From assembly GCA_013265495.1 (NCBI GenBank), contig MU057718.1, positions 1 to 64,000 on the forward strand: a stretch of DNA of 64,000 nt. Direction: 5' to 3'. Shown one piece after another: positions 1 through 64,000 of the stretch. Numbering within the stretch: the stretch's first letter is position 1; each line of letters opens with the position of its first letter. Made by a program: the position numbers and the translations under genes. This stretch comes from Vicugna vicugna (taxonomy: Eukaryota). The notes beneath the pieces are model-generated. The model saw only the letters and a program-made list of their open reading frames with translations, was not told the DNA's origin and ran no database searches.

Positions 1-249
1 CGGGGGGCGGGGCGGTGGGGTATTAGCCCTGGGACAGAGGGAAGAGGAACAGAAGAGTTAAAAATAAATCCAGTCCATCTCTTCTTTCACGATTTCTTGA
101 AAAGTTATCTTGGTGCTAGTCAGTGCACAGTGAATAAAAACCAAATAATTGTTCCAAACTTTCTATCTACAAGTTGGCCACTCTGCAGACAAAAAGTTCA
201 AATCATCCTCATGATCAGTGAAACTCAAGGGATGCATTTACAGCCTACT

Positions 250-2460
250 GATAAATGAAGAGGTACAGAGGGTGAGGTTTCAACCATCTAGTCAGAGTTC
301 CAGAAGGAGAAGGGGAGAGAGAGAATGGAGGCCATTATTTGAGGTTATAATATTTCAAATATTTGTGCAATAACACTTAAGAATTGTACAGAATTCTATT
401 TACAGGCTATCATCTGGGTGTTTGAGGTGCTTGTCTTTCTTGGGTTGCCACTGCTTCAATGAACAAAGTTGGAGATACGCATTTTTTAGAGAACCTTGAA
501 ATTCAACATTGTAAAATTTATTTGACTACTTAGATTTTACAATTGTACCTCTTTTCCACTTGAAAACTTAATTCCTAATGACATTAAAAGGAACCACAGT
601 AACTTACTCATTTTATTTCAACTTACTGATATCTACCTACCCACACACAAATACTAATACTTCAACATAGCCATATTCATAATACTTAAATAATGAGTTT
701 AATATGTGAAATTTAAGATTTATCTAAAGGTTTTTTTTTAACTGCAGGCTATACATTACTAGCAACAGAGCCAAAATATTGTAGGTTTAGTGCACAAATA
801 TGATTCCTCGTAGTGGGGTTATGCCACCAACTTTATACATAGTTAGATTAAGTTTCATCTCATTTTCAATTTTAATAATTGTTATATTTGGTTATTTTAT
901 TTATTTCACTTTGAGTTACGTAAAATATATACATGATTCCAAGTTCAAAAGTATAAAGCAGAATTTTTACTTGCATCCACATGCTTGTTTTTAATTTTCT
1001 CGTATAATAAAGATGAAATATAACATTTTATGTTCATGCCATTGTATCTTTGGACAGATTATTAGAAATAGGATTCCTGAATTTATAAGATGACCGTGTG
1101 TATACTTTCATTAGGTATTGCAAAAATCCCCTCCATAGACTGGTACCATTTCTCATTCCCATCAGCAATGCTTGAGAATGCATCATTATTTAGAGGCTGG
1201 CCAACAGAATATGTTGTCAGACATTTCATGTTTTGATAATTTGGTAGCTGAATAATGTTCTTGCAGTGTATTATTTTGAAATCCTTTATTATAAGGATTT
1301 ATATATAATAAAGGATTTCTAAATAGGTTTAAGCTTTTCCCATATATTTAAGGGTCACATTTATTTATTTTTATGTGAAAATACTACATAAATATCATTA
1401 ATCTTTCTATTAATTTGTTGGCCATTTTCTTCTCAATTTTTGGAAGTTTTAACAGAATTGTAAAAGAATTAACTTTAGGCCGAACGAATGTTAGTCTAGC
1501 CAGGGAGTCTGAAATAGAACAAAGGAAAGGAAATTAAAGAAAGACATCCATGAACAAAAGCAAGTAAACACTATTCAAGTCACACTTCATAGTAATAAAA
1601 TGTCTTGTGATTAAATAAAATACAATTTTAAAACACGAAAACAGCAAAAGGGTTGGAGTGGTAAATGCATTGACATTGATCTAAGGTCTTTGTTAGCTAA
1701 AAGGAAGCAGAAGATTGAATTAAGTTTACACGTTGAAATGTTAACAATGCTTAATATAAATTATAGGTTAACCATTAAACAAACAGAGTGTGTAATTTTG
1801 AATTTAGTGGAAGGCAATATAAAACTGTTCAATCCCCAGTACCTCCATTAACAAAACAAACAAAAATCTTTTTTAAAAGTCCATAAAAAATAGACGTATT
1901 TGAACAAGTAAAACTTGATAATATTTACTGCCCAAATGCCCTCAGTGATGGAATTCTAAAGGTTATACTTCACAGAAATAAACTCATCTCAGCTGAAGAT
2001 TTGAGGGAAGCAAGCAATCGAGAATAAAAGCAAACATCTGTTTATAAAACAGGAATGACAGTGTCAACTTTCTTAACATTCAAAATTCAAGATAAAACTA
2101 AAATATGCAATCGGTTGTGAAGTAACAATGATCATTAAAACTATATTGAAATACATTCGTATCAATGAATTTTATATTTAAACTAAAATATAAATTAAAT
2201 CTTACGATAGAAAATATAATAAAGTACTAATAAGTGGTTGGCAAAATTATGTCTGTCAAATATAAAGAAAAATAATACTGAAAATGCGTAAGTAGTATCA
2301 AGACAAAGGAGATACTTAACAAAACAAAGGGAAACGTGCATGACGATGAAAGGCACACTTTTCTAAGAAATAAACTTGCATGAACAAACAATATAGCAGA
2401 CAAATAATGCAGAAACAATGACCATGAAAGAACAGATAAAAAATGAAATTATAAAGAAAT
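250..2460. mobile_element. Highly decayed ancient L1 (L1ME-like) fragments, mixed orientation
   Basis: L1 ORF1-like 'catctagtcagagttccagaaggagaa...ttatttgag' at about 285-345; antisense L1 3' motif 'ccatttctcattcccatcagcaatg' at about 1146-1170; A-rich L1-like text to about 2460. Boundaries approximate. Confidence 0.45.
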
Positions 2461-3720
2461 AGCAATGCATTGAATTTGTACTCTGTCCGCCGCCCGCCGC
2501 CGCCGTCGGCCCCCGACGGCCGCCGTCCCCGCACCCTGACAGCAAAGCCTCGCCTCCCAGGAGCAGACTGACCGCCAGACGTGCACCCCGCGAACATGAG
2601 GTAGCAGGGGACGCCCCAGGCCGCGAGGGACGGGTAACAAATCCAGGAGTTCGCAAGCGCAACCCCCTTCCCACCGCAGCTCCGCGACAGCACCGCACAC
2701 GCCTCGAGGGAGCAGGCCATAACCTGAGGGCCGGTCGGAAGTACTCCCGGGCCCTCAGGCGGCCTCCCAACTTCCCGGGGCTGCATTCGCTTGCCCACAC
2801 CCTGGTACAAGCTGCAGCGAATAAACGGGGTTCAGGGACTACTAACGTTGGGGTGGGGGGCACCACGAACCACGGCGGCCGCCCGCACTCGCCTCAGGGT
2901 CCTGAATGGTCGCGCGGTTGGGTCTCACCCACACACCCCCAACCCGTGAGCCTCTCCAAACGCGCAGCCCAGTCCCCAGACCGAATTCTTCCTCTGGAGC
3001 CGCTGCAGGAGCGCCCAGCTTCCCCACGCTCCTGGCAGCTCCGGCGTCCGCCCAGGCGCATCGCCGCGTGCGTGCGCGGAACCACGGGCCGGAGCTCCTG
3101 CTTCTCGGGATGGGGCGAGTGGGGCCGAGCGGAACCGATCGGGGCCTGGCGGGCCAAGCGGGGACGGGCGGCGGGGCGGCGGGGAAGGATCACCCCGCTG
3201 CCCCTCCGGCCAGGTCTCCATACCCAATGCCCCTAGTCCTGGGAACATGTAGCAGGAGAGGCCGCCCCCAGAACAACACACGGGGTAGACAGGAGCAAGT
3301 TGGCTGGCTCCCAGGAGCACACCTTCTCCACGCCGCCGCAGCTCGCCGCCCGCCGCCGCCGCCGCGGCTTGCCCAACGCAGACGCCGCCGCCCGCCGCCG
3401 CCGCCGCCCGCCGCTGCCCCGCACCCTGACAGCAAAGCCTCGCCTCCCAGGAGCAGACTGACCGCCAGACGTGCACCCCGCGAACATGCGGAAGCAGAGG
3501 CCGCCCCAGGCCGCGGGGGAATCGGTAACAAATTCAGGAGTTCGCACGCGCAGCCCCCATCCCACCGCAGCCCCGCGACAGCACCGCACCCGCCTCGCGA
3601 GAGCAGGCCATGACCTGAGGGCCGGTCGGAAGTGCTCCCGGCTCCGGCAGGCGCCCTCCCACCTCCCGGGGCTGCATTCGCTTGCCCAAACCCTGCTACA
3701 AGCTGCAGCGAAGAACCGGA

Positions 3721-4239
3721 NNNNNNNNNNNNNNNNNNNNNNNNNNNNNNNNNNNNNNNNNNNNNNNNNNNNNNNNNNNNNNNNNNNNNNNNNNNNNNNN
3801 NNNNNNNNNNNNNNNNNNNNNNNNNNNNNNNNNNNNNNNNNNNNNNNNNNNNNNNNNNNNNNNNNNNNNNNNNNNNNNNNNNNNNNNNNNNNNNNNNNNN
3901 NNNNNNNNNNNNNNNNNNNNNNNNNNNNNNNNNNNNNNNNNNNNNNNNNNNNNNNNNNNNNNNNNNNNNNNNNNNNNNNNNNNNNNNNNNNNNNNNNNNN
4001 NNNNNNNNNNNNNNNNNNNNNNNNNNNNNNNNNNNNNNNNNNNNNNNNNNNNNNNNNNNNNNNNNNNNNNNNNNNNNNNNNNNNNNNNNNNNNNNNNNNN
4101 NNNNNNNNNNNNNNNNNNNNNNNNNNNNNNNNNNNNNNNNNNNNNNNNNNNNNNNNNNNNNNNNNNNNNNNNNNNNNNNNNNNNNNNNNNNNNNNNNNNN
4201 NNNNNNNNNNNNNNNNNNNNNNNNNNNNNNNNNNNNNNN
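3721..4239. other. Assembly gap (519 N) inside the tandem array
   Basis: Run of N; both flanks are array sequence. Confidence 0.99.
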
Positions 4240-5029
4240 GCCGCCGCCGCCGCCGCAGTTCTCTGTCCGCCGCCCGCCTCCGTCCGCCGCCGCCGCCGCA
4301 CCCTGACAGCAAAGCCTCGCCTCTCAGGAGCAGACTGACCGCCAGACGGGCACCCCGCGAACATGGGGAAGCAGAGGCCGCCCCCAGGACAACACACGGG
4401 GTAGACAGGAGCAAGTTGGCTGGCTCCCAGGAGCACACCTCCTCCACGCCGCCCGCTGCTGCCGCCGCTCGCCGTCCGCCGCCGCACGCCTCTGTCCGAG
4501 GCCGCCCGCCATAACCGCAACCGCCACCGCCCGCCGCTGCCCCGCACCCTGACAGCAAGGCCTCGCCTCCCAGGAGCAGACTGACCGCCAGACGTGCACC
4601 CCGCGAACATGCGGAAGCAGAGGCCGCCCCAGGCCGCGGGGGAATCAGTAACAAATCCAGGAGTTCACAAGCGCAACCCCCTTCCCACCGCAGCTCCGCG
4701 ACAGCACCGCACCCGCCTCGCGGGGGCAGGCCTTGACCTGAGGGCCGGTCGGAAGTGCTCCCGGCTCCGGCAGGCGCCCTCCCACCTCCCGGGGCTGCAT
4801 TCGCTTGCCCAAACCCTGCTACAAGCTGCAGCGAAGAATCGGACTTCAGGAGCTACTAACGTGGGGTGGGGGGCACCACGAACCACGGCGGCCGCCCGCA
4901 CTCGCCTCAGGGTCCTGACTGGCCGCGCGGCTGGGGCCTCACCCACGCACCCCCAACCCGTGAGCCTCTCCAAACGCGCAGCCCAGGCCCCACCCGCCGG
5001 CTCCCCGACCTGCGCGCCCCCACCAGCGC

Positions 5030-5220
5030 CCCCTTACCTGCCCGGCGGCCGCAGAGGAGGCGACGGCAGGCGGTAGCCCAGTCCCCAGACCGCCTTGTTC
5101 CTGGGGACCCGCTGCAGGAGCGCCCAGCTTCCCCAAGCTCCGGGCAGTTCAGGCGCCCGCGCAGGCGCATTCACGCGTGCGTGCGCGCCCCTCCTCCTCC
5201 CGCCGGAAGCGCGGACCCTC
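5030..5220 (-). promoter_or_regulatory. CpG-island promoter / first-exon-like module in the last array copy
   Basis: Minus-strand donor CAG|GTAAG ('cttacctg', 5033-5040); NRF1-type GCGCCTGCGC at 5159-5168; ETS-type CCGGAAG at about 5202-5208; GC boxes at about 5300-5345. Parent gene not recognised. Confidence 0.5.
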
Positions 5221-8200
5221 GTGCTGGGGCTCCTGTTGCTAGGGATGTGGCGAGTGGGGCCGATCGGAACCGATCGGGGCTCGCGGGCCAAGCGGGGACG
5301 GGGGGCGGGGCGGCGAGCAGGGAGGGTAGGCTGGGCGGGCGGGGCTGTGGGGCCGGCCCACACCGTTGACCCTCCCGCCGAGTCTGCATACCCACTGTCC
5401 TGAGTCCTGGGAACCTGCGGGTTAGTGTTTAGGATATAAGGAGTTTAGTGGTGAAAATACAAGCAAAAGAAGTAAAACTTCATCCGGCTCATTAGATATA
5501 TACATAATATTCTTGGCCCATGTATGTATATGTTTATGGGCCAGGAGTTTGCAGACTATCATTGTAACTATGAGGAACGTTAAAAATTAAGAAAGAAAGA
5601 AAAGTATAAAGGTGTACCTAATAATGACTGGGCTTCCTTGGAAAGGGAACAGAGATCTGGAGACAGCGACAGTCTCCAAAAACACATGAGAAAACGTTTA
5701 CTTTTGTATATGTTGTTTCCTTCTGTACCTGTACTGTATGTAAAATTAAGGAAGAAAGGAAGCAAAAATAAAAGAGAAAAAAAGGAAGGAGAAAAGAAAG
5801 GAATCTGGCCATTTATTCTTTAAATATATAGCTAGTATTATCTCCTGTGAGCCAGAGATCTTTCAGAACCCCTCTTAGGACTCAAAGACACCGAAATGGC
5901 AGTTCTCTTCCAAATGCTCCTAATCCAGTATCTCTGTAGCTTTATAACAGTAAAGATGATCTGAAGCAGAGACAAATCAACTCCAAAATCTAAATGCATC
6001 CAAGGTATACCTGTAACAAATTATATATTTGCATATATATTATATATATAACATATATAAGCATACATGTAGATATATACTCAGACATAATATATATGTA
6101 GATATTTTTTAAAGAGATATATCCCCTAAAGTTTCTTCAGAACACTGTATTCCTTTAGTATGATTATCTTGGAAAAGACCTCCAGGCTCTAATTAAATAT
6201 CCAGGGCATTCCCAGGAGAACTCCATTACAAACTTCAATCTAAAGGGTAAGAGATCCTAAGCCCCACTTTTCCTAGGATTTCTGGTACTAGGGTTTTCAT
6301 TACTTGAGAACAAACTGATAAGTCAGCCACCAAAGCTTTTTTTGAATTGCCTTGAATGTAACCCAAAGAGCCCATAGATCTATTCACTCCATTGTCTAAC
6401 TGTAACATTTTGTCTGTTATGTGCCAGGTTCTTGGTGAACAGCTGATCTGCCTAACTGAATAGTAGAACAAATTTGCCTTCTGTCAACTTATGCACTAGA
6501 GTCAAATGGACTCAAAGTCTATCTTTCCTGAGTCTCAGGTGTCATAGCAAGGAAAAAACAAGAGCAAAAATCCATCTACTCCCACTTTTCAGCACTCCTG
6601 GCACTATATACAAAAGAACTCAATATTAAGAGACCTTGTTTCTTATAATCCATTATTGTCAATATCTTCTTCTAATGAAAGATGGAAAGTTGATACCAGA
6701 AACATTTCTATAACTTTATACATTTGCTATTTTTAAGCTTTATTGATTGTATCCTATTTTCAAGATTGTAAAATGACCTGAACCTTTCAAAAGATTCAAA
6801 ATTAAAAAGCAACTATAGATATCTCATTTATTTTTCATTTAAAAGTATCTTTTCTTCTTCAGCTTAAGATTTCCTTTCTTTATGCTTTATTAGCTAAACA
6901 CACACACAAACACACAAACACAAATATTATGAAGCAATATCTGTGTGTATATTTTGTAATAATGAGAGCAATTTAATTATCCACAGTAATTGAATGAAAA
7001 TGTTTAATTCTTAAAAAATTGTATTAACTCAAAAGGCAAGTCTTTTTCTTTTACATTATATCTTTTTGACCCAGGGAATGTCATTTAACCATTATTACTC
7101 AACATATTAGTAATTTATTCTTTGACTTTTAAAATCATATTAATAAAATAATTATTTATTAACTCATGAAAGTGTTTTAGGTACCATGAAGTTTCAAATA
7201 ATATAGTTTTCCTGGAAAGAATATACATTTTAAAGATAAAATCCCTGTCCAAAGAGGTATTTTGATATTTGATACACAATCAATAGCACATAAAGTTACT
7301 TGGATGTTTATACATTTTTAAAATGATATTTTAAGTGGAAACATTGCAGAAGCATTTTCCTTGTTTCTCATTAAGAATTTTGAAATTTTTCTATCTAGAG
7401 GTAGATGCTTAATTACTGATTATTATTCAATCAATATGTTCTTATACAACCACACACAAAAGTTCACTTTTCCAATTTTCTATCATATGAACCCAGGTGT
7501 GAATTTCTTTAGCTGGAAATAATTTTATAAAGCATCAGAAAATTGTTTAAGATCATTTAATGTTACATTAAGATTGGACCACATATCTAAATAAGATGCT
7601 GGTGGAAATTAACTCTATCTAAGTTTTACATGCTATTAATGAAGTAAATAAAGCACCATGGTAGAGTCTTTTATACATTGTGTGTTGTTGTCTATTGTGC
7701 TGCACAAAATTTAAGTTGTGGATTCAGTCCACTTTCTTCTATTATTTAAAAATTCAAGAAAGAATGTCATAAAAATACATATGCCATTCTTTCTAATTAA
7801 AACTATGCATATTTCATTAAGACGTTCTTATGACTTGCCTGGATTGCATGTTATGACACTCTTAACTGAGAAGGAAAGGCCAAGCAGATGACACAGCACA
7901 CTTAAACATTATCCTCTGTGGATCTGCCCACATTAATCGTGCTCTTTATGAACCAAGAAGACATTCTATAATATTAGTTATTGTGGCAGTTTGAGAATAC
8001 TATAAAAAAGTGAATTATTAGGCTTGCCTATCTTTGGAGAAAAATTATTTTATTCCAATAAGAAGCATAAACACAAAATGATACTGACTTTCCTGTCCGC
8101 GGTAACCCCACCCCCACCATCTTAGCAGGCCCTCTCTTTTGGGGGAAGGATTAAATTATCTTATTAGTGCATTTATTATTATCTTTTATACATTCAATTC

Positions 8201-8954
8201 ACCAACCAGTGAAAAGTTGTTCATTGAGACTGACTACACTTAAAAAGCACAAATAGAAATATATTATAATCAGTCTATCTACCCACCTGTCTATTTTTTC
8301 TCCCTATCTCATCTTTCCTTCTCTCCCCCAACCCCCTTTCTCTCTCTCTCACACACACACACACAAACCACATTGCCTGTGGGCAGTTCCGTGTCCTTCC
8401 CTGGTCCCCTGGAATCATGGGTTGTTCCAGTTCCCTAGTCTTGCTCTGTAACATTACCCGTTCTTCTATCTGTGAAATCTATTCTCTCTGCACTTGTCTC
8501 TTTTACTTAAGGGCATTAAAGCTCCCTCTTTGTAGGTATACAGATCTTGTCAATTTCTCTGCTGAACCAAAAAAAAAAAGAAATCTAAAATATTAAAAGT
8601 CATATAATACCTAGAGCAAAAAAAGTATCTTAAAACAGGAGAAAGTGAATAAAACATTGATGAATATAATATTTGGGAAACTCGAAAGCTGACAGGTTGG
8701 AGAACTGTACAGCTAACAATGTTAAGATAGATTTCATGTCAATAGGGTAAAGATTAAATGATTTTATGAATAATAGTTAATCTGGAAATGGTTAATAGGA
8801 TTATGTAAGCAAAGTCAGAAAGGACTGTAGGCCTAACTCATTAGAATAATAGGACAAATTATCCTGGCATTTGTTAGATCAAAGAATAGAGACATGGCTG
8901 ATGATTAAAATATTATAGTACAGGATTTCATTATGAATATGGTATTAGACTTAC

Positions 8955-9299
8955 AGCAAAAATACTTCTAGAATAAAATCTTAATGGCTTCCAAAATAAT
9001 GTTTTTTTCTCCTAACTTTCCACGTTTGCCCCTTTAGACCTCTTCTCACAGGCAGATTGTGTTTGCATGGAGTTTATGATTTGCTAATCATTCTTTTTTT
9101 TTTTAATCAAGTTCTTGTCAGTCTTTAGAGAAAATGATTTAATTTGGTCGTTTTCATGTTCAGATGTACCTGAAAAGGACTGGCTTACATTCAACTCATT
9201 TAAATAGAAGTTGTGAAAAATCTGTGGAATAGGAGAACTGTTTTCCAAGCAAAATAATTTAGAACATACTTGTGATAACTGGCAGCTTATTTTTTCCAT
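8955..9299 (-). pseudogene. Orphan exon-like segment of an unidentified gene, apparently disrupted
   Basis: Acceptor 'tttag|ATG' at 9301/9299 and donor 'GCT|gtaagt' at 8955; length 345 bp. The first 71 codons are open (MEKISCQLSQVCSKLFCLENSS...); stops follow after a 12-A run. Confidence 0.3.
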
Positions 9300-9689
9300 C
9301 TAAATTTACAGACCTAAATCCGAGTATTAGGCAGACTTTCATTTATTTCACATCCAGCTATGCTCCAAGGATTTGGAATCAATTCTGCATAGTGTGGATC
9401 TGAAGGAAAACATGATCCCTGAGATGTAAGATACAGCAATGACAGTCAATTTAGATTTATAAAGTGAACAGAACAAGAAACATCACAAAATACTATCATG
9501 TAAAATTGATAATTTTTGCTAATTTTTCAAACACAAAAGTGTTACATACATTGATTTAAAGTGAAGACATACAAACAAATTAAAATATACCAGAAAGTTT
9601 TGATGTATGAGCTGGTGACTATGAGACTGATATTAATAATTTGCATATGGACAATTAAGAATTGACTGGTTGGTAAATTTTATAAAATA

Positions 9690-9900
9690 CTGGAAAAGTC
9701 ACAGGATTTAGAGTCTGTATTTAGAGACCTGTATTTCAAATTCACTGTCATCACTTACTACCTATGCAACTTCAAGCTCTTTGCATCAATTATGTTAACT
9801 ATCAAAAACCACACCAAAAGTATACCTACCTCATGAAATAGTTGAATGGGTTAATTAATCTACAATGCATGGAAGCATATTATAATTCCTAAAGCTTGGT
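9690..9900 (+). mobile_element. MIR SINE relic
   Basis: 'atttagagtctgtatttagagacctgtatttcaaattcactgtcatcacttactacctatgcaactt...tacctacctcatgaaatagttg' resembles the MIR core. Confidence 0.55.
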
Positions 9901-10169
9901 ATAGTTCTATCTGGGCTTAAATATGCTTTTCATGCTTCCTCTACTTTTACCACAATGACATGTCCCCGTTTGAATAGGTTTATGTCTCTCTTACTATACA
10001 GAACTACAGAGTAAAATTAATGTACTATTTATTTATTATGTATATGTATATATGTCTATATTTGTATCTTTAAATTCACCTTATTTTTAGCTGTTATAAA
10101 TAAACATATATGCATACATGTACACACACAGACATGTATACACACACATGCATTCACACACACATATAT

Positions 10170-11270
10170 AGTCATAATAAGCTGAAAAGGTCAATTGTAA
10201 TCCCTAACACAACCACTAATAAAATACCAAAAAAAAAACCAGAAATGGAAATTTTAAAAGAACAAAAATGGCACACTGCAAAATAAAATTAAACACAAAA
10301 AGGGAGTAATAGAGAATTTGAGAATCAAAAAAGGTACAATATTTAGGAAACAATTAGAAAAATGACAGAAGTAAATCCTTTCATTTGTGTAATTACTTTA
10401 AATATAAATGGACTAACTGCTCTAATAAAAAAACTTAGACAAAATGGATTTTAAAAGAACATTATCCTCTTACATGCTGTTGACAAGAGACTAACTTTAG
10501 ATACATATAAATTGAAATGAAAAGATGGAAAAAAACCTTTTCTTGTGAATAGTAACAAAAAGAGAGCTGGGATGGTATATTAATATAAGACAGAATAAAA
10601 TTTAAGTCAAAAATTACCATAAGTTATAAAGAAGGACATTATACACAGAGGAATGGCCAATCTATTAGAAGACATAACAATTATCAACACACACACCTAC
10701 CAATAAAGCCCCAAAGTACATGAAGCAAAAATTGACAGGACTGAAGAGAGAAATAGATAGTTCCACAATAATTATTGGAAACTTTTACACCTCACTCTCA
10801 GTAATGGGCAGAATAAGACACAAGAGCAATAAGGAAACAGAATATTTAAGTAACACTATCAGCTGACTAGGCCTACCTGATATGCGTAGAATACTCTGCT
10901 CAAGTACATGCATTATCCCATCTGCACATGGAACAGGCTCCAAGTTAGATCGTATATTAGGTCACAGAGCAAGTCTCGGTGAATTTAAAAAATTTAAATC
11001 ATACCAAGTATCTTTTCTGACTACAACAGAATAAAACTAGAAGTCAAGACCAGAAGGAGAAATGGAAAATTTACAACTGTGTACAAATAAAATATCATGT
11101 TTAATGAATCAATGGGTCAAAGAAAACATTTAAAGAAAAATAAGAAAATACTTTGAGATAAATGAAAATGAAGACACAATAATACCAAATGTCTGAAATA
11201 CAGTGATGGCCGTGCTCAGGGGAAATTTATAGCTGTAAAAGCCTAACTTTAAAGAGAATAAAGATTTTAT
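10170..11270 (+). mobile_element. Old L1 fragment (ORF2 endonuclease region)
   Basis: 'aattactttaaatataaatggactaa', 'gacaagagactaactttaga', 'atcttttctgactacaacagaataaaactagaagtcaa'; multiple stops. Confidence 0.85.
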
Positions 11271-11580
11271 ATTCCCCTACTCTGACTAGTTCTCCAATAT
11301 TTTTAAAATACTACTCTCTCTATCCAATTTCTAATCATGGAGAATTCCATCAAATCAATCCTCAGTTCTTTCTTTTCTCTTCCTTTGAACCCTTATCTGT
11401 CTCATACTTTGAACAGATATCTCTGGAGGATGGCTTTGGGATCTCTAACTTTCAGACTGAAGTCTCTTATCTCCAACTTTCTTTCGAAAAGCTCAATTTA
11501 GAGGAACTGGGCTTCTCGATGTTCACAGCTCTCTGATTTCACTTCTTCCTAGTGTCACACTACTTAACAAAATCTGTTTT

Positions 11581-11739
11581 TTTTAATTTTATTTATTTTT
11601 ATTTTTTTAAACTTTTTTGGCAGGGAGAGGTAATTAGGTCTATTTATTTTTATTTATGAACAGACGTACTAGGGACTGAACCCAGGACCTCGCGCTTGCT
11701 AAGCACACACTATACTCCTGAGCTATATACCCTCCTCCC
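11581..11739 (-). mobile_element. Camelid tRNA-derived SINE (Vic-1-like) with TSD
   Basis: Antisense tRNA-like head 'gggactgaacccaggacctcgcgcttgctaagcacacactatactcctgagctatataccc' and a T-rich tail. TSD 'aacaaaatctgtttt' at 11566-11580 and 11740-11754; L1-endonuclease-like TTTT/AA site. Confidence 0.85.
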
Positions 11740-11974
11740 AACAAAATCTGTTTTTAAGGAGATATTTTAAAAACCACCCACTTTTTAAAAATCATTTTTA
11801 CTGTCACTTAAGAACTTCCAAGTCACTCTCCCATTTATTTAACAACCTTTGTCCTGAACAGAGTTATTGTTTCCCTTAATGACTGCACAGCCTTACTTAC
11901 AGGTTTCTATCCATCTAAACTACTGTTTTCCTTGCTCTCTAGAGAGAGTTTTTCATTAAGATGATACTTTTTGC

Positions 11975-12363
11975 AAAACTACACAGACAGTAAGAAGATC
12001 AGCTGCTGCCAGGGGTTGAGGGGCACAGGGTAGGGAAGATGGAACAGGCAGAGCACAGAGAACTTTGTGAAAACGCTCTGTACGCTGTGATATGGATGGA
12101 TACACATCGTTGTGTATTTGTCCAAACTCACAGAGCGTCCAACACCAAGAGTGAGCCCTAATGCAGACTCCTGAGCCCAGGTGGTCACCATGTGTCCATG
12201 AAGGCTCCTACCACTCTGCTGGGAGACCCTGAGAACGGGGAGGTGTGCATGTGTGAGAACAGAGGACATAAGGGAAATCTGTACTTTCCTCTTACTTTTG
12301 CTGTGAATCTAAAACTGCTCTAAAAAGAAAAATTTAAAAAAGCTTTTAAAATTAAAAAAAAAA
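11975..12363 (+). mobile_element. L1MC-like 3' end with A-tail
   Basis: 'gatcagctgctgccaggggttgagg...tttgtccaaactcacagagcgtccaacaccaagagtgagccctaatg...tgctgtgaatctaaaactgctctaaaaa' followed by A-runs. Confidence 0.75.
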
Positions 12364-14195
12364 GACTTCAAAACAAAACCTATCCAAATCAATGTAAATC
12401 ATTACGCAGAACTAGTGAAGGTATTGAGCTGATTTACTGGCTACCAATAAACAATGTTCCACTGAATTAGTGCATTTATTTAACACTTATTGTGTACTGC
12501 TCCCATATCGTATACTGTTACCTGTTATCCCATATCCCACTCCCGTTACCGCACCACTCTTCTTCAGCTCCCCTGACTCTGTCCCTTCCAAAACTTTCTA
12601 CTTTGCCTCTGAAAACCCCTTCTATGATAGCAAACTTCCTTATATTCTCAAGCCATCAATGAATTCTTCCACCATCAACTTCCTTGCCTGCTGTCTACCT
12701 GCTCGACTCCCCTGACAAAACCACACCTGCTTTTCATTGTGGCTAAATCCCAGGTGATGAATTCTTCTGGACATAATCACACAAATTTACAAACTTGTAT
12801 CACCTATAAATTATGATGTCTAGCCCCCACGGTTATGTAATGTTTATCAACTCGACCTAACCTTTGTCACTCTCCACATATTTTCAAATCCTTCATCTTA
12901 TCACTCACTTGCAATAAACTACTTCACCCTAACATACCAAGAAAGAGATCAAAACATCAGTTATATTTCACTGAACTCTCTGCTATCAAACTAATGGACT
13001 TACTGCACCTAATCCTTTCTCCTTCTCTCTCAGTATCACAATTAAAATAAGACCCTCTCTTGCTCTTTCTCCAAATCCATCTATCTTGGCTCTAGACTGC
13101 CTCTACTCCAAACTGCCAAGACCCCAGGACTCCTCTTCCACTGATTTTAACTTTTTCAAGTACTACTATAACTCTCCCCTCAATTCGTCCTGCCAGTTTA
13201 GTAGAGTGCACAGGATTCATTTATTTGAAATGCATAGTACTCAAGACTATGGATTCTTGAGATTACATAAAGCGCTGTGCTTGTCAGAGTCGCAATGAGT
13301 CTCAGTGCGCACTGCTATTTTCTTAAACTTTTCTCTGACCTCTGGCAGTTCTGCCCACTGTCTCCTTGACATCTTGGCTGCTCTGACTTCACACTCTCAT
13401 AGTCTCCTTTGCAAGCTCCTCTTCTGCTGCAGTCTCTAAGTTGGCTTTCCCAAAGACTGGTCCTAGGTCCTCTTCTCACACTAGGTGCTGTTACTGGGTG
13501 ATCACAACCATTCACAGTGTTTTTCCTACCACATTTAAGCGGACAGTCTTTATCTCCAGCCTAACGTGATACACTAAGTTTCAGGCTCATACATCAAAAC
13601 CTTCAGGATGTCTTCATCTGAATGTCATAAGTCACCTCTAGCTCACATCTGAACCTGAACTTAACCATCTTCTCTGCCACCCCATCCCCCCTGCACCCTG
13701 TCAGGCTCCTCCTGTCGAGTTCCCAGTCTCAATACAGGCATTTTCACACACCTGAAAAACTAGATGGCACTTTAAACTTCTCCTTGCTATCGTCTTCCCA
13801 TATCCAAATATCCCTGCCAAAAAAAAAATCCAAACTTCCAAGTATCAGCTACTATCAATCTACCTACGAATGTTTCCACGTCTCTCCCTTTGCACTGTGA
13901 CTTTCCCAGGACAGGACACTGACTTCTCATCTAGAATATTGCAGTGACTTCTTTACTCATCACTCACCTTCCAGTCTTGCTCTATCAGTAGAGTTTATTT
14001 ACCTTACGGTAGCCAGGATAATCTTTCTTAAATACAATTGTGGCCATGAGTTTCCTTCCCTGGACTGCTCACTGTGCTTAGTATAAAATGGCTTCATGCC
14101 CTTGGTCCTCATTTGTGGCCATTCCTTCTTCAAATGCTAGCCTCTGACCACACTGAAGCTCTTTATGTTCAGCAAAAGCAAGTTCATACATAGCT

Positions 14196-14360
14196 CACAG
14201 GATCAGCCTTTTGTAGCCAAAGGTTTTGCATCCACGGAACCACTCAATCATGGGTCTAATTCAATTCCCATTTTATATAAGGGACTTGGCGCATCCACAG
14301 ATATTGGTACCTGTGGGGATCCTGGAACCAATCCCAAGCGGATACTGAAGGATGACTGTA
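14196..14360. mobile_element. Tigger-family MITE (MER2/Tigger3-like)
   Basis: 'ggttttgcatccacggaacc...ttttatataagggacttggcgcatccacagatattggtacctgtggggatcctggaaccaatccc...ggatactgaaggatgactgta'. Confidence 0.6.
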
Positions 14361-14614
14361 CTCTGTTCACTCAGTCACCTGGCTAACAGCCGTTTGTCCC
14401 TCAGGTTGTGGCTTAGATAGATACCACATCTTCCTTGACCCACCACTACCACAAATTTAAGTCAGATTCCCTCCCAGTGTGCTGCCTCAGCACACAATTA
14501 ATTTCTTCAGGGAAGCACTTACCCTTTATCTTAACTGGTCATTTACTTTTCTCTGTCTCGTCCCCCAAATCCTGGCTATTAACCATAACAACAAGTCATT
14601 CAGGGCTACGTTTA

Positions 14615-14716
14615 TTCATTTGTTTGTTTGTTTGTTTGATAGAGGCACTGGGGATTGAACCCAGGACCTCGTGCATGCTGAACATGCACTCTACCACTGA
14701 GCTCCACCCTTCCCGC
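14615..14716 (-). mobile_element. Camelid tRNA-derived SINE (Vic-1-like)
   Basis: 'ggggattgaacccaggacctcgtgcatgctgaacatgcactctaccactgagct' with a (TTTG)n tail. Imperfect TSD 'tcagggctacgttta' (14600) versus 'tcaggactatgttta' (14717). Confidence 0.85.
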
Positions 14717-17100
14717 TCAGGACTATGTTTAGCTGTTATTTCCAGATCTCAGAACAATATCTGGTACACAGAAGGCATTCAAATATTTTCTCAAAGACAA
14801 GAAACTTGAAAAGAGCTACACACTTAAGAAAAGCCTATACCACCACTTTAGGTTGCTGATTCCTTAGTGCTTTGTATGCAAAATAAACAATATTTGCTGT
14901 AAATTACATTAATAAGTTTTAGAGGCCAGAAATTTAGAATACTTCCGTCATTAAATTTTCACTAGGTATCTAAAACTTATATCAAATGTGAACATCCTTG
15001 AGTCTCTGCTCCCACACTGTGGTCACACATTTCTTGGGCAAGTAGCATCTATTTCCTTAGCTTTCCCTTGCTAAGTGGCTTGTGCTCTCTGTTAATGAGG
15101 GCATCATAATGTGACTCTCTCACAGAAAACTATCTCCACTTGGTCCTTATGGAAATTTTAATATGGGTCATAATGAAAGAAGAAGTGAACTTTAAAGTCT
15201 TAAAAGAAGAAAAATTCAAGTCCTAGAACAGTCAGTGGCAATAAAACAGATTTCATACATAACAACTTAGAACAGGAAGGAGAATGCGAGATGGAGGAAA
15301 TTTAGCAATTGCTGATTAACGTAAGGAGAGGAGCTCGAACTGGTAACACACAGTCCATTCATCCATTGGTCACTTATGAATGGAGTCCATGGGCCAGGCA
15401 CTAGGCACACAAGTGGTTCCCACCCTCACAAAGCTTACATTATGCACAAGAAGACAAACAATAAGCGATGAAACTGAGGTAGGATTACACTTAAGAGTTA
15501 GTACTGTGAAGGAATCAAGGATGTCAGAACAAGGGCAGGAGAGAAGGCCCAGAGTTTAGAGCTGGTTTCACATATTTGAGCAAGGAATGCAGCTATGAAC
15601 ATTACAACCAAGAGTGCCAAGGAAAACCACAAAGAGCTGTAAACCAGGAAAAGAAGATCTTTTTTCCTCCCTAAGATGATTTCAGCTAAGTAGATCCAAG
15701 AGCAGAGTTTAAAAGTAATTAAGATGACTCAGACAGCGTCCTATACTTTGGCTAGGTATCTTCAGCAGAGCAAACTCATCTTTTACTCAGATCTAAATCC
15801 ACTTCTACAAGCAGCATTTTGCAGGAAAGAGGGAGGCACTTTTGTCTTGCCACTTTAGCAAAGCTATATTTTAACTAAACTCTGACTCAAGCGCACCTTT
15901 CAAATCTTTTGATCGCACAATACTTTGCCTAACCCGTTGGTTCTTTCCTTAGGTCAAAGAAATAGAAATGAAGAAGAAGTAATTAACAGATGACCAGATT
16001 GCTTCCCTACCTCCCCTTTCAGTAATCTCCTGAACAGACTGTGTGAACACGACAGCGTCTAAGGAAAGATCTCAAGGAGTCGACAAGCCTGCACACAGTG
16101 GGAGAAGGTGACGCGTCTGATTCTTCATCTCAGTGATCAACTGAGATTACTTCTCCTTTTTTCTGTTTAGAAACTTCCACGGCCAAGTAGACTCTTTAAA
16201 GTCTAAAAGAGGACACGAGTCTGCCTTCTCCCCAGATTGCCAGCCTTTGCAACATTTCCATTCCTACCAGCACTTGTCTCTCCAGTATTGACTTTTCCGG
16301 CCACAATTAGCCAAGCCTGAGTTTGGCAACACCTCTGCTATACAAAAAACCATACTAAACATCATAATAGGACAACATCATTTTATTATATCAGTAAACT
16401 AGTTTATTTAATTTAATTATTACCAGAGGCAAAAAAAAAAATAGAGTAGGTAGGATATTCTGAACGTCTTGTGTTTTTTTTTAAGTAGGTTACTAAATAT
16501 TTTATACATGAAGCTAGAAAGAAAGCTTTGAAACAGATATTATACAAAAAGGCATTACATTAAGTAATTATCTGAGTACTATAAAAGCTTTAAGTAAGAA
16601 GGCATATAAAATTGAAGCTAAAAACTCTGGCAAAATGTAACAATATGCTATTCTCAAAAGATACCTAAGAGAGGAAAACATTCTTTCATCGTGAGCAACA
16701 TTCCAATCTCTCATGAACTTGGGGAAACAACTAGCCATTCTGAGACTATTACTTTATTAGTAGGATACGTTTCCCTAAATCTTGTTTTCAGTTTAAAAGA
16801 AAATGATTACTTTTTCATTTAATTAAATCATTAAAAGTTCCATGCTATGAATGAATAATCGTGAGTAGTTGAACAAACAGTTTTACTTCTTTTTATGGCT
16901 TCAATTGAATTACAGGCTATGTGTCAAATAGTAATTAATAAGTTTTGATCAAAGATCTTGGAATTTAAGACAGTAACTTTTGTATATGACCAAATTGAGT
17001 AGAGTACAGAGGAAATGTAATACTTTCTATGCTGTTTTCTATTTGAAAAATAAAGCAGTTAAATAAATTCACATGGAAAATATGCCCTAAGATTTTATAG

Positions 17101-17169
<69 letters not shown>
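17101..17169. repeat. Compound (TA)n(TG)n(TA)n microsatellite
   Basis: Directly visible. Confidence 0.95.
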
Positions 17170-17173
<4 letters not shown>

Positions 17174-18110
17174 AAACAGTTCTTTTTTTTCTGCCCTCAC
17201 CCACTTTCCTGAACCAGCCATGAAAGTAAACCAATCATATGCAGTTTTCTCTCTAATATTCCTGTTATGTGGCTATTTTTGCTAATTCTCTCCAGAACAC
17301 TCAGAATCACTTAACTCAGTAATGTACTGTTTTTCTATAAATGTTAAAATACAGATCTGAGAAATTAAAGACCTATTTGTTTACTTATGAAACATATAAC
17401 AGGGATTTTTTTTTAATCAAACAAAAAAAAAAATCGCTTCCATGCAGGGAAACCACTGATTAAGTCCAGTGTTTGACTTCTTACAAAATGAGTCATCCAG
17501 TTGCCACAAATTCCCTTGTGGGAAAAATGGGTAAAAGGCTTCAAATATGTGGAGAATGCCGTCAAAGACATATATTGAAATAAACATACTAGAAAGGTGA
17601 TGATTTTTTTCAAGTAAATATGACAACCCCATTAAAATGCAACACACGATTTTTTGCATAAAGAAAACCTAAGATGAAATAGATGCCTTAGATAAAATAC
17701 TTACATATACAAATCATAAAACCCACTATGGTTAGTAACCTTTATGGCTTTGAAGAACTAGGTATTTACATATCCTTCTTTCTGCATGTGCGTGTGCGTA
17801 TGTGTGTTTTGTATATATTTTTAACAGTTGACAGCTGTTTTAGAGCATACAGAGATGCCAAGCTGAATGAGGGTCTTGATTTAAAAATAAAACATTACTA
17901 CAAATATAGCAGAAATTAAAGAAATAGAAAAAAAATTGTGTAATATTATGGCAAAATTTTTGAAAAGTTAGGCAAAATGGATGAATTCTAAGAAAACTAA
18001 AACTTACCAAGAGTTACCCAAAACAAAGTAGACAGTATAACTACATATATAATCATTAAAGAAATTGAGTAAGCAGTTTAAAATCTCCCTCCCTTCAAAA
18101 CAAGAAGAAA

Positions 18111-19130
18111 CTATGTGTCTGTTTTGGTACCAATACCATGCTGTCTTGATGCCTGTAGCTCTATAGTATTGTCTGAAGTCTGGGAGAGTTATTCACCAAG
18201 GAAGACATACAAATGATCAAAAAGCACATGAAAAAATGCTCAATATCACTAATTATCAGAGAAATGTAAATCAAAACTACAATGAGGTATCACCTCACAC
18301 CAGTCAGAATGGCCGTCATTCAAAAATCCACAAATGACAAATGCTGGAGAGGCTGCGGAGAAAGGGGAACCCTCCTACACTGCTGGTGGGAATGCAGTTT
18401 GGTGCAGCCACTGTGGAAAACAGTGTGGAGATTCCTCAAAAGACTAGGAATAGACTTATCATATGACCCAGGAATCCCACTCCTGGGCTTGTATCCAGAA
18501 GGAACCCTACTTCAGGATGACACCTGCACCCCAATGTTCATAGCAGCACTATTTACAATAGCCAAAACATGGAAACAGCCTAAATGTCCATCAACAGGTG
18601 ACTGGATAAAGAAGATGTGGTATATTTATACAATGGAATACTACTCAGCCATAAAACCCGACAACATAATGCCATTTGCAGCAACATGGATGCTCCTAGA
18701 GAATGTCATTCTAAGTGAAGTAAGCCAGAAAGGGAAAGAAAAATACTGTATGAGATCGCTCATATGTGGAATCTAAAAAACAAAAACAAACAAACAAACA
18801 AAAACAAAGCATAAATACAGGACAGAAATAGACTCACAGACAGAGAATACAGACTTGTGGTTACCAGGGGGGTGGAGGGTGGGAAGGGATAGACTGGGAT
18901 TTCAAAATTGTAGAATAGATAAACAAGATTACACTGTATAGCACAGGGAAATATACACAAAATGTTATGATAAATCACAGAGAAAAAAATGTGACAATGA
19001 GTGTGTATATGTCCATGAATGACTGAAAAATTGTGCTGAACACTGGAATTTAACACAACATTGTAAAATGATTATAAATCAATAAAAAATGTCAAAAAAA
19101 CAAACAAACAAAAAACCTAAAGAAAAATAA
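18111..19130 (+). mobile_element. Young lineage-specific L1, 5'-truncated with 5' inversion
   Basis: The open ORF 18282-18776 is the ORF2 C-terminus (YHLTPVRMA...[18 protein letters not shown]). A 3'UTR, AATAAA at 19081 and an A-rich tail follow. 18111-18194 is antisense ORF2. Confidence 0.92.
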
Positions 19131-19719
19131 AATAAGAGTCTTGACATCTGAGCAAAGATAAGCAATTGTTACATCCAAAGTGGAAGAAATGAGCATGGAA
19201 ATGTCCTGGAGGCTGGGCCATATCTATTAATTACATTCCATAACCCTCCAGCCTTATCTAACACAATTAACCTTATTACATACAAGTAGACACAAGTTCA
19301 TGGAGGTTAAGTTACTTGCCTAACTTCACCCAGCCTGTTAGTAACAGACATATGATATGATCAAATATAAGCAAATTTTGGTTTCAAGGTCCATGCTTAT
19401 TATTGTACTAAATGATTTATTTAAATAGTACTAAAAATTCAGATTTTGAGACTAGAAAGAGAGCATGTGTCAGTATGGTGACACTCACCAATATTGACAA
19501 TTGATCATTCTTTGTCTTTCCTCAAGTGAGTGATAGTAAAAACATATATAGACTAATAAACCTAATGAGTTCTTTAAATGAACTTTTTATTTTTGAATAA
19601 TTTGGGATTCACAGAAAAACATATAAAGATAGTACAAATATTTTGCTTATATACCTCACTAATTTTTCTTTAATTTACATTATTATGGTTATTGTTAAAC
19701 TAAGAAACTAAAAAAATAC

Positions 19720-20882
19720 AGATAGAAAAAAAGAAACACACACTAACAATATCATAAAAGATAGAGGGGATAATACTGTAGATCTCATAGACATTAATGA
19801 TACTTAGTTGTGAAAAAATAAATTCTTCCCTCTAAGGTGGAGAAAAAGGTAGGAAGTTGACTCTCCCCATTCTTATGTACAAATTACTAAAATTCCTAGT
19901 TAACACAGTAAGGCAGGAGAAAGAAGGCACATAGACTGGAAAGAATTTAACTGTCCCTATGTGAAGATTACATGAATTTTCTACATATAACATACAAAAG
20001 ACTCTGAACAAAAATGAACAAAAAACCCATAAATTTTCTAGAAGTTAGAAGTGAGTAAGCAAGCTCATAGAATGCAAGGTTAACACAAAAATGAATTGAA
20101 AATTTATATAATAGCAATGAACTACCGAAGAATAACAAAAAAAAAAACTTACAATAGTGCCACAAAAATCTAAAAACTAAGGTATAAATGTAGCCAAACA
20201 AATGTAAAATCTTTATGCTGAAATCTTCAAAAAAAAAAAAACAGCTATTTAAATAAATCAGAGAAAAAGTTTGCAAATTATAAATTAAGCTGAGAACCTC
20301 TTCCAGAATATCAAAAAAGAAACCCTTAAAATTCAATAATTAAAAAAAACTAGTTTTTAAAAATGAACAAAATACTTAACAAAAAAATTTATACATGCAA
20401 TTAAGCACTAGAAAATATACTCAGACTCAATTGTCATTAGATAAAAATTAAGACATCAATAAAATGACATTTTAAACCTATTAAAATGGATTTTAAAAAT
20501 GAATAGTACCAAATGCTGGTACAATTTCAGAGCCACTGGAAAGTTCCTACATAGCTGAGGGGAATGTAAAATGGTAGATACACTTTGGAGTACAGTCTGG
20601 CAGTTTCTTATAAAGTTATACAATATAACCTAATAACCCAGTTTGTATTACTCAATAATTTACCTTTACACAAAAAAATCTTTATGCCAATGCTTATAGA
20701 GACTTTATGTATTATTGCCAAAAACTAGAAACCCAAATTTTTCTCAGCTGTAGAACTGACATCTATAATATTTGATAAAACACTACTCAGTAATAAAAAG
20801 GATTGAACTACTACTGATACACACAGCAACATAAATTAATTTTAAATGTATGAGCAAAGTAAAGAAGCCAGAATAAAAGGTG
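19720..20882 (+). mobile_element. Old decayed L1 ORF2/3' fragments
   Basis: 'agttagaagtgagtaagcaagctcatagaatgcaaggttaacacaaaa', 'gggaatgtaaaatggtagatacactttggag', 'actactcagtaataaaaagg'. Confidence 0.7.
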
Positions 20883-21088
20883 ACACATCATTAGACAATG
20901 GAGGCAGTGGGAAAACATATTATCACAATAGCTTTAAAATGTGAAGTATCCACCTTGAGTGATTAGCTCAGCTTGTCTTGGCATTGGGAAAAAAAATCAT
21001 CACCTTTATCTTGGTCAGAATGGCCATTACCAAAAAAGTCTACAAATAAATGTTGGCAAGGATGTGGAGAAAAGGGAACCCTTGTACA
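20883..21088. repeat. Mosaic junction built from short copies of distant sequence
   Basis: 20883-20920 is the reverse complement of 50629-50666 (38/38). 20918-20932 matches 48490-48504 (14/15). 20933-21014 matches 48648-48729 (78/82). An L1 ORF2 piece of about 75 bp follows. Confidence 0.88.
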
Positions 21089-23869
21089 TAGAAAATGGGC
21101 TCCAAATAATCTAACAAATGAATGATAAAGTGAGCCTAAGAAACCATCTCTGAAGATTAGGCAGAATTTCAATTACACATAAAGCTAAAATGAAAAACTC
21201 TCTTAAAATTGCATGGCAATAAATATGTTCAATTAAGCACAACTATAACTAAACATAGTTTGGGTCATCATGTTCTAGGAATAGAAGGGGCTTACGATTG
21301 CCCAGTTCAGATTGCCCTCATTTTATACACGAGGATCATATCAATTGCTTGAATAAATTGCTGAGGTAGCTAGGTAAAATGACAGTAGCAGGACAAAGTT
21401 TTCTGATCCCCACTGTAGTGTTCTTTCAATCTAATATTGGATTTATTCCACAATCACTGCAAACAGAAATTAAAATAAACTATTTAAGGGGCTTAAATTA
21501 CATTAATGAAAATTTCAAATCTTTTCACAAAAAAACCTGATAGCTGTGTTATTTTATTTAGCATTCAATTTAATATTAATATTTAATAATTAATTTCTTC
21601 TAAAATTTAAAATCAGAGATTCATCATAAAAGAAACAAAAGGTAGATTATGCTTTCTTTATCATTTAATAAACCTTCTCTATCAAGACAATGAAAAGACA
21701 GACTGAAATCATATAAACAGATTGCTATGACTGAAATGCTTGCACAATTCCTCCAAAACAAACAAAACAAAACCACAAAAGCCATAATACTTCTCAAGCT
21801 AAGTAAACTGTAATACTGTCAAAATGGTTTGAAGTAGGTCATCTAAAAAAAGTAACCCTGAAGTGACACAGTAACATCACTGCAACAGCCATCAGGTGAA
21901 AAATGGTTTTTGATTAGTATTGTGAAAAAAAGCACTCGTTTGACATTTTCTTCCCCAGTGTCAGTCACAACACCAGTCTGAATGCAAGCTTATGCATTTA
22001 ATTTGAGGAAACTACTCAGCCAATTAAACTTGAAATACTAGCAAGATATTCTTAAAGCATGATAGGTGTGTGAAGCATCACACACAAAAAGAGCTTTAAG
22101 TGTATATATTAAACACTCTCCAAGTATAAGGAGCACTGACGCTATCAGCATCAGAGTAAGACGCTATCAGCATCCACCAGTAAGGAAATAGTCACAGCTC
22201 TATTTGGCAAATTTACATGCAAAGGGGTGGGGGGAAGGGGAAAATGAAGCAACAGAAACAAATATTAGGTCAATCTGAAAAAGACGCTTGGATCTGATAT
22301 TTGGTTTACTATTTCCAGAACATAAAGAGCTAACGTATTAAAACAAATGGGTAAAGGGTAGAATATTTTAATTTAGAATGTATAAACAGAACGAACTTTT
22401 CAAATCTGCAAGCCTTTGCTTATGCTTTATAAACTGTAACCTCTCTTAAGCAAATTGGTATTAGGACTCACTCGTTCACTTTGTTATAATATTGTAGATG
22501 ATAGATTTTATAGAAGCTGATGTGAATCCTTCCAAGAGGGAATTAAAGTAAATGTTACCTACATGTCACATGTCCACTCTCCAGATGAAATAAGAATTTT
22601 TGAAGACTCAGAAGAGGCACAGTGTAGGCAAGTGCTTCCATGTAAATTTCCATGACGTTCTGGGAGCTGGACATACAAGCATCTCATGCTCCTCTGTTAC
22701 TAAGAATAAAGAATAGTCTTTAAAAGGCTTGTGATAGTTTTACTGAGGACATCAGTAAAAGTTTCAACTTAAAATTTACTTGTTTTCCTACTCCATTTCC
22801 TCTGAGTTCAGGGAACACAACTAACAGGGCACATTAGAATGTAACCTTTGAACGTAACAGTGTGAAACATCACTTCCTGGGCAGAGATGGCACTCCAGGA
22901 ACAGTCAGTCCCTGTTAAAGAGAACACACACTCGACACTGCTCATTAGTGCTGGCGCACTCTTCTCCATGCCCTCATCTGTCCTGAAGATTGTTTAAAAA
23001 TCCGAGTTATTAGTCTTTATTTGGGAAAGGATCTGTTTAATATCTTTAAGAGGAGAAATCATTCATCCATACACTCTACACTGGAGCGTGATAATTCCTA
23101 CTCCCCATGCAAGTTACTGACAACCTCCACGAACTTAGAGGCTACAAATCAGGAAGCGGGCAGCTCCCGTGCAACCCTGTTGATTTCTGTTTACAACCTA
23201 TCCAGCTGAGAACGTTAGCCAGTCAGGGGAGAAACTAGGTGATGGGTCAGATAGTAGGAAAACGTAACAGCTTAAAGACAGAAAATAGCACAATGACAAA
23301 TTAAAGCACCCTGTGGTTATAAAACACGGGTTGAATATAAAATTAACCTTTAAAAAATTTAATATTCCTGAATGTTCACTTCATTTTAATTTGAACCTTC
23401 TGTGAAACACTAAAAGAAAAATTAAAATGATATTCGACTAAAGATTATGATTTTTTAAATTAAACAGAAATTAAAATTTTGTAAATAAAAAGTTGAAAGT
23501 ATAGGTTTCTACAATTATAAAAGTCACAAGGTAAGAAAATGAAGCAAAATTCTGAACTTTCTTAGATTTATTTAACCTAAAATCGTGACATAAAATCTAT
23601 AACAGTTAATCTCAAACATCATCCAGCATAAAATATCTTTGATGTGTTTCCTAAGAAACTCTGACACCATTCACCAGCGTGGAATTCAGTAGGCCAGTAG
23701 GGCCCAAAGGCCATCTAATAGGTTCCCTGTATCTACACATGTATTTTTCCTCATTAAGAAAACCGTTTTCCCTGAATAACACATCCCAGACCATAAACAC
23801 TTCTAATTTCAACAGTCTTCATAAAAAGGCTTTTATTCATTCATTCAGTAGTCATTCTTTCAGGCACTG

Positions 23870-24450
23870 CTCTAAGCGAAGAGGTCCTTAGCTTTCACAG
23901 AGCTTAGATTTTAGTGGGGAAAGACGTACAAGAAACAAAAAACAGTATCAGACGACAATGAGACTATGAAGATATCTGAAACAGAACATCCTGACAGAAA
24001 GGGACTTGATGACTTATTTAGATTTGAGTGGTCAAGGACCCCAACTCTGAGAAGATAACATTTGCCCAGATGACAAAATAGAGCCAGCTGAGTAAGACTG
24101 GAGGGAAAACCATTTTGAGCAGAAGAAACCCTAAATTCCAAATTAACTTGGAAAGTTTTAGGAATAGAAAAAAAGACAAATGTGCCTTACATACATTATG
24201 GACAATAGAGCATTTAGTAGAACGTGAGATCTGAGAGGAAGGTAGGAGCCAGATCACCTAGTGCTTGATAAACTTGGATAAGGAGTTTGGATCTTATTCT
24301 AAATAGAATGAGAAAGCACTAGAGGATTTTAAGAGTAGAAGTCGTACAATATGACTTACCATCTAGGAACTGGATTGTAGGAGAGCAAAGCTCGGAGCAG
24401 GAGGAGCAGTTAGGAAGCCAGTGCCATAGCTCACATGAGAGATGATGACA
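23870..24450 (-). mobile_element. L2 relic
   Basis: 'agatctgagaggaaggtaggagccagatcacctagtgcttgataaacttggataaggagtttggatcttattct' is typical antisense L2. Confidence 0.55.
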
Positions 24451-25219
24451 GCGTGTCAGGCTGTGGTCAGGTCCACCCCGTAATAAGCCCATAGTAAGTG
24501 GACATAAGGTGAAAACCCACAGGCGCTGCAGGGCAGGCTCTGATCAAGTGAGAGGGGCCCACTGCGGGGGGAGCAAGACCCTCACGGCCAGGAAGCCAGG
24601 ACCGTAGCCTGTCAGACATCGCATTGCACTTGGGCTACAGATCTCATCAAACTTCAACAGAACCTCCCTGAAACATAGAGTAAGTAGACGACCTACACTC
24701 TTTCCCGTCTTGAAAATTACCTACCAGGAATTTTTCTTTTAACCTCGCCAGGGAAAAGTAGGGCCTTCCGTGGAGATTTGAACATAATTGTATTTATTAA
24801 TCCCAACAACCAGACAAAGCCAAAGAAAGCTAAAATTTCAGAAAACTTGAAGATGGTAGAGAAAAAGAATAAAAGAAAGACTTAGGTTAGCAGGTCCCAA
24901 TTACTCCTTAAGCACTCCTTTTGGTTCAACCTGTGCACAAATTGACAATGGCTAACTGAATATACATAGCTGGCACTCAAGAATATTTGCTGAATGAATT
25001 GCCCTTCCCATGGCAAATAACTAACTCACTAACTAAATAACTAACTAACTAATTAACTAAATAAATAAATAAGGAATAAGACCGAGACAAAGGAATTCTC
25101 TAGGAACCATTCCCTTCAGGCTACTTTTGTAAAATAACTAGTTCAGCTCTACTAATTTGTAATCTGTGACCTTTCAAACTGAAGCTATAGTCAGTGCTTT
25201 TAAAAGGCTATTATGATTA

Positions 25220-25450
25220 ATAATAACTAATAGTTTATTGAGCACTTATGGTGTATAAGACCACATACTAAGTATTTTGCATGTAATAGTTCATTTAATC
25301 TTTAAAGCAACTTTATCAGACTGAAACTATTATCCTTATTTTCAAATGAAGAGATTGAGGCTTAAGGGCATAAAGTAACTTGTCAGCTATCACCCTGCTT
25401 GGGCTTGTAAGCAAAGTCTGTCTAAAGTTAAGGCCCAGTGATGTTAACCA
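25220..25450 (-). mobile_element. MIR SINE
   Basis: 'tttattgagcactta...tcatttaatcttt...tattatccttattttcaaatgaagagattgaggcttaagggcataaagtaacttgtc'. Confidence 0.7.
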
Positions 25451-25561
25451 CAACGTGGTGCTTCATTTAAAACCTTAAATAGCACCAACTAAGAACACTG
25501 ACTAGCACTTTATAGCCTTTAGAGTAGAGTATAGAAGTAACTAAATAAATCTGTTGTAATC

Positions 25562-25795
25562 ACAGCTGACCCTTGAACAACACGGGTTAGAACTGCGCAG
25601 GTCCACTCACGTGATGATCTTTTCAATAGTGACACTGCAGCAGTACATGACCCCAAACTGATCCGGCCCACGGCTACAGAATCGTGGATAAAGAGGAACT
25701 GGGTTTACGAGGACTGACTGTAAGTTATACACAGATTTTTGATTGTGGGAAGGAAACTTGCCCCTAACTCCTGTGTTATTCAAGGGTCAAATGTA
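25562..25795. mobile_element. Tigger2-family MITE
   Basis: Terminal inverted repeats 'cagctgacccttgaacaacac' and 'gtgttattcaagggtcaaatgta'. Confidence 0.75.
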
Positions 25796-27739
25796 TTACA
25801 TGCTTTTAAGTATTAATACTGAAATAATTAATTTACTAATTACCAATTCTCTTTCATTAAAGCAAGTCGCCTCCTCTGCTGGCTGTATCTTTTACCTTCT
25901 CTAGTTGATCTGTGTATTTAGCTGTAATACTATATAATTTTCATAAAAATAAACCCATAATTCATCTTTATCTAAGACTCAACCCAATTTCTGAGAGTTT
26001 GCTATATTTTAATAAAAAGCAAACGATTTTATAACTTACTCATTATAAGCTCGTATTGTGTAACAAATTCACACACACACACTCTTTGTATAGAAAGTTT
26101 CTATCTCATCCTTTTGCTCAACTTTGGGCTAAAAGTTGGCTATTGCTGCCAATATTTTCACAGCCTACACATGTTTCTTTTCAACATATGCTTTCTATTT
26201 AAGTTGCAAAGAATAGTACACAATGATGAATTTTTAAAAGCATATTTAGGCAGAAGATGACTCTGTATAGATAATAATCATCATAATCTAATTTCAAATG
26301 TTTTTCCACAATGTTTCTTTTGCTTTGCCTTTAACCAGTATGTGAAGTCTTTGCCTTTTAATATAATTATATCCCTCAAAAAGAAAATGAATGCATACTA
26401 GTATACTAATGTAACATCAAGTTGGAAACACAAATTGTAAGAAAGTAAGTAAGTAAAGTAAGAAAAGTAAGAAATTAAAGAAAGAAAGTAAGAAACACAA
26501 CACTACATGATCGTATTGATTATATGAAATTGGGCCACTGACATTATGGTAAATAATATCCAGGAAAATGTTCATCTATAATCACTTAATTATATATTTA
26601 TATATATAAAACATCCTGTGTCACTGCAAACTCTGTTATATGATCTCATTCTGAAAGAGAGTATTATAAATATGAGAAAGGGGTTAGGGCTAAGCCAAAA
26701 GCAAAAAAGTTCTTTTGACTTTCATGCTGTGAATTCTTAAACATAACACTGTATTCATTTTTTGCGTAAATTTATATAACTTATATAAATGTTTGATTTT
26801 AAAACCTAAGAATGGCATCACCAGTATAGTTCAATAGCCCATCTAGTCTGACATCCTGTCTTAGACAGGGACCAATGGTGGCTGCCTCACAGGATAGCAC
26901 AAACACATAACATAATGTATATAATTATGCACAAGTGCTCCAGATGGTAGTAAGATTATATTCTAAAAAAAAAAATGAAAGCAAATCCCAACCCCCATTC
27001 CTCCCCTATTCTAGCGTCAAGCGTCAACTGTTATTGAAAAGCCTGCGCATCTTTAGAAATTTTCTCCTCAAGCAACTTGCTCACTCCAGGAAAGTGGTAT
27101 CTATTTATGTTTCCAAACATGAATTTTTTTTAGGAATAAAAACTATAAGATAGGCAAATAAACTTTACTATAGGTAAATAAACTTTGATAACTTACTTTT
27201 ATTGCCCACCAAGGCAACCAGAGGCTGAGTTTCTGACTCCTAACTCACTTTCTTCACGACAGGATACCAATCTTCTAAGTTCTCAAAGCTTTGATAATTT
27301 GTAGTGTCATTTACCAAGAGGATTCCCTGTCACAAAAGAGTTACAGAATATTTGGAACACAATACTTGAAAAAATATTAATACCAAATGTGCTTAAGCAA
27401 TACATACTACTAGTCGTCTAGCAGAGTGTCAAAATACAAACGTGGACTGTTTGTATCTGACTTCAGTTTAGTTCTTAGCAGACAGATAACACTAAATATT
27501 TTCATTTAAGATAAATCCAGCAATTAAAATACAATGCAAGCTAAACTCTGTAAGTGGCTTCCCAATGAAATGTCTGGGACATGTTCGGTAAGTTACACTA
27601 AATATAAGAAAAGGTGGGTCATATCACAAAGGTGGAAAAAAACTGTAAGGTCCACAAGTCTGCCTGTCACTTTCAGGAGGTCAAACATTTAAACTTTCCA
27701 ATAAATAACCATCGGCTCTGCTCTCTTTTTAAATATTTT

Positions 27740-28270
27740 CAAAAATGGAGATTCCATGACATCCCTTGATAGTCAGTTTCAGTGTTTGCCACAGTTTTCT
27801 TTAAATGAAACAAGTCAACTTCCTCTTTCGGTCCTCAGTGCATCTGGAGAACAGCGCGAGAGTGTCCTCCTTATAATAACCCTTCATGTACTTGAAGAGC
27901 TATGTGACTCCTTTACCATCTCCTCTCCATTCCTTAAACTCTCAATTGAAGAAACCATCTCAATTCCTTAAACTTGCCTCAAAGGACCTATTTTCTCTCC
28001 CTTCGATCATAATTGCTGGTTCGTCCCAGGGCATGCTACATACAGCTTTTTGACATCCTATTTAAAATGAGCAAAGTAAAACTGGGCATGATACTGTACT
28101 AAGAGCCTGAACACAGCCAAATGTAACAGAGGAATTGCTTCCTGCCTCTTATATATCATATTCCTTTTAATATTATGGCATATATTTGCCATTATTTTGT
28201 GTGGGAAGGAGAAGTGTGTACACATACACAAATAACAGTGCCACATTCTTGATTCTCATCCAATTTGTGG
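27740..28270 (-). mobile_element. CR1/L3 LINE relic
   Basis: 'ggagattccatgacatcccttg', 'aacccttcatgtacttgaagagc', 'ttccttaaacttgcctcaaaggacc' resemble antisense L3. Confidence 0.5.
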
Positions 28271-28674
28271 TTAAACACTTAATACAAAACCCTGCATGTA
28301 GTATGTCTGGACCCCAATAGCATTTAGTCTCCTTCTGACTACTTTTTTACACCTACTATGTACCAGACACATGTTAATCTTCACAAAAGTCATGCAAGAC
28401 GGGTATTATTAGCCTCATTTTACTAATACATAATGGTCAAAACACAAAGTAACATAGAGCCAGGGTTTGAATCAAGGACTGCATGAATATAAAGCCCACT
28501 CATTCATTCTAAAAACATTTGTCTGTCAACTGTAAGCCAAGCATTGTGCTGGGTACTAAGGATAAAAATTCCAACCTCAAGGAACTCACAGTCTTGCAGC
28601 AAAGCCAGGCACATAAACAGACAAGTAGGTAACACAGAAGTCATGACTAATCACATGCAGGTAAATATTAATCA

Positions 28675-29010
28675 ACCAGCTCCAGCATGTCAGGGGTAGG
28701 GAAGAGAGTGTTGTCTGTAACATTTGTCATTTTATGTAGTGCAGATACTCCTCTGTGGCCATTTTCAAGCTATTCATGTCACTTTACTGAACTGAGTTGT
28801 GGAGGACACCACTATACGTAGCAAGAGCACAGAGAACAGAAATACACGGTAAAATAATTAGTAAGTGATGCATTTTGCTTATATAAATCTTTGTTTTTAA
28901 TATAATTGGAGTTTACATGTAATTTTTATTCATGAATGTATTCAACAACATGCTCACAAAAATTCCTCAAAATTTCACAGTTGACTCTCCCAGTCTGGCT
29001 CTAGCTTACT
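28675..29010. mobile_element. hAT DNA-transposon relic (MER63-like)
   Basis: 'ggccattttcaagcta', 'gctcacaaaaattcctcaaaatttcacagttgactctc'. Family call by recall only. Confidence 0.4.
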
Positions 29011-29895
29011 ACCATTATGACCTTCCAGTACTATGCTTTTTTTTTCCTCCAGTTTTACTGAGAAATAACTGACATACATCACTGGACAAGTTTAAGTCAT
29101 ACAGCATGATGGTTTAACTTACATATATTGCACAGTATTTTGTTATTAATTACACTGGATCCTAAGTCACTTAGCCCCTCTGGATCTCAGGTTGTTTGCC
29201 TGTTGAATTAAACAGTCTCTAAGATCCCTGTCAGGTTAATTATTCTATAATTTTATGCAAAATCGCTTTTCTGATTTATTTCAGTAACTTGTACATCTAT
29301 TTCTGTGTGTCTTCCTAAATGCTTTGCAATAATGCTCAGTACAGAATTATTTGAAACAATGAGCATAATCCCTCTTTTCTCATTAAGAGTAACACACCCA
29401 AATTGGCCTCTGAACAAAGCTAATATTTAACCTATTGACTCGACCTCCAGTTGACATGAGTGGTACAATATATTATGTTAAAAGAGCTCTGCCCTGGAAG
29501 TCACATCACCGATCTTGGGCCACGCCTCTGTCATCCACCATTATAATACCTGTCATGCCTAAATGATTAAGTAAAGTAATAAAAATAGACTTATTTTAAA
29601 ACTTAACATGCTACACAATTGCTGAGAACTTTTCAGATTATTCTGAATGAATATGAATCACATTTCAAGGCAACTTTGAGGTAGTTTTTACTTTCATAAA
29701 TTGAGCCTTGATGGTGCCTCTTAAAGCTTAAAAATTGTAGAACCCTTCTACCAACACATTAAAACATCCATCAACAAAACATGGGTTAATATCTGAATGT
29801 AATGAAATGTATGCAAATAAAACATAGCCAGCATCTCTTGGTAATCAGTACTAGACAAGAGCTATACAATAGAAATTACATCCCACTGATCTAGA

Positions 29896-30101
29896 CCAGG
29901 AGTTGGTAAACTGTGGCCCCCAGGTCAAATGCAGCTCATAGCCTGTATTTATAAATAAACTTTTGTTGAAATATAGTCATACTCACTTGCGTAAGTATTA
30001 TTAATGACTGCTTTTGCACTGTGATAGCAGAGACAGTCTGACTTGCAAAACCTAAAATATTTTCTATTTGACTCTTTAAGGAAAAGTTGGCCAATTTTTG
30101 A
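29896..30101. mobile_element. MER58A-like hAT-Charlie MITE
   Basis: 'caggagttggtaaactgtggccc...aaataaacttttgttgaaatatagtcatactc...cctaaaatattttctatttgactctttaaggaaaagttggccaa'. Confidence 0.75.
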
Positions 30102-30379
30102 TCTAAACCAATGTGTCCCAATACTCTTCAGTCAGTGACACTTAGAAGTTGTCCAGGACTCATAAGAAAGAAAGATAACATTTTTTCAGAAATCTGTCTG
30201 TCTACCAACCCGAACACCTATCAGTTTACATACCCCTTTCTCAGTACTGTCTAAAGTAAAAATTATGATTTTATCTTTGCTCCTAACATGACAATTTTGC
30301 ACCAGTTTTGATCAATGTGGTGAAAATCTGAGAGGGGAAAATGAGAAAACCGAAGACCTTAAAATACAAAAGAAGTACT

Positions 30380-33300
30380 AGGACTTTTGGTTTCATGTAG
30401 AGAGCTCAGAAGTCATCCCATCTGTCCTTACAGTAAGAAAGAAGCTGGACAAACCGAAAATCAATGACTTTTCTTGAACACAACAGAGAATTAAGTTTGT
30501 GTAGCAAATTGCTACCCTGAAATCTGGAGAGACAGGTGGATCCAGAGTCATAACCAAAATCTGCTTACTTGAACCAAAAGACACTAGAGTCAGTAAATAG
30601 TAGAAATATTTAAATGGTAATTTTGATGTACTGCTGGAGGCTGAGTGTGGTCTAGTTTGAGAGTGAGAGACTCCTAGGGGAGAGGGCCTTTGGACATACT
30701 TTCATGGGCTTTACCTTTAGGAACCTACAAGATCCTCATGGTAAAGAGTCGAGAAAAATCCCCTCACAGCTCTGGCCATGGGGAGGGAGAAAGTAACCAC
30801 TGTAAAATACACCCGAGCATTATTCATAAAAGGGCATACTCTCCAAGAACAAAGCCTGGTTAGAGTCTTCTATCACATGGGAGAAGGGCAGTTCCAAACT
30901 CCAGCCCCTTCTAGCCATCCTGTCTCACTTAAGTGGGAAAAGACAAGAAATATCTGTGAAGGTCACAGCCTAGGGACACATACACACTAAAAGGCTATGA
31001 CTTAATCATAAGAATATAGACTGTTCCCCCTCTTCCATGCTTTAGACACATCAATAAGGCTCCAGTATAATAGCAGTAGATTACATCTGAAAGAGCTGCA
31101 AGACACAAACTTCAACTAAGGAAGAGCTCTCTGTGATGGTCAAAAACACAAGGGAGGAAAGAGAAAACAGGCACACTATAGAGGAATCTGATGTCTCTAA
31201 CATCTAAAGCTTCAGCAAACATTAAACATAAACCAATTCCTGGTCAAATTAATGTAACACTTCACACTGAAGACCTATTTATTTGAATGCATATTGCTTG
31301 ATACATCATGTCTAGTCTTCAACAAAAAAATAAGCATTAGAACCACATTCAAATATGAGACAGATTTTAGAATGATCAGACCAGGAATTTACAATAACTG
31401 TGATTAATATTTCAGTGACTCTAATGGAAAAGGTAGACAACATGAAAGAGCAGGTGGGTAACATACACAAAGAGATGGACACCTTAAAGAATAATAAAAG
31501 GAAATACAAGATATCAAAAATATACTATAACAGAAATAAAGAACGTCATTGAGGCTCATCAGTTGACTGGACACAACCTAGGAAAGAATCACTGAGCTTA
31601 AATATAAGACAATGCAAACTTCCAAAACTGAAATGCAAAGAGAAAAAAGAAAACAAAACATCAAAGAATTATGGGACAATTCTGAATGGTGTATCATACA
31701 TGGAACCGGAATACCAGAAGGAGATGAGCAAATGGAACTTAAGAAATATTTGAAGTAATAATAGCCAAGAAACTGACAAAATTAAGACACCAAACCACAG
31801 ATCCAAGAATCTCAGAGAGTATCAAGTAGGATAAATACCGGAACATCTACACTTAGGAACGTCATGTATTTAGAATTTGGACTGCACAAAACAAAACACA
31901 AAGAGAAAATCTGGAGCAAAGGCAAGGGGTGGAAGCCAAAAGGAGGGAAGGAATACCCTATCTACAGAGGAACAAGGGTTAAGAATTATAGATAATTTCT
32001 CATCAGAAACCATGCAATTAAGATAATAATGGAGTGAAATATTTAAAGTGTTGAAAGAAAAAAAAAGGGCCAATCTAAAATGCTATATGTAAAATTATCT
32101 TTCATGAATAAGAAGAAATAAAGACTTTCTCAGATAAACAAAAACGGAGAAAACTCATAGCTAGAAGACCTGCCCTAGAAGAAATGTTAAAAGAGATTCT
32201 TCAAGGAGAAGGAAATGATAAAGGTCAGAAACTCAGTTCTATGTAAAGAAAGGAAGCATATCAGAGAAGGAACCAGTAAAGATAAAATAACATCATTTTT
32301 CTTATTCTTAATTAACCTAAAATACAATTATTTCATAAAAGCAACAATGTACTGAGTGATTATAGCATACAAATAAGTGAAATAAATGACAGTGGTGCCA
32401 TCAGGGGCAGGAGGAATGAACTGAGAACATTCTTTCATTAAATATTTTAACAACTACAGAGGAAGCAAGAAGCAATACAGTATCATATGAAGGTGAACTT
32501 AGATTAGTTTAAAATGTGTATTGAAAACTCTAGAGCAGTTACTTAAAAAATGTTTTAAGTATAATTTACAGGCTAAAACCATGGGAAAGAGAAAGGGGCT
32601 GGGAAGCACAAAGAACAGAAAACAAAGACACCAACTATCTCAATAATCACTTTAAATGTGAATGGTCTAAATGTACCAACTAAAAGACATTGTCAGAATG
32701 AATGAAAAACCAAGACTCAACTATATGTTTTCTACAGGTAACACCTTTCATATATAAAGACATGGGTTGAACATCAAGGGATAGAGAAATACCACGCTAA
32801 CACTAATGAAAAGAAAGCTGCAGTAGCCATATTTCAGACAAAGCAGACTTCAGAATAAGGGAAATCATGAGATATCAAGATTGGCATAATGATAAAGGGG
32901 TTAATTCTCTAAGAAGACATAACAATCCTTTGTGTCTACACACTTAACAAGAGAGTATCAAAATATGTGGTGCTAAAATTGATAGAACTGTAAGGAATTC
33001 AAAATCCACAGATCTTCCAGTATATTTGGAGATTTCAACAGCTTTTTCATTAATCGACACATCAAGCAAGCAGAAAATCAGTAAGCTGACCTGACCAGCA
33101 CTAACAATCAGCTTCATCTAACTGACATTTATAAAACAGTCCATCCAACAGCATGAAAATTTACACTCTTCTCAAGCTAATACAAAACATTCGCTATGAT
33201 AGACTACATTCTGGGCCATAAAACATACGTTAACAAATTTATAAGAATACAAATCATATCAAGCTTATTCTTAGATTACAATGGGATTAAACTAGAAATC

Positions 33301-33940
33301 AATAATAGAAAGACAGTTGGAAAAACTCAAAACATTTGGAGATTCAACAACATACTTCTAAATAACACATGGATCAAAAAAGAAGTCTCAAAAAAAGTTT
33401 AAAATATCTTAAGCAAATAAAAATACAATCTATCAAAACTTGAGGATACAGCAAAAACAGAGCTTAGAGAAAATGTATAATATCGAACAAATACATTAGA
33501 AGAGAAGAAACATCACTAATCTAAATTTCTGCTTTAGGAAACTGAGGAAGAAGAGCAATTTAAACTTAGTGCAAGCAGAAGAAAAAATAATTAGAGCAGA
33601 GATCAATGAAATTGAAAAGAGGAAAACAATAGAGAAAATTAACAAAACCAAAAGCTGGCAAACCTCTAGCCAGGTTAACCAAAAAAAGAGAGAGAGACAA
33701 GAGACAGGGAGAGGGAGAGAGATCGAGACGGTCAAAGACAGAGACAAGAGTCAGAGTTGGAGACAGAGAGAGAGAGAGAGAAAGAGAAGGTACAAATTAA
33801 TAACGGGTCATGACTACTGATTCCATAGACAATAAAAGGACAGTAAAGGAATAATGTGAACAACTCTACAGCCAAACATTTGATAACACAGATGAATCAA
33901 TTCTTTGAAACACACACAAACTACCAAAACTCATACAAGC
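30380..33940 (+). mobile_element. Old L1 (5'UTR, ORF1 and ORF2 N-terminal part), 3'-truncated
   Basis: ORF1-like text at 31380-32200; ORF2 endonuclease motifs 'aatcactttaaatgtgaatggtctaaatg' and the IDYILGHK frame (33196); ends abruptly at about 33940. Confidence 0.85.
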
Positions 33941-35883
33941 AGCCACCGACTCCCAGGGCCTCGACTCCCCAGCGCCAGCACACCGAAGCCAGACCTCTAA
34001 GTGCTCACCTCTTCGGGAGACTGTAACATAAGTGCCCTCAAGGCATCAGTCAATCCAGACCTCTTGACTCCTTCCAGAAAACTGTCAGAAAGTATAACTC
34101 CCTCAGAAACGCAACACATGTTGGCAATGACTGAAGTCTGAGAAGAATCTACTGGAAACCGCTAGAAATGATTGTCTCTTGGCAGTCCGGTAGCCGTCTA
34201 CACCCATCACTGTGTCTCATGTCCCTGATACCCTCTTCATCACCGATCTGTCCACCATTTGTCCTTCTCCTATGTCTTCACCCCCATACTGCCCTGTGCT
34301 TCCTCTTCCTAATTTATTCTCCAACTGCTTTTCTTCTTCCTAAATCTTTTTGCCATGACTTGTGGAAATCAGACTTCAAGTTTAATAAGTCCTTCTATAT
34401 CCTCAAATTCTTCATTAAAAACTGCCTCCATTTTCTATGCCTCAATTTCACTTTCCCCCCTGGAATTCCAAGATGATACCTCTTCTGCTTATAAACCTCA
34501 AGACTTTTAATAAATTTTGCATAATATTATATAGTACTTTATTTTCATCTATTTAACTTATCACCATAGCTAATAAGCATGAGTCAGTAAATCAAATGGA
34601 TACCATTTTCAAAGGAATAACTGATAGCAGTCTTGAAGGAACAAACACTGTGGCAACAGAACCACAGTATAAGGTATTTCACAAATTTAGTTCTTAAATT
34701 TAACAGATACAGTACACAGAATTAACCTTCCCCCAAAATGAGAGGTTCCCCTCTTCCAAAACGCAGATATTTCCCCCCGATTTGTACAATAATCTTCTTT
34801 AGTTTTTAATTACATACAGAAATGAATCAAATCATAAAGCTATATAATAACCATAATAACATATACTTTGCTGTGTAAGTGCAATCTGTAAGAAGGAAGA
34901 CTAATGCAAGCGAGGTCTGTAAGTACAATCAGTTATAAGTTGGCAAACATCCAACCAAAAAATTCATAGTGAAAGACAGCAGAGAGTCTCAGGCAGTGCG
35001 ACTTTGAGACGTGCTCTCTCCCAGCTGTCAGACAGGCAAATACCCTTTTGTTGGTGGTTAACAGGGTGGCTCATGTGTGGGGGACGCTGGCACAAAACAG
35101 TAGCCATGTTCTACCTCACAAATGGCTACACTTCACTGAGTTTATGCTCAGGGCAGTGTTTGCAAACCACTTAGATTCCAGGATGGAAGGAGCTACAAAA
35201 ATGAAACACCCTAGTCCTCCTCTGAGGTTGGTTTTTAGCCTCTGTCAGCCGCAGGCTACAGGGCACTGAGCACTGCGCACTGTGTGTTCGCTCATAACCG
35301 CGATGAAAAATAGGCGACAACATCTTTCTGAAGACTCCTAGAAAATTTTAAGTTAATTTAAAATCTGGGAATTTAACTGGGACATACTTCAATTCTTAGA
35401 ACTAGTTCTTGACAAAATACCTCATTAATTCTTTCTTGGGGGTCAATTCAGTTTTCTTTTAACCAACATTATTCAATACACTATCACTAAAATTTAATGC
35501 TACTGGCAGGAAAATAAGTGAAGAGGGTAAAATAATCAGTTTTATTTGACTCTAAGTTAATTCCAAGCCTACGAATAGATTTCTTTCTACATGATAAGAA
35601 ATGCCTTAAAAAAAAAAGAGAGAGATCTATAGCTTAATAGCCCAGATACATATAATTCTTTCTATACACATTACATAAGTTAGAGAACCTAAATTAAAAT
35701 CCTAAATAATACATTATATTGATGTCTTCAAAACAGCTTGTCAAAACACTTCTGAAAGATTTCTATCCCATAGCATGTGCACAAAAATCCAAAATATTCA
35801 CAAGAGAGGCAATATACAGCATCCACACCACCCATGATGCCAGTCCCTCATGGGTCCCCCAACAAATCTTTGAACCACATTAC

Positions 35884-36083
35884 CTGCAATATCAGTGAGG
35901 CCAAGCACTATTCCTCTGGTTACTCTAGCGGTCTGTGGAGGAAAAGGCTTATTCCCATCATCCTCTCTTTCGGACCGTCAGCCCCTGATGTCGCTGTGGT
36001 CAGGCCCAAACTGATTAAATCTCTTCAACCCAGAGCAGATATTTCCAGAAATGGCAGCCAAAAATTAAATGATGATGTCAGAC
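35884..36083 (-). other. Exon-like 200-bp unique segment
   Basis: Acceptor 'ttctcatatcgcag|GTC' and donor 'CAG|gtaatg'; more GC-rich than its flanks; stops in all frames (UTR, non-coding or pseudo-exon). Confidence 0.3.
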
Positions 36084-36934
36084 CTGCGATATGAGAATAA
36101 ATTATAATTTGTATTTGCTACAAAAGTCAATTACTTGAACCTTACTTTACACATTTGATATGACTTACTAGATGTTCATGCCTTAACTTCCACTGGGAAA
36201 ATATGTTGTGTGACTTTTTAAATACAATATATTTCAAATACTCATTTTAAAAAGGTTAAATACTTTTCTTTTCATGCAAAATCTTTAAGCTCTACGAGGT
36301 TACATTTCTTGAGTTATAAAATTAAAGGTATTTGCCATATAGTGTAAATAATATATTAAGCAAATACTTATTTTATGCCTACCATGTAATAATCTACTCT
36401 TCTAAGTGTTGGAGGAACCACAGTGGACAAAACAGATGACATCGTGTCTTTTTTGAATTTATATTTTAGTGAATGAAGTTAGTAAAACACAAAACAAACA
36501 GAGGAGGCCTAACCATAATAAACAACATGAAAAAAAAAAAAAGACATAGAAAAGGAGATGAGAATCTTAGCGGAGGGAGCTTTAAATTCAGCCGGTCTCA
36601 TGACGGCTTTGCTGAGCAAAGATGCAGGTTGAGCTCAGAAGTGCTCTCTAAAGGGCGCACGGTATCTGGGGAACATAATGTCCTAGGTGGGGAAAGCAGC
36701 AAGCCCGTTGTCCCCGAAACAAGAGTAGGCTGGCACGTTGAGAACCTGCAAGGTGGTGAGCAAAGCTGAGCAAGCAAGGGGAGTAACGGCAGACGACGAC
36801 AGAGAAGGTAACACTGAGACCATATTATGGGGGGTCCTACTGAGAAATGTAAGCACTTTGATTTTACTTTTAATAAAATAAGATGTTATTGAAAAATTTG
36901 AAGCAAAAGCATAACACGATGTGAATGTTTAAGT

Positions 36935-39900
36935 GTTGTTGAAGTAAATAATACACCATACAATTCACCCATTTAAAACACACAATTTAATGATTTTTAA
37001 ATATATTACAGGGTTGCACAACCATCAGCACAATCTAATTTTAGAGCAATTTTGTTTTCAGAAAAAGAAAACATTCGCAGTCACTCATTGCCCCTTTCTC
37101 TACTTGCCTCTCTCCAAGTCCTTAGCAACCATCAACCCTCTGTTTCTATGGATTTGCTTTTTTCACTTAGCATAGCTCTACCAAGTTCTATCCAGGTTGC
37201 TGCATGTATCAGTTTTGCCCCTTTCTACTGCTGAATGTTATTCAGAATATTATTCAGCATTGTTGTATGTACATGACGCATTTTTTTAATCCACTCACCA
37301 GTTGGTGGGCATTTAGGCTGTTTTCATTTTTTGATTACTGTGAAAAAGGCTCTTATGAATATTTATGTACAATATTTTTAGACACATATTTTTATTTATC
37401 TTGGATATACACCTAGTAGTGGAATTCATGCATCATGTGGTAACCCTGTTTAACATCTTGAAGAACTGTTACACTGTTTTCCGAAGTGGCTTCACCATTG
37501 TACATTCCCAGTAACAGAGCATAAAAGCTCTGATTTCTCCAATTCGTTGTCAGCGCTTCCTAGTACCTTTTGTCCGCATCCTAGTGAAGTGATGTCTCAT
37601 TGTAATTTGATTGAATTTTCCTATGACTGATGACGTTGAACAGTTTTGCTTGTGTTACTGGCCATTTGAATATCTTCTTTGAAGAACTGTGTACTCAAAT
37701 GCTTTGTATCTTCTTAAATTGAGTTAATTTTCTCTTTGTTTATGAGTTGTATGGATTCTTTATATATTCTGGAGACACAAGTCTCTTATCTGAAAAATGG
37801 TATTCAAATATATTCTCTAATTCTACAGGTTGTCTTTTCACTTACTTACAGTATTTTCAGCAAAGTAAAAATTTTAAGTTGGACACAGTAAAATGTTCAT
37901 TTGTCACCTGTATTTTTGATGTGATTATCTAAGATTTTGTGACTACTGCAAGCCAATAAATATTTATGCCCATATTTTCTTCTAATAGTTTCATGGGATT
38001 TATCTATTATATGTGAGTTTATGATTCATTTTGGGATACTTTTTTATGCATAGTGTGAGATAGAGATCAAACATCGTTCTTTTCCATGTGAACATTGACT
38101 TGTCTCAGCACCACTGTTGCAAAGACTGCACTTTCCCCAAATAAATTGTCTTGAGATTCTTGTTAAAATTATTAGCCATAAATGTAAGAGTTTATTTATA
38201 GACTCTCAATTATATTCTTAAATATGTATATTATGTTTATGTCAGTACAGCAGTGTCTTGATTATTGGAGCTTTATTGTAAGTTTTGAAATCAAGATATG
38301 TGCCTTCCAAATCCCAGTTGGTCATAGTGTATAATCCTTTTTATATGTTGATATATCAGTTTGCTAGTATTTCACTGAGAAATTTCATGTCTGTATGCAT
38401 AAAAAATCTTAGAGTCCAGCTTTTTTTTTTTCTGAGACATTATTGTCTGTTTTTAGTATTAGAGAATTTCTGACTCCATAGAGTGAGTTGGGAAATATTC
38501 CCTATCTTATTTTTTTTAGATGATTTGGTAAAAGATTGGTATTATTCTTTGAAAGTCTGGTAGAATTCAACAGTAAAGCCTTCTAATTCTGGATTTTTCT
38601 TTGTGAGAAACTTTTAATTATGAATTTAATTTCTTTACTTGCTATAGATCTATCTATATTTTCTAGTTGTTTTTGAATAATTTTCCTTAATTCATTTCTT
38701 TATAGAATTTGTCCATTTCAACTATTATCTTGTTTTTTGCATACATACTGTTGTCAGCAGCATTCCCTAATGATCTTTATAATTTCTGTAAAGTTCGTAC
38801 CTATGTCCCTATCTTCAGCTTAATTTTAAGAATTTCACCTCATTTCTCTCTCTTGTTTCCCTTGGTCAACTGAACTAAAGATCTGCTAATATTCTTTATC
38901 AATATTTATTTCCACTTTATGCATTAGTATTACTATCTTTGGGCTTAGTTTCCTCTTCTTTTTCTTGTTTTTTTTTTTTAAGTAAGAGTGTTACTGATTT
39001 GACATCTTTCTTCTTTTTGAATACAGACATTTACAGCTAAAAATATGCCTCTGAATGCTGCTTTTGCTTCATCCAATATGATTTCATATGTTTTATTTTC
39101 ATTTACTTCAAAGTATTTTCTTATTTCCTTTGTGATTTCTTTTTTTGGCACATTGGTTATTTAATAGTGTGTCTTTTAATTTCTTCATATTTATGAATTT
39201 ACCAAATGACACATGTTTTAAAGAATTTCTATTTGTAATTGCATTATGGTCAAGGGACATATTTTATATTTCAATTCTTTAAAAATTATTGTTAGTTTTT
39301 TTATAGCCTAGCATACAACCTGTCTTGGAGAGGCTCCTTGTGTGCTTGGTAAGAATATACATTCTGCTGCTGTTGAGTAGAGTGTTTGATAGATTCCTGT
39401 GAAGTCTAGCTATTTTATGGTGCTGCTCAAGTCTTACTTTTGTTGATCTTCTACCTAGTTGTTTCCTTCCATTAATGAAAGAGAAATATTAAAATCTTTG
39501 TTATTGTTAAGTTATCTATTATTCCCTTCAATTATGCCCATTTTTCCTTCATGGATTCTGGAGTTCTTCTTATAGATATATGTAGATTTACAAACGTTGT
39601 ATCTTCTTGGCAGATTGATCCTTTTACCATTTAGAGATATGCTTCTTTATCTTTAGTAACTTTTTGTTTTAAAATCTGTTTTATTTCAATATTTACCTGG
39701 CCACTCTAGCTCTCCTTTATAATTACTGATTGTATGGCATATCATTTTCCATTATTTTACTTTCAACCTATTAGTATTTTTAATGTAAAATATGTCTCTT
39801 ACAGATAGCATAATGTTGGATTTCTTTTTTTAATGGGAGGAGGGCCAGTTATCCAATCTATTTTTGTCTTCAGTTGAGTTGTTTAATCCATTAACATTTA

Positions 39901-40300
39901 ATATTGCTGATAAGGTTGGATTTACATCTAACACTTTTTGTTTGTTTGTTTTCTACATGTTTCATGGCATTTCTGTTGCTCTATTTCTCTTCTATTGCCT
40001 TCTTTTTATTAAGTGGATATTCTCTAGTATAACGTTTCATTTTTTTCCGTAATTTATTAAAATTTATTTTTTAACTTTTCTTTATTCTTAGTGGGTGTTG
40101 TATGGCTTACAATATATATCTTAACTAATCAGAGTCAACCTCAAATTTATACTGAATTAATTCTTGTAAAAATAAGAAGTTTAATTCCATAGATCTCCAG
40201 TCCGTTTCCCCTCTTTTTGGTACTATTATTTTATATATATTATATTAAATATTAAAAATAGAATTATATTTATATACAATAAATATACTATATATAATAC
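36935..40300 (-). mobile_element. Old L1 (host of nested insertions; continues at about 43104-43457 and 50467-50700)
   Basis: Antisense 3' end 'caattcacccatttaaaacacacaatttaatgattttt' followed by antisense ORF2; collinear L1 text resumes after each insertion. Confidence 0.8.
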
Positions 40301-40310
40301 ATATATTAGC

Positions 40311-41290
40311 TCATTGACTCTTGAATAGCACAGGTTTGAATTGCATGGGTCCATTTATACATTTTTCATCAAAAAGTATACTGAAAACTTTTTTATAGAT
40401 TTGCAACAGTTTGAGAAAATTCACAGATGAGCCACATGGCCTAGAAATATTTTAAAATATTATTTAATTTAGATGTCATGAGTGTATAAAATGCATGTAG
40501 ATATTAGTATATATTTACATAGGCATCAGGAAAGTGATATATAATATAAAATTAATAATGTGTTAGTTTTCTTACTTTTTATATCTTTGTCTCCAAAGAA
40601 TTAGATTATCATATAGTATGTCTTTCTCATAATTGGAGAAGCTGTGAGTCTATTATCACAGGTAAATGTTTATTTTAAAATGTATTTTTGATAGTGTATT
40701 ACAAATATAACTGTAATTCTGTATGCCATAAAAAGTTTATAATTCATTCATTAGTCTATAGGCAAGCTACGTGAAGAAATCCAATTGACTACCCTAAGCA
40801 ACTGTAAAGCAATCATATTGCTGTTTCTTCATTATTGATGCATAAACTTCATATACCTATAAGTATTTGTGAACTTCCTCTACACATTATCTTTTCATTT
40901 TTCATGTCTAGTGTTAGTAGTATGTATACTATTTATAGTGTTTTATACCATATAAGGCAATATTGACTCGGGTACTGACAAGGATTCATCTTCTAAACAG
41001 ACATAAACATACAGTATTGATAAACACAGTACACTGCTATAAATGTATTTTCTCCTCCTTATGATTTTCTTACTACATTCTTTTCTCAAGCTTGCTTTAT
41101 TGCATAAATACAATACAAAATACACAACTTACAAAATACGTGTTAATCAACTATATATGTTATCAGTAAGACTTCCGGTGAACAGTAGGCTTTTCATAGT
41201 TAAGTTATTGGGATCCAAATTTATAGATGGATTTTCAACTGCTTGGGGGCTTGGCACAGTTAACTGCTGCATTTTTCAAGGGCCAATTAT
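40311..41290. mobile_element. Tigger2/MER28-like DNA transposon derivative
   Basis: Termini 'cattgactcttgaatagcacaggtttgaattgcatgggtcc' and 'tttcaagggccaatta'; same TIR family as 25562-25795. Confidence 0.75.
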
Positions 41291-41353
41291 ATATACAAAA
41301 TTTATAAAATTTAAACCCAATAATGCATTGTTAAAATTATTAATTTATATACT

Positions 41354-41720
41354 TGCTATAGATTGAATGATTTTATCCACCCCACCCCCCCAATTCACGT
41401 GTTGAAATCTTAATCCTCAATGTGATGATATTTGGATATGAGGCATTTTGGAGGTAATTAGATTTTGAGGATGGAGTCCTCATGACTGAATTAATATAAG
41501 AGACACAAAAGAGCTTGCTTACTTTTTCTCCGTTTTCTGCCGTGTGAAGATACAATGAGATTTCCATCTGCAAACCAGGAAGCAGGCTCTCACTAGACAC
41601 CAGATATACTAGCATTTTAATTTTGGACTTCTTTGTCCCCTGAACTATGAGAAATAAGTATTTGGCTTTTAAGTAACTCAGTCTATGGCAATTTGTTACA
41701 ATAGTCCAAACCAACTAAAA
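41354..41720 (+). mobile_element. MLT1A-like MaLR solo LTR
   Basis: 'tgctatagattgaatg...ttgaaatcttaatcctcaatgtgatgatatttgga...gaactatgagaaataag...tttgttacaatagtccaaac'. Confidence 0.8.
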
Positions 41721-41729
41721 TAATAATCA

Positions 41730-42159
41730 TGTATCATTTTTATTATATAAGTTACAAGAGTACAATATAATCATTCATAACTCTTATAGGTCACACTGCA
41801 TTTATAGTTATTGTAATATATTGGCTATATTTCCTGTGTTGTACAGTATATTTTTGTAACTTATTTTACGCCTAATAATTTGTACCTCTTAGTTCTCTGC
41901 CCCTGTATTTCCCCCTCCCACCTTCCTTCTCCCCACTGATACCACTCGTTTGTTCTCTATATCTGTAATTATGCTTCTTTTTGTGGTATGTTCACTAGTT
42001 TGTTGTATTTTTTAGATTCTACACGTAGGTGTTATAATACAATAATTCTCTTTCTTTATCTGACTTATTTTGTTTAGCATAATGCCCTCCAAGTTTTTCC
42101 ACATTGCTGCAAATGATAAAAATGTCATTCTTTTTATGGCTGAGTAGTATTCCATTGTA

Positions 42160-42194
<35 letters not shown>

Positions 42195-43103
42195 CACACA
42201 GAGAGACACACACATACATATTATTTTGATATACGTATATGTAAAGATACATACGTCTTCTTTATCCATTTATCTGTTGATAGGCACTTAGGTGGCTTCC
42301 ATATCATGGTAAATGTAAATAATACTGCTATGAACATTGGGTAACTGTACTTTTTCATATTATGTTGGTTTGTTTATTTTCCATATATATCCAAGAGTGG
42401 AATTGCTGGCTCATATGATAATTCTATTTTTGGTTTTCTTGAGAACCCTCCATACTGTTTTCCACAGTGGCTGCAACAATTTTGATTCTCACCAACAGCA
42501 TATGAGGGTTCCCTTGTCTCCACATCCTTGCCAACATTTGTTATTTGTTCTTTTCGATGATAAGCATTCTGACAGGTGTGAAGTAATATCTCACTGTGGT
42601 TTTTATTTGCATTTATGTGATGATTATTGATGTTTCAGCTTATTTTCATGTGCCTATTTACCATCTGTATGTATTCCTTGGGAAAAAATGTTTATTCAGT
42701 TCTTCTGCCTATTTTTTAATTAGGTAGTTTTCTTGCTTTTGATGTTGAATTATATGAGCTCTTTACATATTTTGGGTACTACACCCTTACCAGTCACATC
42801 ACTTGCAGACATTGTCTCCCATTGTGTAGCTTGCCTTTTTATGTTGCAGGTGGTTTCCTTCACTGTACAAAAGCTTTTAAGAATAATTAGGTCTCATTTG
42901 TTTATTTTTACTCTTATTTCCTTTGATTTAGGAGACAGATCCAAAAAATAGTGTTGTGATTTGTGTGAAAGAGTGTTCTGCCTATGTTTTCCTTTTGAAA
43001 AGTCTTACACTTAGGTCTGTAACCCAGTTTGAGTTTATTTTTGTATATGGTGTTAGAGAATGTTCTAATTTTATTATTTAACATGTAGCTGTCCAGTTTT
43101 CCT
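41730..43103 (-). mobile_element. L1 3' portion (L1MA-like) containing (TG)n at 42161-42190
   Basis: Antisense 3'UTR and ORF2 C-terminus ('ttccacagtggctgcaacaat', 'ccacatccttgccaacatttg'). Confidence 0.85.
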
Positions 43104-43471
43104 CATGTATCTTTTAATAATGCTGAGAGAATAAATGAAGCCAAGTTAGTTTTGTAGAGTTTGTTATATTAAAGTTCTTATCCCCCCATTCTGATTCTCT
43201 TCAGTTATCCCTGTGGATCTATGTTAACAACTGATTTTGTTTTCTTACTCCCATCCAGTTTTCCCCCACCCATCTCCTTCGTCTTGTTGTCAAATATACT
43301 ACAGAATTATTAATGCAATTATGTGCCTATCATTTTAGGCAATTTAGTTTTGAAATCAGGAGAAGTAAGAAGAAGAAATATGCAATTATATGGCATTTTG
43401 TAATTACATGCATGTTTAATTTTATTGGCACTCTTTCCTTTTATGGCCTGAATTATTGTCACTTGCTTTTA

Positions 43472-46400
43472 CTTTTTAATTTTTTCCCTATTTTTACTTT
43501 TTAACCACCTTTATTGTGGTATGGCTACTATACAGTAAACTATACATATTTCAGATGTACAATTTGATGAATATTGATAAATACATAGCAGTGAAACTAA
43601 CAATACAATCAAGACAGCTAACATTTCTGTCACTGCCAAAGGGGTGCACATTTTGAATTCCCAATTTTTCCCTTCCCAACCCTTTATCCCCTGATAACCA
43701 TAAGTATTTGTTTCTCTGTATCTGTGAATCTGTTTCTATTTTGTAGATAAGTTCATTTGTGTCTTTTTATTTTTTGTTTTTCGTTTTGCTTTCACATATA
43801 AGCAGTATCACATGTGGTGTTTTTCTTCCCCATTCTGATTTCCTTCACTTAGAATGACAATCTCCAAGTCCATTCATATTGCTGCAAGTGGCATTAATCA
43901 CTGTTTATGTCTGAGTAGTTTTCCATTGTGTGTGCGTGTGTGTGTAATACATATATAATCACATCTTCTTTATCCAGTCATCTGTTGATGGACATTGGGG
44001 TTGTTCCCGTGTTGGGGCTACAGTAAATGGAGCTGCTGTGAACACTGGGGAGCATGTGTCTTTTCAGGTTGTATTTTCCTCCAGCTATAAGTCCAAAAGT
44101 GAGATTGCTGGATTCTATAGTAAGTCTATTGTTAGTTTTTTGAGGAAGCTTCACACTGTCCTCCATACTGGCTGCACCAATTTACATTTCCATCAGCAGT
44201 GTAAGAGGGTTCCTTTTTCTCCACACCCTCTCCAGCATTTATCACTTGTGGACTTTTTAATGATGGCCATTGTGACTGGTGTGAAGTGATATCTCATTGT
44301 AGTATTGATTTGTCTTTCTCTAACAGTTAGTGATGCTGAGCATCTTTTCATGCTCAACCATTTGTATGGCCATCTGTGTGTCTTCTGTGGAGAGATGTCT
44401 ATTTAGGTCTTCTACTCATTTTTTCATTGGCTTGCTTCTTTTTTTGATATTAAGGTGTATGACCTGTTTGCATACCTGAAAATTAGTCCCTTGTCACAAA
44501 TATCTTCTCCCATTCTGTGGGTCTTTTTTCATTTTGTTGATGGTATCCTTAAATGTGCAAAAGCTTTTAAGTTTAATTAGATGTTATTTGTTTATATTTC
44601 CTTTTATGTCCATTCCTCTAGAATCTGATTCTAAAAAACTATTGCTGTGACTTATGTCAAAGAGTGTTCTGCCTACGTTTTTCTCTGGCAAATTTTTAGT
44701 ATCTGGTCTCCAATTTAAGTCTTTAATCCATTTTGAGTTTGTTTTTGTACATGGTTAGGGAATGTTCTAATTTCAGTCTTTTACATGCAGCTGTCCAGCT
44801 TTCCCAGCACCACTTATTGAAGAGACTGTCTTTTCTCCATTGTATATTCTTGCCTCCTTTGTCATAGATTAATTGACCATAGGTGCGTGGGTTTATTTCT
44901 GGACTTTCTATCTTGTTCCACTGATCTATGTGTCTGTTTTGTGCCAGTACCATACTGTTTTGATTACTGTAGCTTTGTAATATAGTTTGAAGTCAAAGAG
45001 CATAATTTCTCCAGCTCCGTTCTCCTTTTTCAAGACTGTTTTGGCTATTCGGAGTCATTTGTGTTTCCAGACAATTTTGAACATTTTTGCTCCAACTGTG
45101 TGAAAAATGTCATTCATAATATGATAGTGATTGCATTGAATCTATATATTGCCTTGGGTAGTATGCTTATGTTAGCAATATTCATTCTTCCAATCCAAGA
45201 ACACTGTATATCTTTTCATCTTTTTATGTCATCTTCAATTTCTTTCATCAGTGTCTTATAGTTGTCAGAACTATGCCTCCTTGGATAGGCTTATTCCTAG
45301 GTATTTCATTCTTTTTGGTGTGATGATAAATAGGATCGTTTCCTTAATTTCTTTTTCTGCTGTCTTGTTAGTATATAAAAATGCGACTGATTTCTGTATA
45401 TTAATTTTGTATCCTGCACCTTTACCAAATTCATTGATGAGCTCTAGTAGTTTTCTGGTTGCTTCTTTAAGGTCTTCCATGCATAGTATCATGTCATCCT
45501 TGAACAGTGACAGTTTTCTTTTCTTTTCTTTTCTTTTTTAGATCTGGATTCCTTTTATTTCTTTTTCTCCTCTGATTGCTATGGCTAGGACTTCCAAAAC
45601 TATGTTGAATAAAAGTGGCAAGAGTGAGCATCGTTGTCTTTTTCCTGACCTTAGAGGGAACACTTTCAGCTTTTGACCATTATGATGTTAGCTATGGGTC
45701 TGTCATATATGGCCTTTATTATATTGGGGTATACTACCTCTATGCCCACTTTCTGGAGAGTTTTCATCATAAATTGATGTTGAATTTTATCAAATGCTTT
45801 TTCCACATCTATTGAAATGATCATATGTTTTCTGTTCGTCAGTTTGTTAACATGGTGTGTCACATTGATTAATGTGAGGAAAACTCCTTGCACCCCCAGG
45901 ATAAACCCTATTTGACCATGGGGTAGGATGCTTTTAATGCATTGCTGGTATCAGTTTGCCAGCATTTTGTTGAGCATTTTTAAATTTATATTCATAAGTG
46001 ATATTGGCCTGCAATTTTCTTTTTGCGTGCGTGATATATTTGGTTTTGTTGTAAGGGTGATGTTTACCTCATGGAATGGGTTTGGAAGTGCTCCTTCCTC
46101 TGCAATTTTTTGGAATAGTTTCAGAGGGATAGGAGTTACTTCTTCCCTAAATATTTGGTAGAATTCACCTGTGAAGTCATCGGTCCTGGACGTCTGTTTG
46201 TTGGGAGTTTTTAAATTACTGATTCAATTTTGATTTCTCCATCAAATCTGTAGGAGAGCCTTGCTGGATAGAGCACTCTTGGTTGCAAGTTTTTCCCTTT
46301 CATCATTTTAAATGTATCACACCACTTCCTTCCAGCCTGCAGAGTTTCTGCTTGAGTAATCAGCTGAGAACCTTCAGGTAGTTCCCTTGTATGTTATGTG

Positions 46401-48135
46401 TTGCTTTTCTCTTGCTGAGTATAGTATTTTCTCCTTATCCTTAATCTACGTCAATTTGGGTTAATCTTGTGTGGAATTCTCTGAGCTTCCTGGGCCTGGG
46501 TGACATTTTCTCCCCACAAGTTAGAGAAGTTTTCAGCTATTATCTCATCATATATTTTCTCAGGTCCTTTCTCTCTTCTTTTCCTGGTACCCCTATAATG
46601 TAAATATTAGTGTACTTCATGTTGTCCCAGAGTTCTCTTAAACTATTCACTTTTTCTTTCTCTCTCTCTCTCTCTTTTTTTTTTTTGTTCTGTTCTGTTG
46701 TAGTGATTTCCACTAATCTGTATTCTAGCTTATTGATCTGCTCTTCTCCCTCACTTTTAGTCTTTTCTTGGTTCCTTCTAGTCTGTTTTTCACTTCAGCA
46801 GTTGTATTCTTCAACTCTGTTTGGATATTCTTTATGTTTTCTAACTCTTTACTAAAAACTACCCTCTGTGTATCTATACTTCTCCTGAGTTCCCTGAACA
46901 TCTTCTCCATCATTATTCTAAACTCTTACTTGGCTAGATTGCCTGTCTCTTTAACATTTATTTTTTCTTCTGGGATTTTATCTTGTGCCTTGGCCTGGGA
47001 AGTATTCCTCTGCTGCCTCATATTGTCTAACTTTCTATTTGTATTTTTAGGTAAGTCAGTTTCATTTCTTGACCTTGGAGAAGTGGCCCTTTTTGGGAGA
47101 CACCCTATGCATCCCAGCAGTACACGTCTCTCTTGTCATCCAAGGACCAGGGTCCAGCTGGCCCCTAGGTAGAGTCTGGCTTGTGTTTGCAGATTTCTCC
47201 CACAAATTTGGGATTGTTGTTTTCTTATTTCTGGTATCTGTTCCCTGGTGGATAAAGCTGAACTGCAGCTTCTGTAGGTTTCCTGGCAGGAGGACATGGC
47301 GTCTGCTCACTGCTAGGTGGAGTTTAGGTCTGGCTTTTGGATGGATAGGGCCATGCTTAGTTGCATGTCTAAAGGTGGCTGTGCACTCAGGAAGACTGCT
47401 GATAGGTGGGGCTGAGTTCCTACCCAGGTTGTTGTTGGGCCTGAGGCTTCCCAACACTTAAGCCTTCCAGCTGTTGGTTGGGGCTAGGTCTTGGTGTTAA
47501 TGATTTAAGCAAGATGTCAAGCTCCTAGAAAATTCATGTAGTTGAACACTCCCCAGATATCTGCCACCAGCTTTTGTGTCCCCAAGGTGAGCCATAGCCA
47601 CCCCTTTTCTCCTCAGAAGACCTTTCAAATTGAGCAGGCAGGTCTGGCCCAGTTTCCTACGAAGCCACTGCCTGTGCCCTTGGACATGGTCCATGTGAAA
47701 TTCTTTGTTCGTGTCTCAAGAGAGTGAAGTCTCTTTTTTCCCCAACCTGTGGAGCTCCTGGAGATAAGCTCTGCTAGCCTTGAAAACCAGATATTCTGGT
47801 GTTTCCGTCTTCCAATGCCAAAACCCTGGGCTGGGGAGCCTTATGTGGGGCTCAGAACTCTCACTCCTGTGGAAGGGCCTCTGTAACTTAATTATTCTTC
47901 AGCTCATGGGCAGACTATTCAGGGGCTATGGGGCCTGCTTGTATCATGAGCACACCCCTCCTACCATCCCACTAAGAGTCCCTCTTTATGCTTCCAGTTG
48001 AAGAGGGTTTTTTTGCTAGGTTTTAGTCTTTTTCTTCCCCCATGGCTGTCTAGTAGTCAGTTGTGCTTTTGTTGTAGTTGTGAGGACAGGTGAGCTGGTG
48101 GTCCTACTATTCCACCATCTTGACCGGAAATCTCT
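43472..48135 (-). mobile_element. L1 retaining 5'UTR and 3' end, with a large internal deletion
   Basis: T-rich tail at 43472; ORF2 RT/C-terminal frames ([23 protein letters not shown]); jump from ORF2 to ORF1 at about 46230; 5'UTR about 47050-48135 ending in the L1 start 'ttccggtcaagatggtgg' (rc of 48111-48128). Confidence 0.88.
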
Positions 48136-48139
48136 GTCC

Positions 48140-50345
<2,206 letters not shown>

Positions 50346-51594
50346 TTCCCCTTTCCTCTTTTTAAATTAGCAGTTTTATTTATTTTTCCACAGGACTTTG
50401 GTATCATTCATGCTTTCCAAACTCTTCCAAGATTTCTAACAGTAGTTTCTGAGGTCACTTGCTTTTAGACTGAAGCACTTCTATTAGCATTTCTTTTAAG
50501 ATAAGTCTGCTAGCAATAAATTCTACTTTTTGTTTGTTTTATAAGTTTGGATGTATTAATTTTTTTTATTTTTGAAATATGGTTTTGTTGGATTTAAGAT
50601 TCTTGGTTGAGAGTTTTTAAAGTTTTGCATATGTTTTCCCACTGCCTCCATTGTCTAATGATGTGTGAACTGTTATTCTGAATGGGGTTTCCCCCATATG
50701 GAATACAAATTCAACTGTAGCCTGCAGGTGGATCAAAAATAGATGAGAACCTAGGGAAACAATTAGTATTAAAAAAAAAAAAGTTGGGAGAGGGTTGTGG
50801 GTTAAATATATGTAGGAAAAATGGACTTAATCTGGTAGCAGAAAAACCGTGTCATCCTCATTTCTTGGTGCTATATTCTAAATCAGAGAAAAGTGAAAAT
50901 CTCTGCAGAGGTATTTCTTTTTTTTTCTCACAATCATCTGTCTTTAGTTTTATTTCAAAAGAGATAGCTATGCAAAATGCTTTTTATGTTTATTTTTCTA
51001 TCCAAAGTAAGAGTCTTAATTGACTGTTGCTTCTAAACTAACTTCTTACTGATATTCTTAGACAATCCTTCGAGAAATAAAATTTTCATCACATATTTGT
51101 TATTATAGAAAAATCATTATAGTTCTAATTAGTATATAAATGGTTTTCAAAGTTGTCTTCTTTATAATACAAAATAATTTACTTTTCCCATTAAAATTTT
51201 TATTTCAGAAAATATCAAACTGATTAGATCTTTGAAAGGCTTGAACATTATGGCAGCATCTGTATTTTCCTTTTCCTCACGGGAGACAAGGGGAAGAAGA
51301 AATAAAGTGGGCAACAGAGCTTGCTCTTACTTGCATTCTTCTGTGAATGTAACTATAGTCCTTTCTTTCCCCAAGTCTTTGGTCTTGTCTCCTCTTTCTT
51401 CTTTTTTTAAATTGATTGGCTGGTTAGTTATTCAGTGTATTTATGTCAAAATAATTGTTCCCTTAACTGGAGGGGAAAGAGAAGAATGAAACCATTTATT
51501 CATATAACAAGAACTTACAAAACAAGTTTAATAAAATTTTAGTAAAAGTCCAATATGATTTTTAAAGATGACTATCAGCATTATTCTAAAATAC

Positions 51595-52755
51595 TGAGTA
51601 TGAGCACACGTCTATCAATCATCACTGTAAATGTCAATGGACTAAATGTTCCAATCAAAAGACACAGAATGGCAGACTGGGTAATGAAACAAGAACTAAC
51701 AACGTGCTCCCTACAAGAGACCTACTTTAAAGGACATTCATAGAGTGAAAGTGGGAGAATGGAAAAAGGTGTTTCATGCAAAATGGAAAAGACAAGAAAG
51801 TGAGGGTAGCAATACTCATATCAGACAAGAAAGACTTTAAAACAAAGTCCATAAAAAAGATAAAGGACATTATATAATGATCAAAGGAGCAATACAAAAT
51901 GAAGATATTACACTTATTAACATATTTGCACCCAATATAGGAACACCGAAATGTATAAAACAGATACTAACAGACAAACAGGGAGAAATTGATGGGAATG
52001 CAATGACAGTAGGAGACTTTAACACCCCATTCACATCATTGGACAGGTATTCCTGACATAAAATCAATAAGGCAATTGAGATATTAAATTACACAATAGA
52101 GCAGTTAGACTAAATTGATATTTTCAGGACATTACATCCCCCCAAAACAAAATACACATTCTTTTCAAATGCACATGGAACATTCTCTGGGATAGATCAC
52201 ATACTTGGACACAAAAGAAGCCTCAATAAATTTAAGAGGATAGAAATTATTTCAAGCATATTTTCTGACCACAATGGCATGAAAATAAAAATCAACCACA
52301 GAATGAAAAACGAGGGGAAAAAACACTACATGGAGACTAAACAACATGTTACTAAAAAAAAAAAAATTAAGTCAATGATGAAATCAAAAAGGAAATTTAA
52401 AAAAATACCTTGAGATAAATGAGAATGAAAACACAACCACTAAAATTGCATTGGATGCAGCAAAATCAGCCCTAAGGTGAAGTTCATAGCAATAGGGTTC
52501 TTACACAAAAAACAAGAACAAGCTCAAACCCACCACCTCAAAGAATTAGAAAAAGAACAATCAAACAAAACCCAAAGTCAGCAGAGAAAATGGATAACTA
52601 TCAGGGAGGAAAGAAAGAAAACAGATTAAAAAATAGAAAACATTAATCAAACCAGGAGCTGGTTTTTTGAAAGAGTAAACAAAATTGACAAACCGCTGGC
52701 CAGGCCCACCAAGAAGAAAAGAAAGAGGACACAATAAATAAAATAAATAAAATGT
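51595..52755 (+). mobile_element. L1 ORF2 endonuclease fragment
   Basis: LSIITVNVNGLNVPIKRHR frame; 'ggagactttaacacccca'; 'gatagatcacatacttggacacaaa'. Confidence 0.9.
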
Positions 52756-53374
52756 TGAGTATGGAAGGAGATAATTTAAGCAAGACACATAAAAGCCAGA
52801 CGATGTAGGTTCTTGTCAGCAATCTGAGTGTGTACTGCCTTTGCTTAAGAAAAGTGAGAAATAATGAAATAGTTTTAAGTGAGGAAATAAAATAAGAATT
52901 ACAATTGAAAAGATCACTCTGTACTATAGAGAATAGATTAAATAGGACAAGAATAAATGGGAATATAAATAGTTGTGCTCCAGTTTCTTTCCATGACTGT
53001 ACCTTCAGCAAATATTGTGAGAGCCACTACCATGGGCTAGACGTTAGCTGGCAATAGAGATCGAAGCTACTGTGCCTTTCTTCCAGTTGGGGATATTGAT
53101 AAACATATTGTTTTAATATTTTCAGATCTCTAACCCAAGACTCTACAATACACCTATTGATATAGCTTGCATAGCTTGCTTTGCAGAAAAGATAATTATC
53201 ATCTGAGTTAGAACTCACTCAGTTTCTCTTTTTTATAGTAAACATTTGTATAATATATGATGTGTATATTTGTTATATGTAATCTACTAGGTACCAAGCA
53301 TTCTTCTACACATTGAAAATATATCCTTGAACTAAAGAAGAACCTGTTCTCCTGGACTTCGTATTAAACTTCTA

Positions 53375-54016
53375 CACGTTAAGAAAAAAAGAAAGATAAA
53401 ATAAATTATACAAATCAGTAATAAAATCAGATATCACAACTGATGTCACAGAAATACTAAGGATCATTAAAAAGCTGCTATAAAGAATTATACACCAGCA
53501 AGTTAATAACCTAGTAGAAAAGGGTAAATTCTTAGCAATGTACAAACTACCTGACTGAATCATGAACAAATAGAAAATTTGAACAGATCAAATAGTAGCA
53601 AGAAGATTTAATTAATAATCAAAAACCTCATAACAAAGAAAAGTCCAGGACCAAATGACTTCACTGTTGAATTCTACAAAACAGTTAAAAAAGAATTCCT
53701 ATCAATCCTTTACAAACTCTTCTAAAAAGTAGAAGAGGTGGGAGCACTTCCCAATTTATTTTATGAGGCCAGCATTATTTTGATACCAAAAGCAGACAAG
53801 AAAAGAAAATTATAGACCAAGATCCTGTTAAACATAGACTCAAAAATCCTCAACAAAATATTGGCAAACTGAATTCATCAGTACATTAAAATGATCATAC
53901 ACCATGAGCACGTTGGATTTATTCCAGTGGTACAAGGGTCATCCACTATGTGCAAAATAATAAATGTGATACATGGCATTAATAAAATGAATAAAATAAA
54001 TTAATAAAAATGAAAG
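53375..54016 (+). mobile_element. L1 ORF2 fragment (pre-RT region), truncated at the 54-kb junction
   Basis: 'aagtccaggaccaaatgacttcactgttgaattctacaaa', 'ttttatgaggccagcattattttgatacc'. Confidence 0.85.
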
Positions 54017-54190
54017 TAAAAACTCTCAACCAAGAATCTTAAGTCCAACAAAACCAAATGATAGTCTCTAAATAGAATTCTGTACAATTCTTAAGTGTTA
54101 TTGCACAAATATTTGAAATATTATAACCTCAAATAATGGCCTCCATTCTCTCCCTCCCCTTCTCCTTCTGGAACTCTGACTAGATGGTTG
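54017..54190 (-). repeat. Mosaic junction: inverted copies of 50580-50619 and 281-417
   Basis: 54017-54056 is the reverse complement of 50580-50619 (39/40). 54054-54190 is the reverse complement of 281-417, with about 120 bp carrying one mismatch plus a slightly diverged end. Confidence 0.9.
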
Positions 54191-56551
54191 TGTTTGGGGG
54201 AAAGAAAGACACAACCACTGACTACACCCAGCACCCTGCCCACCATCAGGTGCAACCACCAACCTGAGCTGAGGGGTCTGCCTGTCCTCACCAGGAGTGC
54301 CCGGGGCACCCTGGGGTTCGTCTGGATGAGCAGGAAGCTGGCATCCCGGGGCAGTGGGCACGGCCCGCTCTCTGTGGACATCATCAGGCCTGGTGACCAA
54401 GGACCGTTCCAAAAAGGAGGCACACTGTGTGAGATGTTTGGTGGAACAGTGCTGCACCGGCCGACCTCTTGCAGCAGGGAAGCTTCTGGATGCGCCACCA
54501 ACGGTCAGCCCAGTACTCAGCTCTGAGAAGGGCCAGGGCCCATGGCCCCTACAGGAGCCAGGCCTGCCAGGAAGGGGGTGAGGTCTCCCCACTCCAGCTT
54601 CCCAGAGACGGGACTGGTGACCGGGTCCCCCACGGGCAGGACACAGCATCGCTGGACAGAGCAAGAGGGACACTGGCAAAACAGGGCAGTGGCCGCAGCC
54701 AGCCTGTCCTGTGGCCAGCGGCCTGAGTCACCTTCAGCAGGAGCTCCCCTGCACTGGGCAGTGGGGTGAGAGGCGAGCCCCGGGAGGAGGGAGCCCGACA
54801 CCCTGGCTTCCCGGCCCGAGACCCCTGGGCCTCTCCTGTCTTGTCCCTGGATGGGGAGGGGCAGGCCCCACTGCCGGGTGGTGGCAGGGGAGGGGGGGGC
54901 GTGCTACAGCCAGAGGTCACGCCAGGCCTGGCTTGGGAAGCTGTGCATCCTTTCTAAACTTCTGGAGCCCATGAACTTTCTGCGCTGTTTCTCTTTGGTT
55001 TGGGTTTTTGTTGGGAGACTCTGGCTTGGCATGTTTTGGGTTCTTTAGACAATAAAGCATCCTTTACCATTCCATAGTTCCCTGGGAACCGGTCTGTGCT
55101 GCGGCCCCTCCCCTGGTGACTCCACAGCCTGGCCGCCCTCCACACCCGTCCAGCCCCAGGCCCCAGCTCTCCCCCCACCACACCCATCCCTGGGGTTCCC
55201 TGGGGGCGTGGAGTCAGCAGCAAGTCCCAGGGGTCGGACGCCTGGTCAGCACGGCTGCTGTAACATGCTCCACAGTCGGGTTGGAACCAGAGAAATGATT
55301 GTCTCCCGTCCTGGAGCAGCACGTGCCAGGTCAAGGAGCGTGAAGGCCACTGTGCCCACCAGCTGCCAAGGCTGCAGGGACGGAGTCAGGACTCGGTCCT
55401 CCTGGGAGGCCAGACCCTGAGCTCCAGTCCCTCCTGGCGGTTCCATCTCAAAGGAACAGTCTCAGGTCCCGGGTTGTAGGAGACACAGCACTCCCCAGAG
55501 GGCAGACACAGGAGCCACAGCTGTCTGCCCTTCGCAGGAAACCCTCCAGGAAACGGAGGCCAGCACCTGGTCAGGGTTGGCTCTGCTGGGCGGTCCAGGC
55601 CAGCACTTCAGGAGAGCTCAGTCACCCACGGGACGCGGCCCCGGGTGGCTGGACATTGTCCAGGGGTCTGCGTGAGCCTTTCCGTGTGTCAGGGCAGAGG
55701 GGGCAAGATCAATGTGCCGAGTCTGTGGCTCCATGGCCCCAGGGGAGGCCAGCAGGACAGGCTCCTGGAGGGGAGCTGGGACCAGCACTGTGTCTCTGTC
55801 AGTAAAGCCACAGCACCCTAGGGCCATTGGAAAGGGCCATTCCAGCTTCCTGTGGGGACAGACAGACAGAAAGACAGAGAGACAGAGGAAGACAGAGAGT
55901 TTTATGCAGGAAAGGGACAGCTCGCTCCAGTGGGCTGTACAGCAAAGACGGTGAGGCCATGGGGCGGGCAGCCGGGTCCAGGAGCATCGCCGGCCCTCAG
56001 GGACCCTGCCAGGCGTGAGGACACCGGGCACCCTCTGCCTCGAGGGCTCTATCAGGGCTCCGGAAACCATCCTGGGGGTCTCCCCCACTCGCAATTTCTG
56101 TCACACGGAACACCTAACCAACAGGCTGAACCTGCCAATCGTCCCTGCAGCCTGCCCGGCCCCAGGCCCTACCCCTCACCTCCATCCCCTGGACCATGGA
56201 TCTGCCTCCAGCCAGACATTCCCATGGGGACACCAGGACGGTCGATACCGGCTGGCCCCACGGGTCCTTGAGGAGCACCAGTCCCAGGACAGCTGCCTCC
56301 CACCAGGCCTGAGGACCCCGTCCTGACCCTGGGGCAACACCAGGCCACAGCGCGTCCCCCATGCACAACCCCTCCTGGGCCCCTGGAAGCGAAGTGGCCG
56401 ACGCCTTCCCTTGAGCCCCTGTGTCAGCCCCAGTGTGAGCCTGAGGTCAGCCTCCTGCTGCTCCTGACCCCTAGGGGCCCTGCCCCGGGCAAGACCTCCG
56501 ACACACTCCTGTCAGTGTCTCACCTCTCCTACCCGCACCCCCATCCACATC

Positions 56552-56553
<2 letters not shown>

Positions 56554-56595
<42 letters not shown>
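56554..56595. repeat. (CA)n microsatellite
   Basis: Directly visible. Confidence 0.95.
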
Positions 56596-56597
<2 letters not shown>

Positions 56598-56709
56598 GGC
56601 TGCCACCCCACTGCGCTCCTGGGCCCCCACCAGGTCCCCCCTCCTCCCGCACTCCAAGGGGAACGTCTGTCAGTCTGAGCTTTGGATACCTGGATTGCTG
56701 TCCGTGTGC

Positions 56710-57390
56710 GGTGTCCGTGGATGTGGAGAAAAGAAACCCTTGTGCACTGTTGGTGAGAACATAAAATGGCATTACCGTCGTGCAAAACAGTTTGGAAGCC
56801 CCTCAAAGAAATTTCAGACACAACTACCACACTTGCAGCAATCTCACTGCTTAGAATAAACCCGAGTGAACATACAACAGGTCTTAAAGAGGCACTTGAA
56901 CACCCATTTCACAGCAACTCCGTTGACAATACCTACCACGAGGCAGGAACTCGAGTGTCCTTCCGTGGATGGACAGATGAGCACGATGTGGGCTGAGCAT
57001 ACAATGGAACGGTACTGCCGCTGAAGAAAGAAGAATATTGTGACGTGTGTGACAGCACGGGGGCACCTGGAGGACACCGGAACGCGTACCGTGAGCCTGG
57101 GGCAAGACAGTGAATCGTGTGCGATTCCACTTGTGTGAGCGATTAGGAGTGGCCGCATTCACAGAAAGAGAAAATACAGAAGTGGCTGCAGCCGGGGCAG
57201 AACGGGGGGTTATTGTGTACGGGCATAGGGTTTCACACGTAAAGACGGGGAGAGCTATGGAGACACAGGTGGTCGTGATTGCACTTTATGAATGTATCTA
57301 CTGTCCCCAAAACCCGGAGAAAGGGTTAACATGCCACACTTTCTTAGGGGCAAATCCTATTCTTTTACCACAGTGAAAAAAAAAAAGCCT
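56710..57390 (+). mobile_element. Old L1 3' end, GC-shifted
   Basis: 'ggatgtggagaaaagaaacccttgtgcactgttggtgagaacataaaatgg', 'atacaatggaac', A-tail at about 57376-57386. Confidence 0.7.
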
Positions 57391-58379
57391 TTTAAGCAGG
57401 AGAAATCCAACCCATGAAGTAAAATCTGAAAGCCTTCAGGAAGACCTGGAGCCTGTGTCTCTCCCTGTGGAAGAAACCGGTGGCAGCAGGATGGAGCTGC
57501 ACACCTGACTGGCCCAGGGCTGGACGCCCTGTGGAGGCCGGCGGGCGCCGGAGGAGCAGCTTCTCCACACTGACAGCGTGAGGGTGCAGGTCAGAGACAA
57601 CGTGCACGGCTGTAGCAGGGCCCCCCAGCCAAGGGACTGCTCCTTCAGTTTGCTCTCCAACAGGGGTAAACTTCTCTTCTGGACAACCCTAACCTAGAGA
57701 CACACGAAGGGAAGGGAACGCTAAGAAAGCTGCTCACGGCTTAGCTAACCTGACGTAGAACAAGAACAGCACAACCCACTGCTTGTCGGCCACCGTGGAC
57801 CACGTTAAGCTTCCCGATTGAAAGACAGCAACACACTTTGTGTTTCCACCTAATGCAGGGAAACTATCTCAGATATAATATAAAATTGCCAGCCCTCCTC
57901 CAAGAAAGGCCAGAACTCCCATTGACCATCTTACGTAACTTCGGCTGATGATCATTTCTCGCGTTGATGAATAACCTCCGTCTTGGGTGTCCTGCAGCTC
58001 GTATGCTGAGGTATGTAGCATCGCCACTAACACGTCTTACGTCAGACGGTAGGGGGTGGGGGTGGACGGAACAGGTTGGTTATGAGAGGAGGAGACGGAG
58101 ACGGTGGAGTAGAAGGACACAGAGCACATTCACATTACATCTACATGTGGACCACGTCTCACTGGAGAAAAATGGAGACTGGCAGAGAGACTCCTGTACA
58201 GCCAAGGCGCTGAAGAAAGGTCCACGAGGAGTCACGTAGGGTGGGAAGAGAGGTACTCGGTTTGGAACGCAGCCTCGAGGAGGGGACCCGGGCCAGGGAG
58301 ACACGTCATGGGCCCGGAGGTCTTCCCTGGGGAGTGGGCAGCTTGAGAGCGTTAGTAATATGAATGCTAACCAAGTTAG

Positions 58380-59780
58380 GGAAAAGAACAGATGAAAACA
58401 ATTTGAACCTTTACAGGGACCTGGAAAATATGAAAAGAGAACCACTCACCGGAGGGGTACAGTAGCTAAAACTTAAAACACTGGAAGGGGCGAACAGGAG
58501 ACTAGGTGACACCGGAGACCCCACGTGACGTGGAAGACAGAACCATGGGAATTACCCAGTCAGAACTACAAAAGGAAGAACAACTCTTTTAAAATTGAGA
58601 GCACTTTGAGGAATCTATGGAAGTACACAACTGTCGTAACATTGGCATGATCGGGGTCCCAGAAGCAGAAGAGAGGGAGAAAAAAGCTGAAAATGTACTT
58701 TATGAAATTATGGCAAAAACTCACCAACCATGAAGAAAGAGAGACATTTCCAGGCGTAGGAATCACACAGTCCCAAACAAACAGAACCGAGAGAGACCCA
58801 CACCAAGACACGTCTCAATTAAATTGGCAAAAGTTAAGGATAAAGAGAGAACTCTGAAGACAGAAAGAGAACAACAGAGTCACGTACAAGGAACTGCCCC
58901 AAAGTTAGCAGTTGATTTTTCTGCAGAAACTCTGCAGACCAGACGGGAGAGGCATGATCTATACAAATGTTGAATTGAAAAAACCTACAACCTAGGAGAT
59001 GTCACCCCGCAAGATTGTCGTGCAGACCTGAAGGAGAGACAAGAACTTCTCAGGCAAGCAAACCCTGGAGCAGTTCATCAGCCCTCAGAGACATGTCAAA
59101 GGTCTTCCTGGAGGGGAACACACAGGCTATTGCAAGACGCAAGAATTTACAGCAAAGGCAAATCCCACTAAAAGGCAAATTAAAGCCTGAGGGTCATCAA
59201 CTAAATAAGCAAAAGATCAAAAGATCAAATACGTAAGATGAACTGTGACTGCACTAAACAGCAGTTCACAGGGAGAAGTAAAATATGACATCAAAAAAAT
59301 GGGGGGGTCACAGAGGGAACTAAAGAAAAAACAGACACGTGAAAAGCTGCTCACATTCCTAATCATTAGGGAAATGTAAATCAAAACCAAATGAGATGTC
59401 ACCACAAAGACTACAGGTAAGAAATACTGGTGAAGAGATGGGGTAGACGGAACCCTGGTCGCTGTTCGCAGGAGTGCAAGTTGGTGCAGCCTCTGGGGAA
59501 AACAGTGAGGAATTCCCTCAAGAAAACTAAAGATACAACTATCACACGGTCCAGCAATTCCACTCCCGCCTGTACATCCGAAGGAAACAAAAACAAGAGC
59601 TTGAAAAGATACATGCACCCCAAGGTACATAGCAACTGTATGAACAAGAGTCAGCATACGGAAGCAACACAAGGGTCTGTCGGCAGAAAAATGGATAAAG
59701 GCGGTACGATGTCTACACACGACGGAATAACGCCCAGCCGAGCAGAAGAATGCAATTCTGCCATCCCCGCCTTTACTTGG
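58380..59780 (+). mobile_element. L1 ORF1 and 3' ORF2 fragments
   Basis: 'ggggtcccagaagcagaagagagggag', 'gattttttctgcagaaactctgcagaccaga', 'ggagtgcaagttggtgcagcctctggggaaaacagtg'. Confidence 0.75.
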
Positions 59781-60989
59781 CGCTCACTGAAGCAGACATC
59801 CACCGCAGGACACTGCACCTTCACAGCACCCTGACTGGCACCAGCCGGAGTGGCCCAGCTGCGGGGACACGTGAGACCGACGGCATAAGGACCTCATATG
59901 TCTTTGTGCTCACACCTCCCCGAGAGGCGGGGCCTTGCCTCAGCCTCACCCCGGGGAATCCAGGGCCCTGGACCAGACAGCCTGCAGTCCCTGCCTGTGC
60001 AGAGGGCGCCAGGACTTGCGTGTACGATTTCGGCCCCTCTGCCCTTGCTGCCTGTGAGAGGCTCCTGGGTGCCCTCTCCTCTCACTCCTTTCCTCAGGGA
60101 CTGGCTGCCAGACACATCCCTGCAGCCTGGGGTGTTGGGAGAGACAGAAGCCCTGGAAGTTCTGCGAAGGTGCCACCCATTTATCTACCAGACAACTGCT
60201 TACCAGGTGGCAACTCCACCATCACCACTGGACACTGAGTACATGTGGGGCCCGAGATAGACGGGGCCTCTGCCCTCAAGGAAGTTAGAGAACAGGGCAA
60301 GGGCAGACACTAAGTAAATCAGCCCACAGCTATGTGAGGACCATCAGGATAAGAGCTGGGAATGCACAGCGTGGGGCTGTGAGGCTGCTCAGTGCAAGAA
60401 ACAGCCTGGTCTGTGGGGTCAGGGCTAGCTTTCCTGGGTGCGCCCTGAAGCAGAGCCCTGGAGGACCAGGGTGGCTGCCTCGGGTCTGCTGGTCAACAGC
60501 TGGTCTCCTGCCCTCCCAGCCACCGAACCTCCTAGACCCAGGGTAAGTGCGTTCATCCATGTGGGAGAAGACATTAGTGACGTGTTAAAGGTTAGGCTTC
60601 AAAACGGCCTGATGGTGACTCTCCTGTAGACACATAAAGAACACATCTCCAAATTGTACTGAACTCGTTAATCAAGGTGTGAGAGCCCGGCCAAAGCAGT
60701 ATTCAAAGCACTCCATTTGTACAGTCGAATCAAGAGTGCTGAAATGAGTTTACAAACAGTTTCTAAATGGGAGTCAGAGAAGCCTCGATCCTTCATCCGA
60801 AGAAGGGGATTTGTGTTGCCATCCACCCTCTGCAGCTTAGAGAGTCGGGAAATAGCTCAAAGACAATGAAAACCATAGAGCCCCACGGGGCAGGATGGCC
60901 TTGACGCGCACACAAGACAATGCCTTGCTTTCCACTGAAGACACCAGGAGTGATTTTTTTGGTCCATTTCAACGTCTTTCACAATTTCA

Positions 60990-62900
60990 CCTGCTGACAT
61001 GTGTAACTGACAGAAATAGATTGAGGATAGACAGAGAACTCCTGCAAATCAACTAGAAAAATCAAACAATTCTGTAGAGAAGTGGGCAGGAGAATTAAAC
61101 AGATGTTTCACAAAAGCTGTCCAAATAGCCATGAAACATTTGAAAGGAGCCACACCGGTTTTAAGGGAAATGAAAACCACATCAGAGAAAGCAGTTCTGA
61201 TTCAGCAAGCCCTGGAGAAAGCGAGGAGAAGCAAAGGCAAGAGGAGGCCTTGCAGGCAGCCAGGAAATGACGCATCGCACAAGGGACAAATGACACTGGC
61301 TTCTCATCAGAAAAAAAGTGGTGACCAGGGAACAATAGAAGAGGAGTTTCAACCCAGAAGTCTACATCCAGAGAAAAGATCTTTCTAAAATGACTATGTA
61401 ACAGACATTTTCAGACACACAAAACCTGAGGGAGTGCATTTCCAAGAGACCTGAGGTAAAGGAAAGGCTAACAGAGAGATTTTGTGCTGTGAAGAAATGA
61501 CACCAAAGTGAAAGTCAGGTCCACAGGATGGAAAGTGGAGCATCAGGGGTGGTAAACATGCAAGTGCAAAAAAAATGTGCTTTTCTCTCTTGCTTTCTTA
61601 AAAAGACGATTGTTGAAAGTAAAAACTGTAACTGTATGTTGTGGGGCGTGTAACATGTATAGATGCAAAATACAAGACAGAACCACCAAGAATGAATTGA
61701 TAAGTGGAACTGTACTTTTTCAAGGCCCTAATGACAACATGAGGTTCATTGTGATAACTGCAGGGTGCACGTTATAGTCACAAAAATCACAATGCAAACA
61801 GGCTTATCTTAAAAGTCAGTAGAGAAATCAGAATGGAATACCAAAAAGTACTTCATTGGCCCAAGAGGATGGAGGAAAGAAGGAATAAAGCTGCAGCAAA
61901 CATCCTCACTGGGCGACCTTTAGGGGTGTTCACACAGGGTCCGGGATGCAGCAAGGGCACCTGTCACTGCTGTCATAGTATTTTGCAGGGTTTTTCAGCT
62001 TCGTGACTTGGCTAACCTGTGGACTGTGAACTCAAATCAAAGAGTTACAGCCAGGCTTTCTTTAGTAAACAAAGAAAAACAAGGAGAAATTTTCTGCATT
62101 GTGCATAACAAGAGTAAATATTTTCCATGAAAATTTTTTTTGGTAACATAAATAAATATACACAATATATATGTTTTATACATATATATAACATACAAAT
62201 GTGTATTGGATGACAATATAGAATGTTTTTCTTATAAGGATTTTGTCAAAAAGGTTTGGAAAATGCTCATTTAACAGATTATTGGCCATCCTAGCCAAAG
62301 CTACATGACAAGAAAAAGAAACGGGGTTGTTAAGATTGAAAGAGGAGACGTAACACAGGCATTATTTGCAGACAATATGATCACGTCTAAGGAAAAGCAA
62401 ACAAAAGCAGCGGACGAACTGTTAGAAGTAACGAGAAAAGCAGCACGATTTCCAAATGTAAGACCAATTTACCAAAAGCAGTCATGGTCCTCTGTGACAG
62501 CAAACCTACCAGAAAGTGTAACAGAAAGAGAGGCGCAGCTCACAGCAACGCAAGGGATATCCTGACGAAGGGCACCCAAGACCTTTGTGAAACAAAGTTA
62601 AACTCCATTAAAAGACATAAAAGAAAACTGGTCGGCTGGAGAGACACGCTGGTCAAGGATGGTGTGATAAAGCGCCATTTGTCTCACAGACTAAGAAATA
62701 CAATGTACTCCCCATCAAAATTCCAGCTGGGTTGGTTTTGTTTGTTTGTCTGTCTGTCTTTGAGATCCATTTACAGCTTAGACAATTTTGAAAAATAAAA
62801 GCAAAGGATGAGGGTTTTCAGGGAGACTTTCCCCCTAAACGTTGGCATGGTCACAAAACCGTCACCGAAAACAATGGTACTCATGCTCAAACTACTAGAC
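60990..62900 (+). mobile_element. Decayed L1 fragments
   Basis: 'gagaactcctgcaaatcaactagaaaaatc', 'gcattatttgcagacaatatgatc' (LFADNM), 'ccccatcaaaattccagc'. Confidence 0.65.
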
Positions 62901-63124
62901 CCAAGGAACAGGAGAGCCTCAGAGACAGCCCAGTTGTCCCTCAGAGCTCGGACCACAGTGAGTGGTGCCGTCAGGCAACGGGGAAGCCTGTTGGGGGGGG
63001 ACAGGACTCTCACATGGAGAGCTTCAGTCCTCTGCACGGGGGCTGGTGGTTGAGCCTGTTAGGACCCAGCAGGCTCACCTGAAAGGCCAACTCTGAAGCT
63101 GAAAGGAGGCAGACCAGCCCAGGC

Positions 63125-63553
63125 TGGTGGTGCACGGTGATGGCTTCTGCCTGGTGGAAGGTATGTCCATCCAGAACTTGTGAACATGAACTCGTTTGGA
63201 CACAGGGTCTTTGCTAACGTCATTAGGTCAAGGATGTTAAGATTGGATCACACTAGATTTCTGAAGGGTTACAAGTCCAATGACTTGTAGCAAGTGGAGG
63301 TGACACAGGGCAGAATGCCATGTGAAGATGGAGGGAAGATTGGAGTGAGGCCAGTAGCCAGTCACTGGAAGGGGCTGGACGAGGCAGGAGGGATCCACCA
63401 CCACCACTCCCTCCTCCACCCCAGCCTGGAAGCTCGGCCCTGCCAACACCTTGGTTTCTGTATTCTGGCTTCCAGAGTGTGAGAATCCATTCCTGTGGTT
63501 TAGAGCCACCATACTTGTGGTCCTTTGTGACAGAAGCCCCAGGGAACTTACAC
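63125..63553 (+). mobile_element. MLT1C-like MaLR solo LTR
   Basis: 'tttggacacagggtctttgctaacgtcatt', 'ccatgtgaagatggagggaagattggagtga', 'ctggcttccagagtgtgagaatccattcctgtggtttagagccacc...tttgtgacagaagccccagggaacttacaca'. Confidence 0.8.
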
Positions 63554-64000
63554 AGTAGCCTCCAAAATTCAGGGTAGATAACCAGCAAATCTGCCACATG
63601 GAAACCAAGAACTTACGTCAAATGAGGGCTCAGTACGCAGTGTTAACAGACTGAGGATGATCCAGGAGAAGGTCATCACAATGCAAAACTTGCAAGGGGC
63701 TGGCTTCTAGAGGTGACTGCCGTGCAGATTTCCAGGAATTGCCAAGAGAATCTTAGCAAGCATGATGCGATCAAAGAGAAGTCCAAACGGTTCCTGAGTT
63801 TCCAAAGATATGCTCCAGCTCGTCAGCAACAGGAGGGTTTGGATTAGATCCCAGAGACACCGCGCTGCACCCTTCAGAATGGCAAGCTCCCACGGATCAT
63901 GACAGCGGCATGCCCGCTGGGAAGGCAGTCCTGGGGCTGGAGGCAGGGGCCACGCCTGTGGCAGCCGAGAAGCAGGGCCTCCCAGGAGGCCTGGGATGCC

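What the first reader, a model, noticed from the sequence alone, without database searches (positions are those of the whole stretch)
20883..21088. Junction assembled from 3-4 short genomic shards copied from 28-30 kb away
Seen: an old L1 stops abruptly and is followed by four pieces. These are a perfect 38-bp inverted copy of 50629-50666, 15 bp matching 48490-48504 (sharing 'tat' microhomology), 82 bp matching the HDGFL3-retrocopy 3'UTR at 48648-48729 (78/82), and an L1 piece of about 75 bp not traceable in the window. The 3'UTR is not a transposon, and 38/38 identity is too high for an ancient L1 family match. Inference: serial template switching (MMBIR/FoSTeS or polymerase-theta templated insertion) at a rearrangement breakpoint, using this locus or a paralog as donor.
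Basis: partly seen in the sequence, partly recalled or inferred. Interest (0 to 1): 0.72.

Follow-up and report, generated by a model that had tools for sequence, protein, structure and literature searches.

The report
Fossil template-jump scar in camelids
Four short scraps of DNA, three matching one 2-kb spot about 28 kb away, are stitched into a seam of this camel-family genome, and a second seam 33 kb off holds the neighbouring scrap of the same spot, likely the inherited scar of one old replication accident of a kind already known from cancer cells and human genomic disorders.

Summary
The shards are real. A (38/38, inverted), B (14/15) and C (78/82) match donors 28-30 kb away; D is an L1 piece with no close match in the window. 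Contigs from four organism labels carry A|B|C with no difference, so it is not an assembly error; the outer joins were not covered.

New here: a second junction at 54017-54190 holds two more shards. One comes from 9 bp beside A's donor, so four of five traced donors lie within 2.2 kb. Shard-donor divergence is a uniform 3.0% (9/300), far younger than the HDGFL3 retrocopy. The setting is a duplicon patchwork: a lone dead RAB28 exon, and an AT-to-GC step at the second junction.

Best reading (0.6): one germline rearrangement with serial template switching, resembling tandem-short-template jumps. Main rival (0.25): ligation of broken fragments. Not shown: that the flanks are non-syntenic. The scan noted the DNA right of the second junction before, and single templated scars in two other genomes, but not this junction. 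Known kind, unusually legible example, no sign of function.

The parts
20740..20882 (+). end of the left flank of junction 1: 3' part of an old L1, cut short
   Evidence: aligned with five in-window L1 3' ends; L1 label recalled
20869..20882 (+). 11/14 match to the donor just upstream of shard A (microhomeology, or the mutated start of a 52-bp shard A)
20883..20920 (-). shard A, inverted copy of 50629-50666, 38/38
20918..20932 (+). shard B, copy of 48490-48504, 14/15; 3-bp overlap with A, blunt join to C
   Evidence: (chance 9/3000 in the donor zone)
20933..21014 (+). shard C, copy of 48648-48729 (HDGFL3 retrocopy 3' UTR), 78/82
   Evidence: first 33 bases covered
21014..21088 (+). shard D, L1 piece near the ORF2 3' end, donor not in the window
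   Evidence: best 77-80%; position in L1 recalled
54017..54059 (-). shard E of junction 2, inverted copy of 50577-50619, 41/43; donor lies 9 bp from A's donor
54054..54190 (-). shard F of junction 2, inverted copy of 281-417, 133/137; overlaps E by 6 bases, 5 of which fit both donors
48490..50680 (.). donor hotspot (2191 bp) for A, B, C and E
48145..50340 (-). HDGFL3 processed pseudogene with frameshifts and stops; ends approximate
50360..50717 (-). old L1 ORF1 fragment holding the donors of A and E; a graph branch lies at or near its right end
   Evidence: (profile positions 556-765, E 2.4e-4)
281..417 (+). donor of F; 278-353 matches an earlier part of L1 ORF1
   Evidence: profile positions 214-290, E 0.01 window-wide
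27198..27326 (-). lone RAB28 exon (residues 88-130) with an in-frame stop; no other RAB28 exon in the window
54191..57000 (.).
   Evidence: note e1-7856110, not tested here

Best explanation
Two seams 33 kb apart carry six short pieces, four of which match one 2.2-kb spot that is still intact, and they were likely written in one germline rearrangement in a camelid ancestor when a broken DNA end repeatedly invaded that spot, copied 12-140 bases and jumped on. Shown: the matches, their clustering, their similar divergence, and the A|B|C joins in four organism labels. Inferred: that both seams arose in the same event; that the 11/14 match upstream of A primed the first switch; that the hotspot lay beside a break near 50717, with 281-417 as the other lip of one old L1 ORF1 broken and inverted there; that the event helped assemble a duplicon patchwork. 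The scar is predicted to have no function.
For: Four of five traced donors lie within 2191 bp (0.0007 under uniform placement in the window; 0.012 without B). Donors are retained and the shards are extra copies: the 38-nt and 83-nt records are exactly the unitigs predicted from the window; depth of the 38-nt record (21.1 and 31.9) is near the sum of its two neighbours (8.7+11.8 and 16.6+10.8), a hint only. Divergence is 9/300, homogeneous over five shards (p 0.47). Upstream 11/14 match: 15 of 200000 by chance; 17/20 somewhere in the hotspot: 11 of 1500. A|B 3 bp, E|F 5 of 6. Mixed orientations. F and A/E donors are successive, non-overlapping parts of L1 ORF1 on opposite strands, and the donor contig ends opposite 50747 in 3 of 4 runs where the window alone predicts no branch. 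Hotspots of 1-2 kb feeding several chains are described for TST jumps (bioRxiv 10.1101/835058, passages); microhomeology as a template-switch signature (PMC6902434, passages).
Against: No two donors overlap, and A and E donors abut with a 9-bp gap (0.9% by random placement), which is what fragmentation predicts. B|C is blunt. Shards are smaller (median about 59 bp) than TST insertions (median 183 bp). The 11/14 match can equally be a 52-bp shard with three clustered changes; the left flank's L1 signal does not decide this. The source of the DNA left of junction 1 was not identified, so a synteny break is not shown. The RAB28 exon differs at 4 of 43 residues, about 4% in DNA by the table, a mild hint that this duplicon is older than the shards (1.5% per copy). 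The F-donor match to ORF1 was below the shuffled maximum for three of four references in pairwise alignments and only E 0.01 with a profile.
Confidence: 0.6

Rival explanations
1. The shards are physical fragments of a second copy of the region (sister chromatid or fold-back product) that shattered near the break and were ligated into the two seams by end joining, as in chromothripsis.
For: A and E donors abut without overlap (9-bp gap, 0.9% by chance); B and C are collinear, same strand, 143 bp apart; none of four hotspot donors overlaps another; B|C is blunt. 'Genomic shards' at junctions are described in tumours (PMC3753337, passages).
Against: The donors are still in place on the same molecule, so two copies must have contributed. 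The 11/14 upstream match at left|A points to annealing. Tight donor clustering was argued against random fragmentation in bioRxiv 10.1101/835058.
Confidence: 0.25
2. The two seams are separate events at different times, or the donors lay on a paralogous copy of the patchwork; the hotspot is simply a place that broke more than once.
For: The genome holds many duplicon mosaics (notes; PMC13751797 passages). With 300 bases the age test has little power (CI 1.4-5.6%). The RAB28 exon may be older.
Against: Independent events would rarely pick donors 9 bp apart on the same strand. No third copy of A appeared at 85% likeness in four runs, although the tool leaves some records out.
Confidence: 0.07
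3. The seam is a break patched with L1-made cDNA: HDGFL3 mRNA pieces (B, C) and L1 RNA (D), perhaps during the insertion of the retrocopy.
For: B and C are mRNA-derived sequence and D is L1. B+C divergence (5/94) alone cannot exclude the parent mRNA as source (p 0.18-0.35).
Against: A and E come from the genomic flank about 240-340 bp outside the retrocopy, and F from 281-417. The retrocopy is about 85% identical in protein to a parent that is 173/175 between deer and gorilla, about 7% DNA drift; 9/300 is incompatible with that age (p 1e-10). B and C are antisense to the mRNA while D is sense to L1.
Confidence: 0.05
4. Assembly artefact or chance repeat-family matches.
For: The window has a 519-N gap at 3721-4239; A is 100% identical to its donor; the outer joins are not read-tested.
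Against: A|B|C is in contigs of 4 of 4 runs; four of five shards differ from their donors; 38/38 has probability 0.31 at the pooled rate; 20 runs of 8 studies hold 78-88% of the sampled words of 19200-24500.
Confidence: 0.03

Closest known systems
Tandem Short Template (TST) jumps (Umbreit et al., bioRxiv 10.1101/835058; 11 passages read)
   Same: Chains of short insertions in tandem at a junction; donors cluster in a 1-3 kb hotspot that feeds more than one chain; microhomology at only some joins.
   Different: Here germline and shared by four organism labels, not somatic; only 4+2 inserts; median about 59 bp against 183 bp; no overlapping donors; only one clear hotspot visible in 64 kb.
Chromoanasynthesis / complex insertions by FoSTeS-MMBIR (Gu et al. 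2016, PMC5120786, passages; PMC6258378, passages; PMC6902434, passages)
   Same: Germline junctions with templated insertions, microhomology or microhomeology, some blunt joins, duplicated segments placed at a foreign site.
   Different: Those are de novo or familial patient events mapped against an unrearranged reference; this one is old (3% diverged) and its unrearranged state is not available here.
Chains and bridges of templated insertions in cancer (Li et al. 2020, PMC7025897, passages)
   Same: Copy-and-paste templates strung together at one locus.
   Different: Somatic, templates large enough to show as copy-number segments and often on other chromosomes.
Mosaic new insertions at human-gibbon breaks of synteny (Girirajan et al. 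2009, PMC2652201; title seen in a reference list; paper not held; content otherwise recalled)
   Same: Fixed evolutionary breakpoints filled with patchwork inserts.
   Different: Cannot compare in detail; a shared hotspot feeding two junctions is not something I could check there.
Pseudogene-rich repetitive blocks of camelids (PMC13751797, passages)
   Same: Same clade, fragments of unrelated genes in repeat-rich DNA.
   Different: The paper gives no base-level junctions in the passages seen and its main text has 0 hits for RAB28, HDGF, IGH; supplements not read.

Membership tests
TST jumps | chain of short insertions in tandem at a junction | tested here: met
   4 pieces at junction 1, 2 at junction 2
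TST jumps | donors cluster in a 1-3 kb hotspot with 4-8 insertions that form several chains | tested here: met
   4 donors in 2191 bp, two chains; one of the four (B) is weak alone
TST jumps | insert size around 150-200 bp | tested here: not met
   15, 38(52), 43, 75, 82, 137 bp against median 183 bp
TST jumps | insertions within a hotspot often overlap partly | tested here: not met
   0 overlaps among 4 donors; few pieces, so low power
TST jumps | several interconnected hotspots; origin in a broken bridge or micronucleus | not testable with these tools
   F donor may be a second hotspot or the other lip of the first; D untraced; no whole genome
Chromoanasynthesis (FoSTeS/MMBIR) | templated insertions from more than one locus at junctions | tested here: met
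   donors at 48.5-50.7 kb and 281-417, plus untraced D
Chromoanasynthesis (FoSTeS/MMBIR) | microhomology over 4 bp or microhomeology at joins | tested here: inconclusive
   left|A 11/14, E|F 5 of 6, A|B 3 bp, B|C 0; the other 4 of 8 joins cannot be scored without the ancestral flanks
Chromoanasynthesis (FoSTeS/MMBIR) | copy-number gains of the joined segments | tested here: inconclusive
   shards are extra copies; RAB28 exon is lone and broken but the intact gene of this genome was not seen
Polymerase-theta templated insertion | template under about 10-20 bp, close to the break | tested here: not met
   12-137 bp pieces, 3.4-54 kb away in present coordinates against PMC11541566 passages
Chromothripsis shard ligation | fragments are moved, not copied (lost at origin) | tested here: not met
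   all five traced donors are intact in the window; possible only with a second copy
Chromothripsis shard ligation | fragments do not overlap; blunt or very short-homology joins | tested here: met
   no overlap, 9-bp gap A/E, blunt B|C
Evolutionary break of synteny | flanks map to different places in an outgroup | not testable with these tools
   no mammalian genome held; left segment not identified

The most novel reading that the evidence does not exclude
A single TST-jump-like catastrophe in a camelid germline, millions of years ago, built this duplicon patchwork in one step, joining a RAB28 fragment, an immunoglobulin-locus spacer copy and inverted local DNA, and it became shared across species. 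Shard-to-hotspot links would then be a general way to date and reconstruct how mosaic segmental duplications are assembled.
Probability: 0.3. Interest if true: 0.65.

Novelty: new member of a known kind. Interest (0 to 1): 0.42.

Why it matters
Mosaic segmental duplications are usually explained as stepwise, and their seams are rarely readable. Here two seams are tied together by neighbouring shards of one hotspot, which suggests that at least part of a mammalian duplicon patchwork formed in one burst by a process otherwise studied in tumours and patients. It makes a punctuated-versus-stepwise question testable in camelid long-read assemblies. The scar itself shows no sign of function, and templated inserts at breakpoints are well known.

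Tried and rejected
No whole genome is held, so no genome-wide donor search and no synteny test. Contigs gave no cover at 20805-20868 in 4 of 4 runs; the tool leaves records out, so this is no evidence. Search for more shards at ten candidate junction zones found only the known matches, matches to other L1 copies and to the island repeats, and four 15-16-mers at background level (5 of 400 random positions reach 15). A 12-bp match at the end of D (21087-21098 vs 34428-34439) and an 18-bp A-rich match (20990-21007 vs 17593-17610) were treated as chance. Pfam on 150 reading frames left of junction 1 gave one sub-threshold hit; 55 selected frames, mostly to its right, gave PWWP in the retrocopy and eight frames with weak sub-threshold hits; these were the longer frames outside repeats, chosen from 359 candidates, not all of them. 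Rfam found two tRNA-like SINE heads only. The GC island at about 2480-5420 matched only a junk-looking Camelus ferus model, naming no gene. Donor peptides did not hit Pfam or PDB as L1 ORF1p; pairwise DNA alignment of the F donor was not clearly above shuffles. Earlier-finding look-ups by sequence and relatives were empty. Literature searches showed no report of this locus in their listings; subscription papers and supplements were not seen. Circular-intermediate duplication (PMC7450558, passages) was considered and set aside: it keeps orientation and leaves 1-27 bp scars.

Full report
Observation. B alone is weak (164 of 3000 random 15-mers hit somewhere in the window, 9 of 3000 in the donor zone), but it fills the gap between A and C exactly. 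The retrocopy is HDGFL3 (PWWP hit; 51 proteins, named ones HDGFL3).

Independent data. Twenty runs of eight studies and four organism labels hold 78-88% of the sampled words of 19200-24500. Four runs, one per label, were laid on 20805-20965. All four have a contig over 20891-20965 without a differing letter. By the tool's 31-letter rule B|C is bridged in 4 of 4 and A|B in 1 of 4. Two runs show a separate 38-nt record at exactly 20883-20920, and three show a donor contig whose loose end equals the window's 50681-50710. A k=31 graph built from the window alone predicts the same 38-nt and 83-nt pieces. The break at 20883 implies a second path entering there, which is indirect support for left|A; no contig covered that join. 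C|D, D|right flank and junction 2 are untested against reads.

A second junction. At 54017-54190 an L1 stops and is followed by E (reverse complement of 50577-50619, 41/43) and F (reverse complement of 281-417, 133/137); GC then steps from 0.31 to 0.58. E's donor lies 9 bp from A's donor on the same strand.

Joins. Left|A has 11 of 14 matches to the donor just upstream of the perfect block (15 of 200000 random 14-mers). That is either microhomeology or a 52-bp shard with three clustered changes; the L1 signal of the flank does not decide. A|B shares 3 bp, B|C is blunt, E|F shares 5 of 6. The other four joins cannot be scored.

Age. Non-overlapping shards differ from donors at 9 of 300 bases (3.0%, CI 1.4-5.6), homogeneously (p 0.47); 38/38 has probability 0.31 at that rate. 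The retrocopy has drifted about 7% by a protein-based calibration, so it is much older than the shards (p 1e-10). With a recalled mammalian neutral rate near 2e-9 per site per year, 1.5% per copy is roughly 3-14 million years.

Setting. A lone RAB28 exon with an in-frame stop lies at 27198-27326, 91% identical to mammalian RAB28, with no other RAB28 exon in the window. The GC island at about 2480-5420 is internally repeated and has a diverged relative in a Camelus ferus gene model. So the window looks like a duplicon patchwork, as noted for other pieces of this genome and for alpaca (PMC13751797, passages). A profile from three other ORF1 copies of the window places the F donor at positions 214-290 (plus strand, E 0.01) and the A/E donor at 556-765 (minus strand, E 2.4e-4). 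They could be two halves of one old L1 broken and inverted, with breaks near 417 and 50717. The donor contig ends opposite 50747 in three runs, where the window predicts no branch, which fits a boundary at 50717/50718 or a difference at 50748. This part is inference. I could not identify the source of the DNA left of junction 1, so a break of synteny at junction 1 is not shown.

Mechanism. I favour one germline rearrangement with serial template switching (0.6): donors retained, clustered, equally old, mixed in orientation, with annealing signs at some joins. Ligation of fragments of a second copy is the serious rival (0.25), because the donors never overlap and A and E abut (0.9% by random placement). 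Separate events or paralogous donors get 0.07, cDNA capture 0.05 (A, E and F are not mRNA sequence, and the ages differ), artefact 0.03. Classical polymerase-theta insertion fits poorly in size and distance (PMC11541566, passages), unless the donors lay at break ends during the event.

Comparison. It works like TST jumps (bioRxiv 10.1101/835058, passages: hotspots of 1-2 kb with 4-8 insertions forming several chains) but fails two of their features (size, overlap), so I do not file it there. It belongs to the wider class of templated-insertion junctions of complex rearrangements (PMC5120786, PMC6258378, PMC6902434, PMC7025897; passages; related threads in bioRxiv 10.1101/2022.02.20.480758, passages). 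Fixed evolutionary examples are known from gibbons (Girirajan 2009, title only; PMC2695003, passages), and a review discusses chromoanagenesis in evolution (PMC6988253, passages). Eight searches listed no paper on this locus; supplements and subscription papers were not seen. The labels camelid SINE, L1 subregions and the neutral rate are recalled.

Verdict. Real, shared by four organism labels, richer than first described, and of a known kind. Interest 0.42; the one-step patchwork reading (probability 0.3) would deserve 0.65.

Noticed in passing
window 54017-54190: Second shard junction (E and F) at a sharp AT-to-GC step; taken into the main finding.
   Followed up: yes
window 27198-27326 (-): Lone RAB28 exon with an in-frame stop and three other residue changes.
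   Followed up: yes
window about 2480-5420: GC-rich island in three or more nested, diverged repeats (88-93% alike) around a 519-N gap; a candidate first exon on the minus strand ends near 5036; a diverged relative exists in a Camelus ferus gene model, so it may be a multi-copy duplicon.
   Followed up: partly
window 50717-50748: Graph branch in three runs that the window does not explain: the DNA from about 50718 may be present at another locus or be a further junction.
   Followed up: partly
window about 33945: A long plus-strand L1 stops abruptly and is followed by about 500 bp of unexplained sequence with decayed reading frames; no shard or Pfam hit found.
   Followed up: partly
window 48134-48165: The poly(A) tail of the HDGFL3 retrocopy directly abuts the 5' start of an L1 on the same strand; target-site duplications were not worked out.
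   Followed up: no
window 35866-36083 (-) and 22563-22700 (-): Exon-like stretches bounded by AG and GT with no protein match; source gene unknown.
   Followed up: partly
window 11661-11732 and 14640-14711 (-): tRNA-like hits in Rfam, the heads of two SINE copies (camelid-type, recalled).
   Followed up: no
window about 52745 and 53370: Two more abrupt L1 ends between the hotspot and junction 2; no shards found there.
   Followed up: partly

What the first reader, a model, noticed from the sequence alone, without database searches (positions are those of the whole stretch)
54017..54190. Second shard junction sits exactly at the AT-to-GC boundary and contains a 137-bp inverted copy of the window start
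Seen: a truncated L1 is followed by an inverted copy of 50580-50619 (39/40), overlapping by about 3 bp an inverted copy of 281-417, 54 kb away. GC-rich sequence begins immediately afterwards. The 137-bp piece spans an L1-to-non-L1 transition, so it is a locus-specific duplicate rather than family similarity. Inference: a breakpoint fusing two unrelated chromosomal segments through templated fragments.
Basis: partly seen in the sequence, partly recalled or inferred. Interest (0 to 1): 0.7.

Follow-up and report, generated by a model that had tools for sequence, protein, structure and literature searches.

The report
Shard chain beside likely IgG retrocopy
In a probable camelid genome three short pieces of nearby DNA sit copied backwards in a row between a broken LINE-1 and GC-rich DNA that is likely the tail of an antibody (IgG) messenger RNA pasted back into the genome, so this is likely an old DNA-repair scar of a known kind, and the long GC-rich block beyond it may be an assembly mis-join rather than a chromosome fusion.

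Summary
Observation confirmed and extended. The junction is a chain of three inverted local copies: 40 bp (39/40), 137 bp (133/137) and a third, moderately supported 19 bp (18/19), joined through 3- and 4-bp microhomologies. Four of the five copied pieces at this junction and one at 20.9 kb come from one 2-kb zone around an HDGFL3 retrocopy; two tile 9 bp apart. A contig from a relative about 93% alike bridges the 137-bp/GC join, so that join is real and old, but links it to the donor's own flank: the 54-kb block looks inverted there. The GC side is a 5'-cut copy of a sequence present at roughly 4-6 times single-copy depth, probably the IgG membrane 3' UTR (earlier scan note plus recall, not tool-named). 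In two DNA runs a contig leaves it in poly(A) 16 bases after AATAAA; in a third a window-identical single-copy contig leaves at the same base. Best reading (0.5): a retrocopy insertion repaired with shards, mis-joined in this assembly to the true IGH locus. A real fusion into IGH remains open (0.3). Known kind; the scan noted a similar composite insertion elsewhere in this genome.

The parts
54017..54056 (-). Shard 1: inverted copy of 50580-50619
   Evidence: 39/40
54054..54190 (-). Shard 2: inverted copy of 281-417 ('S'); 3-bp microhomology to shard 1, 4-bp to shard 3
   Evidence: 133/137; its core is one contig at about twice single-copy depth in X1, X7, X12
54187..54205 (-). Shard 3 (new, moderate support): inverted copy of 49202-49220 in the HDGFL3 retrocopy 3' part
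   Evidence: 18/19; 0 of 150 shuffles and 3 of 150 real 28-mers (all low-complexity) reach 17/18 anywhere in the window
54214..55072 (+). 5'-cut copy of a multi-copy GC-rich mRNA tail, probably the IgG membrane-form 3' UTR; AATAAA at 55051-55056
55073..64000 (+). GC-rich genomic flank of the same gene family (probably IGH DNA between the last IgG gene and IgE); may be mis-joined here
   Evidence: 55046-55300 differs from multi-copy contigs at 16 of 255; IgE context from note e1-7856110 only
51550..54016 (+). L1 (ORF1 end and ORF2) cut off at the junction, interrupted by about 630 bp of other DNA near 52750-53385
   Evidence: ends approximate
281..417 (+). Donor (or second staggered end) of the 137-bp piece; old L1 ORF1 fragment plus non-L1 DNA
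   Evidence: both of its flanks are seen as loose ends in X7 and X12
48170..50350 (-). HDGFL3 retrocopy (coding part 49374-49961, no introns, broken); centre of the shard donor zone 48648-50666
   Evidence: 84-85% amino-acid identity to mammalian HDGFL3; one unbroken tblastn match over residues 18-208; PWWP match; outer ends by eye
50580..50666 (+). Two tiled donors, 50580-50619 and 50629-50666, 9 bp apart, used at two different junctions
20883..21088 (.). Sister junction: 38-bp inverted copy of 50629-50666, 12 other bases, 82-bp direct copy of 48648-48729, 75-bp L1 piece
   Evidence: 38/38 and 78/82; layout; L1 piece

Best explanation
Three short inverted copies of nearby DNA, joined by 3- and 4-base microhomologies, link a cut L1 to a 5'-cut GC-rich sequence that is likely a reverse-transcribed IgG membrane mRNA tail, and all were likely laid down in one old repair event. 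Likely steps: L1 protein nicked this AT-rich locus and copied about 860 bases of the mRNA from its poly(A) end (inferred); the free ends were resected, single-stranded fragments from the 48.6-50.7 kb zone and from 281-417 were annealed by microhomology and filled in at this junction and at the sister junction at 20.9 kb (pieces and microhomologies shown, process inferred); AT-rich DNA likely resumes after the poly(A) (shown for a contig type, assigned to this copy by inference). The window's continuation from 55073 into long GC-rich, probably IGH, DNA would then be an assembly jump between look-alike 3' UTR copies (inferred). A relative carries the 54-kb block between the two 137-bp copies in what looks like the opposite orientation (one contig), so an inversion belongs either to the event or to one lineage afterwards.
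For: Shards and microhomologies. One event: 4 of the 5 copied pieces come from a 2.0-kb zone of a 54-kb block (rough chance 4e-4), two tile 9 bp apart yet sit at different junctions, and the 137-bp homology ends exactly where shard 3 begins. Real and old: record 15 of X15 bridges 54054-54421 with 25 differences and 2 gaps in 368 bases; records of X1, X7, X12 run from 54161 into the GC side with 0 differences. Retrocopy signs: homology to paralogs starts only at about 54211-54247 (loose ends; unnamed ORF P0055 carries about 45 more codons upstream); loose ends behind 55072 in X7 and X12 begin with 11-12 A and go on AT-rich, 16 bases after AATAAA; in X1 a contig of single-copy depth (11.8) is identical to the window over 54984-55072 (89/89) and leaves at the same base, whereas the multi-copy contig differs at several sites there. 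The only low-depth paths listed entering and leaving the repeat are thus both window-type. Papers give camelids one IGH locus with ordinary V-D-J-C order (PMC11059136, passages) and one C-epsilon with four (alpaca) or six (Bactrian) C-gamma genes (PMC10756906, passage), which fits the depth ratio and sits badly with a second IgE unit. L1 protein is reported to leave mRNA copies at inversion and translocation junctions (bioRxiv 2024.12.14.628481, passages).
Against: No listed contig runs from the 137-bp piece to the poly(A), so pairing the two ends is inferred; the poly(A) contig could be a separate retrocopy. The letters after X1's 89-bp match were not among the loose ends shown (19 rows hidden). 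No clear target-site duplication: only five A-rich letters are common to the L1 end and the start of the post-poly(A) DNA, and that DNA is not in the window. The window has no N gap at 55072, and the bases beyond differ from the collapsed paralogs by about 6%, as much as the part before (4-8%), which is what one old genomic paralog would also show. In X15 the one contig listed over 54777-55300 reads through the poly(A) site into the flank. The pieces differ from their donors at 10 of 316 bases (3.2%), less than X15 differs from the window (25 of 368, 6.8%; Fisher p 0.037), which could mean some copies are younger than the S/GC join, though the two sets differ in base composition. No tool named the GC sequence as IgG.
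Confidence: 0.5

Rival explanations
1. The window is right: an old complex rearrangement fused at least 54 kb of foreign AT-rich DNA to genomic IGH DNA through the shard chain, cutting off an IgG gene inside its last exon upstream of IgE (an insertion in the locus, or an orphan copy of its tail end). The poly(A) contig is a second, separate retrocopy.
Against: Needs a second copy that is identical to this one over 89 bases while other paralogs differ by 3-5%; papers report one C-epsilon and an ordinary single locus (passages only, the primary locus maps were not seen).
Confidence: 0.3
2. Not exclusive of the above: the 137-bp piece is not a captured shard but the duplicated overhang of a staggered break that inverted the 54-kb block; each of the two new ends took one small shard (40 bp and 19 bp). 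The X15 orientation is then the primary product and the window is flipped back, in this lineage or in the assembly.
For: X15 record 15 joins the GC side through the 137-bp piece to the donor's own flank (its loose end matches the reverse complement of 418-447 but for two changes). Inverted duplications of unique DNA mark 17 of 29 Drosophila inversions (PMC1885836, abstract).
Against: One contig from one RNA run; a collapsed 137-bp repeat can be joined wrongly if two of its four flanks lack cover. Contigs of X1, X7, X12 break at both ends of the repeat and cannot phase it. A 137-bp repeat is usually resolved by read pairs, so an assembly flip is unlikely (own knowledge).
Confidence: 0.3
3. Two events: an old join of the 137-bp piece to the GC side, then a younger, lineage-specific inversion that duplicated it.
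For: Only 1 difference in the 122-base core; lower shard divergence than between window and X15; X15 contig unbroken at both ends of the piece.
Against: The second break would have to fall exactly on the old junction, and both events would have to draw on the same 2-kb donor zone. The test of whether 181-280 is the natural neighbour of the piece was inconclusive.
Confidence: 0.12
4. The whole shard junction is an assembly artefact.
For: Gapped assembly (519 N at 3721-4239); no listed contig spans the whole laid stretch.
Against: The join to the GC side is bridged in X15 and its words are in X1, X7, X12; the core is at double depth and branches exactly at the first base where the two window copies differ (54068/54069); copies differ from donors at 10 of 316 bases, which an assembler would not create.
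Confidence: 0.05

Closest known systems
[quoted passage not shown]
   Same: Short copies strung together at junctions, neighbours joined by more than 2 bp of microhomology, donors tiling with a small gap and ending up at different junctions, donors within 10 kb of a breakpoint, both strands used (sister junction).
   Different: Here an inherited, old germline scar shared with a relative, not a cancer or cell-line clone; only two tiles, not four or more; pieces of 19-137 bp against a median of 184; no copy-number data.
L1 ORF2p-induced rearrangements with processed-pseudogene inserts (bioRxiv 10.1101/2024.12.14.628481; passages seen)
   Same: An mRNA copy with poly(A) next to inverted or inverted-duplicated genomic DNA; inversions with an insert at one junction.
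   Different: No clear target-site duplication here; several separate donors rather than one fold-back; the retrocopy status is inferred from contig ends.
Staggered-break inversions with inverted duplications (Ranz et al. 2007, PMC1885836; abstract seen)
   Same: Inverted duplicate of non-repetitive DNA at both ends of a block that a relative appears to carry the other way round.
   Different: Duplicate is very short and flanked by extra shards; outgroup orientation rests on one contig.
Processed immunoglobulin constant-region pseudogenes such as human IGHEP2 (recalled, from no call)
   Same: An antibody constant-region transcript copied back into the germline outside the IGH locus.
   Different: Only the membrane-form 3' UTR, no coding exon; complex 5' junction.

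Membership tests
Chain of short templated insertions (shards) | Two or more short locus-specific copies in tandem at one junction | tested here: met
   40, 137 and 19 bp at 54017-54205; 38 and 82 bp at 20883-21014
Chain of short templated insertions (shards) | Microhomology over 2 bp or untemplated bases between neighbours | tested here: met
   3 bp and 4 bp at the two inner joints; 1 bp at the L1 joint; 12 other bases at the sister junction
Chain of short templated insertions (shards) | Donors tile with little gap and go to different junctions | tested here: met
   50580-50619 and 50629-50666, 9 bp apart; only one such pair
Chain of short templated insertions (shards) | Donors within 10 kb of a breakpoint | tested here: inconclusive
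   4 of 5 donors lie 3.4-5.4 kb from 54017; the 137-bp donor lies 54 kb away unless it is itself an inversion end
Chain of short templated insertions (shards) | Accompanying large copy-number gains | not testable with these tools
   no genome is held for this window
L1-made processed pseudogene | Poly(A) at the mRNA cleavage site in DNA | tested here: inconclusive
   present in contigs of X7 and X12 behind 55072, 16 bases after AATAAA; absent from the window; link to this copy inferred from X1 record 7
L1-made processed pseudogene | 5' truncation against the parent transcript | tested here: met
   paralogs continue with other letters left of 54214/54247; P0055. A genomic break would look the same
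L1-made processed pseudogene | Target-site duplication | tested here: inconclusive
   only 5 A-rich letters shared; just 30 letters of the far flank were shown
L1-made processed pseudogene | Loss of introns | not testable with these tools
   the piece lies within one last exon
IgG membrane-form 3' UTR | Alignment to an annotated IGHG membrane exon | not testable with these tools
   no mammalian DNA collection; protein searches gave no named hit; name from note e1-7856110 and recall
IgG membrane-form 3' UTR | Copy number like that of camelid C-gamma genes (4-6) | tested here: met
   contig depth 45-70 against about 11-12 (depth is only a rough guide); gene counts from PMC10756906 passage
Staggered-break inversion | Inverted duplicate of unique DNA at both ends | tested here: met
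   281-417 and 54054-54190
Staggered-break inversion | Opposite orientation and a single copy in an outgroup | tested here: inconclusive
   one RNA-run contig with the opposite pairing; copy number there unknown

The most novel reading that the evidence does not exclude
The assembly is right and camelids carry, inside or copied from their antibody heavy-chain constant locus, a fixed germline fossil of a chromothripsis-like breakage event: a foreign block of 54 kb or more that beheaded an IgG gene just upstream of IgE, scattered tiled shards of one 2-kb zone over two junctions 33 kb apart, and lies in opposite orientation in two camelid lineages, where a CpG-rich array could drive transcription into the orphaned IgG poly(A) site.
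Probability: 0.2. Interest if true: 0.62.

Novelty: new member of a known kind. Interest (0 to 1): 0.33.

Why it matters
As a mechanism it is known, but tiled shards split over two junctions are described mainly from cancer genomes, cell clones and congenital cases (PMC12807874 passages); an inherited example shared by related species shows such scars can be fixed and dated. For camelid immunogenetics the practical point is larger: either there is an unreported IgG-tail retrocopy that lures assemblers into mis-joining the IgE end of the heavy-chain locus to foreign DNA, or the locus that makes nanobodies holds an unreported large insertion and a beheaded IgG gene. One long-read alignment separates the two. 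My ten paper searches (open-licence library only) showed no description of this junction; the primary locus papers (Achour 2008, Ming 2020) were seen only as references, and their maps or supplements may bear on it.

Tried and rejected
Protein search with one reading frame of the GC side found nothing (84 candidates); a second frame found only the unnamed ORF P0055; the full-library search added P0058, a chance repeat-protein match that I rejected. Two metagenome scans for host DNA were empty. No look-alike windows in other genomes; a word look-up was empty. Test of whether 181-280 is the natural L1 ORF1 neighbour of the 137-bp piece: alignments extended into it and not into the GC side, but 270 of 500 shuffles and 213 of 500 real flanks scored as well, and Pfam saw neither frame: inconclusive. 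By bin arithmetic no contig of X1, X7 or X12 covers 54034-54053, and none matches the window exactly over 55073-55300; filters and dropped variants make such holes no evidence, so the L1/40-bp/137-bp joints are unverified outside the assembly. The post-poly(A) letters are not in the window. Direction of base changes before and after 55072 did not separate retrocopy from genomic copy (read by eye from the 40 of 110 rows shown). Six RNA runs with small shares were listed; only X15 was laid. A guess that the boundary is a pseudoautosomal or ordinary isochore boundary was dropped once the GC side proved multi-copy with a poly(A) end. PMC7868527 and PMC7468183 (passages) gave no constant-region map.

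Full report
Check of the observation. Self-alignment of the window gives 281-417 against the reverse complement of 54054-54190 (133/137, E 2e-60) and 50580-50619 against that of 54017-54056 (39/40), overlapping by three bases. GC rises from 0.32 (50400-54016) to 0.63 (54214-55072). All coordinates are right. The DNA looks camelid: short interspersed repeats at 11.6 and 14.6 kb resemble a camelid family (recalled), and earlier notes on this genome say alpaca-like.

Anatomy. Between the 137-bp piece and the GC-rich DNA lies a third inverted copy, 54187-54205 from 49202-49220 (18/19). In controls, 0 of 150 shuffles and 3 of 150 real 28-mers, all low-complexity, matched as well anywhere in the window, so support is moderate. 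It shares four bases with the end of the 137-bp piece; the 40-bp piece shares three with its other end. A sister junction at 20883-21088 holds a 38-bp inverted copy of 50629-50666, 12 other bases, an 82-bp direct copy of 48648-48729 and a 75-bp L1 piece. Four of the five donors fall in 48648-50666, around an intronless, broken HDGFL3 copy; two lie 9 bp apart but went to different junctions. Copies differ from donors at 10 of 316 bases.

Is it real? Of 24 runs listed, 14 (five organism labels, nine studies) hold 0.50-0.59 of the words of 53990-56500. I laid 4 of the 24 on 53990-55300. In X1, X7 and X12 (three labels, DNA contigs) the core of the 137-bp piece is one contig at about twice the depth of its neighbours; it ends at 54069, next to the first base where the two window copies differ, and at 54190. 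Loose ends in X7 and X12 match both flanks of 281-417 exactly. Contigs start at 54161 and run into the GC side with no difference; they have 30 bases on the left, one short of the tool's bar for a bridge. In X15 (RNA contigs, about 93% alike, so a more distant relative) one 843-base contig does bridge 54054-54421. The join to the GC side is therefore real and older than the split from that relative. The L1-side joints were not confirmed outside the assembly.

Orientation. That X15 contig does not go on into the 40-bp piece; it goes on into the flank that follows 417 in the window (two changes in 30 letters). This is what inverting the 54-kb block between the two 137-bp copies would give. It is one contig and could be a wrong join across a collapsed repeat; I give it about 0.7 of being real. 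Because the shared 137 bases end exactly where the third shard starts, I think both copies stem from the event that added that shard; a direct test of which flank is ancestral was inconclusive.

What the GC side is. An earlier first-reader note called 54160-55075 the membrane 3' UTR of an IgG gene without its exons, upstream of an IgE switch unit; this changed my reading. It agrees with my recall of the human sequence, but no tool named it. What the calls show: paralog contigs at depth 45-70 against about 11-12 for single-copy DNA, 4-8% different from the window, parting from it left of 54214-54247; an unnamed ORF from such a paralog with about 45 further codons upstream; AATAAA at 55051. Alpaca is reported with four C-gamma genes and one C-epsilon, the Bactrian camel with six and one (PMC10756906, passage), in a single ordinary locus (PMC11059136 and PMC6812646, passages).

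The poly(A) end. Loose ends behind 55072 in X7 and X12 start with 11-12 A and continue AT-rich, 16 bases after the signal, in DNA runs: the mark of a retrocopy. In X1 a contig at depth 11.8 is identical to the window over 54984-55072 and leaves at that base, while the multi-copy contig differs there and goes on into the flank; in X12 about 12 of 104 depth carries the window's letters at 55028-55038. The simplest pairing is that the window-type path that enters from the shards is the one that leaves in poly(A). The window instead continues, without a gap, into flank DNA about 6% different from the collapsed paralogs. Either the assembly jumped from the retrocopy to the last IgG gene before IgE, or this is a true genomic copy and the retrocopy is a second locus. 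Against my reading: no listed contig spans the 860 bases, 19 loose ends and 53 pieces were not shown, no clear target-site duplication, and X15's one listed contig over 54777-55300 reads through the site.

Mechanism. Shown: pieces, strands, microhomologies, tiling, multi-copy GC side, a poly(A)-ended copy, the X15 bridge. Inferred: an L1-primed mRNA copy whose free ends were resected and patched with single-stranded fragments by microhomology-mediated joining, at two junctions in one event, with or without inversion of the block. The sister junction uses both strands and the donors tile, which a recent paper takes as evidence for captured fragments over polymerase template switching (PMC12807874, passages); the three same-strand pieces at this junction alone would fit either. 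L1 protein is reported to cause inversions and inverted duplications with mRNA copies at the junctions (bioRxiv 2024.12.14.628481, passages); staggered breaks leave inverted duplicates at inversion ends (PMC1885836, abstract).

Verdict. Observation confirmed; interpretation partly supported. Retrocopy with shard-patched junction plus mis-join 0.5; true fusion with IGH DNA 0.3; two events 0.12; artefact 0.05; the staggered-inversion origin of the 137-bp piece (0.3) cuts across the first two. New member of a known kind; interest 0.33. Ten paper searches showed no account of this junction, but the primary camelid locus maps were not readable here.

Noticed in passing
window 2481-5417: GC- and CpG-rich unit of roughly 0.9-1.1 kb repeated three to four times (88-93% alike) around a 519-N gap, in otherwise AT-rich DNA; could act as a promoter. 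In the X15 orientation it would lie 2-5 kb upstream of the IgG-like poly(A) site.
   Followed up: no
window 48170-50350: HDGFL3 retrocopy with its GC-rich 5' leader, directly next to the 5' end of a near full-length minus-strand L1 (about 42500-48135).
   Followed up: partly
window 52750-53385: About 630 bp of non-L1 DNA interrupts the L1 left of the junction; no copy elsewhere in the window; may be a further foreign piece.
   Followed up: partly
window 21015-21088: 75-bp L1 piece at the sister junction; could be a shard from the lost continuation of the cut L1 (guess).
   Followed up: no
window 54536-55300: The multi-copy paralogs in X1, X7, X12 differ from the window mostly towards G or C at sites where X15 keeps the window's letter, suggesting GC-biased homogenisation of the gene family in one lineage.
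   Followed up: no
window 54547-54741: X7 and X12 hold a further single-copy paralog (depth 12.4) with 6 differences from the window, distinct from the multi-copy type.
   Followed up: no
window 1-40: GC-rich first bases; the neighbouring window's offset of 47260 hints that the piece is about 111 kb long and starts here (inference).
   Followed up: no
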